This document shows, one piece after another, positions 1 to 64,000 of a DNA stretch of 64,000 nucleotides. Within the stretch, counting starts at the first letter, position 1. Each line of letters starts with the position of its first letter. The DNA comes from Escherichia coli. Lineage in GTDB: Bacteria > Pseudomonadota > Gammaproteobacteria > Enterobacterales > Enterobacteriaceae. The notes under the pieces are model-generated. The model did not search any database and was not told the DNA's origin. It was given only the letters and a program-made list of their open reading frames with translations. The position numbers and the translations under genes are program-made. Where the stretch lies: the NCBI RefSeq assembly GCF_030013595.1, contig NZ_CP122768.1. One strand, 5' to 3'.

Positions 1-293
1 TTAACTGGGCTTTTCTCTATCTGCCGTTGGTGTTCATGCCCGAGGCAGATAGCCTCAAGCACACGCAGCAATTTTACTTAACTATTTTTCCGAAAAATTA
101 ATTATTACTAATGCATAGTTTATAAATCACACGATGATATTATAAATCTAGTGTAAGGGAACATTTAAGTTAAGAATCACATTTTACTAGCCAAAAACAT
201 AAAACAGATCTCTTAATAATAAGCAGCTTTTATATAAAAACCACGATGTGTTTTCATAATAATATGCAGTACCAGCTACTCAGCAATATGAGG

Positions 294-812
294 TTATTCA
301 GTCAAGCTTTTGCGCCCGTACGCACTTCTCAAACTTGCACATGTTTCTCTAATCCTAACAATTTGCATACAATCAGGTCTTAGAGGTCGGTTGTGAACAT
401 CACTATCATATGTCATGGCTTGGCGTAATTCCTTAAACAATTTTGCCTTATATTTTTCACCACCGGCCCTTTCAATTTCTTTAGCGATAGTAGTTAAACT
501 CTTAACCTCCCTACTCATTTTTGCTAACGCCAGTGTAGGTTCTTTATTATTATCTTCAGCCCAGAACTCTAAGGCAAAATCCTCAAGCAACTCCAGTTTT
601 TGTCTAAACTCACCGATCCATTCATTATGAGCATCTTTAATAGCATCTCCTCTACTTTTTGTGGTTTGGAGATAAGCAATATATGCCGTAATCCCCCATC
701 CAACTAAAACTAAAAACCAAGTTACATACTGATTTTCATCTTTAAACAAAGAAAAAAACTTACACCAAAAGTCTGCACTCCAAGTACAGACCTGGATACT
801 TGAATTAGCCAT
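294..812 (-). CDS. hypothetical single-pass membrane protein; third gene of AT-rich cargo operon
   Basis: 172-aa ORF; hydrophobic stretch VTWFLVLVGWGITAYIAYL near the N-terminus then a charged helical tail; start ATG overlaps the stop of the upstream gene (8-nt overlap); AT-rich. Confidence 0.55.
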   Translation of the reverse strand: MANSSIQVCTWSADFWCKFFSLFKDENQYVTWFLVLVGWGITAYIAYLQTTKSRGDAIKDAHNEWIGEFRQKLELLEDFALEFWAEDNNKEPTLALAKMSREVKSLTTIAKEIERAGGEKYKAKLFKELRQAMTYDSDVHNRPLRPDCMQIVRIRETCASLRSAYGRKSLTE

Positions 813-1119
813 GAGATACCTTTATAGCGTCCTCGATATATTCATTTATCTCGTCAATTAACTCAGGTTCTTCTTCTGAGATAAATTTAATCCCTTTAAC
901 CTTATCAGGACTCACGCCACGCCTAATCAATCCGCCAAAGCACTCCTCCAAGAAAGAAGAACCATACCCCTCCGTTCCATCAAGGTCTATTGTTAGATCT
1001 GGTGAATGTTTAAGCTCTCTTTCTACCCACTCACGAAACTCCTCACCAGAAGCGGGCCCCAATCTTTTAAAACGAGGTCCTGGGCAAGGATAACGACTGG
1101 CTACTTTTATAATTTTCAT
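805..1119 (-). CDS. small STAS-like (DUF4325-type) protein; second gene of cargo operon
   Basis: About 104 aa from the internal Met (MKIIKVAS...), with GAGGTGGA Shine-Dalgarno upstream and 1 nt after the upstream stop; motif LTIDLDGTEGYGSSFLEECFGGL resembles STAS/anti-sigma-antagonist folds; the ORF track gives a longer 805..1158 version. Confidence 0.6.
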   Translation of the reverse strand: MKIIKVASRYPCPGPRFKRLGPASGEEFREWVERELKHSPDLTIDLDGTEGYGSSFLEECFGGLIRRGVSPDKVKGIKFISEEEPELIDEINEYIEDAIKVSHG

Positions 1120-1120
1120 A

Positions 1121-2287
1121 CTACTCAGTTTCCACCTCACAAGGAATTGTCCATTCAATTATAGTACCATTAACAGAGCTTTTGTAATCTCTAAGCACTT
1201 CGTTAATAATGCCAGTTTTCCCTTTGTAAATATAGCGCCCTTTTGATGAAAAAATCCCCATAAAACCATCACCTATTGAATCGATTACCGATTTGATATC
1301 ATTCAAGCCTTTACCTCGGTTCAGCTCCCCAGTCCTCGTTTCCTGAAGTAACGTGGAAGCCTTTATATAAGTAGAATCCTTTACATTTGCTAATGGAACT
1401 CTAAGTTTTTTGAAGATGTTCATTAGCACACTTACACCTTGTGTTTTAGGCAATGTTGAAGGTATTCCCACTCCTTTATCACATATTACCACTGTAAGAT
1501 TTTTGTCATGTATGCCAGCAAAGGTCCACCACTTAGCTGTTTCGTCATCTTCCGTATGCATTAAATCATCAACATAAGCATGCTCGACAGAATTAGACAT
1601 GGCCTCAGTAAAGCCACGGTATAATTTTTTTGATGATTTTCTTTCTAACTCTTTTTTTATTTCCACCATCATTTCTTTTGCTAAAAGAGGCTCAGAACAA
1701 GAACCTGATGTATATTTCCAAAAAGTCACATCATCATAACTTTCAGTTTCTCTTTTAGGTTTCCTTAATAGATCATAGAAACCGACTTGATTCAAAATGC
1801 TTTCAATTTTCTTGTCTTTCGGATGTGAAAACCCTATGGCATTTACTCCAAATTCACTTTTCTTAATAAGCACATCAACTTCAGCGAGAAAAGATAACAT
1901 AGCAGCTGCACTTATATATTTAGTTGAAGAAAAATCTATATAAACACGATTATTCTTCAACACGCAATCGCGTAAATTATTTAAAAATTTATTCATGATT
2001 TCAAAATCACGATCGTTGTAATAATTAATAGATATCGGAGCAGAAAAAACCACCCTTTTATTACTTGTTGTCAACTTTTTCTTCGAGACTCGTAGCTTAC
2101 GAGTGCGTTTGTAATATTCCAGTTTTCTCTTCGCATTTTCTACTCCTTCCCAATCCGTGCTTTTCAGAGAATTAAATATCCCCCTCTTCAGTTTCGAAAC
2201 TTGCCCGCGATAGTTTAGTTTTTGAACTTTTCTTCTTTTTTGCAGATTCATAAATATTTTCACATTTGATAACATCGCAGATATCAT
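1121..2287 (-). CDS. GHKL/HATPase_c-type ATPase (anti-sigma-factor-kinase-like) with basic N-terminus and a STAS-like middle region; first gene of cargo operon
   Basis: 388-aa ORF; Bergerat-fold motifs read from translation: N-box-like EAMSNSVEHAY, G1-like VVICDKGVGIP, G2-like NRGKGLNDIK, then GT motif; middle region RVYIDFSSTKYISAAAMLSFLAEVDVL resembles STAS; AT-rich. Confidence 0.65.
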   Translation of the reverse strand: MISAMLSNVKIFMNLQKRRKVQKLNYRGQVSKLKRGIFNSLKSTDWEGVENAKRKLEYYKRTRKLRVSKKKLTTSNKRVVFSAPISINYYNDRDFEIMNKFLNNLRDCVLKNNRVYIDFSSTKYISAAAMLSFLAEVDVLIKKSEFGVNAIGFSHPKDKKIESILNQVGFYDLLRKPKRETESYDDVTFWKYTSGSCSEPLLAKEMMVEIKKELERKSSKKLYRGFTEAMSNSVEHAYVDDLMHTEDDETAKWWTFAGIHDKNLTVVICDKGVGIPSTLPKTQGVSVLMNIFKKLRVPLANVKDSTYIKASTLLQETRTGELNRGKGLNDIKSVIDSIGDGFMGIFSSKGRYIYKGKTGIINEVLRDYKSSVNGTIIEWTIPCEVETE

Positions 2288-2657
2288 ATTTCACATGAAA
2301 AATTTTTTGTAGCCCCTCCATCAAAGAAAATCGCTGCCTTTATCAAAAACATTTCGAAATTGTCAGCAACTTAACGTCCCCCCACCCCAACAGTAAAATT
2401 GATCCCACTAGCTCAAGTGAAAGTCACCCCGTAACATCCTGTTGATACCCAGCGCCTGCGCTTTCGCTCTTACAGCATAACAAGAACGATCGATCCCCCA
2501 TATGCTTTCTACCGTCAACGTGCCTACACACTGACCTGAGTGCCATGATTTCCCTCATGCATAACCTGTTCACCGAATATCTCTCGAAAACCATTCTGGT
2601 AAAACGCCAGTACGCGCTGCATAGCTTCGCTCCTCCGACACTCGCGACAGATTATGT

Positions 2658-2999
2658 TCAGACGCCTGTCATAGCGGCGTATTTCTCCGTCTGGTAATGA
2701 ATAAACCAGGTCCGGGTCGCTCTTTTTTTCACTGCTGCTTTCGACATCTTTTTGCGGGCCTTTATCCAGTCCTTACGTGCCTGTTCAGACGGAAATAACC
2801 CGTAGCCGGAGTTGTATAAATCGCCACTGGCAACCAGCTCTCTGGCAAGAACACTCATCAGATACCTTGTCGCACCTGTCTTAGCTTCCAGTTGTCGTAA
2901 CGTCTCGCGCCCACTCTGGTGCACGAGCTCAACAACCTTCCCCTTAATTTTTTCCCGCTCTTCTTGTGTAAATACTTTTGCCATAAGCGCCTCCGGCAA
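2658..2999 (-). CDS. phage hypothetical protein
   Basis: 113-aa ORF directly downstream of and co-directional with the replication-module genes; no recognisable motif. Confidence 0.45.
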   Translation of the reverse strand: MPEALMAKVFTQEEREKIKGKVVELVHQSGRETLRQLEAKTGATRYLMSVLARELVASGDLYNSGYGLFPSEQARKDWIKARKKMSKAAVKKRATRTWFIHYQTEKYAAMTGV

Positions 3000-3770
3000 T
3001 CACTTTTCCGATGCAACATGGCGGGAAGAATCAGTAATCTGTCGTACAATATCCCTGTGCTTGTTCAACTCACGCAGCGCGGCGCAGACACGCTCCCACT
3101 TCTGGGCATGACTTTTCGCCCGGCGCAGTTCGCGGTTTGCCATATGCAGCGATGGTAAAATCAGGCCATCAGCTCGTGTTTCAGTGAACGATGGCAGCGA
3201 CTGCACAATGTCCGCCACAGTTTCTGTTTTAATATCTTCCTGTGTTGCAGCTTCCTGTACTGGTAACGCAACACTTGCTGGCTGAGGAAAGGCTTTACCA
3301 TCAGTTTCCGCTACCAATGCAGCTTTCGGCTCTGCTGGTAAATTATCGCCCGGTATGCAGTAGCGAAATTTACCGTTCTGGTTTACGCGTGCCAGCCGCC
3401 CCGTTGCGGTTACTACCGCCAGCGTGGAAGCAACCTTGCGAGTGCTGACACCGAACTTACCCGCCAGTTCCTCACACGTTTTAGCTCCCTCCTGACCGAT
3501 AAACTCAATCATCATGTCAGCGGTAACTTTTCGTTCGACCTCCCTGGTTAGCACATCCTGTACTTCAGATTGTGCTGGCTGCTCTTCGGCTACCCCTGAT
3601 TCACCTTCGCCAGCCACACGCCAGGTGTATACGCTTTTATCAACGAAGCCAGCCTTTTTCAGTTCCCACAGCTCGTTCAGTACTTCTTCACGACTGATAT
3701 CAAGTCGCGCAGCCAGCTCTACCGACGTGGCTTTTCCCATCGCTTTCAGTGCGTCAAAAACGGTCTCCAT
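3000..3770 (-). CDS. phage DNA-binding protein, winged-helix-like (YdaW-position gene, appears full length)
   Basis: ORF 3000..3821; likely start at internal Met [30 protein letters not shown] (HTH-like); follows the ydaV-like gene. Confidence 0.5.
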
Positions 3771-3792
3771 TAAAATTTCCTCCCGGTAAAAA

Positions 3793-4539
3793 TTACTTCT
3801 CAATACCTGGCTGACCAACATTCGGGCGCCAGCTCTCCCAGTTAAAATTCACCCAGCGCCCGCCGTTCATGGTCATGCGGTCCATAATCCGCTCGCCGAG
3901 CAGCGTTTTCATGGCCTCATAGTTCAGGTTTGTCAGCATTCCCACGCTGCGCATCGACGCTGTCCGGCGATCAACAATCTGGTGCAGTACCACCTGCTCG
4001 TTTTTCGTCTCGCGCTGAATGCCAATTTCATCAAGAACCAGCAGATCCACTTCGCACAGTTCCCGCAAAAATTTTTCGCCTGATTGCCCGTCGTCATAGC
4101 TGGCGTGTAGAGCACTCATAACATCAGCCACGGTAACCACAATCACTGTCTGGCCATCTTTCAGCAGGCGATTCCCGATAGCCGCCGCTAAGTGGTTTTT
4201 CCCGGTACCAGGTTTTCCGCTGAATGCGAAATTTGTGCATCCGGTCATCAGTTCATCGGCGATGGATTTCGCCTGGCTCAGCGCGTATCGCTGGTCGTCA
4301 TTCTGCACCTGGTAATTCGCAAACGAGCACTTGCGGTGCAACGGCTGGATGCCGGAGCGATTCAGAATTTTTTCCACCCGCAACTGACGATTCTGGCGGT
4401 TGATCTCCTCGCAACGCTTCTGGCCTTCTGCAAGTTGCCACTCGCGCCACTCGTCCACTGTTCGGTATGGCGCGGTTACATGCTGCGGAGCCAGCTTACG
4501 GATGCGTTCAAGAACACCGCCTGTCGCAATATTTTTCAT
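3793..4539 (-). CDS. ydaV: Rac prophage DnaC/IstB-like replication ATPase (helicase loader)
   Basis: 248 aa; Walker [16 protein letters not shown] and DnaC-like layout; matches remembered YdaV length. Confidence 0.85.
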
Positions 4540-4545
4540 GCTTCG

Positions 4546-5430
4546 TTACCCCCTGAAGCCTGGTGGGATCGCACTGTCCGGAAACGAGACGGTGTTAACC
4601 TGTCGAAGCAACGTCTCAGGCCGAACGCCTTTCGGCGCGAACAAGCCCTGGTATTCATGGGCAATGCTGTGTCTAATCACCTGCTCAGGGGTAAAACCCT
4701 GCTGGCGGAATTTTTCCAGCTCCCGTATCGCCCCGTTAGCGCCCTGCTCCGTTCGAATCGGTTTTCGCAATGCCTGCCTGAATTGAACCCACTCATGCCA
4801 GAGTGTTTCCGGCAACCACTCAGGCAGAGCAACTGACAACGGGTCGAATTTTTTAGTCGCTCGTTTTTGGTGAGGGAGATTTAGAGGGAGATCAGTATTT
4901 ATATCTTCCTCTTCCTCTTCCTCTTCCTCTTCCTCTTCCTCTGGTAACGCTTTTTGATCCGTTTGTGTAACGCTGGCAGCGTTACCTTTTCGTTTCAGTT
5001 CACGTATTTTTGTTACTCGCTCGTTTGTAACCGCCCGTTTTTTTGAGCTTTTTCCGTTATGACGTTCAAAGTTAGGTAGCGAAAGCCCACCGTCATTTTC
5101 GACCAGCCATCCAACCTGAATTAGCGCATCAGCAAAACCAGCCATAAAAGTGATGCGATCTATTGCACTTTTTGTAACGCTGCGAGCGTTACACTCTACG
5201 TTACCGTCTATCATTTGTTGATCCGCCCATACCCAGAAGCGAATGACTTTCCCTAATGCGGCATCTGGATCAATATTCAGAATCTCAGCAAGCCTGAATA
5301 TTTCCGGCTTATCCGGCGTAATAACCTCGAGCTTTATCCAGTTTGAAGCCATATTGTTTTCACCTTGTAACGCTGTGAGCGTTACATTTAACTGATACCG
5401 AACAAAACAGTCCGGCACGATTAATTTCAA
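4546..5430 (-). CDS. ydaU: Rac prophage replication-initiation-like protein with internal poly-Glu tract
   Basis: 294-aa ORF in YdaU position; contains 12 consecutive Glu encoded by a hexanucleotide repeat. Confidence 0.8.
   Translation of the reverse strand: MKLIVPDCFVRYQLNVTLTALQGENNMASNWIKLEVITPDKPEIFRLAEILNIDPDAALGKVIRFWVWADQQMIDGNVECNARSVTKSAIDRITFMAGFADALIQVGWLVENDGGLSLPNFERHNGKSSKKRAVTNERVTKIRELKRKGNAASVTQTDQKALPEEEEEEEEEEEEDINTDLPLNLPHQKRATKKFDPLSVALPEWLPETLWHEWVQFRQALRKPIRTEQGANGAIRELEKFRQQGFTPEQVIRHSIAHEYQGLFAPKGVRPETLLRQVNTVSFPDSAIPPGFRG
4905..4940. repeat. perfect hexanucleotide tandem repeat (CTTCCT)x6 on + strand, encoding poly-Glu in ydaU-like gene
   Basis: Read directly: cttcct repeated six times. 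Confidence 0.9.
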
Positions 5431-5853
5431 TCAATGCACTACAACAGAATCGTCGGACGCTCCACCACCGCTGAAATGTGCTTTCCGGTAAACGGCCTGG
5501 ACTGCATCATCATGCGCATCAATTGCCGTACTCAACGCTTCCTGCGCCGCCAGTAATGCACGGCGTTCCAGGGTATCGAAGATGCAGAGTCGATGACGCA
5601 GCTCCCGCGGAAGGATTGCCAGAATTGCTGGGATCAGCTTCTGAATTTTTTCCCTTTGCGCTTCCGTTTCACCTTTTAACCAACGATGATAGATATTCTG
5701 CTGATTGTTCCAGTCCCTGCCTGGTACCAAGGGCAATTCGCCGTCCCCCTGGCGCAGATATTCTTCAGTAATTGCATTGGCTACCCATGCCTGCCCTTTT
5801 TCAGCGGCCAGGGCTAACAGCACTGATTCAATGTGCTCATGCCTGATTTTCAT
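5431..5853 (-). CDS. ydaT: Rac prophage protein YdaT-like
   Basis: 140-aa ORF in conserved position and of matching length to K-12 YdaT. Confidence 0.8.
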   Translation of the reverse strand: MKIRHEHIESVLLALAAEKGQAWVANAITEEYLRQGDGELPLVPGRDWNNQQNIYHRWLKGETEAQREKIQKLIPAILAILPRELRHRLCIFDTLERRALLAAQEALSTAIDAHDDAVQAVYRKAHFSGGGASDDSVVVH

Positions 5854-6139
5854 GAATCAACTCCTGTGCATTTTGTGTGTTAGCTTTACATCCAACAGGT
5901 AAACCATCGGTCGGATTCGGGTAGATATCAGGCCGAAGTTCATGAGGTGTAACCTCGAAATTCGTAGCCTCCGCGATACGCAATACCTTTTCGGGGCTTA
6001 ACTGACTACGGCCAGTAGCTACGAGGCTAATCATTGATTGCGAACAACCAGCGAGTGCAGCCAAACAAGACTGTCGTACACGATTTTTTTTCAAATATTC
6101 ATCTAATGTCATAAGGGTCACCTTAGTAATGCCTGTCAA
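5837..6139 (-). CDS. ydaS: Cro-like HTH regulator YdaS-like
   Basis: 100-aa ORF divergent from racR; HTH segment QSCLAALAGCSQSMISLVATG; start may be the internal Met (MTLDEYL). Confidence 0.8.
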   Translation of the reverse strand: MTGITKVTLMTLDEYLKKNRVRQSCLAALAGCSQSMISLVATGRSQLSPEKVLRIAEATNFEVTPHELRPDIYPNPTDGLPVGCKANTQNAQELIHENQA

Positions 6140-6216
6140 AATATTAACTATATTAATTTAAATGATCAATACCTATATCAGTTTGAGATTATGAGTTGTG
6201 TTCATAAGATGGTGGT

Positions 6217-6681
6217 ATGAGAAGAAAACGCGAAGAAATCGCATCGCCAGAAGCTACGCAGCGTCTGCGCGCAGTCTGGGATGCCAAAAAAAGAGAGCTC
6301 AAACTGACTCAGGAGCTTGCTGCTGAGCTAATGGGCTTTGAGACTCAATCCACAGTTAGCCACTATCTCAACGGAAAGGCTCCACTAAACACTGATGCAG
6401 CATTAAAATTCGCTGTATTACTAAGAGTTAAGCCTGAAGAGTTGAGGCCTGATTTAGCTGATCTGATGAATTACGTCCGTTCCTCAGGAACTTATGACGA
6501 AAGTTTCGAAGGAGAAGGTTGGCGGATGGTTAACAAGCAACAAGCTGATTTACTGGATCTTTTTGAAATCCTACCCGAATCAGAAAAAGCAAAACTAATC
6601 GAAAGGCTTAAAGGTCAGAATGAACTCTACAAAGAAGCGTTTGAAAAGATGCTGGCAGCTCAGAAACGCATGAAGAAATAG
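6217..6681 (+). CDS. racR: Rac prophage repressor (CI-like HTH)
   Basis: 154-aa ORF with HTH (TQELAAELMGFETQSTVSHYLNG), divergent from ydaS. Confidence 0.8.
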   Translation: MRRKREEIASPEATQRLRAVWDAKKRELKLTQELAAELMGFETQSTVSHYLNGKAPLNTDAALKFAVLLRVKPEELRPDLADLMNYVRSSGTYDESFEGEGWRMVNKQQADLLDLFEILPESEKAKLIERLKGQNELYKEAFEKMLAAQKRMKK

Positions 6682-6701
6682 CTCCCGTAACCTCGTAACT
6701 A

Positions 6702-6727
6702 AACCGCCATTTTTGGCGGTTTTTTTG
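6702..6727 (+). terminator. rho-independent terminator after racR
   Basis: Hairpin ccgcca-tttt-tggcgg followed by a T-run. Confidence 0.65.
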
Positions 6728-6916
6728 TCCCCTCTGCACCCTCACCTTTCTTTTTTATCAAAAAAAACACTAAAAATTTCATTACGATAGTACATTTTTA
6801 TCAATAAAATGCATATTTGTGTTGATCACTTATATGAATATAACTAATATTATTGCAGAAGCAGCACGGCGCTGTAGGTTTTAGTTCCGCCACCCGGCGT
6901 TAAAGGGAGAGATAAA

Positions 6917-7051
6917 ATGGTGCATTACGAAGTAGTTCAGTATTTGATGGATTGTTACGGCATCACTTACAGCCAGGCTGTACAGGCTCTACGCAGCAAC
7001 GACTGGGATCTCTGGCAGGCAGAAGCCTCTATCCGCAACAACAAGATGTGA
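6917..7051 (+). CDS. ydaG: Rac prophage small protein YdaG
   Basis: 44-aa ORF MVHYEVVQYLMDCYGITYSQAVQALRSNDWDLWQAEASIRNNKM, near-identical to remembered K-12 YdaG; GGGAGAG Shine-Dalgarno. Confidence 0.7.
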   Translation: MVHYEVVQYLMDCYGITYSQAVQALRSNDWDLWQAEASIRNNKM

Positions 7052-7062
7052 GGGTTTCCAAA

Positions 7063-7215
7063 ATGCAAAAAATCGACCTCGGCAACAACGAATCCCTAGT
7101 GTGTGGCGTGTTCCCCAACCAGGATGGAACGTTCACCGCCATGACTTATACCAAAAGCAAGACATTCAAAACTGAAACGGGCGCACGTCGCTGGCTTGCC
7201 AGAAATACTTGCTGA
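7063..7215 (+). CDS. ydaF: Rac prophage small protein YdaF
   Basis: 50-aa ORF MQKIDLGNNESLVCGVFPNQDGTFTAMTYTKSKTFKTE..., matches remembered YdaF. Confidence 0.7.
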   Translation: MQKIDLGNNESLVCGVFPNQDGTFTAMTYTKSKTFKTETGARRWLARNTC

Positions 7216-7462
7216 TCCATTATTTGGATTAATTCAATATTCTCGCTGTAGGGGTATAGCCGAGGCCACCAAAGCCCGGAGGTGGTGAAATAAAACCGGG
7301 CGCAACACGAAGGCGCATTTCCGATATCCATAAAGAGTCGGTTTTGTCTGTTAAATTTAAATGGTGGGAGTGCTCCTCCGGTTGTAAATAACGACATTGC
7401 TGTGTGTAGTCTTGGCGGCATCAGTTTTTTCTTGAAGTTCGGCTGATGTCCGCCCTTTTTAA

Positions 7463-7630
7463 AGTGAATTTTGTGATGCGGTGAATGCGGCTCAGCGCAC
7501 GCGGAACAGTTAAAAAAGTGATCGGTACTCTGTATTTGTTTTATGGAGTTGGTTTCCCTGTATTCCGGCGTTAATTGTTAACTGGTTAACGTCACCTGGA
7601 GGCACCAGGCACCGCATCACAAAATTCACT
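7463..7630. repeat. 21-bp perfect inverted repeat (AGTGAATTTTGTGATGCGGTG at 7463..7483, reverse complement at 7610..7630) flanking a 126-bp spacer in a non-coding gap
   Basis: Read directly from sequence. Confidence 0.85.
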
Positions 7631-7652
7631 TAGTAACCAAGAAGAGAATTAT

Positions 7653-7925
7653 ATGCAAGAGATAAGTTTTGAAATAACAGCAAAAGATGTACAGGTTAAG
7701 CCCGATTACAATCAAAAATTATGTATTGAAGTCAATGGCGTGAAGTTATCAGACCTGATTGATTCAGTTGAAGATAACGACGCTATTATTGAAATGGTTG
7801 GAGCCGAAGAAATAGCAGAATACTTTTCAACAGAGGGGCGTCTTCATGAGCTTCTGGAAAAATTTTCATATCAGGATATCGCTACATTTCTGGAAATTAA
7901 TGGTTATAAAGTTACCGAGGAATAA
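7653..7925 (+). CDS. hypothetical small strongly acidic protein (prophage early-region gene)
   Basis: 90-aa ORF; about 21 Asp/Glu versus about 8 basic residues by my count; not recognisable as kilR or sieB. Confidence 0.5.
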   Translation: MQEISFEITAKDVQVKPDYNQKLCIEVNGVKLSDLIDSVEDNDAIIEMVGAEEIAEYFSTEGRLHELLEKFSYQDIATFLEINGYKVTEE

Positions 7926-7943
7926 AGTAGCTCAGGTGGCGTT

Positions 7944-8153
7944 ATGGAACGTAATCATCTAACAGCTATCAGTGCCGCACAGAGTAAATTCGCCATCGCT
8001 GTATTTTTACAGGATGAAGAAATGTTTGAGCAGGCCATTATTCAGTTTGCAATTGCGACCGGGAGTAAAATAAATGAACACTTTGTTCGCTCTTGTCATG
8101 ACCGTTTTTCTGACATCAGGCGAAACTCAGGATGTTGTTACCGGAATTTATAA
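7944..8153 (+). CDS. hypothetical small protein (uncertain; overlaps next ORF in another frame)
   Basis: 69-aa ORF with AGGTGG Shine-Dalgarno 6 nt upstream; overlaps 8074..8310 by 80 nt. Confidence 0.3.
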   Translation: MERNHLTAISAAQSKFAIAVFLQDEEMFEQAIIQFAIATGSKINEHFVRSCHDRFSDIRRNSGCCYRNL

Positions 8154-8310
8154 CTCCGAATCTGAATGCAAGGCCGCAGCTATTGAGCAAAAAGTAGCTG
8201 GTGAATGTTTCCCTGTTGAGAAATTTATCCGGCCTGTAGATGAAGAAATTCCCGCAGGCCTCACAGGAGAAAATCATGAAAATAAAATGTGGTTACCACC
8301 TTTGCAATAA
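8074..8310 (+). CDS. hypothetical small protein with hydrophobic N-terminus (kilR-position gene, identity not confirmed)
   Basis: 78-aa ORF with GGGAG Shine-Dalgarno; N-terminal MNTLFALVMTVFLTSG is signal-peptide or TM-like. Confidence 0.4.
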   Translation: MNTLFALVMTVFLTSGETQDVVTGIYNSESECKAAAIEQKVAGECFPVEKFIRPVDEEIPAGLTGENHENKMWLPPLQ

Positions 8311-8440
8311 AGACGTTGAAGAAAGCAAAACCATTAAAAGACCACTTCATTTCATGCGTGGAGTTATCCCAACGACGGAAATGAAAAAATATTGTAGTGA
8401 AAATTGTGCCGAAAAAGACCAGATGGCACACGAACTTTAA
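8276..8440 (+). CDS. ydaE: Rac prophage small Cys-rich protein YdaE
   Basis: 54-aa ORF MKIKCGYHLCNKDVEESKTIKRPLHFMRGVIPTTEMKKYCSENCAEKDQMAHEL with AGGAGAAAA Shine-Dalgarno. Confidence 0.7.
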   Translation: MKIKCGYHLCNKDVEESKTIKRPLHFMRGVIPTTEMKKYCSENCAEKDQMAHEL

Positions 8441-8514
8441 TTAACTGACTATTCGAAACTGAATTTATGCCAGAAATGGCAGGGATTCGCTCAACCTTAA
8501 TTAAGGAGAAAAAC

Positions 8515-8790
8515 ATGATTACCAATTATGAAACCACTGTTGTAACTACCGATGACATTGTTCACGAGGTGAATCTGGAAGGAAAGCGCATTGGCTACGT
8601 AATTAAAACAGAAAATAAAGAAACCCCATTCACTGTGGTTGATATCGATGGTCCATCAGGCAACGTAAAAACACTTGATGAAGGTGTCACAAAAATGAGC
8701 CTGGTTCACATCGGAAAGAATCTGCCCGCAGAAAAAAAAGCCGGATTTCTGGCAACTCTGATCGCAATGAAATTAAACGGTGAAATCTGA
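8515..8790 (+). CDS. racC: Rac prophage protein RacC
   Basis: 91 aa from MITNYETTVV...; matches remembered RacC. Confidence 0.8.
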   Translation: MITNYETTVVTTDDIVHEVNLEGKRIGYVIKTENKETPFTVVDIDGPSGNVKTLDEGVTKMSLVHIGKNLPAEKKAGFLATLIAMKLNGEI

Positions 8791-8889
8791 AAAAAAGAAA
8801 GCCTGCACTGTGTGCAGGCCTGAGTGAAGAACCTGGGACATTTATTCATCACTCGCAGTAATTTTAATCTGAGTTGAGGTTAAAAAACA

Positions 8890-11541
8890 ATGAGCACAAA
8901 ACCACTCTTCCTTTTACGGAAAGCGAAAAAATCATCCGGTGAGCCTGACGTCGTCCTGTGGGCAAGCGACGATTTTGAATCAACCTGTGCCACTCTGGAC
9001 TACCTGATCGTTAAGTCAGGTAAAAAACTGAGCAACTATTTTAAAGCTATTGCAACTAATTTTCCTGTCGTTAATGACCTGCCCCCTGAAGGTGAGATCG
9101 ATTTTACCTGGAGTGAACGCTATCAACTCAGCAAAGACTCCATGACATGGGAACTAAAACCGGGAGCAGCGCCAGACGACGTTCACCACCAGGATAATGC
9201 TCAAGAAACCAACGAACTGGCGGGAGGCCAGGAAGAAAACGCGCAGGCAGACGCCCACGAGGATTGCCAGGATTGCGAAGTCTCTGTAGCCACTTTGCGG
9301 TTCACACAGCGTCTTCTGCACATTTTTACGTATGCAGCCGGGGATCGGAAATACCTGCATCATGCCACCCGTGAACAACGCAAACACATTACTGCTCTTG
9401 AGATGGATCAGGAAAACAGCTATGTCCAGAATCTGCTGTTGGCCATACGCAGCATGGCAGAACCGACAACTCTGGATAATGCCGCCCTGCTCCGCCTGAC
9501 TGATGCAATTAAGGCAGTGTTCTCTATCACGAAAAAACATCAGCCCTATGAATTTAAGAATTTCATTTCAGCCTGGCTGGATACCGAACACATTGATCGC
9601 GGTCTTCTGACAAAAGAATGGCGAAAAGGAAATCGTGTTTCACGCATCACGCGCACGGCTTCCGGCGCTAATGCTGGCGGCGGAAACCTCACCGATCGCG
9701 GCGAAGGTTTCGTTCACGATCTGACGTCACTGGCGCGCGACGTAGCCACTGGCGTACTGGCTCGTTCAATGGACGTGGACATTTATAACCTTCATCCGGC
9801 ACACGCTAAACGTGTCGAGGAAATTATCGCTGAAAATAAACCACCCTTTTCTGTTTTCCGCGACAAATTCATCACCATGCCTGGTGGGCTGGATTATTCC
9901 CGCGCCATCGTGGTTGCGTCCGTAAAAGAAGCACCAATTGGGATCGAGGTTATCCCCGCACACGTCACCGAATATCTTAACAAAGTACTGACTGAAACTG
10001 ATCATGCCAACCCTGATCCAGAAATCGTGGATATTGCCTGCGGTCGTTCCTCTGCCCCGATGCCGCAGCGTGTAACAGAAGAAGAAAAACAGGATGATGA
10101 AGAAAAACTGCAACCATCTTGCGCAATGGCAGATGAACAGGCAACGGCTGAAACAGTGGAACCGGATGCAACTGAACATCATCAGGACACGCAGTCGCTG
10201 GATGCTCAGTCACAGGTAAATTCTGTTGATGCGAAATATCAGAAACTGCGGGCAGAACTCCATGAAGCCCGGAAAAACATTCCGCCCAAAAATCCTGTCG
10301 ATGCAGACAAATTACTGGCTGCCTCTCGCGGAGAATTTGTTGAAGGGATTAGCGACCCGAATGATCCGAAATGGGTTAAGGGGATCCAGACCCGCGATTC
10401 TGTGTACCAGAACCAGCCAGAAACGGAAAAAACCAGCCCGGATGTGAAACAACCTGAGCCAGTAGTGCAACAGGAACCGGAAATAGTCTGCAATGCCTGC
10501 GGTCAGACTGGCGGGGATAACTGCCCTGACTGTGGTGCAGTGATGGGCGACGCAACATACCAGGAAACATTCGGTGAAGAGAATCAGGTTGAAGCTAAGG
10601 AAAAAGATCCGGAGGAAATGGAAGGCGCTGAACATCCGCACAATGAGAATGCTGGCAGCGATCCGCATCGCGATTGCAGTGATGAAACTGGCGAAGTCGC
10701 AGATCCCGTAATCGTAGAAGACATAGAGCCAGGTATTTATTACGGAATTTCGAATGAGAATTACCACGCGGGTCCCGGTGTCAGTAAGTCTCAGCTCGAT
10801 GACATTGCTGATACTCCGGCACTGTATTTGTGGCGTAAAAATGCCCCCGTGGACACTACAAAGACAAAAACGCTCGATTTAGGAACCGCTTTCCACTGCC
10901 GGGTACTTGAACCGGAAGAATTCAGTAACCGCTTTATCGTAGCACCTGAATTTAACCGCCGTACAAACGCCGGAAAAGAAGAAGAGAAAGCGTTTCTGAT
11001 GGAATGCGCAAGCACAGGAAAAACGGTTATCACTGCGGAAGAAGGCCGGAAAATTGAACTCATGTATCAAAGCGTTATGGCTTTGCCGCTGGGGCAATGG
11101 CTTGTTGAAAGCGCCGGACACGCTGAATCATCAATTTACTGGGAAGATCCGGAAACAGGAATTTTGTGTCGGTGCCGTCCGGACAAAATTATTCCTGAAT
11201 TTCACTGGATCATGGACGTGAAAACCACAGCGGATATTCAACGATTCAAAACGACTTATTACGACTACCGCTATCACGTTCAGGATGCATTCTACAGTGA
11301 CGGTTATGAAGCACAGTTTGGTGTGCAGCCAACTTTCGTTTTTCTGGTTGCCAGCACAACTGTTGAATGCGGACGTTATCCGGTTGAGATTTTCATGATG
11401 GGCGAAGAAGCAAAACTGGCAGGCCAGCAGGAATATCACCGCAATCTGCGGACCCTGGCTGACTGCCTAAATACCGATGAATGGCCAGCTATTAAGACGT
11501 TATCACTGCCCCGCTGGGCTAAGGAGTATGCAAATGACTAA
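8890..11541 (+). CDS. recE: exodeoxyribonuclease VIII (RecE), full length
   Basis: 883-aa ORF; N- and C-terminal regions match remembered K-12 RecE ([22 protein letters not shown]... and ...[13 protein letters not shown]); Cys cluster [16 protein letters not shown]. Confidence 0.9.
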
Positions 11542-12367
11542 GCAACCACCTATCGCAAAAGCCGATCTGCAAAAAACTCAGGGAAACCGTGCACCAGCAG
11601 CAGTTAACGATAAGGATGTGCTGTGCGTGATTAACAGCCCGGCAATGAAAGCGCAACTGGCAGCAGCTCTGCCACGTCACATGACAGCGGAACGCATGAT
11701 CCGCATTGCTACAACAGAAATCCGTAAAGTACCGGAACTAAGAAACTGTGACTCGACGAGTTTTATCGGTGCCATCGTACAGTGTTCACAGCTCGGACTT
11801 GAGCCAGGTAGCGCCCTCGGTCATGCATATCTGCTACCGTTCGGCAACGGAAAAGCAAAAAACGGTAAGAAGAACGTACAGCTGATCATCGGTTATCGCG
11901 GCATGATCGACCTTGCCCGTCGATCAGGTCAAATCATCAGTCTGTCAGCTCGTGTTGTCCGTGAATGTGATGAATTCAGCTATGAACTTGGTCTTGATGA
12001 AAAACTGGTTCATCGTCCCGGTGAAAACGAAGATGCCCCTATAACCCATGTCTATGCTGTTGCAAAACTGAAAGACGGAGGAGTGCAGTTTGAAGTCATG
12101 ACCCGCAAACAAGTAGAAAAAGTTCGCGACACACACAGCAAGGCGGCAAAAAACGCAGCGTCAAAAGGGGCGTCGTCCATCTGGGATGAACACTTTGAAG
12201 ACATGGCCAAAAAGACAGTGATACGAAAACTGTTCAAGTATCTGCCGGTATCTATTGAAATCCAGCGTGCAGTATCGATGGATGGAAAAGAGGTGGAAAC
12301 AATTAATCCAGACGACATATCGGTTATAGCCGGGGAATACAGTGTAATCGATAATCCAGAAGAATAA
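11534..12367 (+). CDS. recT: RecT single-strand annealing protein
   Basis: Start [23 protein letters not shown] overlapping recE stop by 8 nt; strong match to remembered RecT. Confidence 0.92.
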
Positions 12368-12411
12368 TCCAGCCTGGCGGTGTAATGCACCGCCAATGTG
12401 AGATAGTTTTT

Positions 12412-12618
12412 ATGACAAAAACTTTGAGATATGACGATGTTAAACCATGTCCGTTTTGTGGTTGTCCATCAGTAACGGTGAAAGACATTTCAGGATATTA
12501 CCGGGCAAAATGCAACGGATGCGAATCCCGAACTGGCTATGGTGGAAGTGAAAAAGAAGCGCTCGAAAGATGGAATAAACGAACCACTGAAAATATTAAT
12601 GGAGGCGTTCATGTATAA
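12412..12618 (+). CDS. ralR: restriction alleviation protein RalR (Lar)
   Basis: MTKTLRYDDVKPCPFCGCPSVTVK... matches remembered RalR. Confidence 0.85.
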   Translation: MTKTLRYDDVKPCPFCGCPSVTVKDISGYYRAKCNGCESRTGYGGSEKEALERWNKRTTENINGGVHV

Positions 12619-12799
12619 AATTACCGCTACAATTGAAAAGGAAGGTGGCACTCCTACTAACTGGACAAGATATTCAAAATCTAAACTAACGAAATCAGAA
12701 TGCGAAAAAATGCTCTCAGGTAAAAAAGAAGCAGGCGTTTCCAGAGAGCAGAAAGTAAAACTGATAAATTTTAATTGCGAGAAACTTCAGTCCTCGTGA
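12611..12799 (+). CDS. ydaC: Rac prophage small protein YdaC (RcbA)
   Basis: 62-aa ORF MYKITATIEKEGGTPTNW... with GGAGG Shine-Dalgarno; overlaps ralR stop. Confidence 0.7.
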   Translation: MYKITATIEKEGGTPTNWTRYSKSKLTKSECEKMLSGKKEAGVSREQKVKLINFNCEKLQSS

Positions 12800-12898
12800 A
12801 TTGCATTGTATTCAAATTAAAACTTCATAGCTGATTATTAATAATCAACATCAGGCGTCAATTTCAGTCTAACATTGGCGCCTGCCAGAGGTGATGCG

Positions 12899-13114
12899 AT
12901 GGCACAAGTAATCTTTAATGAAGAGTGGATGGTTGAATACGGCCTGATGCTTCGCACTGGTCTGGGGGCCAGACAAATTGAAGCATACCGCCAGAACTGT
13001 TGGGTGGAGGGCTTCCACTTCAAACGAGTATCTCCTTTAGGTAAGCCAGACAGCAAACGAGGGATTATCTGGTACAACTATCCAAAGATAAATCAGTTTA
13101 TCAAAGACTCATGA
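12899..13114 (+). CDS. xisR: Rac prophage excisionase
   Basis: [35 protein letters not shown]...; immediately upstream of the integrase. Confidence 0.8.
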
Positions 13115-13115
13115 T

Positions 13116-14351
13116 ATGTCTAAATTACCAACAGGTGTCGAGATTAGAGGTAGAAACATTCGCATCTGGTTCATGTTTCGAGGAAAACGATGTCGGGAAA
13201 CATTAAAAGGCTGGGAGATTACAAACAGTAATATTAAAAAGGCCGGAAATTTAAGAGCGCTGATAGTTCATGAAATAAACTCCGGTGAATTTGAGTATTT
13301 AAGACGTTTTCCCCAGTCCAGCACTGGGGCAAAAATGGTGACAACGAGAGTCATAAAAACGTTCGGGGAGCTTTGTGATATATGGACAAAAATTAAAGAG
13401 ACAGAGTTAACAACAAACACAATGAAGAAAACGAAATCACAATTAAAAACACTCAGAATAATAATTTGTGAAAGTACCCCGATATCATATATTCGTTATA
13501 GCGATATCTTAAACTACCGGAATGAACTGCTGCATGGAGAAACGCTTTACCTGGATAATCCAAGATCCAACAAAAAAGGAAGAACCGTGCGCACAGTTGA
13601 TAACTATATCGCCCTTCTCTGTTCGCTGTTACGTTTTGCGTATCAGTCGGGATTTATATCAACCAAACCATTTGAAGGAGTAAAAAAATTACAGCGAAAC
13701 AGAATAAAGCCTGACCCGTTATCTAAAACAGAATTCAATGCATTAATGGAAAGTGAAAAAGGACAGAGCCAAAACTTGTGGAAATTTGCCGTTTACTCCG
13801 GGCTTCGTCACGGGGAACTGGCAGCTCTTGCGTGGGAGGATGTGGATTTCGAGAAGGGAATTGTGAATGTCAGAAGAAACCTGACGATACTGGATATGTT
13901 CGGTCCCCCAAAAACAAATGCCGGGATCCGGACGGTAATATTACTGCAGCCTGCTCTTGAAGCACTGAAGGAGCAATACAAACTGACCGGGCATCATCGC
14001 AAAAGCGAAATCACCTTTTATCATCGGGAGTACGGCAGAACCGAAAAGCAAAAACTGCATTTTGTTTTCATGCCCAGGGTGTGTAACGGAAAACAGAAAC
14101 CTTATTACTCGGTAAGCAGTTTGGGGGCAAGGTGGAATGCAGCAGTAAAACGTGCTGGTATTCGCCGCCGTAATCCGTACCATACGCGGCATACATTTGC
14201 CTGCTGGCTGTTGACGGCAGGAGCGAACCCGGCATTTATAGCCAGCCAGATGGGGCATGAAACTGCGCAGATGGTGTATGAAATTTACGGTATGTGGATT
14301 GATGACATGAACGACGAACAGGTAGCCATGTTGAATGCGCGGCTATCGTAG
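13116..14351 (+). CDS. intR: Rac prophage tyrosine integrase
   Basis: 411-aa ORF with C-terminal catalytic region (..RHTFACWLL..HETAQMVYEIY..). Confidence 0.92.
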   Translation: MSKLPTGVEIRGRNIRIWFMFRGKRCRETLKGWEITNSNIKKAGNLRALIVHEINSGEFEYLRRFPQSSTGAKMVTTRVIKTFGELCDIWTKIKETELTTNTMKKTKSQLKTLRIIICESTPISYIRYSDILNYRNELLHGETLYLDNPRSNKKGRTVRTVDNYIALLCSLLRFAYQSGFISTKPFEGVKKLQRNRIKPDPLSKTEFNALMESEKGQSQNLWKFAVYSGLRHGELAALAWEDVDFEKGIVNVRRNLTILDMFGPPKTNAGIRTVILLQPALEALKEQYKLTGHHRKSEITFYHREYGRTEKQKLHFVFMPRVCNGKQKPYYSVSSLGARWNAAVKRAGIRRRNPYHTRHTFACWLLTAGANPAFIASQMGHETAQMVYEIYGMWIDDMNDEQVAMLNARLS

Positions 14352-14403
14352 TTGCAAAGTTTGCCCCCAATTTGCCCCATTGAGTACCAGAGAATCGAAA
14401 TAA

Positions 14404-15338
14404 TGCAAGAAAATCAAAAGAATACAAAGAAAGAACAATACAACCTGAACAAATTACAAAAACGTCTGCGTCGTAACGTGGGCGAAGCCATTGCTGACTT
14501 CAATATGATTGAAGAAGGCGATCGCATCATGGTTTGCCTCTCCGGGGGTAAAGACAGCTATACCATGCTGGAAATTCTGCGCAATTTGCAGCAAAGCGCG
14601 CCAATCAATTTTTCGCTGGTGGCTGTTAACCTCGATCAAAAGCAACCGGGCTTCCCGGAACACGTTCTGCCCGAGTATCTTGAAAAGCTGGGCGTTGAGT
14701 ACAAGATTGTTGAAGAGAACACTTACGGTATCGTGAAAGAGAAGATTCCGGAGGGCAAAACCACTTGCTCACTGTGTTCTCGTCTTCGTCGCGGTATCCT
14801 TTATCGTACCGCAACGGAACTGGGAGCGACGAAGATCGCGCTGGGTCACCATCGTGACGATATCCTGCAAACGTTGTTCTTAAATATGTTCTACGGCGGC
14901 AAGATGAAAGGTATGCCTCCGAAACTGATGAGCGATGATGGCAAACATATCGTGATTCGCCCTCTGGCCTACTGCCGCGAGAAAGATATTCAGCGCTTTG
15001 CCGATGCAAAAGCGTTCCCGATTATTCCGTGCAACCTGTGCGGTTCACAGCCTAACCTGCAACGTCAGGTGATTGCTGACATGTTGCGTGACTGGGATAA
15101 ACGTTATCCGGGGCGTATCGAGACGATGTTCAGCGCGATGCAGAATGTGGTGCCGTCGCATCTGTGCGATACCAACCTGTTCGATTTCAAAGGCATTACC
15201 CACGGTTCTGAAGTGGTTAACGGGGGTGATCTGGCGTTTGATCGCGAAGAGATCCCTCTACAACCGGCGGGTTGGCAGCCTGAAGAAGATGAAAATCAGT
15301 TGGATGAGTTACGACTGAATGTGGTTGAAGTGAAATAA
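14404..15338 (+). CDS. ttcA: tRNA 2-thiocytidine biosynthesis protein TtcA
   Basis: 311 aa from MQENQK..; PP-loop SGGKDS and CxxC motifs; the track ORF 14352.. is a TTG-start extension. Confidence 0.92.
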
Positions 15339-15466
15339 CCCGGATAGCGCCCGATGCGCAAGCTTATCGGGCTACTCTTATGGAGGCCGGAGAAGACGCG
15401 GCCAGCGTCGCATCCGGCAATCCCGAAGAAGATGTTGACTCTTGCACCCTGCGATTCAACATTTCA

Positions 15467-16840
15467 TTATTTTAATAACCGCACCCGGCACGTTTTTCCT
15501 TTAATCTTCCCGCCCTGTAACTGTTTCCATGCTTTATGAGCAACAGCCTGACGCACCGCGACATAGACATGCGCCGGATGCACGGCGATTTTGCCAATAT
15601 CTGCGCCATCAAGCCCGATATCTCCTGTCAGCGCACCTAATACATCACCCGGGCGCATTTTGGCTTTTTTCCCGCCATCGATACATAACGTTGCCATTTC
15701 GGCTTCCAGCGGCACAATGGAACTATTAACTGGCGGCGTTTGCCAGTTAAGTTTTATCTGCAACATGTCAGAAATGATATTGGCCCGCTGTGCTTCTTCC
15801 GGGGCACAGAAACTGATCGCCAGACCGCTATTTCCTGCACGCGCTGTACGACCGATGCGATGTACATGAACTTCAGGATCCCACGCCAGCTCAAAGTTCA
15901 CCACCAGCTCAAGCGATTTAATATCCAGACCTCGCGCAGCAACATCAGTCGCAACCAGTACACGGGCGCTACCGTTAGCAAAACGTACCAGGGTCTGATC
16001 GCGATCACGTTGCTCCAGATCGCCGTGTAACGACAATGCACTTTGCCCTACTTCATTCAGCGCGTCGCAGACAGCCTGGCAATCTTTTTTGGTATTGCAA
16101 AACACCACGCAAGAGGATGGCTGATGCAAACTTAATAACCTTTGCAACAACGGAATTTTGCCTTTGCTGGATGTCTCATAAAATTGTTGTTCAATAGGTG
16201 GCAGAGCATCTGTTGAGTCAATTTCAATCGCTAAAGGCTCGCGTTGCACTCGTCCGCTGATTGCGGCGATGGCTTCCGGCCAGGTTGCCGAAAACAGAAG
16301 CGTCTGTCGAGATGCAGGCGCAAAACGGATGACATCATCAATGGCATCGCTAAATCCCATATCCAGCATGCGATCGGCCTCATCCATCACCAGCGTATTC
16401 AACGCATCCAGTGATACCGTGCCTTTTTGCAGATGATCCAACAAACGGCCCGGCGTTGCCACGATAATATGCGGCGCATGTTGCAACGAATCACGCTGCA
16501 TACCGAACGGTTGACCACCGCACAACGTCAAAATTTTGGTATTTGGCAGAAAACGCGCCAGCCGACGCAATTCACCTGCCACCTGATCCGCCAGTTCACG
16601 CGTAGGACACAGCACTAAAGCCTGGGTTTGAAATAGCGACGCATCAATTTGCTGTAACAAGCCGAGGCCAAAAGCCGCCGTTTTGCCGCTGCCGGTTTTC
16701 GCCTGCACGCGAACATCTTTTCCGGCAAGGATCGCCGGAAGCGCGGCGGCCTGCACCGGCGTCATGGTTAAATAACCCAACTCATTAAGGTTCGTGAGTT
16801 GGGCAGGAGGCAAAACATTCAGGGTAGAAAAAGCGGTCAC
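15467..16840 (-). CDS. dbpA: ATP-dependent RNA helicase DbpA (DEAD-box)
   Basis: 457 aa; motifs AKTGSGKT, DEAD, SAT. Confidence 0.95.
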   Translation of the reverse strand: MTAFSTLNVLPPAQLTNLNELGYLTMTPVQAAALPAILAGKDVRVQAKTGSGKTAAFGLGLLQQIDASLFQTQALVLCPTRELADQVAGELRRLARFLPNTKILTLCGGQPFGMQRDSLQHAPHIIVATPGRLLDHLQKGTVSLDALNTLVMDEADRMLDMGFSDAIDDVIRFAPASRQTLLFSATWPEAIAAISGRVQREPLAIEIDSTDALPPIEQQFYETSSKGKIPLLQRLLSLHQPSSCVVFCNTKKDCQAVCDALNEVGQSALSLHGDLEQRDRDQTLVRFANGSARVLVATDVAARGLDIKSLELVVNFELAWDPEVHVHRIGRTARAGNSGLAISFCAPEEAQRANIISDMLQIKLNWQTPPVNSSIVPLEAEMATLCIDGGKKAKMRPGDVLGALTGDIGLDGADIGKIAVHPAHVYVAVRQAVAHKAWKQLQGGKIKGKTCRVRLLK

Positions 16841-17100
16841 AATCTATTCTCGTGGTCATCGACGCAAAGTTAGCAGGCGCGTATCCTCGCAGATCTACGC
16901 TCACGATGCGACAATTTAATCGGTTCTTCATCGGGGGGTGGGTCAGGCATGGGCTGCGGGCGAGGGATCGGATCGGGCACTGGAACAGGATCGCCAGGAA
17001 TCGGTTCAGGGACAGGAATTTGCAAATAAATAAGTGTCGTCATATTTCCCTCCGGTCATTGGGTGGACTCTTAAAGGGTAGACGCTGATAAATAACAGGC

Positions 17101-17222
17101 AAAAAAAAGCCGACTCATCAAAGTCGGCGTCGTACGAATCAATTGTGCTATGCAGTAATTCAAAAAAGGAAGTAAGACAATATGGAGCGCAACGCCCATC
17201 GCTTGACGTTGCATTCACCTGC
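17101..17222 (-). ncRNA. fnrS: FnrS small RNA
   Basis: Reverse complement begins GCAGGTGAATGCAACGTCAAGCGATGGGCG and ends in terminator hairpin GCCGACTTTGATGAGTCGGC plus U-run; matches remembered FnrS, located between zntB and dbpA. Confidence 0.8.
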
Positions 17223-17257
17223 AAGAGAGATATTGCCCTGAATGGGTAGAGAGTTTA

Positions 17258-17271
17258 TTGACTTCGCTCAA
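17258..17271 (-). promoter_or_regulatory. FNR-binding site of fnrS promoter (TTGAG-N4-GTCAA on minus strand)
   Basis: Dyad centred about 42 bp upstream of the inferred fnrS 5' end, class II FNR geometry. Confidence 0.6.
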
Positions 17272-17317
17272 ACTTTGCGGCGTTTTTGTATACAGACAGC
17301 CGGGAAAATTTCTTTTG

Positions 17318-18322
<1,005 letters not shown>

Positions 18323-18555
18323 TTATTTTGTAGTCTAGCCTTCTGGCCCTGTTACGCAACATCTCATCACCCCATTACCCTGAAATGATTAATAAAATTC
18401 TGTCTAAATTGAATACAAAAAGCAAAATGCTTTTCCATATACAAACCGTGTGAAGTGTTAAATAGCGTCTATCATTATCAGAATTATCTGATCATATGAT
18501 GTGGCTTTTTTGCGATCGGATAGCAACAAAAATTGATAAAAATAACGGGATCTCA

Positions 18556-19749
18556 ATGATTACGCACAACTTCAATACCCTGGACTTACTCACCAGTCCT
18601 GTCTGGATCGTTTCGCCCTTTGAGGAACAGTTAATTTATGCCAATAGCGCGGCGCGACTGTTGATGCAAGACCTCACGTTTAGTCAGCTACGAACCGGTC
18701 CCTATTCCGTCTCCTCACAAAAAGAACTGCCAAAATACCTCTCCGATCTGCAAAACCAACACGATATTATCGAAATCCTCACCGTTCAACGTAAAGAAGA
18801 GGAAACAGCATTAAGCTGTCGGCTTGTTTTGCGAGAGCTTACAGAAGCAGAACCGGTGATTATTTTCGAAGGTATCGAAGCACCGGCAACGCTGGGTTTA
18901 AAAGCCAGTCGCTCGGCAAATTATCAGCGCAAAAAACAAGGTTTTTATGCGCGCTTTTTTCTGACTAACTCTGCACCAATGTTGTTGATTGACCCCTCAC
19001 GAGATGGCCAAATCGTCGATGCTAACCTCGCCGCGCTCAATTTCTATGGCTATAACCATGAAACGATGTGCCAGAAACATACCTGGGAAATAAATATGCT
19101 CGGGCGACGCGTCATGCCTATCATGCATGAAATTTCGCATTTACCCGGTGGCCATAAGCCTTTGAATTTTGTTCATAAACTGGCGGATGGTTCGACTCGT
19201 CATGTGCAGACCTATGCCGGTCCGATTGAAATTTATGGCGACAAGCTCATGTTATGTATTGTGCATGATATTACTGAGCAAAAACGGCTGGAGGAGCAGC
19301 TGGAACATGCTGCCCACCATGACGCGATGACCGGATTACTGAATCGGCGACAGTTTTATCACATTACCGAGCCAGGCCAAATGCAGCACCTCGCCATCGC
19401 TCAGGATTACAGCTTATTGCTCATCGACACAGATCGTTTTAAACACATTAACGATCTCTATGGGCATTCTAAAGGTGATGAGGTGTTATGCACCCTCGCC
19501 CGCACTCTCGAAAGTTGCGCTCGCAAAGGCGATTTGGTGTTTCGTTGGGGAGGCGAAGAGTTTGTCTTATTGCTACCAAGAACCCCACTGGATACCGCGC
19601 TTTCGCTGGCTGAAACTATCCGCGTAAGCGTGGCAAAAGTGAGTATTTCGGGCTTACCACGCTTTACCGTCAGCATTGGTGTGGCGCATCACGAAGGAAA
19701 TGAAAGCATCGATGAACTGTTTAAACGCGTTGATGATGCTTTGTACTGA
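18556..19749 (+). pseudogene. dgcM: diguanylate cyclase DgcM (YdaM), 3' end interrupted by IS10; translation stops at the first IS10 codon, last 13 codons displaced
   Basis: GGDEF protein ending ...ELFKRVDDALY then TGA inside the IS10 terminus; the expected tail RAKNDGRNRVLAA is encoded in frame on the far side of the IS. Confidence 0.85.
19737..19745. repeat. IS10 target-site duplication, left copy (TGCTTTGTA)
   Basis: Identical 9-mer directly flanks both IS10 ends. Confidence 0.9.
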
Positions 19750-21074
19750 TGAATCCCCTAATGATTTTGGTAAAAATCATTAAGTTAAGGTGGATACACA
19801 TCTTGTCATATGATCAAATGGTTTCGCGAAAAATCAATAATCAGACAACAAGATGTGCGAACTCGATATTTTACACGACTCTCTTTACCAATTCTGCCCC
19901 GAATTACACTTAAAACGACTCAACAGCTTAACGTTGGCTTGCCACGCATTACTTGACTGTAAAACTCTCACTCTTACCGAACTTGGCCGTAACCTGCCAA
20001 CCAAAGCGAGAACAAAACATAACATCAAACGAATCGACCGATTGTTAGGTAATCGTCACCTCCACAAAGAGCGACTCGCTGTATACCGTTGGCATGCTAG
20101 CTTTATCTGTTCGGGCAATACGATGCCCATTGTACTTGTTGACTGGTCTGATATTCGTGAGCAAAAACGACTTATGGTATTGCGAGCTTCAGTCGCACTA
20201 CACGGTCGTTCTGTTACTCTTTATGAGAAAGCGTTCCCGCTTTCAGAGCAATGTTCAAAGAAAGCTCATGACCAATTTCTAGCCGACCTTGCGAGCATTC
20301 TACCGAGTAACACCACACCGCTCATTGTCAGTGATGCTGGCTTTAAAGTGCCATGGTATAAATCCGTTGAGAAGCTGGGTTGGTACTGGTTAAGTCGAGT
20401 AAGAGGAAAAGTACAATATGCAGACCTAGGAGCGGAAAACTGGAAACCTATCAGCAACTTACATGATATGTCATCTAGTCACTCAAAGACTTTAGGCTAT
20501 AAGAGGCTGACTAAAAGCAATCCAATCTCATGCCAAATTCTATTGTATAAATCTCGCTCTAAAGGCCGAAAAAATCAGCGCTCGACACGGACTCATTGTC
20601 ACCACCCGTCACCTAAAATCTACTCAGCGTCGGCAAAGGAGCCATGGGTTCTAGCAACTAACTTACCTGTTGAAATTCGAACACCCAAACAACTTGTTAA
20701 TATCTATTCGAAGCGAATGCAGATTGAAGAAACCTTCCGAGACTTGAAAAGTCCTGCCTACGGACTAGGCCTACGCCATAGCCGAACGAGCAGCTCAGAG
20801 CGTTTTGATATCATGCTGCTAATCGCCCTGATGCTTCAACTAACATGTTGGCTTGCGGGCGTTCATGCTCAGAAACAAGGTTGGGACAAGCACTTCCAGG
20901 CTAACACAGTCAGAAATCGAAACGTACTCTCAACAGTTCGCTTAGGCATGGAAGTTTTGCGGCATTCTGGCTACACAATAACAAGGGAAGACTTACTCGT
21001 GGCTGCAACCCTACTAGCTCAAAATTTATTCACACATGGTTACGCTTTGGGGAAATTATGAGGGGATCTCTCAG
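19746..21074 (+). mobile_element. IS10 insertion sequence, complete (1329 bp), outside end towards dgcM
   Basis: Begins CTGATGAATCCCCTAATGATTTTGGTAAAAATCATTAAG and ends ...GGGGAAATTATGAGGGGATCTCTCAG; length and ends match remembered IS10. Confidence 0.95.
19853..21061 (+). CDS. IS10 transposase
   Basis: 402-aa ORF MCELDILHDSLYQFCPELHLKRLNSL...HGYALGKL matching remembered IS10 transposase. Confidence 0.95.
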   Translation: MCELDILHDSLYQFCPELHLKRLNSLTLACHALLDCKTLTLTELGRNLPTKARTKHNIKRIDRLLGNRHLHKERLAVYRWHASFICSGNTMPIVLVDWSDIREQKRLMVLRASVALHGRSVTLYEKAFPLSEQCSKKAHDQFLADLASILPSNTTPLIVSDAGFKVPWYKSVEKLGWYWLSRVRGKVQYADLGAENWKPISNLHDMSSSHSKTLGYKRLTKSNPISCQILLYKSRSKGRKNQRSTRTHCHHPSPKIYSASAKEPWVLATNLPVEIRTPKQLVNIYSKRMQIEETFRDLKSPAYGLGLRHSRTSSSERFDIMLLIALMLQLTCWLAGVHAQKQGWDKHFQANTVRNRNVLSTVRLGMEVLRHSGYTITREDLLVAATLLAQNLFTHGYALGKL

Positions 21075-21083
21075 TGCTTTGTA
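21075..21083. repeat. IS10 target-site duplication, right copy (TGCTTTGTA)
   Basis: Identical to the 9-mer at 19737..19745. Confidence 0.9.
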
Positions 21084-21126
21084 TCGGGCGAAAAATGATG
21101 GACGCAACCGCGTGCTGGCGGCATAG
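21084..21126 (+). other. displaced 3' fragment of dgcM (codons for RAKNDGRNRVLAA plus stop)
   Basis: In-frame continuation of dgcM across the IS10 duplication. Confidence 0.8.
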
Positions 21127-21146
21127 GCCGCGGATGCGTCTCGAGA

Positions 21147-21710
21147 TCAACGACTGCGCTTAGCGTGGCGCTCCCAGTTTTCTTGCTTTGCCTGTGCCGT
21201 TTTACGTAGTGCGACGTAACACGCCCCGCTGCCGCCATGATGCGGTAGCGCGGTACAATATGCCTGGACATCATCAAATTCGGTCAACCAGCGCGCCACA
21301 TAGCTGCGGACAATATTGGCATGCGATTTATCTTCCCGCCCTTTACCATGAATAATCAGCACATTACGCAAACCATCCGCCAGGGCTTGTTGAATGAAAC
21401 TGAACACCATTTTGCGGCACTCTTCCACCGGCTGGCGCAAAAGATTCAGGCTCGCCTGTTGCGGATATTTACCACTGCGCAGCTTATCCAGCACCCCGTG
21501 TTGCAACCCTTCCCGCCGAAACTCCAGCGGCTGACTTAGCGGGATGATGTCGAGAAATCCGGTGGTGAGGAAATTATCAAGTTGCAGCGTGTCGATACGC
21601 TGCGGCGCACGTTGGTTACGCGTTGGATGCCAGTGGACATCTGTAGCACGTTTCAGCGGCTGGACATCTTCCATGGCGTCAAGAAACAGCGATTTGTCGT
21701 CAAGGTTCAT
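21147..21710 (-). CDS. smrA: Smr-domain DNA endonuclease SmrA (YdaL)
   Basis: 187-aa ORF in conserved position next to dgcM. Confidence 0.9.
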   Translation of the reverse strand: MNLDDKSLFLDAMEDVQPLKRATDVHWHPTRNQRAPQRIDTLQLDNFLTTGFLDIIPLSQPLEFRREGLQHGVLDKLRSGKYPQQASLNLLRQPVEECRKMVFSFIQQALADGLRNVLIIHGKGREDKSHANIVRSYVARWLTEFDDVQAYCTALPHHGGSGACYVALRKTAQAKQENWERHAKRSR

Positions 21711-21904
21711 GTAACCTCCTATGCACCTTCACACGTCGTGATTCAGACGGGTTAATTGTTCATACTTACTGCATCGTTCCCTTCACAGATTGAAACAATA
21801 CTCTACTTCATACCTGTGAGTATCTGCGCAGGCGGGGCATTTTATACTAGCCTGTTAGCAGTATCGAACAGTTTAGCCCGAGTTTAATTCAGCACAGGCT
21901 CCGA

Positions 21905-23419
21905 TCAGGATGATTTATTCATAGCAGGAACCAACAAAAATGCGATAAATAACAGACCACTGATTAGCAGAAAGGTATCCGAAAATGCCATAGTTTGCGC
22001 CTCCCTCAGCATCAATTGACTCAATAATTTGGTTGAAGCCAGTATTTCCGATGTCTGGTCACTTCCACTGCGATTAAAAAACAAAGCACTTCTGGAAATG
22101 AAGTCATTCACCGTATGGGGAACAGAAACCATTTTTTCACCCATTCTCGAAAAATGAAAATTAGTTCGATTATTGAGAATAGAGCCACACAGGGCAATAC
22201 CAATCGCGCCCCCAAGATTACGTGTTAAATTAAATACACCAGAGGCTAACTTCAGCCGTTCTTTTGGAATTCCCCCCAGCGTTAATGTTACGATGGGGGC
22301 CATCGCAAACTGCTGCGAAATCCCTCTAATTGCCTGTGGAAACAGTAACTCCTGCCATCCCCATTCGTGGGTTATAGGGGTAAAAAGATACATTGAAAAC
22401 ACAAATCCACCCAGCCCCGCCATCAACAGCCATCGCAGATTTATTTTTTTACTTAACCAGAAGTAAAAGGGAACAGAAAATAACTGGAAAATACCTGTTG
22501 TGCAAACGGCAAAACCTATCTCTTCGGCATTTAATCCGCGAACCTGCCCCAAAAACACAGGTATTAAATATACAGTAGAGAATATCCCAACCCCTCCAGA
22601 AAAAGAAAAAAAGCATCCCAGCGTGAAATTTTTATCCTTAAAAGCATGAAGATCCATTATCGGATTGGATATTGTAAGTGTACGCGCAGCAAATAAAATA
22701 AAACTCACCAATGCCAGAACTGATGTCAGCAAAATAGTATTATCATCCAGCCATCCCCAGCGCGCTCCTTCTTCAAGGGTATATTCCAGACATCCCAGTG
22801 TCATGGCCAACAGGATAATACTCGGATAATCAGCAACTTTCAGTAAAGAGAGATCAGGTTTATCAAAATTAACCAGAAAAGGAATACTCAAAACTAAATA
22901 TATGCCAGGTAATATATTGATATAAAATAGCCATCGCCAGTCGAGGTTATCAGTGATCCAGCCCCCCAGAGTTGGCCCTAGCGTCGGTGACAGTGAGGCC
23001 AGCGCACTGACTACCGCAGCAGCCACCCCCAACTCTTTACCCTGGTAATAAATAAACGCCGTCGTGAAAACTAAAGGGATCATGGATGCGCCAGCCGCTC
23101 CCTGTAAAGCACGAAACAAAATCATGATCTGAATATTCCATGCAAGTCCACACGCGATACTCATTAAAGTAAATATTCCCGCGGATAGAGTAAAAAGCCA
23201 ACGAGTGGAAAATACCCGTGACAGCCACCCAGAGAGCGGAATAACAATAATCTCAGCAATTAAATAGCTGGTCTGAAGCCAGGCCATTTCGTCTTTACCT
23301 GCGGACAGACCACCACCTATTTCATTTAGGGATGACGATACAATTTGAATATCAAGCTGAGCAATAAATAATCCCATACACATACTGGCGAAAGCAATAT
23401 GTTTACGCATAGACATCAT
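21905..23419 (-). CDS. MFS drug-efflux transporter, EmrB/QacA-like (14-TMS type)
   Basis: 504-aa highly hydrophobic ORF with typical MFS features; start overlaps the stop of the upstream fusion-protein gene. Confidence 0.8.
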   Translation of the reverse strand: MMSMRKHIAFASMCMGLFIAQLDIQIVSSSLNEIGGGLSAGKDEMAWLQTSYLIAEIIVIPLSGWLSRVFSTRWLFTLSAGIFTLMSIACGLAWNIQIMILFRALQGAAGASMIPLVFTTAFIYYQGKELGVAAAVVSALASLSPTLGPTLGGWITDNLDWRWLFYINILPGIYLVLSIPFLVNFDKPDLSLLKVADYPSIILLAMTLGCLEYTLEEGARWGWLDDNTILLTSVLALVSFILFAARTLTISNPIMDLHAFKDKNFTLGCFFSFSGGVGIFSTVYLIPVFLGQVRGLNAEEIGFAVCTTGIFQLFSVPFYFWLSKKINLRWLLMAGLGGFVFSMYLFTPITHEWGWQELLFPQAIRGISQQFAMAPIVTLTLGGIPKERLKLASGVFNLTRNLGGAIGIALCGSILNNRTNFHFSRMGEKMVSVPHTVNDFISRSALFFNRSGSDQTSEILASTKLLSQLMLREAQTMAFSDTFLLISGLLFIAFLLVPAMNKSS

Positions 23420-24447
23420 CTCTCATCAACACTGACGGTGACGGACAGTCCCGGGCGAAGAAGTTGCTTTAATTCCTTTGCGTCGTCAAATGCAATCCGT
23501 ACCGGGACTCGCTGAACAATTTTGGTGAAATTGCCAGTGGCATTTTCTATCGGAATCAAGCTGAAACTGGCTCCTGTCGCTGGGGAAAGGCTTTCAATGT
23601 GACCGTGAAACACTTCCCCTTTGAGAATATCAGCACGGATCTCAGCCTTCATTCCTGGCTTCATTCCCGCTATTTGGTTTTCTTTATAATTTGCATCAAC
23701 CCACAACTCACTGACTGGTACAAGTGAAACTAACGATGTGCCACCTTCCACCCAACTGCCTGTATGGGCGCTGCGGTTTGCGACAATGCCATCAATCGGC
23801 GCACGAACAAGGGTATATTCCAGATCCAGTAGTGCCTGAGTCAAAGCGGCCTGAACTTCTTCGATACTCGCACGTACGTTTTCTTCCTGAGCAGATAAAA
23901 CTGCCAGCCGTTGCTTCTCCACCAGGAAATCGTTCGCGGCTTTGCGCTCCTTTGCTGCGACCTGCTGGTAGTCAAACCTGGCATTATCAATAATTTGTTG
24001 CGATATTGCCGCTGATTGTGCGAGTTTTTCATAACGTTCAGTATCTCGCAGGCGCTTTTGCTCCTCATGTTTTACTGCCTGCCATGTTTCACTGGCACTT
24101 TGAATTATCGACTGCTGCATCGCAATAGTGGCTTGAATGCTTTCGAGATTGGCTTTGCTACTTTTTATTTTTGCCTCAAGCCTGGCGACATTTGCACGAT
24201 AATCCCGATCATCGAGACGCAGGATAATATCGCCTTTTTTTACGCTCTGATTATCGCGCACCTCTATAGCAGAAATATAACCAGAAACTTTACTTGCCAC
24301 CGTGGTGATATTACCACCAATGTAAGCATCATCCGTCGTCTGTATAAATCTTCCTGTGCTTACCCACCAGATAAAAAAGACAACGCCAGCTAAAATAATA
24401 CCGATCGCTACCACCCCAATAAGCTGTTTTTTAGAAATTATCATCAC
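23416..24447 (-). CDS. membrane fusion protein, EmrA/HlyD family
   Basis: 343-aa ORF with N-terminal TM anchor, coiled-coil region and C-terminal beta domain. Confidence 0.8.
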   Translation of the reverse strand: MMIISKKQLIGVVAIGIILAGVVFFIWWVSTGRFIQTTDDAYIGGNITTVASKVSGYISAIEVRDNQSVKKGDIILRLDDRDYRANVARLEAKIKSSKANLESIQATIAMQQSIIQSASETWQAVKHEEQKRLRDTERYEKLAQSAAISQQIIDNARFDYQQVAAKERKAANDFLVEKQRLAVLSAQEENVRASIEEVQAALTQALLDLEYTLVRAPIDGIVANRSAHTGSWVEGGTSLVSLVPVSELWVDANYKENQIAGMKPGMKAEIRADILKGEVFHGHIESLSPATGASFSLIPIENATGNFTKIVQRVPVRIAFDDAKELKQLLRPGLSVTVSVDER

Positions 24448-24540
24448 TCTTTACACCGTATATATCCGGAAACTTGCATTCGTCATATTTAAAATTTAAC
24501 ATGGCTTATTTGATGATTTCTGACAAAATACCTACTGTAA

Positions 24541-25356
24541 ATGACAATCACACTGCAACCCAAAGCATCACCAGGGCATCACATTATCGGACTGGATTCG
24601 GAACATCTGAATGGAGGTACAGTTCCCTGGCATAAACATCTCTATGCCCAGTTGCTTTACCCGGCTGAAGGAGTCGTTCGTGTATGGGCTGGAGAAAGCG
24701 TCTGGCTAGTGCATGCCAGCAGCGCGCTTTGGCTGCCCCCACAAATGCCGCATAAGTTTGTTGCGACAGGCAACGTACTTTTAAAAACCGTACTGGTTTC
24801 AGAAGCGGAAAGTGAAACGCTGGGAAAAGTTTGCTTCATGACGGGTATTTCACCCCTGTTAAGGGAATTACTAATTGCAATTAACCAACTTCCACCGTCG
24901 CAAAGTACCACAGATAAACAACAGTTACGTTTTTCAGCCCTCGAGACACTGATACTTCAGGAAATAAAAATGGGGGTGAAAATGTCACTTGAACTCCCTT
25001 GGCCAAATGATGAGCGGCTACAGCAGCTTTGTGAGAATTTGCTAAACAACCAAGGGTATCTGCCAACATTGGATAATCTAGCGGATAAAATTAACGTCAG
25101 TAGCCGTACACTCATGCGCTTATTTGTTAAAGAGACGGGATTAACATTTCGCCACTGGGTTCAGCAAATGCACGTTATTTCTGCAGTGACGCTTCTTGAT
25201 GATGGATATTCGTTGACCAAAATTGCCCATCGTCTGGGCTATGCCTCAGCTGAATCGTTCGGCAATATGTTTAAGCGTCGAACGGGCTACTCGCCCGGTA
25301 AATTTACTCGTCGATTAACGATGCATGATTATGCAATCACAAGACAAATGATTTAA
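24541..25356 (+). CDS. AraC-family transcriptional regulator (cupin-like N-terminus, HTH C-terminus)
   Basis: 271-aa ORF, divergent from the efflux genes; C-terminal AraC-type HTH region. Confidence 0.75.
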   Translation: MTITLQPKASPGHHIIGLDSEHLNGGTVPWHKHLYAQLLYPAEGVVRVWAGESVWLVHASSALWLPPQMPHKFVATGNVLLKTVLVSEAESETLGKVCFMTGISPLLRELLIAINQLPPSQSTTDKQQLRFSALETLILQEIKMGVKMSLELPWPNDERLQQLCENLLNNQGYLPTLDNLADKINVSSRTLMRLFVKETGLTFRHWVQQMHVISAVTLLDDGYSLTKIAHRLGYASAESFGNMFKRRTGYSPGKFTRRLTMHDYAITRQMI

Positions 25357-25426
25357 CTTATATTTTCGTGAAATCTGTCACTGAAGAAAATTGGCAACGG
25401 ATGGGTAAAACCGTTATAACACTGTC

Positions 25427-25522
25427 ACCGGTCACCAGGACCCCAGGCCGGATTTAAGACGAGGATGCACTGCTGTGTGTACTGTAGAGTCTGGCGGATG
25501 TAGACAGACTCTATTTTTTTAT
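25427..25522 (+). ncRNA. mcaS: McaS (IsrA) small RNA, probable
   Basis: 3' two-thirds matches remembered McaS including the terminator hairpin and U-run; the 5' end is approximate and looks different from my memory of K-12. Confidence 0.6.
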
Positions 25523-25528
25523 GCAGTT

Positions 25529-26437
25529 TTAACTTTGCAGATAGCCGCATTCTCGCCGAAATTGCGTGATTAATGACGCGGTCAGTGGTGTCTGGCGACT
25601 ATCACGTCGCTGAATCAAATAATAGGTCGCTTTCGGTAAAATTTCGCTAACCGGCAACATCACCAGCCCCTGTCCGTGCAAGGGATCGCAGCCCATTTCT
25701 TCAGGTAGTATGCTGAGAAAATCGCTTTTTGCCACCAGACTGATACAGGCTGAGAACGTCTCGCAGACTACACCGACCTGTGGCGTTTGCGCCTGATCGT
25801 CAAGCAATTCACTCAACTGTTTGTAGTAGCTGCCGTGTGGCGTCGGCATTGTCCAGCTGTAGTCCAGTAACTGTTTGATCGAACGGGCACCAATGGCGGG
25901 ATGTCCCGGGCGGCAAAAGATCGCGAATTGCTTTTCCAGTAATTTCTCAAAAGTAAATTCGTGGTCGTAGGGTCCCTGATAATAGGTATTGATGGTGAAA
26001 TCCAGTTCCCCCTGGCGCAATTCATTAATCATCGATACCAGTTGCCCTTCCATAATGCGTACTTTTACCTGCGGATGCTGCTGATGAAAACGAGATATGA
26101 CAGCTGGCATCAGACTGCGGGAAATACTGGCCCCCATGCCGATATTAATTTGCCCTGCCAGTTGCCCTTGTCGTTGGCGAATATCCTCTTGCGCTGCGCG
26201 CAGCTCTTCAAGAATAAGACTGGCGTGCTGATAAAAACTTTCGCCGGCATCAGTTAACGTCACGCCTTTACTACGGCGAAAAAAGAGTTGTGCCGCCAAC
26301 CCTTCTTCCAGCTCCTGAATAGATTTACTCAGTGCCGGTTGCGACATATTCAACATTCGGCTCGCTCCGCGAATGCTGCCCTGACGAGCCACTTCAACAA
26401 AAGCCCGAATTTGATGAATTTTTACCTGAAAAGCCAT
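25529..26437 (-). CDS. abgR: LysR-family regulator AbgR
   Basis: 302-aa ORF with N-terminal LysR HTH, divergent from abgA. Confidence 0.9.
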   Translation of the reverse strand: MAFQVKIHQIRAFVEVARQGSIRGASRMLNMSQPALSKSIQELEEGLAAQLFFRRSKGVTLTDAGESFYQHASLILEELRAAQEDIRQRQGQLAGQINIGMGASISRSLMPAVISRFHQQHPQVKVRIMEGQLVSMINELRQGELDFTINTYYQGPYDHEFTFEKLLEKQFAIFCRPGHPAIGARSIKQLLDYSWTMPTPHGSYYKQLSELLDDQAQTPQVGVVCETFSACISLVAKSDFLSILPEEMGCDPLHGQGLVMLPVSEILPKATYYLIQRRDSRQTPLTASLITQFRRECGYLQS

Positions 26438-26612
26438 GACGCCACCGATAACCGTTATTTATCAGACCAAAGAAACTGGCATCTACTTTAATGCAGATGA
26501 TTGTGTCAGGGTAATTTATGAACGGTTAAAACTGTGAAAAATCAGTTAGTGATAAGTAAAAACTATCGCTACGTGAACCGGGTCACACTTTTTACTGATG
26601 ACGGGAAAGGTT

Positions 26613-27923
26613 ATGGAGTCTTTGAATCAATTTATTAATTCGCTTGCCCCAAAATTATCGCACTGGCGACGTGATTTTCACCACTATGCAGAGTCTGGCT
26701 GGGTGGAATTCCGCACTGCCACCCTTGTTGCGGAAGAATTGCACCAGCTCGGTTATTCACTGGCGCTGGGCCGCGAAGTAGTTAATGAAAGTAGCCGGAT
26801 GGGATTACCTGATGAATTCACTCTACAACGCGAATTCGAGCGCGCTCGTCAACAGGGTGCGCTAGAACAATGGATTGCGGCTTTTGAAGGCGGTTTCACT
26901 GGTATCGTCGCCACCCTGGATACCGGTCGCCCCGGTCCGGTGATGGCTTTCCGTGTCGATATGGACGCGCTGGATCTCAGTGAAGAGCAGGATGTCAGCC
27001 ATCGCCCCTACCGCGACGGTTTTGCGTCATGTAACGCCGGAATGATGCATGCCTGTGGTCATGATGGACATACCACCATTGGGCTTGGGCTGGCGCATAC
27101 CCTTAAACAGTTCGAGTCCGGACTACATGGCGTCATCAAACTGATTTTTCAACCTGCAGAAGAAGGTACGCGTGGCGCGCGGGCGATGGTCGATGCAGGT
27201 GTAGTGGATGATGTTGATTATTTTACTGCCGTGCACATTGGCACTGGCGTACCTGCGGGCACCGTGGTGTGCGGCAGTGATAATTTTATGGCAACCACCA
27301 AATTTGACGCGCACTTCACCGGGACCGCCGCTCACGCAGGCGCAAAACCAGAAGACGGTCACAATGCCTTGTTGGCGGCAGCACAAGCAACTCTTGCACT
27401 GCATGCAATCGCCCCGCACAGCGAAGGCGCTTCCAGAGTAAACGTGGGCGTTATGCAGGCAGGAAGCGGTCGTAATGTTGTTCCCGCCTCAGCGTTGCTG
27501 AAAGTGGAAACACGCGGGGCCAGCGACGTCATTAATCAATATGTTTTTGACCGTGCACAACAAGCGATTCAGGGCGCAGCAACCATGTATGGTGTCGGCG
27601 TTGAAACTCGTCTGATGGGTGCAGCTACCGCCAGTTCTCCTTCGCCGCAATGGGTCGCATGGTTGCAAAGTCAGGCAGCTCAGGTCGCGGGGGTCAATCA
27701 GGCCATTGAACGTGTTGAAGCGCCTGCGGGTTCCGAAGATGCCACATTAATGATGGCCCGCGTGCAGCAACATCAAGGGCAAGCCTCCTATATGGTGTTT
27801 GGCACACAGCTGGCGGCAGGTCATCACAACGAAAAATTCGATTTTGACGAGCAGGTTCTCGCTATTGCCGTCGAAACGCTGGCGCGCACCGCGCTCAATT
27901 TTCCCTGGACGCGAGGTATCTGA
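26613..27923 (+). CDS. abgA: p-aminobenzoyl-glutamate hydrolase subunit A (M20 peptidase)
   Basis: 436 aa from MESLNQF..; M20 metal-binding motifs. Confidence 0.9.
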   Translation: MESLNQFINSLAPKLSHWRRDFHHYAESGWVEFRTATLVAEELHQLGYSLALGREVVNESSRMGLPDEFTLQREFERARQQGALEQWIAAFEGGFTGIVATLDTGRPGPVMAFRVDMDALDLSEEQDVSHRPYRDGFASCNAGMMHACGHDGHTTIGLGLAHTLKQFESGLHGVIKLIFQPAEEGTRGARAMVDAGVVDDVDYFTAVHIGTGVPAGTVVCGSDNFMATTKFDAHFTGTAAHAGAKPEDGHNALLAAAQATLALHAIAPHSEGASRVNVGVMQAGSGRNVVPASALLKVETRGASDVINQYVFDRAQQAIQGAATMYGVGVETRLMGAATASSPSPQWVAWLQSQAAQVAGVNQAIERVEAPAGSEDATLMMARVQQHQGQASYMVFGTQLAAGHHNEKFDFDEQVLAIAVETLARTALNFPWTRGI

Positions 27924-29368
27924 TGCAGGAAATCTATCGTTTTATCGACGATGCGATTGAAGCCGATCGCCAACGTTATACCGATATTGCCGATCAAATC
28001 TGGGATCATCCAGAAACACGTTTTGAAGAGTTCTGGTCAGCGGAGCATCTGGCTTCGGCGCTGGAGTCTGCAGGCTTCACCGTTACCCGCAACGTAGGCA
28101 ATATCCCAAATGCCTTTATTGCTTCGTTTGGTCAAGGCAAACCGGTTATCGCCCTGCTGGGGGAATATGACGCCCTGGCAGGTTTAAGTCAGCAAGCAGG
28201 TTGCGCGCAACCTACATCCGCGACGCCCGGTGAAAATGGTCACGGTTGCGGACACAATTTGCTGGGAACCGCCGCCTTTGCCGCAGCAATAGCCGTCAAG
28301 AAATGGCTGGAACAATATGGGCAAGGCGGCACGGTGCGCTTTTATGGTTGTCCTGGCGAAGAAGGCGGCTCGGGTAAAACGTTCATGGTCCGCGAGGGGG
28401 TATTTGATGATGTGGATGCGGCACTCACCTGGCACCCGGAAGCCTTTGCCGGTATGTTCAATACCCGCACGCTGGCAAACATTCAGGCATCATGGCGCTT
28501 TAAAGGGATCGCAGCACATGCCGCGAACTCCCCTCATTTGGGACGCAGCGCCCTTGATGCCGTAACGTTGATGACCACTGGCACCAACTTCCTCAACGAA
28601 CATATTATTGAAAAAGCGCGCGTACACTATGCCATCATAGATAGCGGCGGGATCTCGCCCAACGTGGTCCAGGCGCAGGCAGAAGTGCTTTATCTTATCC
28701 GCGCCCCCGAAATGACCGATGTGCAGCATATTTATGATCGGGTCGCCAAAATCGCCGAAGGTGCGGCATTGATGACCGAAACCACGGTTGAATGCCGCTT
28801 CGACAAAGCCTGTTCCAGTTATCTCCCGAATCGCACCTTAGAAAATGCCATGTACCAGGCCCTATCCCATTTTGGTACTCCGGAATGGAACTGCGAAGAA
28901 CTGGCTTTTGCGAAACAAATTCAGGCTACGCTCACCCCCAACGATCGGCAAAACAGTCTGAATAATATCGCTGCAACCGGTGGCGAAAACGGCAAGGCTT
29001 TTGCACTACGTCATCGTGAAACGGTACTGGCGAATGAAGTCGCTCCATATGCCGCCACCGATAACGTGCTTGCGGCATCGACTGATGTCGGCGACGTCAG
29101 TTGGAAACTGCCTGTTGCCCAGTGTTTCAGCCCCTGCTTTGCCGTCGGTACCCCGCTACATACGTGGCAACTGGTTAGCCAGGGGCGAACATCTATTGCT
29201 CATAAAGGAATGCTGCTGGCGGCGAAAACTATGGCAGCAACCACACTTAATCTCTTCATTGATTCAGGGCTATTGCAAGAATGCCAACAAGAGCATCAGC
29301 AAGTTACGGACACGCAACCGTATCACTGCCCTATCCCGAAAAACGTGACACCGTCACCTTTAAAATAA
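27923..29368 (+). CDS. abgB: p-aminobenzoyl-glutamate hydrolase subunit B (M20 peptidase)
   Basis: 481-aa ORF, translationally coupled to abgA. Confidence 0.9.
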   Translation: MQEIYRFIDDAIEADRQRYTDIADQIWDHPETRFEEFWSAEHLASALESAGFTVTRNVGNIPNAFIASFGQGKPVIALLGEYDALAGLSQQAGCAQPTSATPGENGHGCGHNLLGTAAFAAAIAVKKWLEQYGQGGTVRFYGCPGEEGGSGKTFMVREGVFDDVDAALTWHPEAFAGMFNTRTLANIQASWRFKGIAAHAANSPHLGRSALDAVTLMTTGTNFLNEHIIEKARVHYAIIDSGGISPNVVQAQAEVLYLIRAPEMTDVQHIYDRVAKIAEGAALMTETTVECRFDKACSSYLPNRTLENAMYQALSHFGTPEWNCEELAFAKQIQATLTPNDRQNSLNNIAATGGENGKAFALRHRETVLANEVAPYAATDNVLAASTDVGDVSWKLPVAQCFSPCFAVGTPLHTWQLVSQGRTSIAHKGMLLAAKTMAATTLNLFIDSGLLQECQQEHQQVTDTQPYHCPIPKNVTPSPLK

Positions 29369-29407
29369 CAACAACAACAACGCAAACACAACAAACGAGG
29401 AATGCCC

Positions 29408-30934
29408 ATGAGTATGTCATCCATACCGTCGTCCTCCCAATCCGGGAAGCTCTATGGCTGGGTCGAAAGAATTGGTAACAAGGTTCCCCATCCTTTTTTG
29501 CTCTTTATCTATTTGATTATCGTACTCATGGTGACGACGGCAATTTTGTCGGCCTTTGGCGTCAGTGCGAAAAACCCGACCGATGGTACGCCGGTGGTCG
29601 TGAAAAACCTGCTCAGTGTGGAAGGATTACACTGGTTTTTACCCAATGTTATTAAAAACTTTAGCGGTTTTGCTCCACTTGGTGCGATCCTGGCGCTGGT
29701 TTTAGGTGCCGGTCTGGCGGAGCGCGTCGGCTTACTGCCAGCGTTGATGGTTAAAATGGCATCGCATGTGAATGCCCGCTACGCCAGTTATATGGTGCTG
29801 TTTATTGCTTTTTTCAGCCACATTTCTTCCGATGCGGCGTTAGTGATCATGCCACCGATGGGTGCGCTAATTTTTCTGGCGGTGGGCAGGCATCCAGTTG
29901 CAGGTTTACTTGCCGCCATTGCAGGCGTAGGTTGCGGCTTTACGGCTAATTTACTGATTGTCACAACCGACGTGTTGCTGTCGGGGATCAGCACGGAAGC
30001 GGCGGCTGCGTTCAATCCGCAAATGCACGTCAGTGTAATTGATAACTGGTATTTTATGGCCAGCTCCGTAGTCGTACTGACGATTGTTGGCGGCCTGATA
30101 ACCGACAAAATCATCGAGCCACGGTTAGGTCAATGGCAGGGAAACAGCGATGAGAAACTGCAGACATTGACCGAAAGTCAGCGTTTTGGTTTACGCATAG
30201 CAGGTGTCGTATCGCTACTTTTTATTGCTGCGATTGCGCTGATGGTGATCCCGGAAAACGGGATATTGCGCGATCCAATTAATCACACCGTGATGCCATC
30301 ACCCTTTATTAAAGGTATCGTGCCACTGATCATTCTTTTTTTCTTTGTGGTCTCGCTGGCTTATGGCATCGCTACCCGCACAATTCGACATCAGGCGGAT
30401 TTACCGCATTTAATGATTGAACCGATGAAAGAGATGGCGGGATTTATCGTGATGGTTTTTCCCCTCGCCCAGTTTGTCGCCATGTTTAACTGGAGCAACA
30501 TGGGGAAATTCATCGCCGTGGGGCTGACCGATATACTGGAAAGTTCAGGGCTTAGCGGCATCCCGGCGTTTGTCGGTCTGGCGTTGCTTTCCTCTTTCTT
30601 ATGCATGTTTATCGCCAGCGGTTCCGCAATCTGGTCGATTCTGGCCCCCATTTTCGTACCGATGTTTATGCTACTTGGCTTTCACCCGGCATTTGCGCAA
30701 ATCCTCTTTCGTATTGCCGACTCATCCGTATTGCCTTTAGCGCCGGTATCTCCTTTTGTTCCACTGTTTCTTGGATTCCTGCAACGTTACAAACCAGACG
30801 CGAAACTGGGTACTTACTATTCGTTAGTTTTGCCCTATCCACTTATCTTTTTGGTGGTATGGCTGCTGATGTTGCTGGCGTGGTATCTTGTTGGTCTGCC
30901 GATAGGTCCGGGGATTTACCCACGTTTGTCTTAA
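29408..30934 (+). CDS. abgT: p-aminobenzoyl-glutamate transporter AbgT
   Basis: About 508-aa polytopic membrane protein; start chosen among three close Met codons. Confidence 0.9.
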
Positions 30935-30944
30935 GAGAGAACGG

Positions 30945-31460
30945 ATGCTGAGATTACTTGAAGAAAAAATTGCCACGCCACTGGGTCCACTTTGGGTGAT
31001 TTGCGATGAGCAATTTCGCCTGCGGGCGGTTGAATGGGAAGAGTACAGCGAACGCATGGTGCAGCTGCTGGACATCCATTACCGCAAAGAAGGCTATGAA
31101 CGCATTTCTGCCACCAACCCAGGTGGTTTAAGTGACAAGCTTCGTGAATATTTTGCCGGTAATCTTAGCATTATTGATACGCTTCCCACTGCCACGGGGG
31201 GGACGCCATTTCAGCGCGAAGTCTGGAAAACATTACGCACAATCCCCTGCGGGCAGGTAATGCATTACGGCCAACTGGCTGAACAATTGGGCCGCCCCGG
31301 TGCGGCGCGTGCCGTAGGTGCGGCAAATGGATCGAATCCCATCAGCATTGTTGTGCCTTGTCATCGGGTCATTGGCAGAAACGGTACCATGACCGGATAT
31401 GCAGGCGGAGTTCAGCGAAAAGAGTGGTTATTACGCCACGAAGGTTATCTTTTGCTGTAA
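30945..31460 (+). CDS. ogt: O6-alkylguanine-DNA methyltransferase Ogt
   Basis: 171 aa; active-site PCHRV motif. Confidence 0.92.
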
Positions 31461-31621
31461 ACATTAAACAATTTGTGCCAGCTTGTTCACACTTTTATGT
31501 AAAGTTACCCTTAACAACTTAAGGGTTTTCAAATAGATAGACATATATTTACATCTAATATCGGAATTCTCTGCTGTTAAGGTTTGCTTAGACTTACTTG
31601 CTCCCTAAAAAGATGTTAAAA

Positions 31622-31635
31622 TTGACAAATATCAA
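31622..31635 (+). promoter_or_regulatory. FNR-binding site in fnr promoter (TTGAC-N4-ATCAA)
   Basis: Near-consensus FNR dyad about 20 bp upstream of the fnr start codon. Confidence 0.7.
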
Positions 31636-31654
31636 TTACGGCTTGAGCAGACCT

Positions 31655-32407
31655 ATGATCCCGGAAAAGCGAATTATACGGCGCATTCAGTCTGGCGGTT
31701 GTGCTATCCATTGCCAGGATTGCAGCATCAGCCAGCTTTGCATCCCGTTCACACTCAACGAACATGAGCTTGATCAGCTTGATAATATCATTGAGCGGAA
31801 GAAGCCTATTCAGAAAGGCCAGACGCTGTTTAAGGCTGGTGATGAACTTAAATCGCTTTATGCCATCCGCTCCGGTACGATTAAAAGTTATACCATCACT
31901 GAGCAAGGCGACGAGCAAATCACTGGTTTCCATTTAGCAGGCGACCTGGTGGGATTTGACGCTATCGGCAGCGGCCATCACCCGAGCTTCGCGCAGGCGC
32001 TGGAAACCTCGATGGTATGTGAAATCCCGTTCGAAACGCTGGACGATTTGTCCGGTAAAATGCCGAATCTGCGTCAGCAGATGATGCGTCTGATGAGCGG
32101 TGAAATCAAAGGCGATCAGGACATGATCCTGCTGTTGTCGAAGAAAAATGCCGAGGAACGTCTGGCTGCATTCATCTACAACCTGTCCCGTCGTTTTGCC
32201 CAACGCGGCTTCTCCCCTCGTGAATTCCGCCTGACGATGACTCGTGGCGATATCGGTAACTATCTGGGCCTGACGGTAGAAACCATCAGCCGTCTGCTGG
32301 GTCGCTTCCAGAAAAGCGGTATGCTGGCAGTCAAAGGTAAATACATCACCATCGAAAATAACGATGCGCTGGCCCAGCTTGCTGGTCATACGCGTAACGT
32401 TGCCTGA
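31655..32407 (+). CDS. fnr: fumarate/nitrate reduction regulator FNR
   Basis: 250 aa from [29 protein letters not shown]... Confidence 0.95.
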
Positions 32408-32558
32408 TTTTTCCGCATAACTCACTATCCTTCTGTCATATCATTAAATTTTTCTGATTTATTGATCTGGCAGAAGGTTCATCACTGTTTCATTCACCAG
32501 ATATGGGTTAATCTTTTAATTACAAACTGCGTTGACAGTTGTTGTAAGGAGACCCTGT

Positions 32559-33509
32559 ATGGCTATGTATCAGAACATGCTCGTTGTTATCGATCCTAAC
32601 CAGGACGACCAACCAGCATTGCGGCGAGCTGTTTATTTACATCAACGGATTGGTGGCAAAATTAAAGCCTTTTTGCCGATCTATGACTTCTCATACGAAA
32701 TGACCACCCTGCTCTCTCCGGACGAACGTACCGCTATGCGTCAGGGCGTCATCAGCCAGCGTACAGCCTGGATCCACGAGCAGGCAAAATATTATCTCAA
32801 TGCTGGCGTTCCCATTGAAATTAAAGTGGTCTGGCATAACCGCCCTTTTGAAGCCATCATTCAGGAAGTGATCAGCGGCGGGCACGATTTGGTGCTAAAA
32901 ATGGCGCACCAACATGACCGTCTGGAAGCGGTGATTTTTACGCCAACGGACTGGCATCTGTTACGCAAATGCCCAAGCCCGGTGTGGATGGTGAAAGACC
33001 AGCCGTGGCCGGAAGGGGGTAAGGCGCTGGTGGCGGTGAATCTCGCCAGTGAAGAGCCGTACCATAATGCGCTCAATGAAAAACTGGTCAAAGAGACGAT
33101 CGAACTGGCGGAACAAGTCAACCATACCGAAGTTCATCTGGTTGGCGCTTATCCGGTAACGCCAATTAATATCGCGATTGAACTGCCGGAATTTGATCCG
33201 AGCGTTTATAACGATGCCATTCGTGGGCAACATTTGCTGGCAATGAAAGCCCTGCGGCAGAAATTCGGCATTAATGAAAACATGACGCACGTAGAAAAAG
33301 GTCTGCCAGAAGAGGTGATTCCTGATTTGGCGGAGCATTTACAGGCGGGGATTGTGGTTCTGGGCACGGTCGGACGCACCGGTATTTCAGCGGCATTCCT
33401 CGGCAACACGGCGGAACAGGTGATTGATCATCTTCGCTGCGACCTGCTGGTCATTAAACCTGACCAGTATCAGACACCCGTTGAACTGGATGACGAAGAA
33501 GACGATTAA
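32559..33509 (+). CDS. uspE: universal stress protein E (tandem Usp domains)
   Basis: 316 aa from [17 protein letters not shown]... Confidence 0.92.
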
Positions 33510-33530
33510 CGACTCTTCAATAACTGACAA

Positions 33531-33556
33531 GGCCCGAGTTATCGGGCCTATTTTTT
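33531..33556. terminator. bidirectional rho-independent terminator between convergent uspE and ynaJ
   Basis: Hairpin ggcccgag-tt-atcgggcc followed by a T-run. Confidence 0.6.
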
Positions 33557-33558
33557 AC

Positions 33559-33816
33559 TTACTGCTCTTCGCCGCCAAGAAAATAAATTCCCAACGGGAT
33601 TGCCAGCAACACAGTAAAGACCAGGCTATAAACAAAAATCATCGATGACTGAATCACATACATTGATGTCGTCCACTCAGACAGCGGAATATTGTACTGT
33701 TCGATAACGCCGCCGATGGTCGCGCGAGTCACAACCGACGCCGCAATAATGAAAACCGCCAACAAACCAAAGAGAAATTTCTTCCCTTTCGCTGACTTCA
33801 GTTTCGCCATAATCAT
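33559..33816 (-). CDS. ynaJ: small inner-membrane protein YnaJ
   Basis: 85-aa ORF with two hydrophobic segments. Confidence 0.85.
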   Translation of the reverse strand: MIMAKLKSAKGKKFLFGLLAVFIIAASVVTRATIGGVIEQYNIPLSEWTTSMYVIQSSMIFVYSLVFTVLLAIPLGIYFLGGEEQ

Positions 33817-34059
33817 GATGTAATCCTTGTGCAGACAAATTTCTTGTTACCTAAACGTAACAATACCATGACATTTTACCGTTGTCTGCTCTGAAAACCT
33901 CACCTCTTAGCTGGATTTACAATCAACGCATTGATTAGTTAGCTAATGTTGCTACTTCCTTCCCTGACTATTGATGATCTGAATGAATTGTCGCGGTAAA
34001 ATAGCCCCGCCAGGGGTTTCCGGCATGACGACAATTATCTGGAGGAGCCTGATAAAACA

Positions 34060-35091
34060 ATGATCGCTGAACTGTTTACAAATAATGCGCTTAATCTGGT
34101 CATTATTTTCGGTAGCTGCGCAGCATTGATTCTGATGAGCTTTTGGTTTCGCCGCGGAAATCGTAAAAGAAAAGGTTTTTTATTCCATGCGGTGCAATTT
34201 TTAATCTACACCATAATTATCAGTGCTGTTGGTAGCATCATTAATTATGTTATAGAAAACTATAAACTCAAATTTATCACCCCAGGCGTTATCGATTTTA
34301 TCTGTACGTCCCTGATTGCGGTTATTCTGACGATTAAGCTATTTCTGCTGATTAATCAGTTTGAAAAACAGCAGATTAAAAAAGGTCGCGATATCACCAG
34401 TGCGCGGATTATGTCGCGTATCATCAAAATCACCATTATTGTGGTGCTTGTTCTGCTTTATGGCGAACATTTCGGCATGAGCCTTTCTGGCTTGTTGACC
34501 TTTGGTGGTATTGGTGGTCTGGCTGTCGGTATGGCCGGTAAAGATATTCTGAGTAACTTCTTTTCCGGGATTATGCTCTATTTCGACCGTCCTTTTAGTA
34601 TTGGCGACTGGATCCGTTCACCGGACAGAAATATCGAAGGTACAGTAGCGGAAATTGGCTGGCGAATTACCAAGATTACGACTTTTGATAATCGTCCGTT
34701 GTACGTACCGAACTCGCTGTTTTCGTCAATCAGCGTAGAAAACCCAGGACGAATGACCAACCGGCGCATTACCACGACCATTGGTTTACGTTATGAGGAT
34801 GCGGCAAAAGTGGGCGTTATTGTCGAAGCCGTACGTGAGATGCTGAAAAACCACCCGGCCATTGACCAGCGACAAACCTTACTGGTTTATTTCAACCAGT
34901 TTGCTGACTCCTCATTGAATATTATGGTTTATTGCTTTACCAAAACCACGGTATGGGCTGAATGGCTTGCTGCACAGCAAGACGTTTATTTGAAGATTAT
35001 CGATATTGTACAGTCACACGGCGCGGACTTTGCCTTCCCCAGCCAGACGCTGTATATGGATAACATTACACCGCCGGACCAGGGTCGCTAA
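34060..35091 (+). CDS. ynaI: MscS-family mechanosensitive channel YnaI
   Basis: 343-aa ORF with N-terminal TM helices and MscS-like C-terminal region. Confidence 0.9.
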
Positions 35092-35141
35092 ATCAGACAT
35101 CACTGGCGTTATCCACAAGGGTAACGCCAGTTCCCATCACA

Positions 35142-36755
35142 TCAATGCTTCACAATATACATAGTCCGACTGTACGCCACATCTTCCGGGTTATTAATGG
35201 GATAACCTTTCAGCCACGGCTTGATTAATCGTCCATTGGTATATTGATAAATTGGTGCAATCGGTGCTTGCTCCATGAGGATTTTTTCTGCCGTATTGTA
35301 ATCGGCATTACGCGCTTTAACGGTATTTTCCGTTGATGCCTGGGCCAGTACTTTGTCGTATGCCGGATTGTTAAAGCGTGAAATATTCCCTGAATGCGTT
35401 GACGTTAACAACGTAAGGAAAGTGGAGGGTTCATTATAATCCCCTACCCATGAGGCGCGGATAACATCAAAATTGCCGGTGTTACGGCTATCGATATAGG
35501 TTTTCCATTCCTGATTCTGCAATTTAACATCTACGCCAAGGTTCTTTTTCCACATCGATGCTACAGCAATCGCAATTTTTTGATGGTTTTCTGAAGTGTT
35601 ATACAAAAGCGTCAGCTTCAGCGGTTTTTGCGGACCATAACCAGCTGCGCTCAACAAAGTTTTTGCCTGCGCATTCAGTTCTTCCTGACTCATTTGTTCA
35701 AACGGCGAAGGCTCCGGCGTAAAACCGGCAGTAACATCTGGTGTAAAATGCCACGCTGGCTTTTCCCCCGTCCCCAACACTTTTTCGGTCATCAGGCGGC
35801 GATCTATCGTCATACTTAATGCCAGGCGAACACGCTGATCGGCCGTCGGCCCTTTTTGCGTGTTAAACGCATAATAATAGGTCCCGAGCTGCGGCGGCGT
35901 ATAAACCTGCCCCGGAATATCCTTCAACAGCTTCTGATACATATTTTTCGGGAAGGATTCGGTGATATCAATATCCCCCGCGAGATAACGCTTAGTGGCT
36001 GCGGATTCCTGATTAATTGGCAGGAAGGTCACCTTTTGCAGTACCGTTTTGGCGTTATCCCAATAATGGGTATTCGGCACCACGACCAGTTTTTCATTGA
36101 CTATGCGCTCTTTAAGAACATAAGCGCCATTGCCGATCAGATTTCCGGGTTTCGTCCACTCTTTACTGCTTTCTACGTTGGCTTTTTGCACTGGGAAGAA
36201 GGCAAAGTTAGCGGTTAAATTCACAAACCACGGCAACGGTTTATCAAGCTGGATTTTCAAAGTATGGGCATCAACTGCGGTGACGCCAAGCTGGTCAGGC
36301 GTGGCTTTACCATCAATAATCGCCTGTGCGTTGTTAATTCCCGCCAGCGCGGCAAACCATGCAAATGGCGACAATGTTTTTGGGTCCACCAGACGTTGCC
36401 AGCTGTAGACAAAATCTTGCGCCGTTACCGGTGTGCCATCCGCCCATTTTGCGTTATCGCGCAGGGTAAAAGTCCAAATACGGTTGTCATTACTTTTCCA
36501 CTGAGTCGCAACGCCGGGGACAATCTCCCCTTTCTCGTTCTGATTCACCAGTCCTTCAAACAGATCGCGAATGACCTGAATCTCCGGCAGGCCCACGGCT
36601 TTAGCGGGATCCAGAGACGCTGGCTCATCTTTAATGTGGCGCACCAGCTCCTGCTTCTCTGCCAGTACTGTGCCGCTCGGAACTTCAGCAGCATACGAAA
36701 GAGAAATGCTGCTGACCAACAGCGCACAACACGTGACTGAAACAGAGTGCTTCAT
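35142..36755 (-). CDS. mppA: periplasmic murein tripeptide-binding protein MppA
   Basis: 537 aa from MKHSVSVTCCALLVSSISLSYA (signal peptide); OppA-like. Confidence 0.9.
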   Translation of the reverse strand: MKHSVSVTCCALLVSSISLSYAAEVPSGTVLAEKQELVRHIKDEPASLDPAKAVGLPEIQVIRDLFEGLVNQNEKGEIVPGVATQWKSNDNRIWTFTLRDNAKWADGTPVTAQDFVYSWQRLVDPKTLSPFAWFAALAGINNAQAIIDGKATPDQLGVTAVDAHTLKIQLDKPLPWFVNLTANFAFFPVQKANVESSKEWTKPGNLIGNGAYVLKERIVNEKLVVVPNTHYWDNAKTVLQKVTFLPINQESAATKRYLAGDIDITESFPKNMYQKLLKDIPGQVYTPPQLGTYYYAFNTQKGPTADQRVRLALSMTIDRRLMTEKVLGTGEKPAWHFTPDVTAGFTPEPSPFEQMSQEELNAQAKTLLSAAGYGPQKPLKLTLLYNTSENHQKIAIAVASMWKKNLGVDVKLQNQEWKTYIDSRNTGNFDVIRASWVGDYNEPSTFLTLLTSTHSGNISRFNNPAYDKVLAQASTENTVKARNADYNTAEKILMEQAPIAPIYQYTNGRLIKPWLKGYPINNPEDVAYSRTMYIVKH

Positions 36756-36812
36756 AAGTTTCCCTCTAACCGACATTAAAATTGATGCGTAATTATTTGT
36801 TTCGCCTTAAAG

Positions 36813-36842
36813 AAATGCAAACAACTTCCATCAAAAAAGTGA
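36813..36842. repeat. 30-bp element AAATGCAAACAACTTCCATCAAAAAAGTGA, copy 1 (upstream of mppA)
   Basis: Exact 30-nt identity with 39924..39953; contains dyad ATG-N11-CAT. Confidence 0.9.
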
Positions 36843-37091
36843 CAAAGGAAGCATCAAATGTTTTAAGTATCAATATATCAAATCAGATTTAGTGTAAATA
36901 ATAGTCTCCAAAATGCGGTAAAGCACATAGAACTCCGAACACTACGTTCGGGCTTCGCACGTTCAAACCCGTTTTCGGTATCATAATCAGCATCTGTCGC
37001 CATTGTACGAAGAATAAAAAATGACCAAAACGTTGAAAGGAACTGAGAATACGTTAAGAGAAGAATTAAATTAATGTATCAGCAAGTAGTG

Positions 37092-37991
37092 CTAAACAGC
37101 ACCTTTATACTTCAGCCTATCTATAAATAATGAGAATGCCGAGCCAGCATGTCGACGGTGTGGATAGTACAGGTGATAACCGGGTAAATCTGGTGTGAAT
37201 TTATCCAAAACACGTATCAGTTTTTTTTCTTTAATAGCCCGCTCAACCTGATCATAAGGTAGATACGCCAATCCATGCCCATCAATTGCAGCATCAATGA
37301 TCAGGTCTATCGTATTCAGTAAAAGCTGACCTTCCATGCGAACACGAACTTCACGTCCACCGCGTATTAATCTCCAGCGATTTGCTGTACCCGATGTGGG
37401 AAGATACAAATTAATTGCCTGATGATCTATTAATTGTGACACTGACGTTGGAGCACTTCGACGAGAAAAATAATCCGGTGAGCCAACAATAGCCATTGGT
37501 ATATCTGGCCCGATTCGAATGGCGATCATATCTTTATCCATCTCCCCACCCAGACGGACGCCTGCATCAAAACGTTCAGAAACGACATCGGTCAAACCAT
37601 AATCAATGGTAAGCTGGATATCAATTTCAGGATGCGATTTCAGGAATGTGCGCATAGCTGGTAACAATATCGTTTTTGCTGCATGTTCTACAGTAGTAAT
37701 ACGTATTGTCCCGGATGGGCGGTTCTGCAGATCGCTCAGGGATGTCAGGGCAGAATCTATGTCATGCAACATAGGGCCAAGAACAGACAAAAGATGCTCG
37801 CCCGCTTCAGTGGGTACAACGCTGCGCGTGGTTCGCGTCAGAAGCCGCAATCCCAATCGTTCTTCTATACGGCGCACTATCTGGCTTAAAGCTGACTGCG
37901 CCATGCTCAGGCGGGCTGCTGCGCGAGTGAAGCTACGCTCCTCTGCAACGACGACAAACGCCATCAGATCAGCGATTTCTTCACGCTTCAT
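37092..37991 (-). CDS. pgrR: LysR-family regulator PgrR (YcjZ)
   Basis: 299-aa ORF with LysR HTH in conserved position between mppA and ycjY. Confidence 0.85.
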   Translation of the reverse strand: MKREEIADLMAFVVVAEERSFTRAAARLSMAQSALSQIVRRIEERLGLRLLTRTTRSVVPTEAGEHLLSVLGPMLHDIDSALTSLSDLQNRPSGTIRITTVEHAAKTILLPAMRTFLKSHPEIDIQLTIDYGLTDVVSERFDAGVRLGGEMDKDMIAIRIGPDIPMAIVGSPDYFSRRSAPTSVSQLIDHQAINLYLPTSGTANRWRLIRGGREVRVRMEGQLLLNTIDLIIDAAIDGHGLAYLPYDQVERAIKEKKLIRVLDKFTPDLPGYHLYYPHRRHAGSAFSLFIDRLKYKGAV

Positions 37992-38128
37992 TCAGTATCT
38001 CCATACAATCTATTAATCATTTAAATGATAGGTCTAATCATAATTTAGGGTCTAATCAACTTAATGATCAATATCTATAGTGATATCACCAACCGTCAAA
38101 ACGAACCGACAACTCCATGAGGAACGGA

Positions 38129-39049
38129 ATGATGAATAATAAAGTCAGCTTCACTAACAGCAATAATCCAACCATCTCTTTGTCTGCAGTGATCTATTTC
38201 CCTCCAAAATTTGATGAAACCCGTCAGTATCCGGCAATTGTGGTATCTCACCCAGGTGGGGGCGTTAAAGAGCAAACGGCTGGAACCTATGCCGAAAAAC
38301 TGGCGGAAAAGGGATTTGTCACTATTGCTTATGACGCATCTTATCAAGGTGAAAGCGGCGGCGAGCCGCGTCAGTTAGAAAACCCATACATTCGTACTGA
38401 AGACGTCAGTGCCGTGATTGATTACCTGACAACGCTTTCTTATGTCGACAATACCCGAATTGGTGCGATGGGAATTTGTGCCGGTGCAGGATATACAGCC
38501 AATGCTGCAATTCAGGATCGCCGCATCAAGGCCATCGGTACTGTTAGTGCGGTCAATATTGGTTCGATGTTCCGTAATGGTTGGGAAAACAATGTGAAAT
38601 CTATTGATGCCCTACCATACGTTGACGCGGGTTCAAACGCCCGAACCAGCGATATTAGTAGCGGAGAATACGCCACTATGCCACTGGCACCAATGAAGGA
38701 GTCCGATGCGCCGAACGAAGAACTGCGTCAGGCCTGGGAGTATTACCACACCCCTCGCGCGCAGTATCCAACAGCACCGGGTTACGCTACTTTGCGCAGC
38801 CTTAACCAGATTATTACCTATGATGCTTACCATATGGCGGAAGTGTACCTGACTCAGCCGATACAGATTGTGGCGGGCAGCCAGGCAGGGAGCAAATGGA
38901 TGAGTGACGACCTGTACGATCGAGCATCAAGCCAGGATAAACGCTATCACATTGTTGAAGGCGCAAACCATATGGATCTTTATGACGGCAAAGTCTATGT
39001 GGCTGAAGCAATTTCAGTATTAGCTCCGTTCTTTGAGGAAACTCTGTAA
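38129..39049 (+). CDS. ycjY: alpha/beta hydrolase YcjY
   Basis: About 306 aa; dienelactone-hydrolase-like. Confidence 0.85.
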   Translation: MMNNKVSFTNSNNPTISLSAVIYFPPKFDETRQYPAIVVSHPGGGVKEQTAGTYAEKLAEKGFVTIAYDASYQGESGGEPRQLENPYIRTEDVSAVIDYLTTLSYVDNTRIGAMGICAGAGYTANAAIQDRRIKAIGTVSAVNIGSMFRNGWENNVKSIDALPYVDAGSNARTSDISSGEYATMPLAPMKESDAPNEELRQAWEYYHTPRAQYPTAPGYATLRSLNQIITYDAYHMAEVYLTQPIQIVAGSQAGSKWMSDDLYDRASSQDKRYHIVEGANHMDLYDGKVYVAEAISVLAPFFEETL

Positions 39050-39119
39050 TGAAACATATTCAAATCCGCAATAGTGATATGGCCTGGCATATTACTGCCA
39101 ATAATCTGGGAAAAGTTTC

Positions 39120-39758
39120 ATGAAAAATGTACTGATTCTTGGTGCTGGCGGTCAGATAGCCCGCCATGTGATTAATCAACTGGCAGATAAACAAACCATT
39201 AAACAAACTTTATTTGCCCGTCAGCCAGCAAAAATCCACAAACCCTATCCCACTAATAGCAAGATTATTATGGGGGATGTACTGAATCATGCAGCACTGA
39301 AGCAGGCCATGCAGGGACAGGATGTTGTGTATGCCAACCTTACGGGGGAAGATTTAGATATTCAGGCAAATTCAGTGATCGCTGCGATGAAAGCCGGTGA
39401 TGTTAAACGTCTGATCTTTGTTCTTTCCCTCGGTATTTATGATGAAGTTCCAGGAAAATTTGGCGAATGGAATAATGCAGTTATTGGTGAGCCCCTAAAA
39501 CCATTCCGCAGGGCTGCGGATGCAATTGAGGCTTCTGGACTGGAATATACAATTCTTCGCCCTGCCTGGCTGACTGATGAAGATATTATTGATTATGAGC
39601 TTACCTCACGCAATGAACCATTCAAAGGTACGATCGTATCACGTAAGAGTGTCGCTGCATTAATTACAGATATCATCGATAAACCTGAGAAACACATTGG
39701 TGAGAATATAGGCATCAATCAACCCGGGACTGATGGTGATAAGCCATTCTTCATGTAA
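39120..39758 (+). CDS. NAD(P)-binding Rossmann-fold protein (ymjC-position gene)
   Basis: 212-aa ORF with N-terminal GAGGQIA dinucleotide-binding motif. Confidence 0.7.
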   Translation: MKNVLILGAGGQIARHVINQLADKQTIKQTLFARQPAKIHKPYPTNSKIIMGDVLNHAALKQAMQGQDVVYANLTGEDLDIQANSVIAAMKAGDVKRLIFVLSLGIYDEVPGKFGEWNNAVIGEPLKPFRRAADAIEASGLEYTILRPAWLTDEDIIDYELTSRNEPFKGTIVSRKSVAALITDIIDKPEKHIGENIGINQPGTDGDKPFFM

Positions 39759-39923
39759 ATCAATTATATAGCTACCATCGTACTGTACTATGTGCAGTAC
39801 GATTTATTAAACTTATTAAGGTGAACTGATCAATTAGATGCGATTAACATGTGTAGAACCAGTAAGAATAAAATACGCCATGTATATAACATTACGACAA
39901 TTCTAATATCTGCACATCAATGA

Positions 39924-39953
39924 AAATGCAAACAACTTCCATCAAAAAAGTGA
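39924..39953. repeat. 30-bp element AAATGCAAACAACTTCCATCAAAAAAGTGA, copy 2 (upstream of mpaA)
   Basis: Exact 30-nt identity with 36813..36842. Confidence 0.9.
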
Positions 39954-40048
39954 TACAAGATCGATAACATAGCGTTGAAGAAAAGGATTTGATAATCCGC
40001 AAAATTTGCACAACACTGCCTGTAATACTTCCTGAACCAGAGACGATC

Positions 40049-40751
40049 ATGACCGTAACTCGCCCACGCGCCGAACGCGGCGCATTTCCGCCCGGAACAG
40101 AACATTACGGACGTTCATTATTGGGCGCGCCGTTAATCTGGTTTCCGGCCCCTGCAGCCAGTCACGAAAGTGGTTTGATTCTGGCTGGCACTCACGGTGA
40201 TGAAAACTCTTCGATCGTCACGCTCTCCTGTGCTCTGCGGACGTTGACACCTTCTTTGCGCCGTCATCATGTGGTGCTGTGTGTGAATCCTGACGGCTGC
40301 CAGTTGGGGTTAAGGGCCAATGCTAATGGTGTGGATTTAAACAGAAACTTTCCGGCGGCAAACTGGAAGGAAGGTGAAACCGTTTATCGCTGGAACAGCG
40401 CCGCTGAAGAACGTGATGTCGTATTGCTGACAGGTGACAAACCTGGCTCCGAACCTGAAACCCAGGCGCTGTGCCAGCTTATACACCGCATTCAACCCGC
40501 CTGGGTGGTCTCATTCCACGATCCGCTGGCCTGTATTGAAGATCCCAGACACAGCGAATTAGGTGAATGGCTGGCCCAGGCGTTTGAATTGCCTCTGGTA
40601 ACCAGCGTCGGTTATGAAACGCCTGGCTCTTTCGGCAGTTGGTGTGCGGATCTCAACCTGCATTGCATCACCGCAGAGTTTCCACCCATCTCCTCCGACG
40701 AAGCCAGCGAAAAATATCTCTTTGCGATGGCAAACTTGCTGCGCTGGCATC

Positions 40752-40777
<26 letters not shown>
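40049..40777 (+). CDS. mpaA: murein peptide amidase A
   Basis: 242 aa from MTVTRPRAERGAFPPG... Confidence 0.9.
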
Positions 40778-41727
<950 letters not shown>

Positions 41728-41835
41728 TGTTGTCGCGGTGGTCTGCGGATTAAGCGCAAATAGCGTTTGCTGTGTTATTGACAGTTAGCATAAACTAGGT
41801 GTGACGTTAACTATATGTAAACAGGAAAGATAATC

Positions 41836-42342
41836 ATGTCACAAACCGTTCATTTCCAGGGCAACCCGGTTACAGTCGCCAATTCCATCCCGCAGGCGGG
41901 TAGCAAAGCGCAGACTTTTACTCTCGTGGCAAAAGATCTGTCTGACGTCACCCTCGGTCAGTTTGCGGGTAAACGCAAAGTGCTGAACATTTTCCCGAGT
42001 ATTGATACCGGTGTTTGCGCCGCATCAGTACGTAAGTTTAACCAACTGGCAACCGAGATCGACAACACCGTTGTGCTGTGTATCTCTGCCGATCTGCCGT
42101 TCGCCCAGTCTCGTTTCTGCGGCGCAGAAGGTCTGAACAACGTTATCACCCTCTCCACTTTCCGTAACGCTGAATTTCTGCAAGCCTACGGTGTGGCAAT
42201 TGCTGATGGCCCACTGAAAGGTCTGGCAGCGCGTGCCGTTGTGGTTATTGATGAAAATGACAATGTGATTTTCAGCCAGCTGGTGGATGAAATCACCACC
42301 GAGCCGGATTACGAAGCAGCTCTGGCTGTACTGAAAGCATAA
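41836..42342 (+). CDS. tpx: thiol peroxidase Tpx
   Basis: 168 aa; peroxiredoxin motifs. Confidence 0.95.
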
Positions 42343-42385
42343 GTTAATATGCCTGATGGTGTTGCACCATCAGGCATATTCGCGC

Positions 42386-43927
42386 TTACTCTTCGTTCTT
42401 CTTCTGACTCAGACCGTATTCCCGCAACTTATTTGCAATCGCGGTATGCGAAACGCCCAGGCGTTTTGCCAGTTTGCGCGTGCTGGGATAATTGCGATAA
42501 AGCTGGGTTAATACCGAGCGTTCAAAACGGCTGGTGATTTCGTCCAGCGAACCTTCCATCGCATCTTCGCCCACGGCTACCGTTGCGGCGTCATAATCCG
42601 GTAACAAAATATCCTGTGGACGCAGCTCATAACCGTCCAGTTGTGTCAGTGCGCGATAAATAGCGTTCTTTAACTGCCGCACATTTCCCGGCCACGCATA
42701 ACGCGTAAGTACAGTATTCAGGTCAGCGGCCAGTTTCGGACGCGGCACGCCCTGCTCGTCGGCAAAGCGGGCGACGAACAGCTCGGTTAACGGCATGATG
42801 TCCTGCGGACAGTCACGTAGCGGCGGCAGATTGAGCGTCAACACGTTCAGACGATAATAGAGATCTTCACGGAACACGCCTTTTTGCACCAGTTCGACAA
42901 GATTCTTCTGCGTAGCGCAAATCACCCGCACATCGACATGCACCTCATGGTCTTCGCCAACCCGACGGAAAGTGCCATCATTAAGGAAACGCAGTAATTT
43001 CGCCTGCATCCGTGGTGACATCTCACCTATTTCATCCAGCAGTACCGAACCACCGTTCGCCTGCTCAAAGAACCCTTTCTTCCCTTCCGGGGCATGACCA
43101 AACAATTCACTCTCGACCGCATCTTCCGGGATAGAAGCACAGTTCAGCGCCAGATAGGGTTTGCCCGCGCGTGGGCTTGCCTGATGACAGGCATACGCAA
43201 AGAGATCTTTTCCGGTGCCGGTATCACCGGTTATCAGCAGCGGCGCGCTTAGCATCGCCAGTTTCTGCGCCTGTTCGACAACATGCTTCATTTTCGGGCT
43301 GACGGCGACAATTTGACTAAAGGCGCTGACGTCCTGGGCGGCGACATTTTGCAACTGACGGCCCATACGAATCGTTGATCGCAGCATCACCACCGCACCG
43401 GTCAGGACGTGTTGATCATTTTCATCCTGAAGATAAACAGGCGTAATCTCCATCAGGAAATTCTGTCCATTAATAACGACATGCTCGTTATGGGAATCCT
43501 GCGGTTCGCTTTCCAGCCAGCGTAAAAAATTAAAGCCGTTAATCAATTGTGCGGCGGTATGGTTGCGCAGGCGATCCAATTTTTGCCCAAAAAGCTGACA
43601 GCTCGCCGGGTTCGCCATATCCACTTTGCTTTTCATATCGACAGAGAGCACAGGTTCAGGCAACGCCTCCAGTAACGCGCTCAACGCCAGATGCTCACGT
43701 TCGGAAGGCATCCACGGGACAGTACGGACATCGGTAACACCTGCAATACGGCGTATTTCGGCCATCAGACTGCTGAAACTCTCAAACTCCAGTTCAGCAA
43801 AATTGAGGTAGATTCGCCCAATGGGGTCAATCTCAATACCGCGTAAATCAATGCCTCTTAGCACGAGTAGATCGAGTAATTCGCGGGTCAGACCGAGTCG
43901 GTCTTCACAAAAGACTTCCAGACGCAT
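42386..43927 (-). CDS. tyrR: aromatic amino-acid regulator TyrR (sigma-54-activator-family AAA+)
   Basis: 513 aa from MRLEVFCEDRLGLTRELLDLL...; GDTGTGK and GAFTGA-like motifs. Confidence 0.95.
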   Translation of the reverse strand: MRLEVFCEDRLGLTRELLDLLVLRGIDLRGIEIDPIGRIYLNFAELEFESFSSLMAEIRRIAGVTDVRTVPWMPSEREHLALSALLEALPEPVLSVDMKSKVDMANPASCQLFGQKLDRLRNHTAAQLINGFNFLRWLESEPQDSHNEHVVINGQNFLMEITPVYLQDENDQHVLTGAVVMLRSTIRMGRQLQNVAAQDVSAFSQIVAVSPKMKHVVEQAQKLAMLSAPLLITGDTGTGKDLFAYACHQASPRAGKPYLALNCASIPEDAVESELFGHAPEGKKGFFEQANGGSVLLDEIGEMSPRMQAKLLRFLNDGTFRRVGEDHEVHVDVRVICATQKNLVELVQKGVFREDLYYRLNVLTLNLPPLRDCPQDIMPLTELFVARFADEQGVPRPKLAADLNTVLTRYAWPGNVRQLKNAIYRALTQLDGYELRPQDILLPDYDAATVAVGEDAMEGSLDEITSRFERSVLTQLYRNYPSTRKLAKRLGVSHTAIANKLREYGLSQKKNEE

Positions 43928-43997
43928 GGGAACCTTCACCTGAAAAAAGAACAATTAATATGATGATATGACACTATTTGGATAGCAGGAAGGTTTC

Positions 43998-44015
43998 TGT
44001 CAACAATCATTGACA
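43998..44015. promoter_or_regulatory. TyrR box (TGTCAA-N6-TTGACA) upstream of tyrR
   Basis: Palindrome matching TyrR box consensus TGTAAA-N6-TTTACA about 70 bp upstream of the tyrR start. Confidence 0.55.
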
Positions 44016-44074
44016 CAAAGACGGAAAAACGGGCACTTCGGCGTAAAGATATCCGGTCAGCACCCGATATTGCA

Positions 44075-45136
44075 TTATTTTTCGCTGGGCGTTTTGCCTT
44101 TTTGCAGCGTCTCTTTCACCTGACCGATAAGCTGACGACGGAAATCCCCGAGGCGAGGTTTGTCATCGTCAATCCACGGCAGAGGGCGGCAAAGCTCCAT
44201 AGCTTTAATCCCCAGTCGTGCCGTCAGAAGTCCTGCACCAATCCCCTGAGCTGCCCGGGTAGACAAACGCGCAGCGAGATCTTGCGACATCCAGTCCATC
44301 CCCACTTCGCGCACCAGTTCGCTGGCTCCGGCGAAAGCGATATTCAGCAATACCAGCTTAAACAGGCGCAAACGGCTGTAATACCCCAGTTCAATGCCAT
44401 ACAGCGTGGCGATGCGATTAATCAAACGCAGATTGCGCCAGGCGATAAATGCCATATCCACCAGTGCCAGCGGGCTGACCGCAATCATCAATGTTGATTC
44501 CGCTGCCGAACGGCTGATTTCGCGCCGCGCCTGGGCATCTAAAACTGGCTGGACCAAATGCGCATACAAACTGACCACTTCACGGTCGTTTTGCGTTTCA
44601 TGGATTGAGGCATACCAGCGTTGCAGAGCCGGATGTGACTGATCGATACCCGCCTGCTGCGCCAGTTTTTCGCAGAATGCACGGCCTTTACCCGTGCCGT
44701 GACTGTGCAACAAATCGCGCGCTTCGTCGCGTTCATGGGCGCGCTGTCGCAAGCGCCATAAGCGCCGCCACTCTGTTACCACAGAACCTACGCCAGCGCC
44801 GATAATCAATGCCCCAGCGGCACATCCACCCAGCGCTACCCAATCCTGAGTTTGCCAGGCGTTCATTGTCCACTGCACGCCCTGCCCGACAACGCTTGCG
44901 CCAAACAGAGCCAACCCGCCCATCACCATTTTGCGCCACAGGCTGCGTTTCGGACGTAACGCTGCGTCGATCACCGCTTCAACTTGCCCCTCTTCTTCCT
45001 GCGCTTCGTCGAGCGTGGCCGGGGCAAAATTTTGCGCCTGATTTTCGTCAAAGGTCTGTTGCGCCCTGAATTTTGGATTCTGATCAACCTCCAGTGGACC
45101 GTCGAAATCAATACGTGGTTTTAACGGTTCGGTCAT
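44075..45136 (-). CDS. ycjF: inner-membrane protein YcjF
   Basis: 353-aa ORF, translationally coupled to ycjX. Confidence 0.9.
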
Positions 45137-46530
45137 CGCAATTTATCTCCTATTAAAAATTCCAGCGCAGCATCAAGACGAATATGCGGCAGCGGTTTGT
45201 CGACATCCATCACCTGCGGACGAAACGCCTCAAACTGGAAGCCTTGCTTATCCCAGAACGCCTGACCAGGTAAACGCGCGGGAACTTCGCCAGGATAAAC
45301 AGTGAGCGGTGCGCCATCGCTGAGTCGATTACCGCGCAGCGCCGGGATTTTCTCACCGTTAACATCAATAATGCCGCTGGTGGTCGCCTGAACTGACGCC
45401 AGCCCCAGGCAGTCCATGCTGATCCCTTCGAACGCCGCATTTTGCCAGGCATCCTGAATTAGTTGTTGCAGTAATGAAACCATATTAGCGTGCTGATCGA
45501 TGGTCACATGGTCCGCTTTAGTGGCAGCAAACAATAGCTTATCGATAACCGGCGAAAACAAACGCCGGAACAGGGTGCGCTGCCCGTAGTGAAAACTTTG
45601 CATCAGTTGCGTCAGCGCCAGACGCATATCATTAAATGCCTGTGGCCCACTGTTGAGAGGTTGCAGGCAGTCCACCAGCACAATCTGGCGGTCAAAGCGC
45701 AGAAAATGATTCTTATAGAACCCCTTCACCACCTTCTCGCAATAATAATTAAAGCGCTCGCGCAGCATTCCGGCATTGGTATGCTTATCGGCCTGCGCCA
45801 GTTTGGACTCACCCCAGGCATCGACATCCGGCCACGGGAAGAATTGCAGCGCGGGCGCACCTGCCATATCTCCTGGCAAGACAAAGCGCCCAGGCTGAAT
45901 AAAGTGCAGCCCCTGCTGTTTACAGTGGTGGAGATAATCGGTCCAGGCGGCGGCAATGTCTGCCAGCCGGTTTTCGTCGGCAGGCGCTAGCGGGTCCAGC
46001 CCTTCGCACATCATTCGCCATTTCGCCGACCATTCGCCGCGCTGACCATTAAGTAAGCCCGTCATCTGGCGCGACCAGCTTAAATAGTCCTGCGCCAGCA
46101 TCGGCAGGTCGAGCAACCATTCGCCGGGATAATCCACAATTTCCAGATACAGCGTGGAGGTGTCCTTGAAGTGGCGTAGCAGCGAATCGTTCGATTTAAA
46201 ACGTAGCGCCAGGCGGATTTCACTGACGCCGCGCGTTGGCGTTGGCCAGGCGGGAGGATCGCCATATAACTGCGCCAGCCCTTCATCATAGGTGAAGCGC
46301 GGAATGCCAAAGTCACGCTGGGGAATGCGTTTTACGCCCAGCAGACGCTCTTCACGCACCGCACTTAATAGCGGCAAACGTGCTCCGGCGTGAATATTGA
46401 GCAACTGATTGACCATCGCAGTAATAAACGCCGTTTTGCCGCTGCGGCTAAGTCCGGTTACGGCGAGGCGCAGATGTCTGTCGACACCCCGATTCACCAG
46501 CGCATTAAGTTCATTTTTAAGTCGCTTCAT
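45133..46530 (-). CDS. ycjX: P-loop NTPase YcjX
   Basis: 465 aa; Walker A GLSRSGKT. Confidence 0.9.
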
Positions 46531-46648
46531 TGCTGTCCTGTGCCAGAAAGCTGTAGAAAGGATTAGATACTGGAGATAATAATGTGGGTTAATTTTGATT
46601 TATCAAATGAATAAGCGGCGTTGTTTACACCGCTCAATAAGTAATTTG

Positions 46649-46963
46649 TTAACCTTTGACCATCGGCATTGCGATGTCTTTCAGGCCGCCGGCGTTCTCA
46701 ACGTGGGTATATCCCATCTCGCTAAGGATCTCTTTTGCCTGCCCTGACTGGCGTCCGGCATTGCAATACACTTTCACGGTGTCGTTTTTATCCGGAACGG
46801 CGGTGGCAATGCGCTCTTTTACTTCCTTCAGGGGAATATTGATGGCTCCCTGAACGTGCTCTTGCTGATACTGCTCTGGAACACGAACATCGATCCAATG
46901 TTCAGCGGCGAAAACGGGCAGTGAAAACAACAGTGTCAGAGCAAGTAAGCCTTTTTTAAACAT
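46649..46963 (-). CDS. pspE: periplasmic rhodanese PspE
   Basis: 104 aa with signal peptide and active-site Cys (VYCNAGRQS). Confidence 0.92.
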   Translation of the reverse strand: MFKKGLLALTLLFSLPVFAAEHWIDVRVPEQYQQEHVQGAINIPLKEVKERIATAVPDKNDTVKVYCNAGRQSGQAKEILSEMGYTHVENAGGLKDIAMPMVKG

Positions 46964-47037
46964 GTAAGCGTCCTTCTATGGATGATAATTGCCATCCATA
47001 ATACGCCTTAGCTTTAACAATTTTTGCGAAACTCCCC

Positions 47038-47259
47038 TCACCTTTTATAACGCTGCGCCAGTTTATTGGCAGCCCGACTTAACAGCGGTTCCAGCGCCAC
47101 AGCCAGCAACATTTTCAGCGGTCGGCGAGCAACTGATTTTATCGCCCAGCCCGCCACACCCGCCGGGCCATAGCGCAGTGCGGTAAGAAGTACCAGCTTG
47201 CCTGCTAATTTGAAACCAGGCTTCACCTTTTGCCCGGCCTGTTGCCAGCGAGTATTCAT
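47038..47259 (-). CDS. pspD: phage shock protein D
   Basis: 73 aa from [15 protein letters not shown]... Confidence 0.9.
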
Positions 47260-47267
47260 AACTTTCC

Positions 47268-47627
47268 TCACAGTTGACGGAAACGGCTACGTAACGTGAA
47301 AGTATCGGAAGTGACATAACGTTCCATCTCGCGTAAACGCGTTTCACTTGCCGCCAGTTCACGGTCGACTTCATCCAGCAATTCACTGCTGGAAGGTAGC
47401 TGCTCACCAAAGGCCATGTTGTCCGGCATTGGATCAAGCGCAAATGACAAAATGATGTAAGCAACCAGGGTAAACAGCGCCAGACCGAAGAAAATCGACA
47501 GCACCACCAGGATACGCACCAGTTTTACTGGTACATCAAAATAGTTGGCAATCCCGGCGCAGACGCCACGGACCATGCCCTGCTGTGGAATACGCCATAA
47601 TTTTTTATTGAGATTAATGCCCGCCAT
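47268..47627 (-). CDS. pspC: phage shock protein C
   Basis: 119-aa ORF with TM segment. Confidence 0.92.
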
Positions 47628-47851
47628 TAGCGATCCCTCCAGTTCGGATGTTCTGCATCAAGAATGGATTCCAGCGCCTGAATACGTTCGCGCATCCGTT
47701 TTGCTTCATCAGCCAGTTGCGCTAATCGCTGCTGCTCACTTTGCGACAATTCACTGCGACCAGAACGATTGCTGTAATGCAGCCATAACCAGATCGGTAA
47801 AACAAACAGCACAAAAATGGTTAACGGAATAGCCAGAAATAGCGCGCTCAT
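47627..47851 (-). CDS. pspB: phage shock protein B
   Basis: 74-aa ORF with N-terminal TM helix. Confidence 0.92.
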   Translation of the reverse strand: MSALFLAIPLTIFVLFVLPIWLWLHYSNRSGRSELSQSEQQRLAQLADEAKRMRERIQALESILDAEHPNWRDR

Positions 47852-47904
47852 AAGGACTCCTTAGACGATGAGCGGCGGCGCGTTCAGACGCCGCCTGGAT
47901 GTTA

Positions 47905-48645
<741 letters not shown>

Positions 48646-48739
48646 TTATCTTTTTGATTTATAAAGATCTGATTGAAGAATCAACAGCAACATGCCAGGA
48701 TGAGTTAGCGAATTACACTAACAAGTGGCGAATTTCATC

Positions 48740-49717
48740 ATGGCAGAATACAAAGATAATTTACTCGGTGAGGCGAACAGCTTTCTCGAAGTGCTGGAAC
48801 AGGTTTCGCATCTCGCACCGCTGGACAAACCGGTGCTCATCATCGGCGAGCGCGGCACAGGTAAAGAGCTGATTGCCAGCCGTCTGCATTATCTCTCCTC
48901 CCGTTGGCAGGGGCCGTTTATTTCCCTTAACTGCGCGGCGTTAAATGAAAATCTGCTGGATTCCGAACTGTTTGGTCACGAAGCGGGCGCGTTTACCGGT
49001 GCGCAAAAACGTCATCCAGGGAGATTTGAACGTGCCGACGGCGGTACGCTATTTCTTGATGAACTCGCTACGGCACCGATGATGGTGCAGGAGAAATTAT
49101 TGCGCGTGATTGAGTACGGTGAACTGGAGCGCGTTGGCGGCAGCCAGCCATTGCAGGTGAATGTGCGGTTGGTATGCGCGACGAATGCCGATCTCCCGGC
49201 GATGGTCAATGAAGGTACTTTTCGCGCTGACCTGCTCGACCGGCTGGCTTTCGATGTAGTGCAACTGCCGCCCCTGCGCGAGCGCGAAAGCGACATTATG
49301 CTGATGGCAGAACACTTTGCCATTCAGATGTGTCGGGAAATCAAGCTGCCTCTGTTCCCGGGGTTTACGGAGCGCGCCAGAGAAACATTGCTGAATTATC
49401 GCTGGCCGGGAAATATTCGTGAATTGAAAAACGTGGTGGAACGTTCAGTATATCGCCACGGCACCAGCGATTATCCGCTTGATGACATTATTATTGATCC
49501 CTTTAAACGGCGTCCGCCTGAAGACGCTATCGCCGTTTCAGAAACCACCTCGCTTCCAACACTGCCGCTGGATTTACGTGAGTTTCAGATGCAGCAGGAA
49601 AAAGAGTTGCTGCAACTCAGTTTGCAACAAGGGAAATATAACCAGAAGCGCGCAGCTGAATTGCTGGGGTTAACCTATCATCAGTTCCGCGCGTTGTTGA
49701 AAAAGCACCAGATTTAG
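48740..49717 (+). CDS. pspF: psp operon sigma-54 activator PspF
   Basis: 325 aa from MAEYKDNLLGEANSFLEVLEQV... Confidence 0.93.
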   Translation: MAEYKDNLLGEANSFLEVLEQVSHLAPLDKPVLIIGERGTGKELIASRLHYLSSRWQGPFISLNCAALNENLLDSELFGHEAGAFTGAQKRHPGRFERADGGTLFLDELATAPMMVQEKLLRVIEYGELERVGGSQPLQVNVRLVCATNADLPAMVNEGTFRADLLDRLAFDVVQLPPLRERESDIMLMAEHFAIQMCREIKLPLFPGFTERARETLLNYRWPGNIRELKNVVERSVYRHGTSDYPLDDIIIDPFKRRPPEDAIAVSETTSLPTLPLDLREFQMQQEKELLQLSLQQGKYNQKRAAELLGLTYHQFRALLKKHQI

Positions 49718-49738
49718 CGAAGTTGGGCAATACAACTT

Positions 49739-49820
49739 GCCGGATGCGGCGTGAATGCTTTGTCCGGCATACATAATCAATACGTCGTTTGCAGGCCTGA
49801 TAAGCGCAGCGCATCAGACA
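49739..49820. repeat. REP/BIME palindromic units between pspF and puuE
   Basis: GCCGGATGCGGCGTGAATGCTTTGTCCGGCATAC and GCAGGCCTGATAAGCGCAGCGCATCAGGC-type units. Confidence 0.6.
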
Positions 49821-49836
49821 TTATTGCGTTGGGCTA

Positions 49837-51102
49837 TTAATCGTTCAGCGCATCCTGCAATATTTTCATTGCCGCATCGAATTGCGCATCCGGGATGGTC
49901 AGCGGATACAGGAAGCGAATCACGTTGCCGTATGCGCCACAGGTCAGCAGAAGCAGCCCCTGCGCCAGCGCGCGTTGCTGGATTTTCTGTGCAATCGCCG
50001 CTGACGGCTCGCCCGTTTGCGGATCGTTAAACTCTGCCGCAATCATAGACCCCAGACCGCGTACCGCCGCGATGGCCGGAACGCTTTCTTTGGCATCAAT
50101 CAACGTGTTTGTCAGGCGCTGGCCCAGTTGATTCGCGCGTTCACAGAGTGATTCTTTGTCGATAATGTTGAGCACAGCGTGCGCGGCAGCCACCGCCAGC
50201 GGGTTCCCGGCGTAAGTACCACCCAACCCGCCCGGCGCGGGCGCGTCCATAATATTCGCGTTACCGACCACGCCCGAAAGCGGCATGCCTCCCGCGATGC
50301 TTTTCGCCATCGTCATTAAGTCCGGCTTATCGGCGTAGTGATCCATGGCAAACAGTTTACCGGTACGCGCAAAGCCGCTTTGCACTTCATCGGCAATCAT
50401 CACAATGCCGTGCTCGTCGCACAGGCGGCGAATGGCGGCAACCAGCTCTTTTGGTGCAACGTTGAAACCGCCTTCGCCCTGCACCGGTTCGAAAATAATC
50501 GCCGCCACCTGTTTCGCTTCAATGTCCGATTTAAACAAGCGTTCGATGGCGTCGAGGGAGTCCTGCGTTGAAACGCCATGTAAATCTGACGGATAAGGTA
50601 CGTGATACACCGAACCGGGGAACGGGCCGAAGCCGATTTTGTACGGCGCGACCTTTCCGGTCAGCGCCATGGTCATATATGTACGACCGTGGAAGCCGCC
50701 GCTAAACGCAATCACGCCAGGGCGTCCGGTATGGGCGCGGGCGATTTTCACCGCGTTCTCAACCGCTTCCGCACCGGTGGTGAAGAACGCAGTTTTAGCC
50801 TGCCCGCTCACCGGGGCAAGGGCGTTAATTTTCTCCGCCAGGGTGACGTAGCTTTCGTACGGCACAATCTGATACGCCGTGTGGGTAAACTGTTGCAATT
50901 GCTGCTCCACCGCCGCGACCAGATCAGGGTGGCGATGCCCGGTATTCAGCACCGCAATGCCTGCGGCGAAATCGATGTATTCGTTGCCCTCTACGTCCTT
51001 CAGCGTAGCGTTTTCTGCCGACTGGGCGAAGAAGTTACACATCACGCCAACCCCGCGTGGGGTAGCAGAAAGACGACGCTGATGGAATTCATTGTTGCTC
51101 AT
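49837..51102 (-). CDS. puuE: 4-aminobutyrate aminotransferase PuuE
   Basis: 421-aa class III aminotransferase. Confidence 0.93.
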   Translation of the reverse strand: MSNNEFHQRRLSATPRGVGVMCNFFAQSAENATLKDVEGNEYIDFAAGIAVLNTGHRHPDLVAAVEQQLQQFTHTAYQIVPYESYVTLAEKINALAPVSGQAKTAFFTTGAEAVENAVKIARAHTGRPGVIAFSGGFHGRTYMTMALTGKVAPYKIGFGPFPGSVYHVPYPSDLHGVSTQDSLDAIERLFKSDIEAKQVAAIIFEPVQGEGGFNVAPKELVAAIRRLCDEHGIVMIADEVQSGFARTGKLFAMDHYADKPDLMTMAKSIAGGMPLSGVVGNANIMDAPAPGGLGGTYAGNPLAVAAAHAVLNIIDKESLCERANQLGQRLTNTLIDAKESVPAIAAVRGLGSMIAAEFNDPQTGEPSAAIAQKIQQRALAQGLLLLTCGAYGNVIRFLYPLTIPDAQFDAAMKILQDALND

Positions 51103-51139
51103 GTTTCACACCTTTTGACTCTTCACTGTTAATCGGAAA

Positions 51140-52420
51140 TTAAACGCCCAGACGATCGCGCAGGCTGTAATAAGCCGCGCCCATCGCGGTAAATGGCACG
51201 CGCAGCGTGCGCCCGCTGGGGAACGGGTAATGCGGCAGATTGGCGAAGGCATCGAAACGTTCGGCGTCGCCGCGCAGCAGTTCGGCAATCAAACGCCCGG
51301 CAAGATGGGTACAGGTGACGCCGTGGCCGCTGTAACCCTGCATGTAATAGATGTTGGTATCAAGGCGACCGAACTGCGGCATGCGCGACAAGGTCAGCAG
51401 GAAGTTGCCCGTCCAGCGGTAATCAATTTTCACGCCCTTCAGCTGCGGGAAGGTTTTCAGCAGTTTCGGCACCACAAGGCGCTCAACGTCATCCGGGTCG
51501 CGCGCGCCGTAGACCACGCCGCCGCCGTACAGCAGGCGGTTATCGGCGGTAAGACGGTAGTAATCAAGCAGATAGTTACAGTCTTCAACGCAGTAGTTTT
51601 TCGGGATCAGCGAACGGGCTAAATCTTCCGACAGCCGCTCGGTGGTGATCACCTGCGTGCCGCACGGCATGCTGCGTTTCGCTAGTTCCGGCTCTACTTT
51701 ATCGCCCAGATACGCATTCCCGGCGACAATCACATACTTCGCCGTCACCTGACCATTGGCAGTCCGCACCACGGCTGGCGTGGTGTGCTGGATCTGCGTC
51801 ACGGCGGAAAGCTCATACACGCGCCCTCCGTTCAGGCGGATGGCATCGGCTTCACCAATGGCGAGGTTTAGCGGGTGAATATGCCCACCGCTGTGATCCA
51901 GCAGCGCACCAGTGTAGCGATCGCTGGCGACCTCGCGGCGAATAGCGTTGGCGTCCAGCAGCTCCAGCTGTTTATTGCCGTAGCGTTCCCAGTTCTCTTT
52001 CTGCTCTTCGAGTGTGGCGAGCTGTTTATCATTCATCGCCACAAACAGGCCGCCGGGGCGATAGTCGCAGTCAATCTGATAACGTTTGATACGTTCGCGG
52101 ATGATCTCGCCACCCTCGAACATCATGCTGCCGAGCATACGGGCGGTGTCCATGCCGTAGCTTTTTTCGATGACGTCGATGTCGCGGCTGTAGGAGTTCA
52201 CAAGCTGCCCGCCGTTGCGTCCGCTTGCGCCGAAGCCGATGCGTGAGGCTTCAAGAACCACCACGTCAAAGCCCGCTTCCGCCAGATGCAGCGCGGAGGA
52301 AAGCCCGGTATAGCCGCCGCCAACCACGCAAACATCGCAGGAAATCGACTCATTCAGTGTGTCGAATGGCGCGTATTTATTCGCACTGGCGGCGTAATAA
52401 CTGCTGGTATGTTCGGTCAT
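51140..52420 (-). CDS. puuB: gamma-glutamylputrescine oxidase PuuB
   Basis: 426 aa with N-terminal FAD-binding motif VCVVGGGYTG. Confidence 0.93.
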   Translation of the reverse strand: MTEHTSSYYAASANKYAPFDTLNESISCDVCVVGGGYTGLSSALHLAEAGFDVVVLEASRIGFGASGRNGGQLVNSYSRDIDVIEKSYGMDTARMLGSMMFEGGEIIRERIKRYQIDCDYRPGGLFVAMNDKQLATLEEQKENWERYGNKQLELLDANAIRREVASDRYTGALLDHSGGHIHPLNLAIGEADAIRLNGGRVYELSAVTQIQHTTPAVVRTANGQVTAKYVIVAGNAYLGDKVEPELAKRSMPCGTQVITTERLSEDLARSLIPKNYCVEDCNYLLDYYRLTADNRLLYGGGVVYGARDPDDVERLVVPKLLKTFPQLKGVKIDYRWTGNFLLTLSRMPQFGRLDTNIYYMQGYSGHGVTCTHLAGRLIAELLRGDAERFDAFANLPHYPFPSGRTLRVPFTAMGAAYYSLRDRLGV

Positions 52421-52421
52421 T

Positions 52422-53909
52422 TCAGGCCTCCAGGCTTATCCAGATAGTTTTCAGTTCAGTGAATTTTTCAAGGGCGTGCAGGGATTTGTCGCGACCGTTG
52501 CCGCTCTGCTTATAGCCGCCAAACGGCACGGTCATATCGCCGTCGTTGTAGTTATTGACAAAGACGGAACCGGCTTTCAGGCGACGGCTCATGCGGTGCG
52601 CGCGGGAGAGGTCGCGCGTCCATACCGCCGCGCCGAGGCCGTACTGGCTGTCGTTAGCAAGCTGAAGCGCCTGATCTTCTGATGTGAAACGCGTGACCAC
52701 CAACACCGGGCCGAAAATCTCTTCGCGGCTTAAGGACGCATTCGGGTCTACGTCTACAAAGATCGTCGGGCCGATGGCGGCAGCCAGCTCGGCGTTACGG
52801 CCATCCAGCAGCAGTTGCCCTTTGCTTTCGCCTTCCCGAATAAAGCTATGGACCGAGTCGGCGTGGGCGCAGTCGATTAAGGTGCCCATGGTGGTTGCGG
52901 GATCAAGTGGATGGCCCGGCTGCCAGTTTTGCGCCTGCTGTTTTAACAGGGCTAAGAATTCATCGGCGATGCTCTCTTCTAGCAACAAACGCGTTCCGGC
53001 GATGCACACCTGGCCCTGGTTGTAGAAAATGCCTGCGGCGGTGGCGCTTGCCGCCTGTTGCAAATCCGGGCAGTCGGCGAAAACGATGTTGGCGCTTTTG
53101 CCGCCCGCTTCCAGCCAGACGCGTTTCATGTTGCTGTCGCCTGCATCTTTCAGCAGCTGTTTCCCGGTACGGGTCGAACCGGTAAAGGCGATGGCGTCGA
53201 TATCGTTATGACGCGAAAGCGCCTGCCCCGCTTCATGACCAAAACCCGTCACCACGTTCAACACACCATCCGGCAAGCCTGCCTCTTTAGCCAGCCCGGC
53301 GAGACGAATCGCACTGAGCGGTGATTTTTCAGACGGTTTCAGAATCACGCTGTTTCCCGCCGCCAGCGCCGGGCCGAGTTTCCAGCAAGTCAGCAGCAGC
53401 GGGAAGTTCCACGGCACGATGGCGGCAATCACGCCGACCGGTTCACGCACGATCATCGCCAGCTCATGGCTACTGGTGGTCGCCACTTCGCCATACACTT
53501 TGTCGATCGCTTCGGCGTACCAGCGAATGGCGCGTGCCGCGCCGGGAATATCATCACGCAGGCTGTGACAAATCGGTTTGCCGGTGTCGAGCGTTTCCAG
53601 CAGCGCCAGTTCTTCAGCGTTAGCTTCCATTAAATCGGCGAGTTTATTCAGCACCGCTTTACGCTTAGCCGGAGAAGAGAGTGACCAGTCGCCACGTTCA
53701 AACACGCCGCGTGCTGCGCTCACCGCACGGTCAATATCGACGCTCTTGCCGCGGGCAATATTCGCCAGCGGTGCCTGGGTGACCGGATCAACGGTTTCAA
53801 AAGTTTCATTTTCCGCCGCAGCAGTATATTCACCGTTAATAAATAAGCGGGTTTCAATGGCGAGACTTAACGCTTTATCCTGCCAGTAAGCCAGATGATG
53901 AAAATTCAT
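52422..53909 (-). CDS. puuC: gamma-glutamyl-gamma-aminobutyraldehyde dehydrogenase PuuC
   Basis: 495 aa from MNFHHLAYWQDKA...; aldehyde dehydrogenase. Confidence 0.9.
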   Translation of the reverse strand: MNFHHLAYWQDKALSLAIETRLFINGEYTAAAENETFETVDPVTQAPLANIARGKSVDIDRAVSAARGVFERGDWSLSSPAKRKAVLNKLADLMEANAEELALLETLDTGKPICHSLRDDIPGAARAIRWYAEAIDKVYGEVATTSSHELAMIVREPVGVIAAIVPWNFPLLLTCWKLGPALAAGNSVILKPSEKSPLSAIRLAGLAKEAGLPDGVLNVVTGFGHEAGQALSRHNDIDAIAFTGSTRTGKQLLKDAGDSNMKRVWLEAGGKSANIVFADCPDLQQAASATAAGIFYNQGQVCIAGTRLLLEESIADEFLALLKQQAQNWQPGHPLDPATTMGTLIDCAHADSVHSFIREGESKGQLLLDGRNAELAAAIGPTIFVDVDPNASLSREEIFGPVLVVTRFTSEDQALQLANDSQYGLGAAVWTRDLSRAHRMSRRLKAGSVFVNNYNDGDMTVPFGGYKQSGNGRDKSLHALEKFTELKTIWISLEA

Positions 53910-54058
53910 TATGACTCCTGTTTCACGTCTATCAGATATATGCAGTTTGTGAACGTCAGGGCGCAGAGATCCCCGGGCCGTATGCCCGTTTATTTCTGGC
54001 GACATTCTTTATAGATTGCCGGGCGCATTGCGCTTACCCGGCTTACAGAACAAAAAGA

Positions 54059-54616
54059 TTAAAACGTGGTGGGCGTATGGGCGCTGATAATTCGGCAAAT
54101 ACCTGCCGACGTATTACTGAAACTGTGCGGGATGCCGGTATTAATGGCATAACTTTGCCCCGCGACGAGGTGGTAATCCTGACCATTAATCGTCAGAACA
54201 ATTTCACCTTCCAGTACAGTGCCTATTTCCTCACCCTGATGCTTAATTCTTTCCCCAGTGGTTGTGCCCGGCTGGTACGTTTCAAAGATCATCGCCAGCG
54301 TGCGATTCGGGTTACCGTTATGAACCAGCTTCATTGACACACCCTGACTGCCCATCTCAATTAAGTCGTCCTGATTAATGACGACCTGCGGCTCATCAGG
54401 TTTTTCCGGCTCGGAAAAGAATTCCGAGAGTGACAGACCATACACCTTCAGCAGCTTTTGCAGCGTACTGATGGCAGGGCTGACTTTATCTTGTTCTATC
54501 GTACTGATAGCACTGTGAGTCAGCCCGGAGAGTTCGGCGGCACGACGTTGTGAAAGCCCCTGCTGCTGGCGGATTTCCGACAAGCGTTTTCCTGGCGCCA
54601 GTCCCTCATCACTCAT
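54059..54616 (-). CDS. puuR: puu operon repressor PuuR (HTH plus cupin)
   Basis: 185-aa ORF. Confidence 0.92.
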   Translation of the reverse strand: MSDEGLAPGKRLSEIRQQQGLSQRRAAELSGLTHSAISTIEQDKVSPAISTLQKLLKVYGLSLSEFFSEPEKPDEPQVVINQDDLIEMGSQGVSMKLVHNGNPNRTLAMIFETYQPGTTTGERIKHQGEEIGTVLEGEIVLTINGQDYHLVAGQSYAINTGIPHSFSNTSAGICRIISAHTPTTF

Positions 54617-54642
54617 ATTTGCATTTCCTTAAACTGTAGTGG

Positions 54643-55407
54643 TCAGAGTCGCTGTTTTTCAGCGATATGGTGCTGACAAGCGGTGATAAAGCCCTCGAAC
54701 AATATACGCGAAAGCGCGTACTCGCTACTGTTCCATTCCGGGTGCCACTGTACGCCCAGCGCAAAAGGATGATTGATGACGCTAACCGCCTCAACTAAGC
54801 CATCCGGCGAGCGAGCTTCAACACGCAACCGTGGGCTAACGACCTTCGCCCCTTGTCCATGCAGAGAGTTTACCCAAAAGTTGCTACATTCAGGTAACAA
54901 CGCAGACAGTAATCCCCCCTCTTCAACCAGAACTTCATGCGACGGCGCATATTGCTGCTCCACCGGCAGTTCGGGATCTTCCCGATGTTCCAGCAATTCA
55001 GGCTGTTCGCACAGTTTGCGATGCAACGAACCACCGGTTGCCACCACCAGTTCCTGTAAACCCCGGCAGATGGCGAAAATGGGGATGCGCCTTTCGAGTG
55101 CGGCATTAATTAACGCCATGCTCAGAAGATCACGCCCGGGATCGGCGTCAGGCTCATCGCCGTTTTCACCATATAGGTGCGGCTGCACATTGCTGGGACT
55201 ACCAGGAAGATAAATACCATCGAGTTTCGGCAAAAGTTGTTCAAGTAATGACGGTTCCGCCAGCGCATGTGGCAGCGCAATTGGCAAGCCGCCTGCGTGG
55301 ATGATGGCATTCAGGTACTTTTCTTGCAGAGTCTGGGTCGCATGACCCTTAAGCCTGTTCCTGCACATTACGACACCGATAACCGGATTGTTCATTATAT
55401 TTTCCAT
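54643..55407 (-). CDS. puuD: gamma-glutamyl-GABA hydrolase PuuD
   Basis: 254 aa from MENIMNNPVIGVVMC... Confidence 0.9.
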   Translation of the reverse strand: MENIMNNPVIGVVMCRNRLKGHATQTLQEKYLNAIIHAGGLPIALPHALAEPSLLEQLLPKLDGIYLPGSPSNVQPHLYGENGDEPDADPGRDLLSMALINAALERRIPIFAICRGLQELVVATGGSLHRKLCEQPELLEHREDPELPVEQQYAPSHEVLVEEGGLLSALLPECSNFWVNSLHGQGAKVVSPRLRVEARSPDGLVEAVSVINHPFALGVQWHPEWNSSEYALSRILFEGFITACQHHIAEKQRL

Positions 55408-55618
55408 GCTCAATCTCACAAAGTGGACTAAATTATCGCCATTACTGCGCTTTAAATGATCTTTATGTTCAATATTTTTTCAATCTAGCAGTGGGTTTTC
55501 ATTTTTGCAAACTCAATTTAACATTTGACAAACATTTAGTTTGCATACAGATTCGAATAGTGGTCATTATATTTTACGCTTTGATAACGAGCGGAAAACA
55601 AACCAAAGGCGAAGAATC

Positions 55619-57037
55619 ATGGAAACCAATATCGTTGAAGTAGAGAACTTTGTTCAGCAGTCAGAAGAGAGGCGGGGTAGCGCCTTTACGCAGGAAGTGA
55701 AACGCTACCTGGAGCGCTACCCGAATACACAATATGTTGATGTTTTACTTACCGATTTGAATGGTTGCTTCCGTGGAAAACGTATTCCTGTTTCAAGCCT
55801 TAAGAAGCTCGAGAAAGGGTGTTATTTCCCGGCCTCGGTATTTGCAATGGATATTCTGGGTAATGTAGTAGAAGAAGCGGGCCTGGGTCAGGAAATGGGC
55901 GAGCCGGATCGTACCTGTGTTCCTGTTCTCGGTTCCTTAACCCCTTCTGCCGTCGATCCAGAGTTTATAGGTCAGATGCTCCTGACCATGGTCGATGAAG
56001 ATGGCGCTCCCTTTGACGTTGAGCCGCGGAACGTTCTTAACCGCCTGTGGCAGCAGCTGCGCCAGCGCGGATTGTTCCCGGTCGTAGCGGTAGAGCTGGA
56101 GTTCTATTTACTGGATCGCCAGCGCGACGCTGAAGGGTATCTGCAACCGCCCTGCGCGCCCGGCACCGATGACCGCAATACACAAAGCCAGGTTTACTCC
56201 GTTGATAATCTCAACCACTTCGCCGACGTGCTCAATGATATTGATGAACTGGCGCAGTTACAGCTGATTCCGGCAGATGGCGCGGTCGCTGAGGCCTCGC
56301 CAGGTCAGTTTGAAATCAATCTTTACCATACCGATAACGTGCTGGAAGCTTGCGATGATGCGCTGGCACTAAAACGCCTGGTGCGTCTGATGGCAGAAAA
56401 GCATAAGATGCACGCCACTTTTATGGCGAAGCCGTATGAAGAGCACGCGGGCAGCGGGATGCATATCCATATCAGTATGCAAAATAACCGTGGCGAGAAC
56501 GTGCTTTCTGACGCGGAAGGCGAAGATTCGCCGCTGCTGAAAAAGATGCTTGCCGGGATGATTGACCTGATGCCGTCATCAATGGCGTTGCTGGCACCAA
56601 ACGTGAACTCGTATCGCCGCTTCCAGCCAGGTATGTATGTACCGACGCAGGCGTCGTGGGGCCATAACAACCGCACCGTCGCCCTGCGTATTCCGTGCGG
56701 CGATCGCCATAATCACCGCGTGGAATATCGCGTGGCGGGTGCCGATGCCAACCCGTATCTGGTGATGGCGGCGATTTTTGCCGGTATTTTGCATGGCCTT
56801 GATAACGAACTGCCATTACAGGAAGAAGTCGAAGGTAACGGGCTGGAACAGGAAGGCTTACCCTTCCCGATTCGTCAGAGCGATGCCCTGGGTGAGTTTA
56901 TCGAGAATGATCACCTGCGCCGCTATTTAGGCGAACGGTTTTGCCATGTCTATCACGCCTGTAAAAATGATGAGCTGTTGCAGTTTGAGCGCCTCATCAC
57001 AGAAACAGAAATTGAGTGGATGTTGAAAAACGCGTAA
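55619..57037 (+). CDS. puuA: glutamate-putrescine ligase PuuA (glutamine synthetase family)
   Basis: 472 aa from METNIVEVENFVQQ... Confidence 0.9.
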   Translation: METNIVEVENFVQQSEERRGSAFTQEVKRYLERYPNTQYVDVLLTDLNGCFRGKRIPVSSLKKLEKGCYFPASVFAMDILGNVVEEAGLGQEMGEPDRTCVPVLGSLTPSAVDPEFIGQMLLTMVDEDGAPFDVEPRNVLNRLWQQLRQRGLFPVVAVELEFYLLDRQRDAEGYLQPPCAPGTDDRNTQSQVYSVDNLNHFADVLNDIDELAQLQLIPADGAVAEASPGQFEINLYHTDNVLEACDDALALKRLVRLMAEKHKMHATFMAKPYEEHAGSGMHIHISMQNNRGENVLSDAEGEDSPLLKKMLAGMIDLMPSSMALLAPNVNSYRRFQPGMYVPTQASWGHNNRTVALRIPCGDRHNHRVEYRVAGADANPYLVMAAIFAGILHGLDNELPLQEEVEGNGLEQEGLPFPIRQSDALGEFIENDHLRRYLGERFCHVYHACKNDELLQFERLITETEIEWMLKNA

Positions 57038-57339
57038 TACCCCTTGCGGGGTTGTTTCATCGGCCTGAGCGGAGCCAGGCCTGACATTTGCTGGTAATCC
57101 AGACATTTTCCGGATGTCGCGTTATGGAGCGCAGGCGGCAACGGGCTTCCGTTAACGATTAAGACTGTGACGAGGAAATGAGATGATGCCGATGATTAAA
57201 TCCCCGCATGGCGAGGGAGGCTGCGTATGCGCCCCTCCTGCTACTGACTGGACTCCGCCCCCTTTGCTTCCCTTGCTAAACAGGTTTGATTTCAGGTCGA
57301 CACGACCGCAAACCTTATTACGCAGGGGAGGCAGCAATT

Positions 57340-58725
57340 ATGGCTATTAATTCACCACTAACTATTGCTGCGCAATCTGGCAAAACCCGTCTGCGAAAAT
57401 CACTGAAATTGTGGCAGGTGGTGATGATGGGTCTGGCCTATCTCACGCCGATGACCGTATTTGATACTTTTGGTATTGTCTCCGGCATTAGCGACGGTCA
57501 CGTTCCGGCGTCCTATTTGCTGGCGCTGGCGGGCGTGCTGTTTACCGCTATCAGCTACGGCAAACTGGTTCGCCAGTTTCCGGAAGCCGGTTCGGCCTAT
57601 ACCTACGCGCAAAAGTCGATTAACCCGCACGTCGGATTTATGGTCGGCTGGTCATCACTGCTGGATTATCTCTTTTTGCCAATGATCAACGTTTTATTGG
57701 CGAAAATCTATCTCTCCGCCCTCTTCCCGGAAGTGCCGCCGTGGGTGTGGGTGGTAACCTTCGTCGCCATTCTAACCGCCGCGAATCTGAAGAGCGTCAA
57801 CCTGGTTGCTAACTTCAATACCCTGTTTGTACTGGTGCAAATCTCCATCATGGTGGTATTTATCTTCCTGGTGGTTCAGGGACTGCATAAAGGAGAAGGC
57901 GTTGGCACCGTCTGGTCACTTCAGCCGTTTATCAGCGAGAACGCGCACCTGATCCCGATTATTACCGGGGCGACGATTGTCTGTTTCTCCTTCCTCGGTT
58001 TCGATGCGGTGACCACGCTTTCGGAAGAGACGCCGGACGCCGCACGCGTGATCCCGAAAGCCATCTTCCTGACGGCGGTATACGGCGGCGTTATCTTTAT
58101 CGCTGCGTCGTTCTTTATGCAGCTGTTCTTTCCCGATATCAGCCGCTTTAAAGACCCGGACGCCGCACTGCCTGAAATTGCGCTATACGTCGGCGGCAAG
58201 CTCTTCCAGTCGATTTTCCTCTGTACCACGTTTGTGAACACGTTAGCGTCTGGCCTGGCGTCGCACGCCAGCGTGTCGCGTCTGCTGTATGTGATGGGGC
58301 GTGACAATGTGTTTCCGGAGCGCGTGTTTGTCTATGTGCACCCGAAATGGCGGACTCCGGCACTGAACGTCATTATGGTCGGGATTGTCGCGTTGTCAGC
58401 ACTGTTCTTTGATTTAGTCACCGCGACAGCATTGATTAACTTCGGTGCTCTGGTGGCGTTTACCTTCGTTAACCTGTCGGTGTTTAATCATTTCTGGCGG
58501 CGTAAAGGAATGAATAAAAGCTGGAAGGATCACTTCCACTATTTGCTGATGCCGCTGGTTGGCGCGCTGACGGTGGGTGTGCTGTGGGTTAACCTCGAGT
58601 CAACGTCACTGACACTCGGTCTGGTATGGGCTTCGTTAGGCGGCGCATATTTGTGGTATCTGATCCGCCGCTATCGCAAAGTGCCGTTGTATGATGGTGA
58701 CAGAACGCCGGTGAGCGAAACGTAA
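57340..58725 (+). CDS. puuP: putrescine importer PuuP (APC family)
   Basis: 461 aa from [16 protein letters not shown]... Confidence 0.9.
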
Positions 58726-58858
58726 TAGTCGGATGCGCGGCGCATTATCCTGCCTGAGGGTAATGCACCGCGCCATTAACTATAAAAAGATGTATGACCC
58801 GGATCACGAGTGCTATCATCCGCCCTTATGCTTAGCGCATTAACCCCAGGGGCAAATA

Positions 58859-59104
58859 ATGAACCACGATATCCCGCTAAAATATTTTGATATTGCCGAT
58901 GAGTACGCGACCGAATGCGCAGAGCCTGTCGCAGACGCTGAACGCACACCGCTGGCCCACTACTTCCAGTTACTGCTCACCCGTTTGATGAACAATGAAG
59001 AGATCAGCGAAGAAGCCCAACATGAAATGGCTGCTGAAGCGGGGATTAATCCCGTACGCATTGATGCGATCGCAGAGTTTTTGAATCAATGGGGTAATGA
59101 GTAA
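58859..59104 (+). CDS. ymjA: small protein YmjA
   Basis: 81-aa ORF in conserved position between puuP and sapA. Confidence 0.85.
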
Positions 59105-59137
59105 TTATTTCATTGCAGACGCTCGGTCAGTATCGTT

Positions 59138-59168
59138 GCCCGGATAAAGCGTTCACGCCGCATCCGGC
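59138..59168. repeat. REP palindromic unit downstream of ymjA
   Basis: GCCCGGATAAAGCGTTCACGCCGCATCCGGC. Confidence 0.6.
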
Positions 59169-59416
59169 TAAAAATGACACGCACTGCAGCGTGCTTTAAT
59201 GGGGTTCTCACGATCGTACCGCTCTGCTCCTCGCTAAGTTGTTCTGTGAGTTATAGTTATAGAGAAATCACGGGTACGAATGTTGAACAGATGGCGACGT
59301 CACCTGTTCAACGACCAACCACACGGCCCTCATTACGACCCCTGAACACAAACGGTAATGGCAAATGTCATTAAATATTAGTAAGATAGCCTCTTTACAT
59401 AAAATCCATTAATATT

Positions 59417-61060
59417 ATGCGCCAGGTATTATCGTCTCTTTTGGTGATTGCTGGACTTGTGAGTGGTCAGGCAATCGCCGCGCCTGAATCCCCCCCGCAT
59501 GCTGATATCCGCGACAGCGGTTTTGTCTATTGCGTCAGCGGGCAAGTCAACACCTTTAACCCATCCAAAGCGAGCAGTGGGTTAATTGTCGATACCCTTG
59601 CCGCCCAGTTTTATGATCGACTGCTGGATGTCGATCCCTATACCTATCGCCTGATGCCGGAACTTGCCGAAAGCTGGGAAGTTCTCGATAACGGCGCGAC
59701 CTATCGCTTCCACCTGCGTCGCGATGTTCCGTTTCAAAAAACCGACTGGTTTACTCCCACTCGTAAAATGAATGCCGACGATGTGGTGTTTACCTTCCAG
59801 CGAATTTTTGACCGCAACAACCCGTGGCATAACGTCAACGGCAGCAACTTCCCCTACTTCGACAGCCTGCAATTTGCCGATAACGTGAAAAGCGTCCGCA
59901 AACTGGATAATCATACGGTTGAGTTCCGACTCGCCCAGCCGGATGCTTCTTTTTTGTGGCACCTGGCGACCCATTATGCATCGGTCATGTCGGCAGAATA
60001 TGCCGGGAAGTTAGAGAAAGAAGATCGTCAGGAACAACTCGACCGTCAGCCGGTCGGCACTGGACCGTATCAGTTGTCGGAATACCGCGCCGGGCAATTT
60101 ATTCGCCTACAACGTCATGATGACTTCTGGCGCGGCAAACCGTTAATGCCGCAGGTGGTGGTGGATTTAGGCTCCGGCGGTACCGGACGTCTGTCGAAAC
60201 TCCTGACCGGAGAGTGCGACGTTCTGGCCTGGCCTGCTGCCAGTCAGCTATCCATTTTGCGTGACGACCCACGCTTGCGTTTAACGCTGCGTCCTGGGAT
60301 GAACGTCGCCTATCTGGCATTTAACACCGCCAAACCGCCACTAAATAATCCCGCTGTCCGCCATGCGCTGGCACTGGCGATTAATAACCAGCGCCTGATG
60401 CAATCCATCTATTATGGTACGGCTGAAACGGCGGCCTCTATTTTACCGCGCGCCTCGTGGGCCTATGACAACGAGGCTAAAATTACTGAATACAATCCGG
60501 CGAAATCGCGCGAACAGTTGAAGGCGTTGGGGCTGGAAAACTTAACGCTGAAACTGTGGGTGCCAACACGTTCGCAGGCGTGGAACCCCAGTCCACTGAA
60601 AACCGCCGAACTGATTCAGGCGGATATGGCGCAGGTTGGCGTAAAAGTGGTGATTGTGCCGGTAGAAGGTCGCTTTCAGGAGGCGCGGTTGATGGATATG
60701 AGCCATGATCTGACGTTATCCGGTTGGGCGACTGACAGTAACGACCCGGACAGTTTCTTCCGTCCGTTACTGAGCTGCGCGGCAATTCATTCGCAGACCA
60801 ACCTCGCCCACTGGTGCGATCCGAAATTCGACAGCGTGTTGCGTAAGGCGCTCTCCTCGCAGCAGCTGGCGGCGCGTATTGAAGCCTATGACGAAGCGCA
60901 GAGTATTCTGGCGCAGGAATTACCCATTCTGCCGCTGGCGTCGTCATTGCGCTTGCAGGCCTATCGGTACGATATCAAAGGTCTGGTACTTAGTCCGTTT
61001 GGTAACGCCTCCTTTGCTGGGGTGTATCGCGAGAAACAGGATGAGGTGAAAAAACCATGA
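59417..61060 (+). CDS. sapA: periplasmic binding protein SapA of the Sap ABC transporter
   Basis: 547-aa ORF with signal peptide. Confidence 0.93.
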
Positions 61061-62022
61061 TTATCTTCACCTTACGCCGCATTTTGTTATTGATTGTCAC
61101 CTTGTTCCTGCTGACCTTTGTTGGCTTCAGCTTGAGCTATTTCACCCCACATGCGCCGTTACAAGGCGCGTCACTGTGGAATGCCTGGGTGTTCTGGTTT
61201 AATGGCCTGATCCACTGGGATTTTGGTGTTTCCAGCATTAACGGTCAACCGATTGCCGAACAGTTAAAAGAGGTCTTCCCGGCGACGATGGAACTGTGCA
61301 TCCTCGCCTTCGGTTTTGCGCTGATTGTTGGCATCCCCGTGGGGATGATTGCCGGGATTACGCGCCATAAGTGGCAGGATAACTTGATCAACGCCATCGC
61401 CTTACTGGGCTTTTCAATCCCGGTGTTCTGGCTGGCGCTTCTGTTGACGCTGTTTTGTTCACTCACGCTAGGTTGGTTGCCCGTTTCAGGACGTTTCGAT
61501 CTGCTCTACGAAGTGAAACCGATTACCGGTTTTGCGTTGATTGATGCCTGGCTTTCGGACTCACCATGGCGGGATGAAATGGTCATGAGCGCAATCCGCC
61601 ATATGATATTGCCCGTGATCACCCTGTCGGTTGCGCCAACAACTGAAGTGATCCGACTGATGCGTATTAGCACTATCGAAGTGTATGACCAGAACTATGT
61701 TAAAGCAGCGGCGACCCGCGGTTTGTCGCGCTTTACTATTTTGCGTCGCCACGTTCTGCATAACGCGTTACCTCCGGTTATTCCTCGCCTGGGCTTACAG
61801 TTTTCTACCATGCTGACGCTGGCGATGATCACCGAAATGGTTTTTAGCTGGCCGGGTTTAGGGCGCTGGTTAATTAACGCTATCCGCCAGCAGGATTACG
61901 CAGCCATTTCCGCCGGAGTGATGGTGTGTGGCTCACTGGTCATTATTGTTAACGTGATTTCTGATATTTTGGGTGCCATGGCTAACCCTCTGAAACATAA
62001 GGAATGGTATGCCTTACGATAG
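61057..62022 (+). CDS. sapB: ABC permease SapB
   Basis: 321-aa ORF, overlaps sapA stop. Confidence 0.93.
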
Positions 62023-62899
62023 CGTATACAGCGAAAAGCGCCCGCCGGGCACGCTGCGTACCGCCTGGCGCAAATTTTATAGTGACGCCTCTGCGATGGT
62101 CGGCCTGTACGGCTGCGCGGGGCTGGCTGTACTGTGTATTTTTGGCGGCTGGTTTGCGCCTTACGGCATCGATCAGCAATTTCTCGGTTATCAATTATTG
62201 CCACCGTCATGGTCGCGCTATGGCGAAGTTTCTTTCTTCCTTGGGACTGACGACCTCGGACGCGATGTTTTAAGCCGTTTACTGAGCGGAGCTGCGCCAA
62301 CCGTAGGCGGCGCATTTGTGGTGACGCTTGCCGCGACGATCTGTGGCCTGGTACTGGGCACCTTCGCCGGGGCGACCCACGGCCTACGCTCAGCGGTGCT
62401 TAACCATATTCTGGATACCTTACTGGCGATCCCTTCGCTGCTGCTGGCAATTATCGTTGTAGCGTTTGCCGGACCGAGTTTGTCTCACGCCATGTTTGCT
62501 GTCTGGCTGGCATTGCTGCCGCGTATGGTACGTTCGATTTACAGCATGGTGCATGACGAACTGGAAAAAGAGTACGTTATCGCCGCCCGTCTGGATGGCG
62601 CATCAACGCTGAATATTCTCTGGTTTGCTGTGATGCCTAACATCACCGCCGGGCTGGTCACCGAGATCACCCGCGCACTGTCGATGGCAATTCTCGATAT
62701 CGCCGCGCTGGGCTTTCTCGATCTCGGCGCACAACTCCCCTCGCCTGAATGGGGAGCGATGCTCGGTGATGCGCTGGAACTGATTTATGTCGCCCCGTGG
62801 ACTGTCATGCTGCCAGGTGCGGCAATTATGATTAGCGTGCTGTTGGTTAACCTCCTTGGCGACGGTGTCCGTCGTGCAATTATTGCGGGGGTGGAATAA
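62009..62899 (+). CDS. sapC: ABC permease SapC
   Basis: 296-aa ORF. Confidence 0.93.
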
Positions 62900-63891
62900 T
62901 GCCATTACTCGATATTCGTAACCTGACCATTGAATTTAAAACCGGTGATGAGTGGGTTAAAGCCGTCGACCGCGTAAGTATGACCTTAACCGAAGGTGAA
63001 ATCCGCGGTCTTGTTGGCGAATCCGGTTCCGGCAAGAGTTTGATTGCGAAAGCGATTTGTGGGGTGAATAAAGATAACTGGCGTGTTACTGCTGACCGTA
63101 TGCGTTTTGATGATATCGATTTGCTGCGTCTCTCCGCACGCGAACGGCGCAAGCTGGTTGGTCACAACGTGTCGATGATTTTCCAGGAACCGCAGTCGTG
63201 TCTTGACCCTTCAGAACGTGTGGGTCGCCAGTTGATGCAAAACATCCCAGCCTGGACCTATAAAGGCCGTTGGTGGCAGCGTTTTGGCTGGCGCAAACGC
63301 CGTGCCATTGAACTACTGCACCGTGTGGGGATTAAAGATCACAAAGATGCGATGCGCAGTTTTCCCTATGAGTTGACCGAAGGTGAATGTCAGAAAGTGA
63401 TGATAGCCATTGCACTGGCGAATCAACCGCGTCTGCTGATTGCTGACGAACCGACAAACTCAATGGAGCCAACAACCCAGGCGCAAATCTTTCGCCTCCT
63501 GACGCGTCTCAACCAAAACAGCAATACCACTATTTTGCTTATCAGCCATGACTTACAAATGCTTAGCCAATGGGCGGATAAAATTAACGTGCTTTACTGC
63601 GGTCAAACGGTGGAAACCGCGCCAAGTAAGGAGTTGGTGACAATGCCACATCATCCTTATACCCAGGCGCTGATCCGCGCGATACCAGACTTCGGCAGCG
63701 CGATGCCGCATAAAAGTCGCCTCAATACGCTGCCCGGCGCTATCCCACTGCTGGAACAGTTACCGATTGGGTGTCGTCTGGGGCCGCGTTGCCCGTATGC
63801 ACAACGAGAATGCATTGTGACGCCACGTTTGACGGGGGCGAAAAATCATCTCTATGCCTGTCATTTCCCGCTGAACATGGAGAAAGAGTGA
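62899..63891 (+). CDS. sapD: ABC ATPase SapD
   Basis: 330 aa; Walker A GESGSGKS. Confidence 0.93.
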
Positions 63892-63892
63892 G

Positions 63893-64000
63893 ATGATCGA
63901 AACGCTGCTTGAAGTGCGTAATTTAAGTAAAACGTTCCGCTACCGGACCGGCTGGTTTCGTCGTCAGACCGTAGAAGCGGTAAAACCCTTGAGCTTTACG
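63893..64000 (+). CDS. sapF: ABC ATPase SapF, 5' partial (runs off window end)
   Basis: MIETLLEVRNLSKTFRYRTGWFRRQTVEAVKPLSF starts 2 nt after sapD stop. Confidence 0.85.
   Translation, partial: MIETLLEVRNLSKTFRYRTGWFRRQTVEAVKPLSFT

Follow-up and report, generated by a model that had tools for sequence, protein, structure and literature searches.

In the classical divergent operator of a LysR-type regulator, the recognition site lies near −65 and carries a T-N11-A dyad, and activation sites lie near −45 to −25. Such an operator overlaps the promoter of the regulator's own gene, as in sites 1-3 of BenM/CatM and in the operators of CbnR and OxyR. The operator sequences of AphB from Vibrio cholerae and of CrgA from Neisseria meningitidis differ from the motif in the pgrR-ycjY spacer of Escherichia coli that is the subject of this study. 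Both proteins are LysR-type regulators like PgrR, and PgrR aligns with them over its full length (AphB: 3szp, E 9e-31; CrgA: 3hhg, E 7e-30); they are its nearest solved structures.

PgrR controls genes for the breakdown of peptidoglycan peptides (ycjY-SDR-mpaA) and has been reported to be a repressor of its target operon, not an activator. According to RegulonDB, its regulon consists of ycjY-ymjDC-mpaA, ycjG and ycjXF-tyrR. Genomic SELEX has ycjY/ycjZ among the targets of PgrR, and in DAP-seq the pgrR promoter was enriched 5632-fold by PgrR (Baumgart et al. 2021, as quoted in Supplementary Data 6 of Han et al. 2023); the value given for LacI at lacZYA in the same supplement is 4413. Knock-down of pgrR in PPTP-seq led to a significant increase of pgrR promoter activity (log2FC +0.97; Han et al. 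2023). Negative autoregulation of pgrR was confirmed with a tunable-TF strain, and the authors noted that this fits the PgrR site already known from the promoter of pgrR. The response of the ycjY promoter to the pgrR knock-down (log2FC 0.60/0.28/0.34) was not significant. Binding of PgrR to the spacer and autorepression are, in other words, already published, and according to the published in vitro data the strongest PgrR site lies in the pgrR-ycjY spacer. In papers citing PgrR other than the primary one (Shimada et al. 2013, Genes Cells 18:123) no operator sequence is given, and a literature search with the promoter names ycjYp, pgrRp and ycjZp returned nothing relevant. The site described here is at the same locus and belongs to the same regulator as the published PgrR site of strain K-12 (Shimada, Yamazaki & Ishihama 2013; DAP-seq, Baumgart et al. 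2021). In addition to what is published, we infer a reading as three sites (A, M and B) and an overlap with promoters; this base-pair model is a modest refinement.

The window, that is, the whole stretch of E. coli DNA analysed here, has a length of 64,000 nucleotides, and 2.1 kb around the site are 100% identical to E. coli chromosomes annotated in RefSeq. The annotation of the identical record matches the divergent flanking genes, pgrR (−) and ycjY (+), that a sequence-only reading of the window had assigned (Table 1). The spacer between them has 137 bp and a GC content of 34%, and reads ...CTATTAATCATTTAAATGATAGGTCTAATCATAATTTAGGGTCTAATCAACTTAATGATCAATATCTATAGTGAT... in the window. Palindrome and repeats lie inside this spacer at a distance of 25-67 bp to the start codon of pgrR, the palindrome itself being located 25-38 bp upstream of the ATG. 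Direct inspection confirmed that ATCATTTAAATGAT at 38016-38029 is its own reverse complement and, as claimed before, a perfect 14-bp palindrome. The two copies of GGTCTAATCA (38031-38040 and 38049-38058) are indeed 100% identical, but their earlier description as tandem repeats has to be corrected: they are direct repeats with 18 bp from start to start, separated by the 8-bp gap TAATTTAG and not arranged head-to-tail. A further exact copy of GGTCTAATCA is not present in the 64-kb window.

Two more features of the spacer were absent from the sequence-only reading. TAATCA is present three times, at 38014, 38035 and 38053, and the dyad has an imperfect second copy, TAATCAACTTAATGAT (38053-38068), at a distance of 39 bp to the palindrome. 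Within a dyad, the centres of the half-sites are 10 bp apart, which is one helical turn; the distance from A to M is 21 bp and that from M to B 18 bp. The pattern ATCA-N6-TGAT has four matches in the 64-kb window, compared to 1.4 expected, and 8% of the shuffles reach four. Two of the four are in the pgrR-ycjY spacer, the others start at 33922 in the ynaJ-ynaI spacer and at 39941 upstream of mpaA. The match in the divergent ynaJ-ynaI spacer, ATCAACGCATTGAT at 33922-33935, is probably due to chance. Neither the ycjG-tpx spacer, a reported PgrR target, nor ydjE with its upstream region, a secondary SELEX target, contains ATCA-N6-TGAT, and because both are devoid of it there is no regulon-wide motif behind the half-site assignment.

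Table 1 Coordinates of genes, proposed sites and predicted promoter elements at the pgrR-ycjY locus of the window.
Feature	Position	Strand	Basis
pgrR (ycjZ), coding sequence of a LysR-type regulator	37092..37991	-	RefSeq annotation of 100% identical E. coli record; Pfam HTH_1 and LysR_substrate
ycjY, coding sequence (alpha/beta hydrolase)	38129..39049	+	Annotation; Pfam hydrolase families
ycjY as gene 1 of the divergent ycjY-SDR-mpaA operon			Annotation
Conserved 70-bp control block enclosing all sites	38012..38081	.	Identity of orthologous spacers
Site A, perfect palindrome ATCATTTAAATGAT, candidate for the primary recognition site of PgrR	38016..38029	.	Sequence; conservation
Predicted pgrR −10 TATCAT, right palindrome arm	38025..38030	-	Consensus scan, 9/12 with −35 TAGACC (38054-38049)
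Repeat 1 GGTCTAATCA, with middle half-site ATCA (38037-38040) as proposed site M	38031..38040	+	Repeat search
A/T-rich inter-repeat spacer, polymorphic within E. coli (TAATTTAG in the window, TGATTTTG in K-12)	38041..38048	.	E. coli alignment
Repeat 2 GGTCTAATCA, predicted back-to-back −35 hexamers and left half-site of site B	38049..38058	+	Conservation; promoter scans
Site B, imperfect dyad ATCAACTTAATGAT (ATCA-N6-TGAT), candidate site for the second dimer of PgrR, over ycjY −35/spacer	38055..38068	.	
Predicted ycjY −10 TATAGT, with −35 TAATCA (38053-38058) 17 bp upstream	38076..38081	+	Relaxed sigma-70 scan; invariant CTATAGT

Orthologues were collected by a scan with the PgrR protein in one genome per species. 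pgrR-ycjY modules were returned from Citrobacter, Kluyvera, Pseudocitrobacter, Shimwellia, three Serratia and a MAG (84-88% protein identity), and the same scan gave cryptic Escherichia (99%) and one relative (58%). Comparison of E. coli with the other genera gave an identity of just 32-42% at four-fold degenerate sites of pgrR, which means saturation at neutral positions; several of the lineages are saturated with respect to each other, too. The block 38012-38081, in contrast, is 81-90% identical to E. coli in nine orthologous spacers from about six other genera. The edges of this phylogenetic footprint are sharp: the pgrR leader (37992-38011, the 20 bp next to the start codon) has an identity of only 15-30% in the spacer alignment, and the synonymous sites are far below the block, too. 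The identity of the ycjY leader (38082-38116) is 49-69%. Inside the block, the palindrome is identical in nine of ten orthologues, with a single substitution in the tenth, and repeat 2 in eight of ten. Repeat 1 is conserved to 70-80% and reads AGTCCAATCA in other genera; for site B the identity is 71-93%, and its TTAATGAT arm is largely invariant. The predicted pgrR −10 TATCAT is invariant in the alignment, as is CTATAGT (38075-38081) in 11 out of 11 sequences, with variable bases on either side.

A protein search for more distant orthologues did not extend the footprint: the best 120 matches listed had identities of 87-98%. In the 58%-identical orthologue (L010), which is divergent to a YcjY-like gene, a different perfect 14-bp palindrome, TTGTTAATTAACAA, is found at the equivalent place (2948-2961, ~47 bp upstream of the start codon). 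The recognition-helix region of this orthologue appears PgrR-like by eye, but the sequence of the palindrome differs. At this locus the geometry is kept, the sequence is not. Among the matches listed, proteins with ~88% identity to PgrR came from many genera of Enterobacterales, with Klebsiella, Raoultella, Enterobacter, Citrobacter, Salmonella, Kluyvera, Pantoea and Serratia among them; some of the proteins are annotated on plasmids. The full pgrR-ycjY arrangement was confirmed in loci from Citrobacter, Kluyvera, Pseudocitrobacter, Shimwellia and Serratia. Six of the E. coli spacer matches are on plasmids. The patchy distribution suggests horizontal transfer.

Within the species, 5222 of 5426 complete E. 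coli genomes carry the spacer, with an identity of 95-100%. SNPs in five aligned intact spacers of E. coli and Escherichia are located at 38003, 38031, 38042, 38047 and 38096, and the palindrome is free of them; in one E. coli strain, repeat 1 reads AGTCTAATCA. K-12 differs from the window by four bases of the spacer, which leave palindrome and repeats untouched. Between the repeats, the window carries a minority allele, ATAATTTAGG compared to ATGATTTTGG in K-12. A natural deletion was seen in E. coli ET358 (locus L019), which extends from inside repeat 1 into ycjY (~38039-38338 equivalent). Repeat 2, site B and the 5′ end of ycjY are lost, the palindrome is kept.

A scan with the sigma-70 consensus gave TAGACC-18-TATCAT on the minus strand (38054-38049, 38030-38025). 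Shimada et al. 2014 give the same promoter for pgrR after SELEX with RpoD holoenzyme, which binds the pgrR-ycjY spacer; for ycjY they predicted another promoter, ATGATA-19-TCTAAT. According to our predictions, repeat 2 would provide both −35 hexamers, TAGACC for pgrR (−) and TAATCA for ycjY (+), and the palindrome would span about −12 to +3 of pgrR as counted from the predicted start. These promoter hexamers could account in part for the conservation of repeat 2 and of the right arm of the palindrome, and the repeats need not be operator only. We discarded a role at the level of RNA, since neither of the two predicted starts would give a transcript with the complete palindrome.

The layout is that of a LysR operator in several respects. 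It is found in a divergent spacer upstream of a LysR-family gene, between the regulator and its target, and overlaps the predicted pgrR promoter. A dyad of high symmetry would be located at about −65 of the predicted ycjY promoter and over the predicted −10 of pgrR, weaker sites follow ~21 and 39 bp downstream, and the span of ~56 bp is typical of the footprint of a tetramer. With a predicted ycjY start near 38088, the centres of the sites would be at about −65.5 (A), −44.5 (M) and −26.5 (B). Unlike the classical T-N11-A dyad, ATCATTTAAATGAT is an even palindrome with T-N10-A and A-N12-T (ATC-N8-GAT), one base pair shorter; the dyad here is ATCA-N6-TGAT. Further differences are that PgrR is reported as a repressor and that the geometry is derived from predicted starts.

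Taken together, we consider it likely, with a probability of roughly 75%, that the palindrome and the repeats make up the core of a divergent control region (38012-38081) that is compact and conserved and in which PgrR is bound over two back-to-back sigma-70 promoters. The earlier proposal had named an autoregulatory operator of PgrR, as a LysR-type protein, as the candidate, with a site for some other factor as the alternative. It gains support from the domains of the protein, from SELEX and DAP-seq, from the autoregulation and from the conservation across genera. The bases contacted by PgrR, the positions of promoters and starts and the model of a tetramer with bent DNA are what we infer in addition. 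One dimer of the PgrR tetramer would sit on the perfect dyad ATCA-N6-TGAT (site A), which would be the high-affinity recognition site. The second dimer would occupy the weaker site B, 39 bp away, or alternatively site M in repeat 1, and the A/T-rich spacer would bend between the two. By covering the predicted pgrR −10 (TATCAT) and the start, PgrR at site A would cause negative autoregulation by occlusion; at site B and repeat 2 it would lie over the −35 elements that the two promoters share and thereby repress ycjY-SDR-mpaA. Tight repression is plausible, because over-expression of YcjY leads to filamentation.

Could the symmetry have arisen by chance in AT-rich intergenic DNA, without any function? 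Perfect palindromes of at least 14 bp are not enriched in the 64-kb window (3 observed, 4.6 expected from first-order Markov simulations), the other two being intragenic (12832-12847 and 28198-28213). In simulations of a 137-bp spacer with 34% GC, such a palindrome had a probability of ~0.014 and a 10-mer direct repeat within 30 bp one of ~0.011, but both occurred jointly in only 5e-5 of the simulated spacers, a test that was post hoc. At the level of sequence, we regard conservation and not statistics as decisive for function. The near-perfect retention of the palindrome across genera with saturated neutral sites effectively refutes an origin by chance, and the strong experimental binding of PgrR reported for the spacer speaks against it, too. 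It is also unlikely that the motifs are the core elements of two overlapping divergent sigma-70 promoters and nothing else, the dyad and the repeats being a by-product and PgrR contacting other bases. TAGACC-18-TATCAT (pgrR) and TAATCA-17-TATAGT (ycjY) do overlap repeats and palindrome, and the published prediction for pgrR and the binding of RpoD holoenzyme in SELEX (Shimada 2014) are in line with this explanation. However, conservation extends without a break over 70 bp and takes in bases that have no promoter role, such as the left palindrome arm ATCATTT (38016-22) and TTAAT (38012-16), which are located on the downstream side of the −10 predicted for pgrR, and, within the spacer of the ycjY promoter, the TTAATGAT arm of site B. 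Moreover, the perfect dyad is held in lineages with saturated synonymous divergence, and the pgrR-ycjY spacer contains no other conserved candidate operator.

A different sigma factor would account for the repeats if GGTCTAA were the −10 element of RpoE, the sigma factor of envelope stress, and if conservation were the result of sigma-E-dependent transcription of ycjY and/or pgrR. GGTCTAA has six of the seven bases of GGTCAAA and resembles the −10 motif (T/C)GGTCAAAA (Rhodius et al. 2006), and RpoE holoenzyme binds the spacer in vitro, with a SELEX peak of 17.2-fold at ycjY/ycjZ, whose authors name pgrR and ycjY as known RpoE-dependent promoters. A canonical sigma-E promoter, with a GGAACTT −35 and a TCAAA −10 ~16 nt apart, was not recognised, as the −10-like GGTCTAA is devoid of a −35 partner: for neither copy is there a sequence similar to GGAACTT at a distance of 15-17 bp. 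The best full matches in the spacer have 8 of 12 bases (n=2), fewer than in shuffles (mean 4.9), and ycjY/ycjZ are unmentioned in the sigma-E regulon paper of Rhodius. In addition, repeat 1 reads GTCCAA in other genera, and the palindrome would be left unexplained. We hold this explanation to be rather improbable; sigma-E may be a secondary layer at the spacer. Binding mainly by another factor, such as UlaR or H-NS, is very unlikely. A DAP-seq peak of UlaR (57.5-fold) is present at the ycjY promoter, and according to the PPTP-seq supplement the activity of this promoter is raised by knock-down of ulaR in LB (log2FC 2.19) as well as by knock-down of hns (log2FC 0.88); the spacer has a GC content of 34%. 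The DAP-seq signal of PgrR (5632) is nevertheless ~100 times that of UlaR, which has many modest DAP peaks and responses in the dataset but is essentially a single-target regulator, at ula, in genomic SELEX. Consensus strings for Fur, CRP, IHF, ArcA, FNR, LexA, ArgR, TyrR, a NagC-like dyad, PurR, MetJ and OxyR matched the spacer no better than shuffles.

Several other features of the window should be mentioned. A 37-nt direct repeat with 92% identity is present at 36813-36849 and 39924-39960, the first 30 nt, AAATGCAAACAACTTCCATCAAAAAAGTGA, being identical; none is expected by chance. The copies are upstream of mppA (−) and mpaA (+), both of which are murein-tripeptide genes. They have the same plus-strand orientation and hence opposite orientations with respect to mppA and mpaA. 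A match to ATCA-N6-TGAT, ATCAAAAAAGTGAT, is part of the mpaA copy. K-12 retains only the mppA copy, and the repeat is missing in other genera. Between ycjY and mpaA (39120-40048 region), the window has an intact gene for an SDR/NAD(P)-binding protein (212 aa). Of this gene, K-12 has only the remnants ymjD/ymjC, owing to a deletion that also took most of the spacer in front of mpaA; the intact version is covered to at least 80% in 2896 of 5426 complete E. coli genomes. An IS4-family ISVsa5 transposase gene (10809-12017) interrupts the nifJ gene (ydbK, pyruvate:ferredoxin oxidoreductase; 8634-13496), and a perfect 16-bp palindrome, TGATTATTAATAATCA, lies in the nifJ remnant at 12832-12847. A tnpA gene of the IS200/IS605 type adjoins paaY (1429-3040) and is followed by paaX and a helix-turn-helix gene, both of them truncated, which suggests that most of the paa cluster is lost in this strain. 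The gene for an efflux permease of the DHA2-family MFS (21964-23419), annotated as frameshifted, adjoins an HlyD-family gene and the gene for an AraC-family regulator.

A more far-reaching idea starts from the spacing of the sites, with M 21 bp from A and B 18 bp from M. PgrR could act as a three-position LysR switch, in which an effector, perhaps a murein peptide, slides the second dimer between M and B. The GGTCTAA half-sites would double as sigma-E −10 elements, and the occupancy by PgrR would select between sigma-70 and sigma-E polymerase at the ycjY and pgrR promoters. We regard this as speculative and improbable; if true, it would link envelope stress to the catabolism of peptidoglycan peptides. 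The PgrR operator as such is an ordinary and largely known regulatory site that matters little beyond annotation. The proposal at the level of base pairs, with ATCA-N6-TGAT dyads 39 bp apart, a half-site in the middle and two promoter positions, could guide mutagenesis and footprinting.

Follow-up and report, generated by a model that had tools for sequence, protein, structure and literature searches.

The window, the whole 64,000-nucleotide stretch of Escherichia coli DNA analysed here (contig NZ_CP122768.1), carries the psp operon next to ycjX-ycjF-tyrR on the minus strand. The open reading frame (ORF) list and the sequence place pspE and ycjX 118 bp apart, the gap extending from 46531 to 46648 on that strand; the distance of 118 bp given in the original prediction agrees with these coordinates. 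The features of the locus are as follows.

42386-45136, minus strand: ycjF and tyrR, downstream of ycjX
42386-43954, minus strand: tyrR (ORF list; TyrR in NCBIfam)
44075-45136, minus strand: ycjF (ORF list; YcjF family in NCBIfam)
45133-46530, minus strand: ycjX, 465 aa, YcjX-family GTP-binding protein, ATG at 46530, first gene of ycjX-ycjF-tyrR
46531-46543, minus strand: ycjX leader, 13 bp, also present in K-12-type alleles; contains the ribosome-binding site (AGGA, 46536-46539)
46544-46648, no strand assigned: allele-specific spacer core, 105 bp, with no blastn counterpart in K-12, where 14,100 bp sit instead
46579-46606, minus strand: ycjX promoter-like element, TTGATA (46606-46601), 16 nt, CATTAT (46584-46579), 9 of 12 matches in the scan
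46612-46636, minus strand: terminator-like hairpin, 10-bp stem, 5-nt loop and T-rich tail TTCATTT; passed the consensus scan
46649-46963, minus strand: pspE, 104 aa, thiosulfate sulfurtransferase, last gene of pspABCDE, stop codon at 46649-46651
47038-48573, minus strand: pspD, pspC, pspB and pspA, the upstream genes of the psp operon, 99.5-100% amino acid identity to K-12
47038-47271, minus strand: pspD (longest ORF; ORF list and NCBIfam)
47905-48573, minus strand: pspA (ORF list and NCBIfam)
48725-49717, divergent: pspF (ORF list)

Both genes flanking the gap are full length (PspE, 104 aa; YcjX, 465 aa). In tblastn searches with K-12 proteins, the psp, ycjX, ycjF and tyrR products were 97-100% identical to their K-12 counterparts, with amino acid identities of 99.4% for YcjX and 97.1% for PspE. 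The latter matched the NCBIfam model NF007627 with 209.9 bits against a cutoff of 102, and the models for PspE, PspD, PspA, TyrR and the YcjF family all scored well over their cutoffs. In HCP5S3_I2, a genome that is 100% identical at the locus, the gene downstream of the gap is annotated as ycjX. That genome has its ycjF labelled as frameshifted, with coordinates that slip by 1 bp, whereas the window has an intact ORF of 353 aa; the frameshift is probably a homopolymer error in the HCP5S3_I2 assembly.

The hairpin begins 12 nt past the pspE stop codon and folds as RNA with -14.7 kcal/mol (z = -3.5), none of 200 shuffled sequences being as stable. Its tail, UUAUUCAUUU, is a weak and imperfect U-run, and its stem is kept, with changes, in E. 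albertii, in E. fergusonii and in a genome deposited as 'E. coli SCPM-O-B-8794' (hereafter L003). Judging from the sequence, the hairpin probably forms the end of the psp/pspE transcript. Closer to ycjX, a CCCACATT box (46588-46581) overlaps the promoter-like element and resembles the -10 consensus of sigma-32. This sigma factor recognises a TTGAAA-like -35 and a CCCCATNT-like -10, and ycjX and ycjF are said to have been placed in its regulon by Nonaka and colleagues in 2006. The likeness of the box makes it a candidate sigma-32 promoter for ycjX; a literature search for such a promoter returned a microarray table and no direct support. The arrangement TTGATAA...CCC(C/A)A, 51-53 nt before the ycjX ATG, recurs in Escherichia (E. 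albertii included), Enterobacter and Citrobacter, at 6 of the 80 loci of the scan described below against 0 expected from shuffles; the K-12 version has a slightly longer spacer between the two parts. Within the ycjX leader, GCACAGGACAGCA is the same in the window, K-12, E. albertii and the B2 strain IHE3034. A hidden RNA gene in the spacer was also considered, but an Rfam scan of 46300-47100 gave no RNA family match. With its putative terminator and promoter, the spacer appears to be laid out as an ordinary functional intergenic region.

Several other parts of the window differ from related genomes. A Rac-like prophage (~1-14,330; integrase at ~13,092-14,327) adjoins ttcA (~14,379-15,314) and is 85-96% identical in patches to the Rac prophage of K-12, with the best matches at recE, recT and the intR side. 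In HCP5S3_I2, though it is otherwise near-identical to the window, uspF and ttcA are adjacent and the prophage is missing; the window strain is therefore a related but different one. An IS4-family element, ISVsa5 (IS10-like; 19,739-21,083), shares 99.7% identity with the one that interrupts nifJ in HCP5S3_I2. It sits ~43 bp before the 3' end of dgcM, at a site that is empty in both HCP5S3_I2 and K-12; the alignments on its two sides overlap by 9 bp, as a target-site duplication would produce. Between smrA and abgR (~21,720-25,320), ~3.6 kb are missing from K-12; the HCP5S3_I2 annotation of this segment lists a DHA2 MFS efflux permease (frameshifted), an HlyD-family protein and an AraC-family regulator. 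The puuE-puuB-puuC region (50,000-54,000) is the part of the window most diverged from K-12, at 94.6-96.9% identity against ~98% elsewhere. The whole puu cluster is missing from IHE3034, where pspF is followed by ymjA, and also from E. fergusonii and L003.

The K-12 block and its absence from the window

In K-12 strain ER2796, 14,113 bp lie between the ycjX start and the pspE stop, and this interval holds ycjW, ompG, ycjV (frameshifted), pgmB (ycjU), ycjT, ycjS, ycjR, ycjQ, ycjP, ycjO, ycjN and ycjM. K-12 MG1655 carries the identical block (100% identity). Both genomes bear out the K-12 gene order and the size of about 13-14 kb that the original prediction gave for the block, and the alignment to MG1655 that had been proposed as a check finds the block in place there, with pspE and ycjX not adjacent in K-12. 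A tblastn search of the entire 64 kb with every protein of the K-12 block (E <= 1e-5) gave zero matches; the statement that no remnant of the block is left thus holds for block proteins anywhere in the window.

Nucleotide homology between the window and K-12 (blastn) ends at 46543, 13 bp before the ycjX ATG, and restarts exactly at 46649, at the pspE stop codon. Between these points the window has 105 bp without a K-12 counterpart and K-12 has 14,100 bp, made up of the ycjW...ycjM block and its own intergenic DNA, so that the two alleles differ by a replacement and not by a clean insertion or deletion. No K-12-type intergenic sequence or block remnant was detected in the window spacer by blastn. 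In the 90 bp that precede ycjX, identity between the window and K-12-type alleles is 59%, barely more than the ~50% that unrelated spacers reach with the same scoring; the K-12-type alleles compared, from groups A, B2 and E plus CT282 (K-12, O157:H7, IHE3034 and CT282), are 95-98% identical to one another. A sensitive alignment with the K-12 intergenic regions recovered short shared elements only, namely the 5' half of the hairpin after pspE, GAGCGG(C/T)G, and the box TTGATAA ... CCCACATT upstream of ycjX. The K-12 locus is like that of the window in its flanking genes (96-99% DNA identity), in the 13-bp ycjX leader, in the terminator-like hairpin that follows pspE and in the promoter-like box TTGATA...CCCACATT, but these putative terminator and promoter regions are only ~60% identical to those of the window. 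It also encodes the repressor YcjW, whose operators lie ahead of ycjM and in the ycjT-ycjU interval (PMC6599011); the window lacks both the repressor and these operators. The identity of 96-99% near the junction is typical of the remaining window.

The block has a G+C content of 51.0%, against 49.8-53.8% in its flanks. No mobility gene (integrase or transposase) is annotated in the block at six block-bearing E. coli loci, and a repeat search found no terminal direct repeats at the ends of the K-12 block. The classical marks of a genomic island, a mobility gene, terminal repeats and atypical G+C, are all missing; spread through homologous recombination of the conserved flanks would be the most economical reading. 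In several lineages that keep it, the block is decaying: ycjM and ycjN are pseudogenes in O157:H7, with an internal stop in ycjN and a frameshift in ycjM in N8B7-2 and 2024CK-1897675 (L087 and L089; 17,902-20,886), and ycjV is frameshifted in K-12.

The empty site in Escherichia and related genera

We scanned one genome per species for YcjX and mapped the resulting 80 loci, from Enterobacterales and Vibrionaceae, with K-12 proteins. In most of these loci the psp operon directly abuts ycjX-ycjF-tyrR; in E. albertii, SCPM-O-B-8794, Citrobacter youngae and Phytobacter, pspE is the gene immediately preceding ycjX. The pspE-ycjX gap measures 118-124 bp in E. albertii (120 bp), L003 and E. fergusonii (124 bp, with adjacency in 5/5 genomes); in C. 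youngae the spacer is 151 bp and the gene order is unchanged. The L003 locus is 87-94% identical to the window, and we therefore treat this genome as a cryptic Escherichia lineage. When aligned end to end, the window spacer is 90.7% identical to that of L003 and 85.8% identical to that of E. albertii, in line with the 7-12% divergence of the flanks from the same two genomes. The spacers of E. albertii NBRC 107761 and L003, which have the adjacency without the block, thus align base for base with that of the window, although they and E. fergusonii belong to other species with flanks diverged by 7-20%; the E. fergusonii spacer is very divergent, and its recognisable parts are the hairpin and the ribosome-binding site region only. 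Since the non-coli Escherichia lineages examined (E. albertii, L003 and E. fergusonii) are all empty and two of them have an orthologous spacer, we take the adjacency to be ancestral for the genus and the block to be derived in E. coli. As cited in PMC13118800, Deng et al. (2014) proposed a marker role for ycjM, which enteric E. coli would have and environmental Escherichia would lack; this agrees with the block being derived in E. coli.

The E. fergusonii loci were found through a PspE cluster in which 15/15 listed members are labelled E. fergusonii. Their psp-ycjX-tyrR locus (L095-L099) is ~80-82% identical to that of E. coli, and their PspE (L095, 10,001-10,318; 105 aa) is 73% identical to the PspE of the window, about equal to the Citrobacter PspE clusters (105 aa, 70-72%), a divergence unexpectedly high for a sister species. 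The identity of 80-82% raised the doubt that L095 might not be E. fergusonii; this was dropped in view of the cluster labels and of four more genomes with the same layout.

The survey of E. coli itself covered 5,426 complete genomes. The flanks were matched in 5,423 of them and were contiguous in 372, and a 145-bp spacer query hit exactly those 372 genomes, with one chromosomal copy each and at least 97.9% identity. The K-12 block was matched in 5,051 genomes, at least 80% of it in 4,943 and part of it in the other 108. Because 372 and 5,051 add up to 5,423, the two states partition the flank-matching genomes, and in none of the empty ones is the block found at another site. The empty allele accounts for ~7% (6.9%) of complete E. 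coli genomes. Identity of the block to K-12 is 99.9-100% in K-12-like genomes, ~98.3% in a large other group, 96.7% in O157:H7 (E) and 95.4-95.7% in B2 (IHE3034, ABU 83972), and the block junctions are alike in every block-bearing strain inspected. This pattern points to a block that may have been acquired once and long enough ago to diverge with the phylogroups.

The gene order of strain 042 (NC_017626.1) and the other spacer carriers is the same as that of the window. Their 118-bp spacer is 100% identical to the window's in 042, N3, NRZ14408 and ST2747 and 99.2% identical in Ecol_545, and their flanks, which cluster with the window, are 98-99.7% identical to it (0.3-2.4% difference). A 918-bp query was matched identically only in two pig isolates, HCP5S3_I2 and LCP30S3_I5. 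The window allele is thus the one found in 042 and others, a known kind of accessory-gene polymorphism that is already present in public genomes. Strain 042 is a phylogroup-D reference. Its presence among the empties and the way these group in the flank trees suggest that the empty clade is phylogroup D, and the share of 6.9% would fit this; in the literature on ompG or ycjM and phylogroup we found no statement that phylogroup D lacks the block, the reviews citing only the work of Deng et al. on ycjM as an enteric marker. Apart from these two states, a PspE variant 81% identical to that of the window and labelled E. coli occurs on ~50 contigs, O146 included (cluster P0022/P0125), which suggests that a third, divergent pspE allele circulates in E. 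coli.

Origin of the empty site

The above findings make it very probable that the window carries an ancestral-type empty pspE-ycjX allele and that its spacer is a complete native intergenic region. According to this model, the spacer would descend from the spacer of the genus ancestor and would never have been interrupted by the block. In most E. coli, 14.1 kb would have replaced the non-coding DNA from the pspE stop to 13 bp before ycjX, bringing along their own diverged terminator and ycjX-promoter regions, which would make the block the derived state within Escherichia. The empty allele is fixed in one E. coli clade, 042 included, which may have kept it from an ancestral polymorphism or regained it through allelic replacement. 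That the spacer DNA was never interrupted we hold with high confidence; the direction of change would be from empty to block. The original prediction had left the choice between a deletion and the ancestral state. Its second option is the one that stands, at the level of an ancestral-type allele, the spacer being homologous to those of E. albertii and L003; its first fell, the junction not being fused K-12-type sequence.

For a de novo deletion, a K-12-like ancestor would have to have lost 14 kb through an illegitimate, repeat-mediated or IS-mediated event, with the 118 bp as the scar. Losses in the block do occur, as the 108 partial-block genomes attest, ETEC1739 being one example, and the decay of ycjV in K-12 and of ycjM and ycjN in O157:H7 goes in the same direction. 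The 105-bp core, however, is not K-12-type and matches the spacers of other Escherichia species, and the spacer has an organised layout of putative terminator and promoter. The K-12 block, for its part, has no direct repeats at its ends from which a precise excision could arise. The proposed look for scars or repeats at the junction yielded nothing, as neither the sequence nor the repeat search revealed an IS, a truncated gene or a repeat there in the window. We consider this course of events highly improbable, and a de novo deletion from K-12-like sequence essentially excluded. ETEC1739 (NZ_CP122758.1) offers the contrast: like the window, it lacks ycjM-V and ompG between pspE and ycjX, but it keeps a K-12-type ycjW-ycjX intergenic region and 330 bp from the 5' end of ycjW, next to an IS1 and a pspE that is cut short, none of which the window has, and it is a true secondary deletion mediated by IS1. 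That an assembly or scaffolding artefact collapsed the region is hardly credible at all, given that the identical junction is present in 372 independent complete chromosomes, 042 among them, and that the window sequence reads through without ambiguity.

The history of the flanks was approached with bootstrapped neighbour-joining trees, one for the 3.9 kb of tyrR-ycjX on the left and one for the 3.1 kb of pspE-pspF on the right. The taxa were six empties (window, 042, NRZ14408, ST2747, N3 and Ecol_545), six block-bearers and two outgroups. The empties formed one clade (bootstrap 98-100%) nested inside E. coli among the block-bearers, and monophyly of the block-bearers was recovered in ~0% of replicates. 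Within ycjX and pspE-pspA, not one site separates all empties from all block-bearers, the few fixed sites lying in tyrR and pspF. The flanks have therefore been homogenised by recombination as far as the junction, and their trees do not record how the indel itself arose; with long branches as the root and recombination throughout, they weigh little either way. A footprint of import in the coding flanks, in the form of elevated divergence or fixed differences, was also looked for, with none in ycjX or pspE-pspA. A scenario in which phylogroup D branched off before the gain is not supported, in view of the nested empties and of the 4.3-4.6% difference between the B2 and K-12 blocks. By that same divergence, the block looks as old as E. 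coli itself.

These trees bear on allelic replacement, in which the ancestor of the empty clade would have had the block and lost it by recombination in pspE and ycjX with an empty-site allele of another E. coli or Escherichia strain; the junction DNA would then still be of ancestral type, and the organismal lineage a loser of the block. The nesting of the empties among block-bearers favours this route, as do the free recombination in the flanks right to the junction and the divergence of the block, which tracks labelled or inferred groups and suggests that the common ancestor of E. coli had it. The supporting flank trees, however, are neighbour-joining trees with long-branch rooting in a recombining region, and no donor has been identified. 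The spacer is as far from L003 and E. albertii as the flanks are, which is what vertical descent predicts, and sorting of an ancestral polymorphism covers the same data without an extra event. Allelic replacement is in our judgement possible but rather unlikely. We give less credence still, as a speculative extension, to a single entry of the block into the E. coli ancestor, as a cassette from another genus that replaced the whole spacer, followed by an old and possibly balanced polymorphism of which phylogroup D kept the ancestral allele. If true, full and empty alleles would have persisted while recombination erased all linkage right up to where pspE ends and to the ribosome-binding site of ycjX, the donor genus would already have had the block beside ycjX, and the polymorphism could be linked to niche.

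Outside Escherichia, Enterobacter cloacae, an Enterobacter metagenome-assembled genome (MAG) and Superficieibacter have the block immediately before ycjX, all three with a ycjW-ycjX intergenic region of 155 bp as in E. coli; Siccibacter has it there as well. Citrobacter sp. FP75 (L029) and C. werkmanii (L057) resemble the window in that pspE is the gene preceding ycjX and that the short DNA between the two contains a TTGATAA...CCCCCA promoter-like box, but differ from it in that the block is present on the other side of pspE, in the order ycjW-pspE-ycjX (8,300-10,000). About 65 bp beside the ycjW start are homologous in E. coli and Citrobacter. The same ycjW end is joined to different neighbours, which means that the relative position of block and pspE has changed among genera; by this comparison, either the block or pspE would have moved within the Citrobacter/E. 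coli locus. Since Enterobacter, Superficieibacter, Siccibacter and some Citrobacter also carry it at this locus, the block is old in the family, and its repeated loss at family depth is conceivable.

Consequences for strains with the empty site

In terms of gene content, the window strain would be without the glucosylglycerate phosphorylase YcjM, the kojibiose phosphorylase YcjT, the beta-phosphoglucomutase and the YcjQRS enzymes, as well as the YcjNOP/V ABC transporter, the OmpG porin and the LacI-type repressor YcjW. Catabolic genes for kojibiose, glucosylglycerate and glucosides would thus be missing, and effects on phenotype may be expected. The original prediction spoke of the removal of a sugar-utilisation cluster and of OmpG: the strain does lack them, but no trace in the window DNA tells of their earlier presence.

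In K-12, YcjW represses ycjM-V and ompG from one site ahead of ycjM and another in the ycjT-ycjU interval, and its loss raises both the expression of pspE and the PspE-dependent production of H2S (PMC6599011). The window strain has no YcjW, and its pspE is therefore outside YcjW influence; transcription of the gene would depend on the promoter of the psp operon and on that of pspE itself. The K-12-based model linking YcjW, pspE and H2S describes a circuit that cannot exist in the empty clade.

Beyond bookkeeping the significance of these findings is small, as this is ordinary strain-to-strain variation in gene content. In annotation, the junction should be treated as a native intergenic region, with a putative pspE terminator and ycjX promoter, and not as a deletion, and PCR markers for 'enteric E. 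coli' based on ycjM would miss the empty clade. The K-12 gene order at pspE-ycjX is not the default of the species: about 7% of sequenced E. coli, the window strain included, are naturally without OmpG, the YcjM-V sugar pathway and YcjW.
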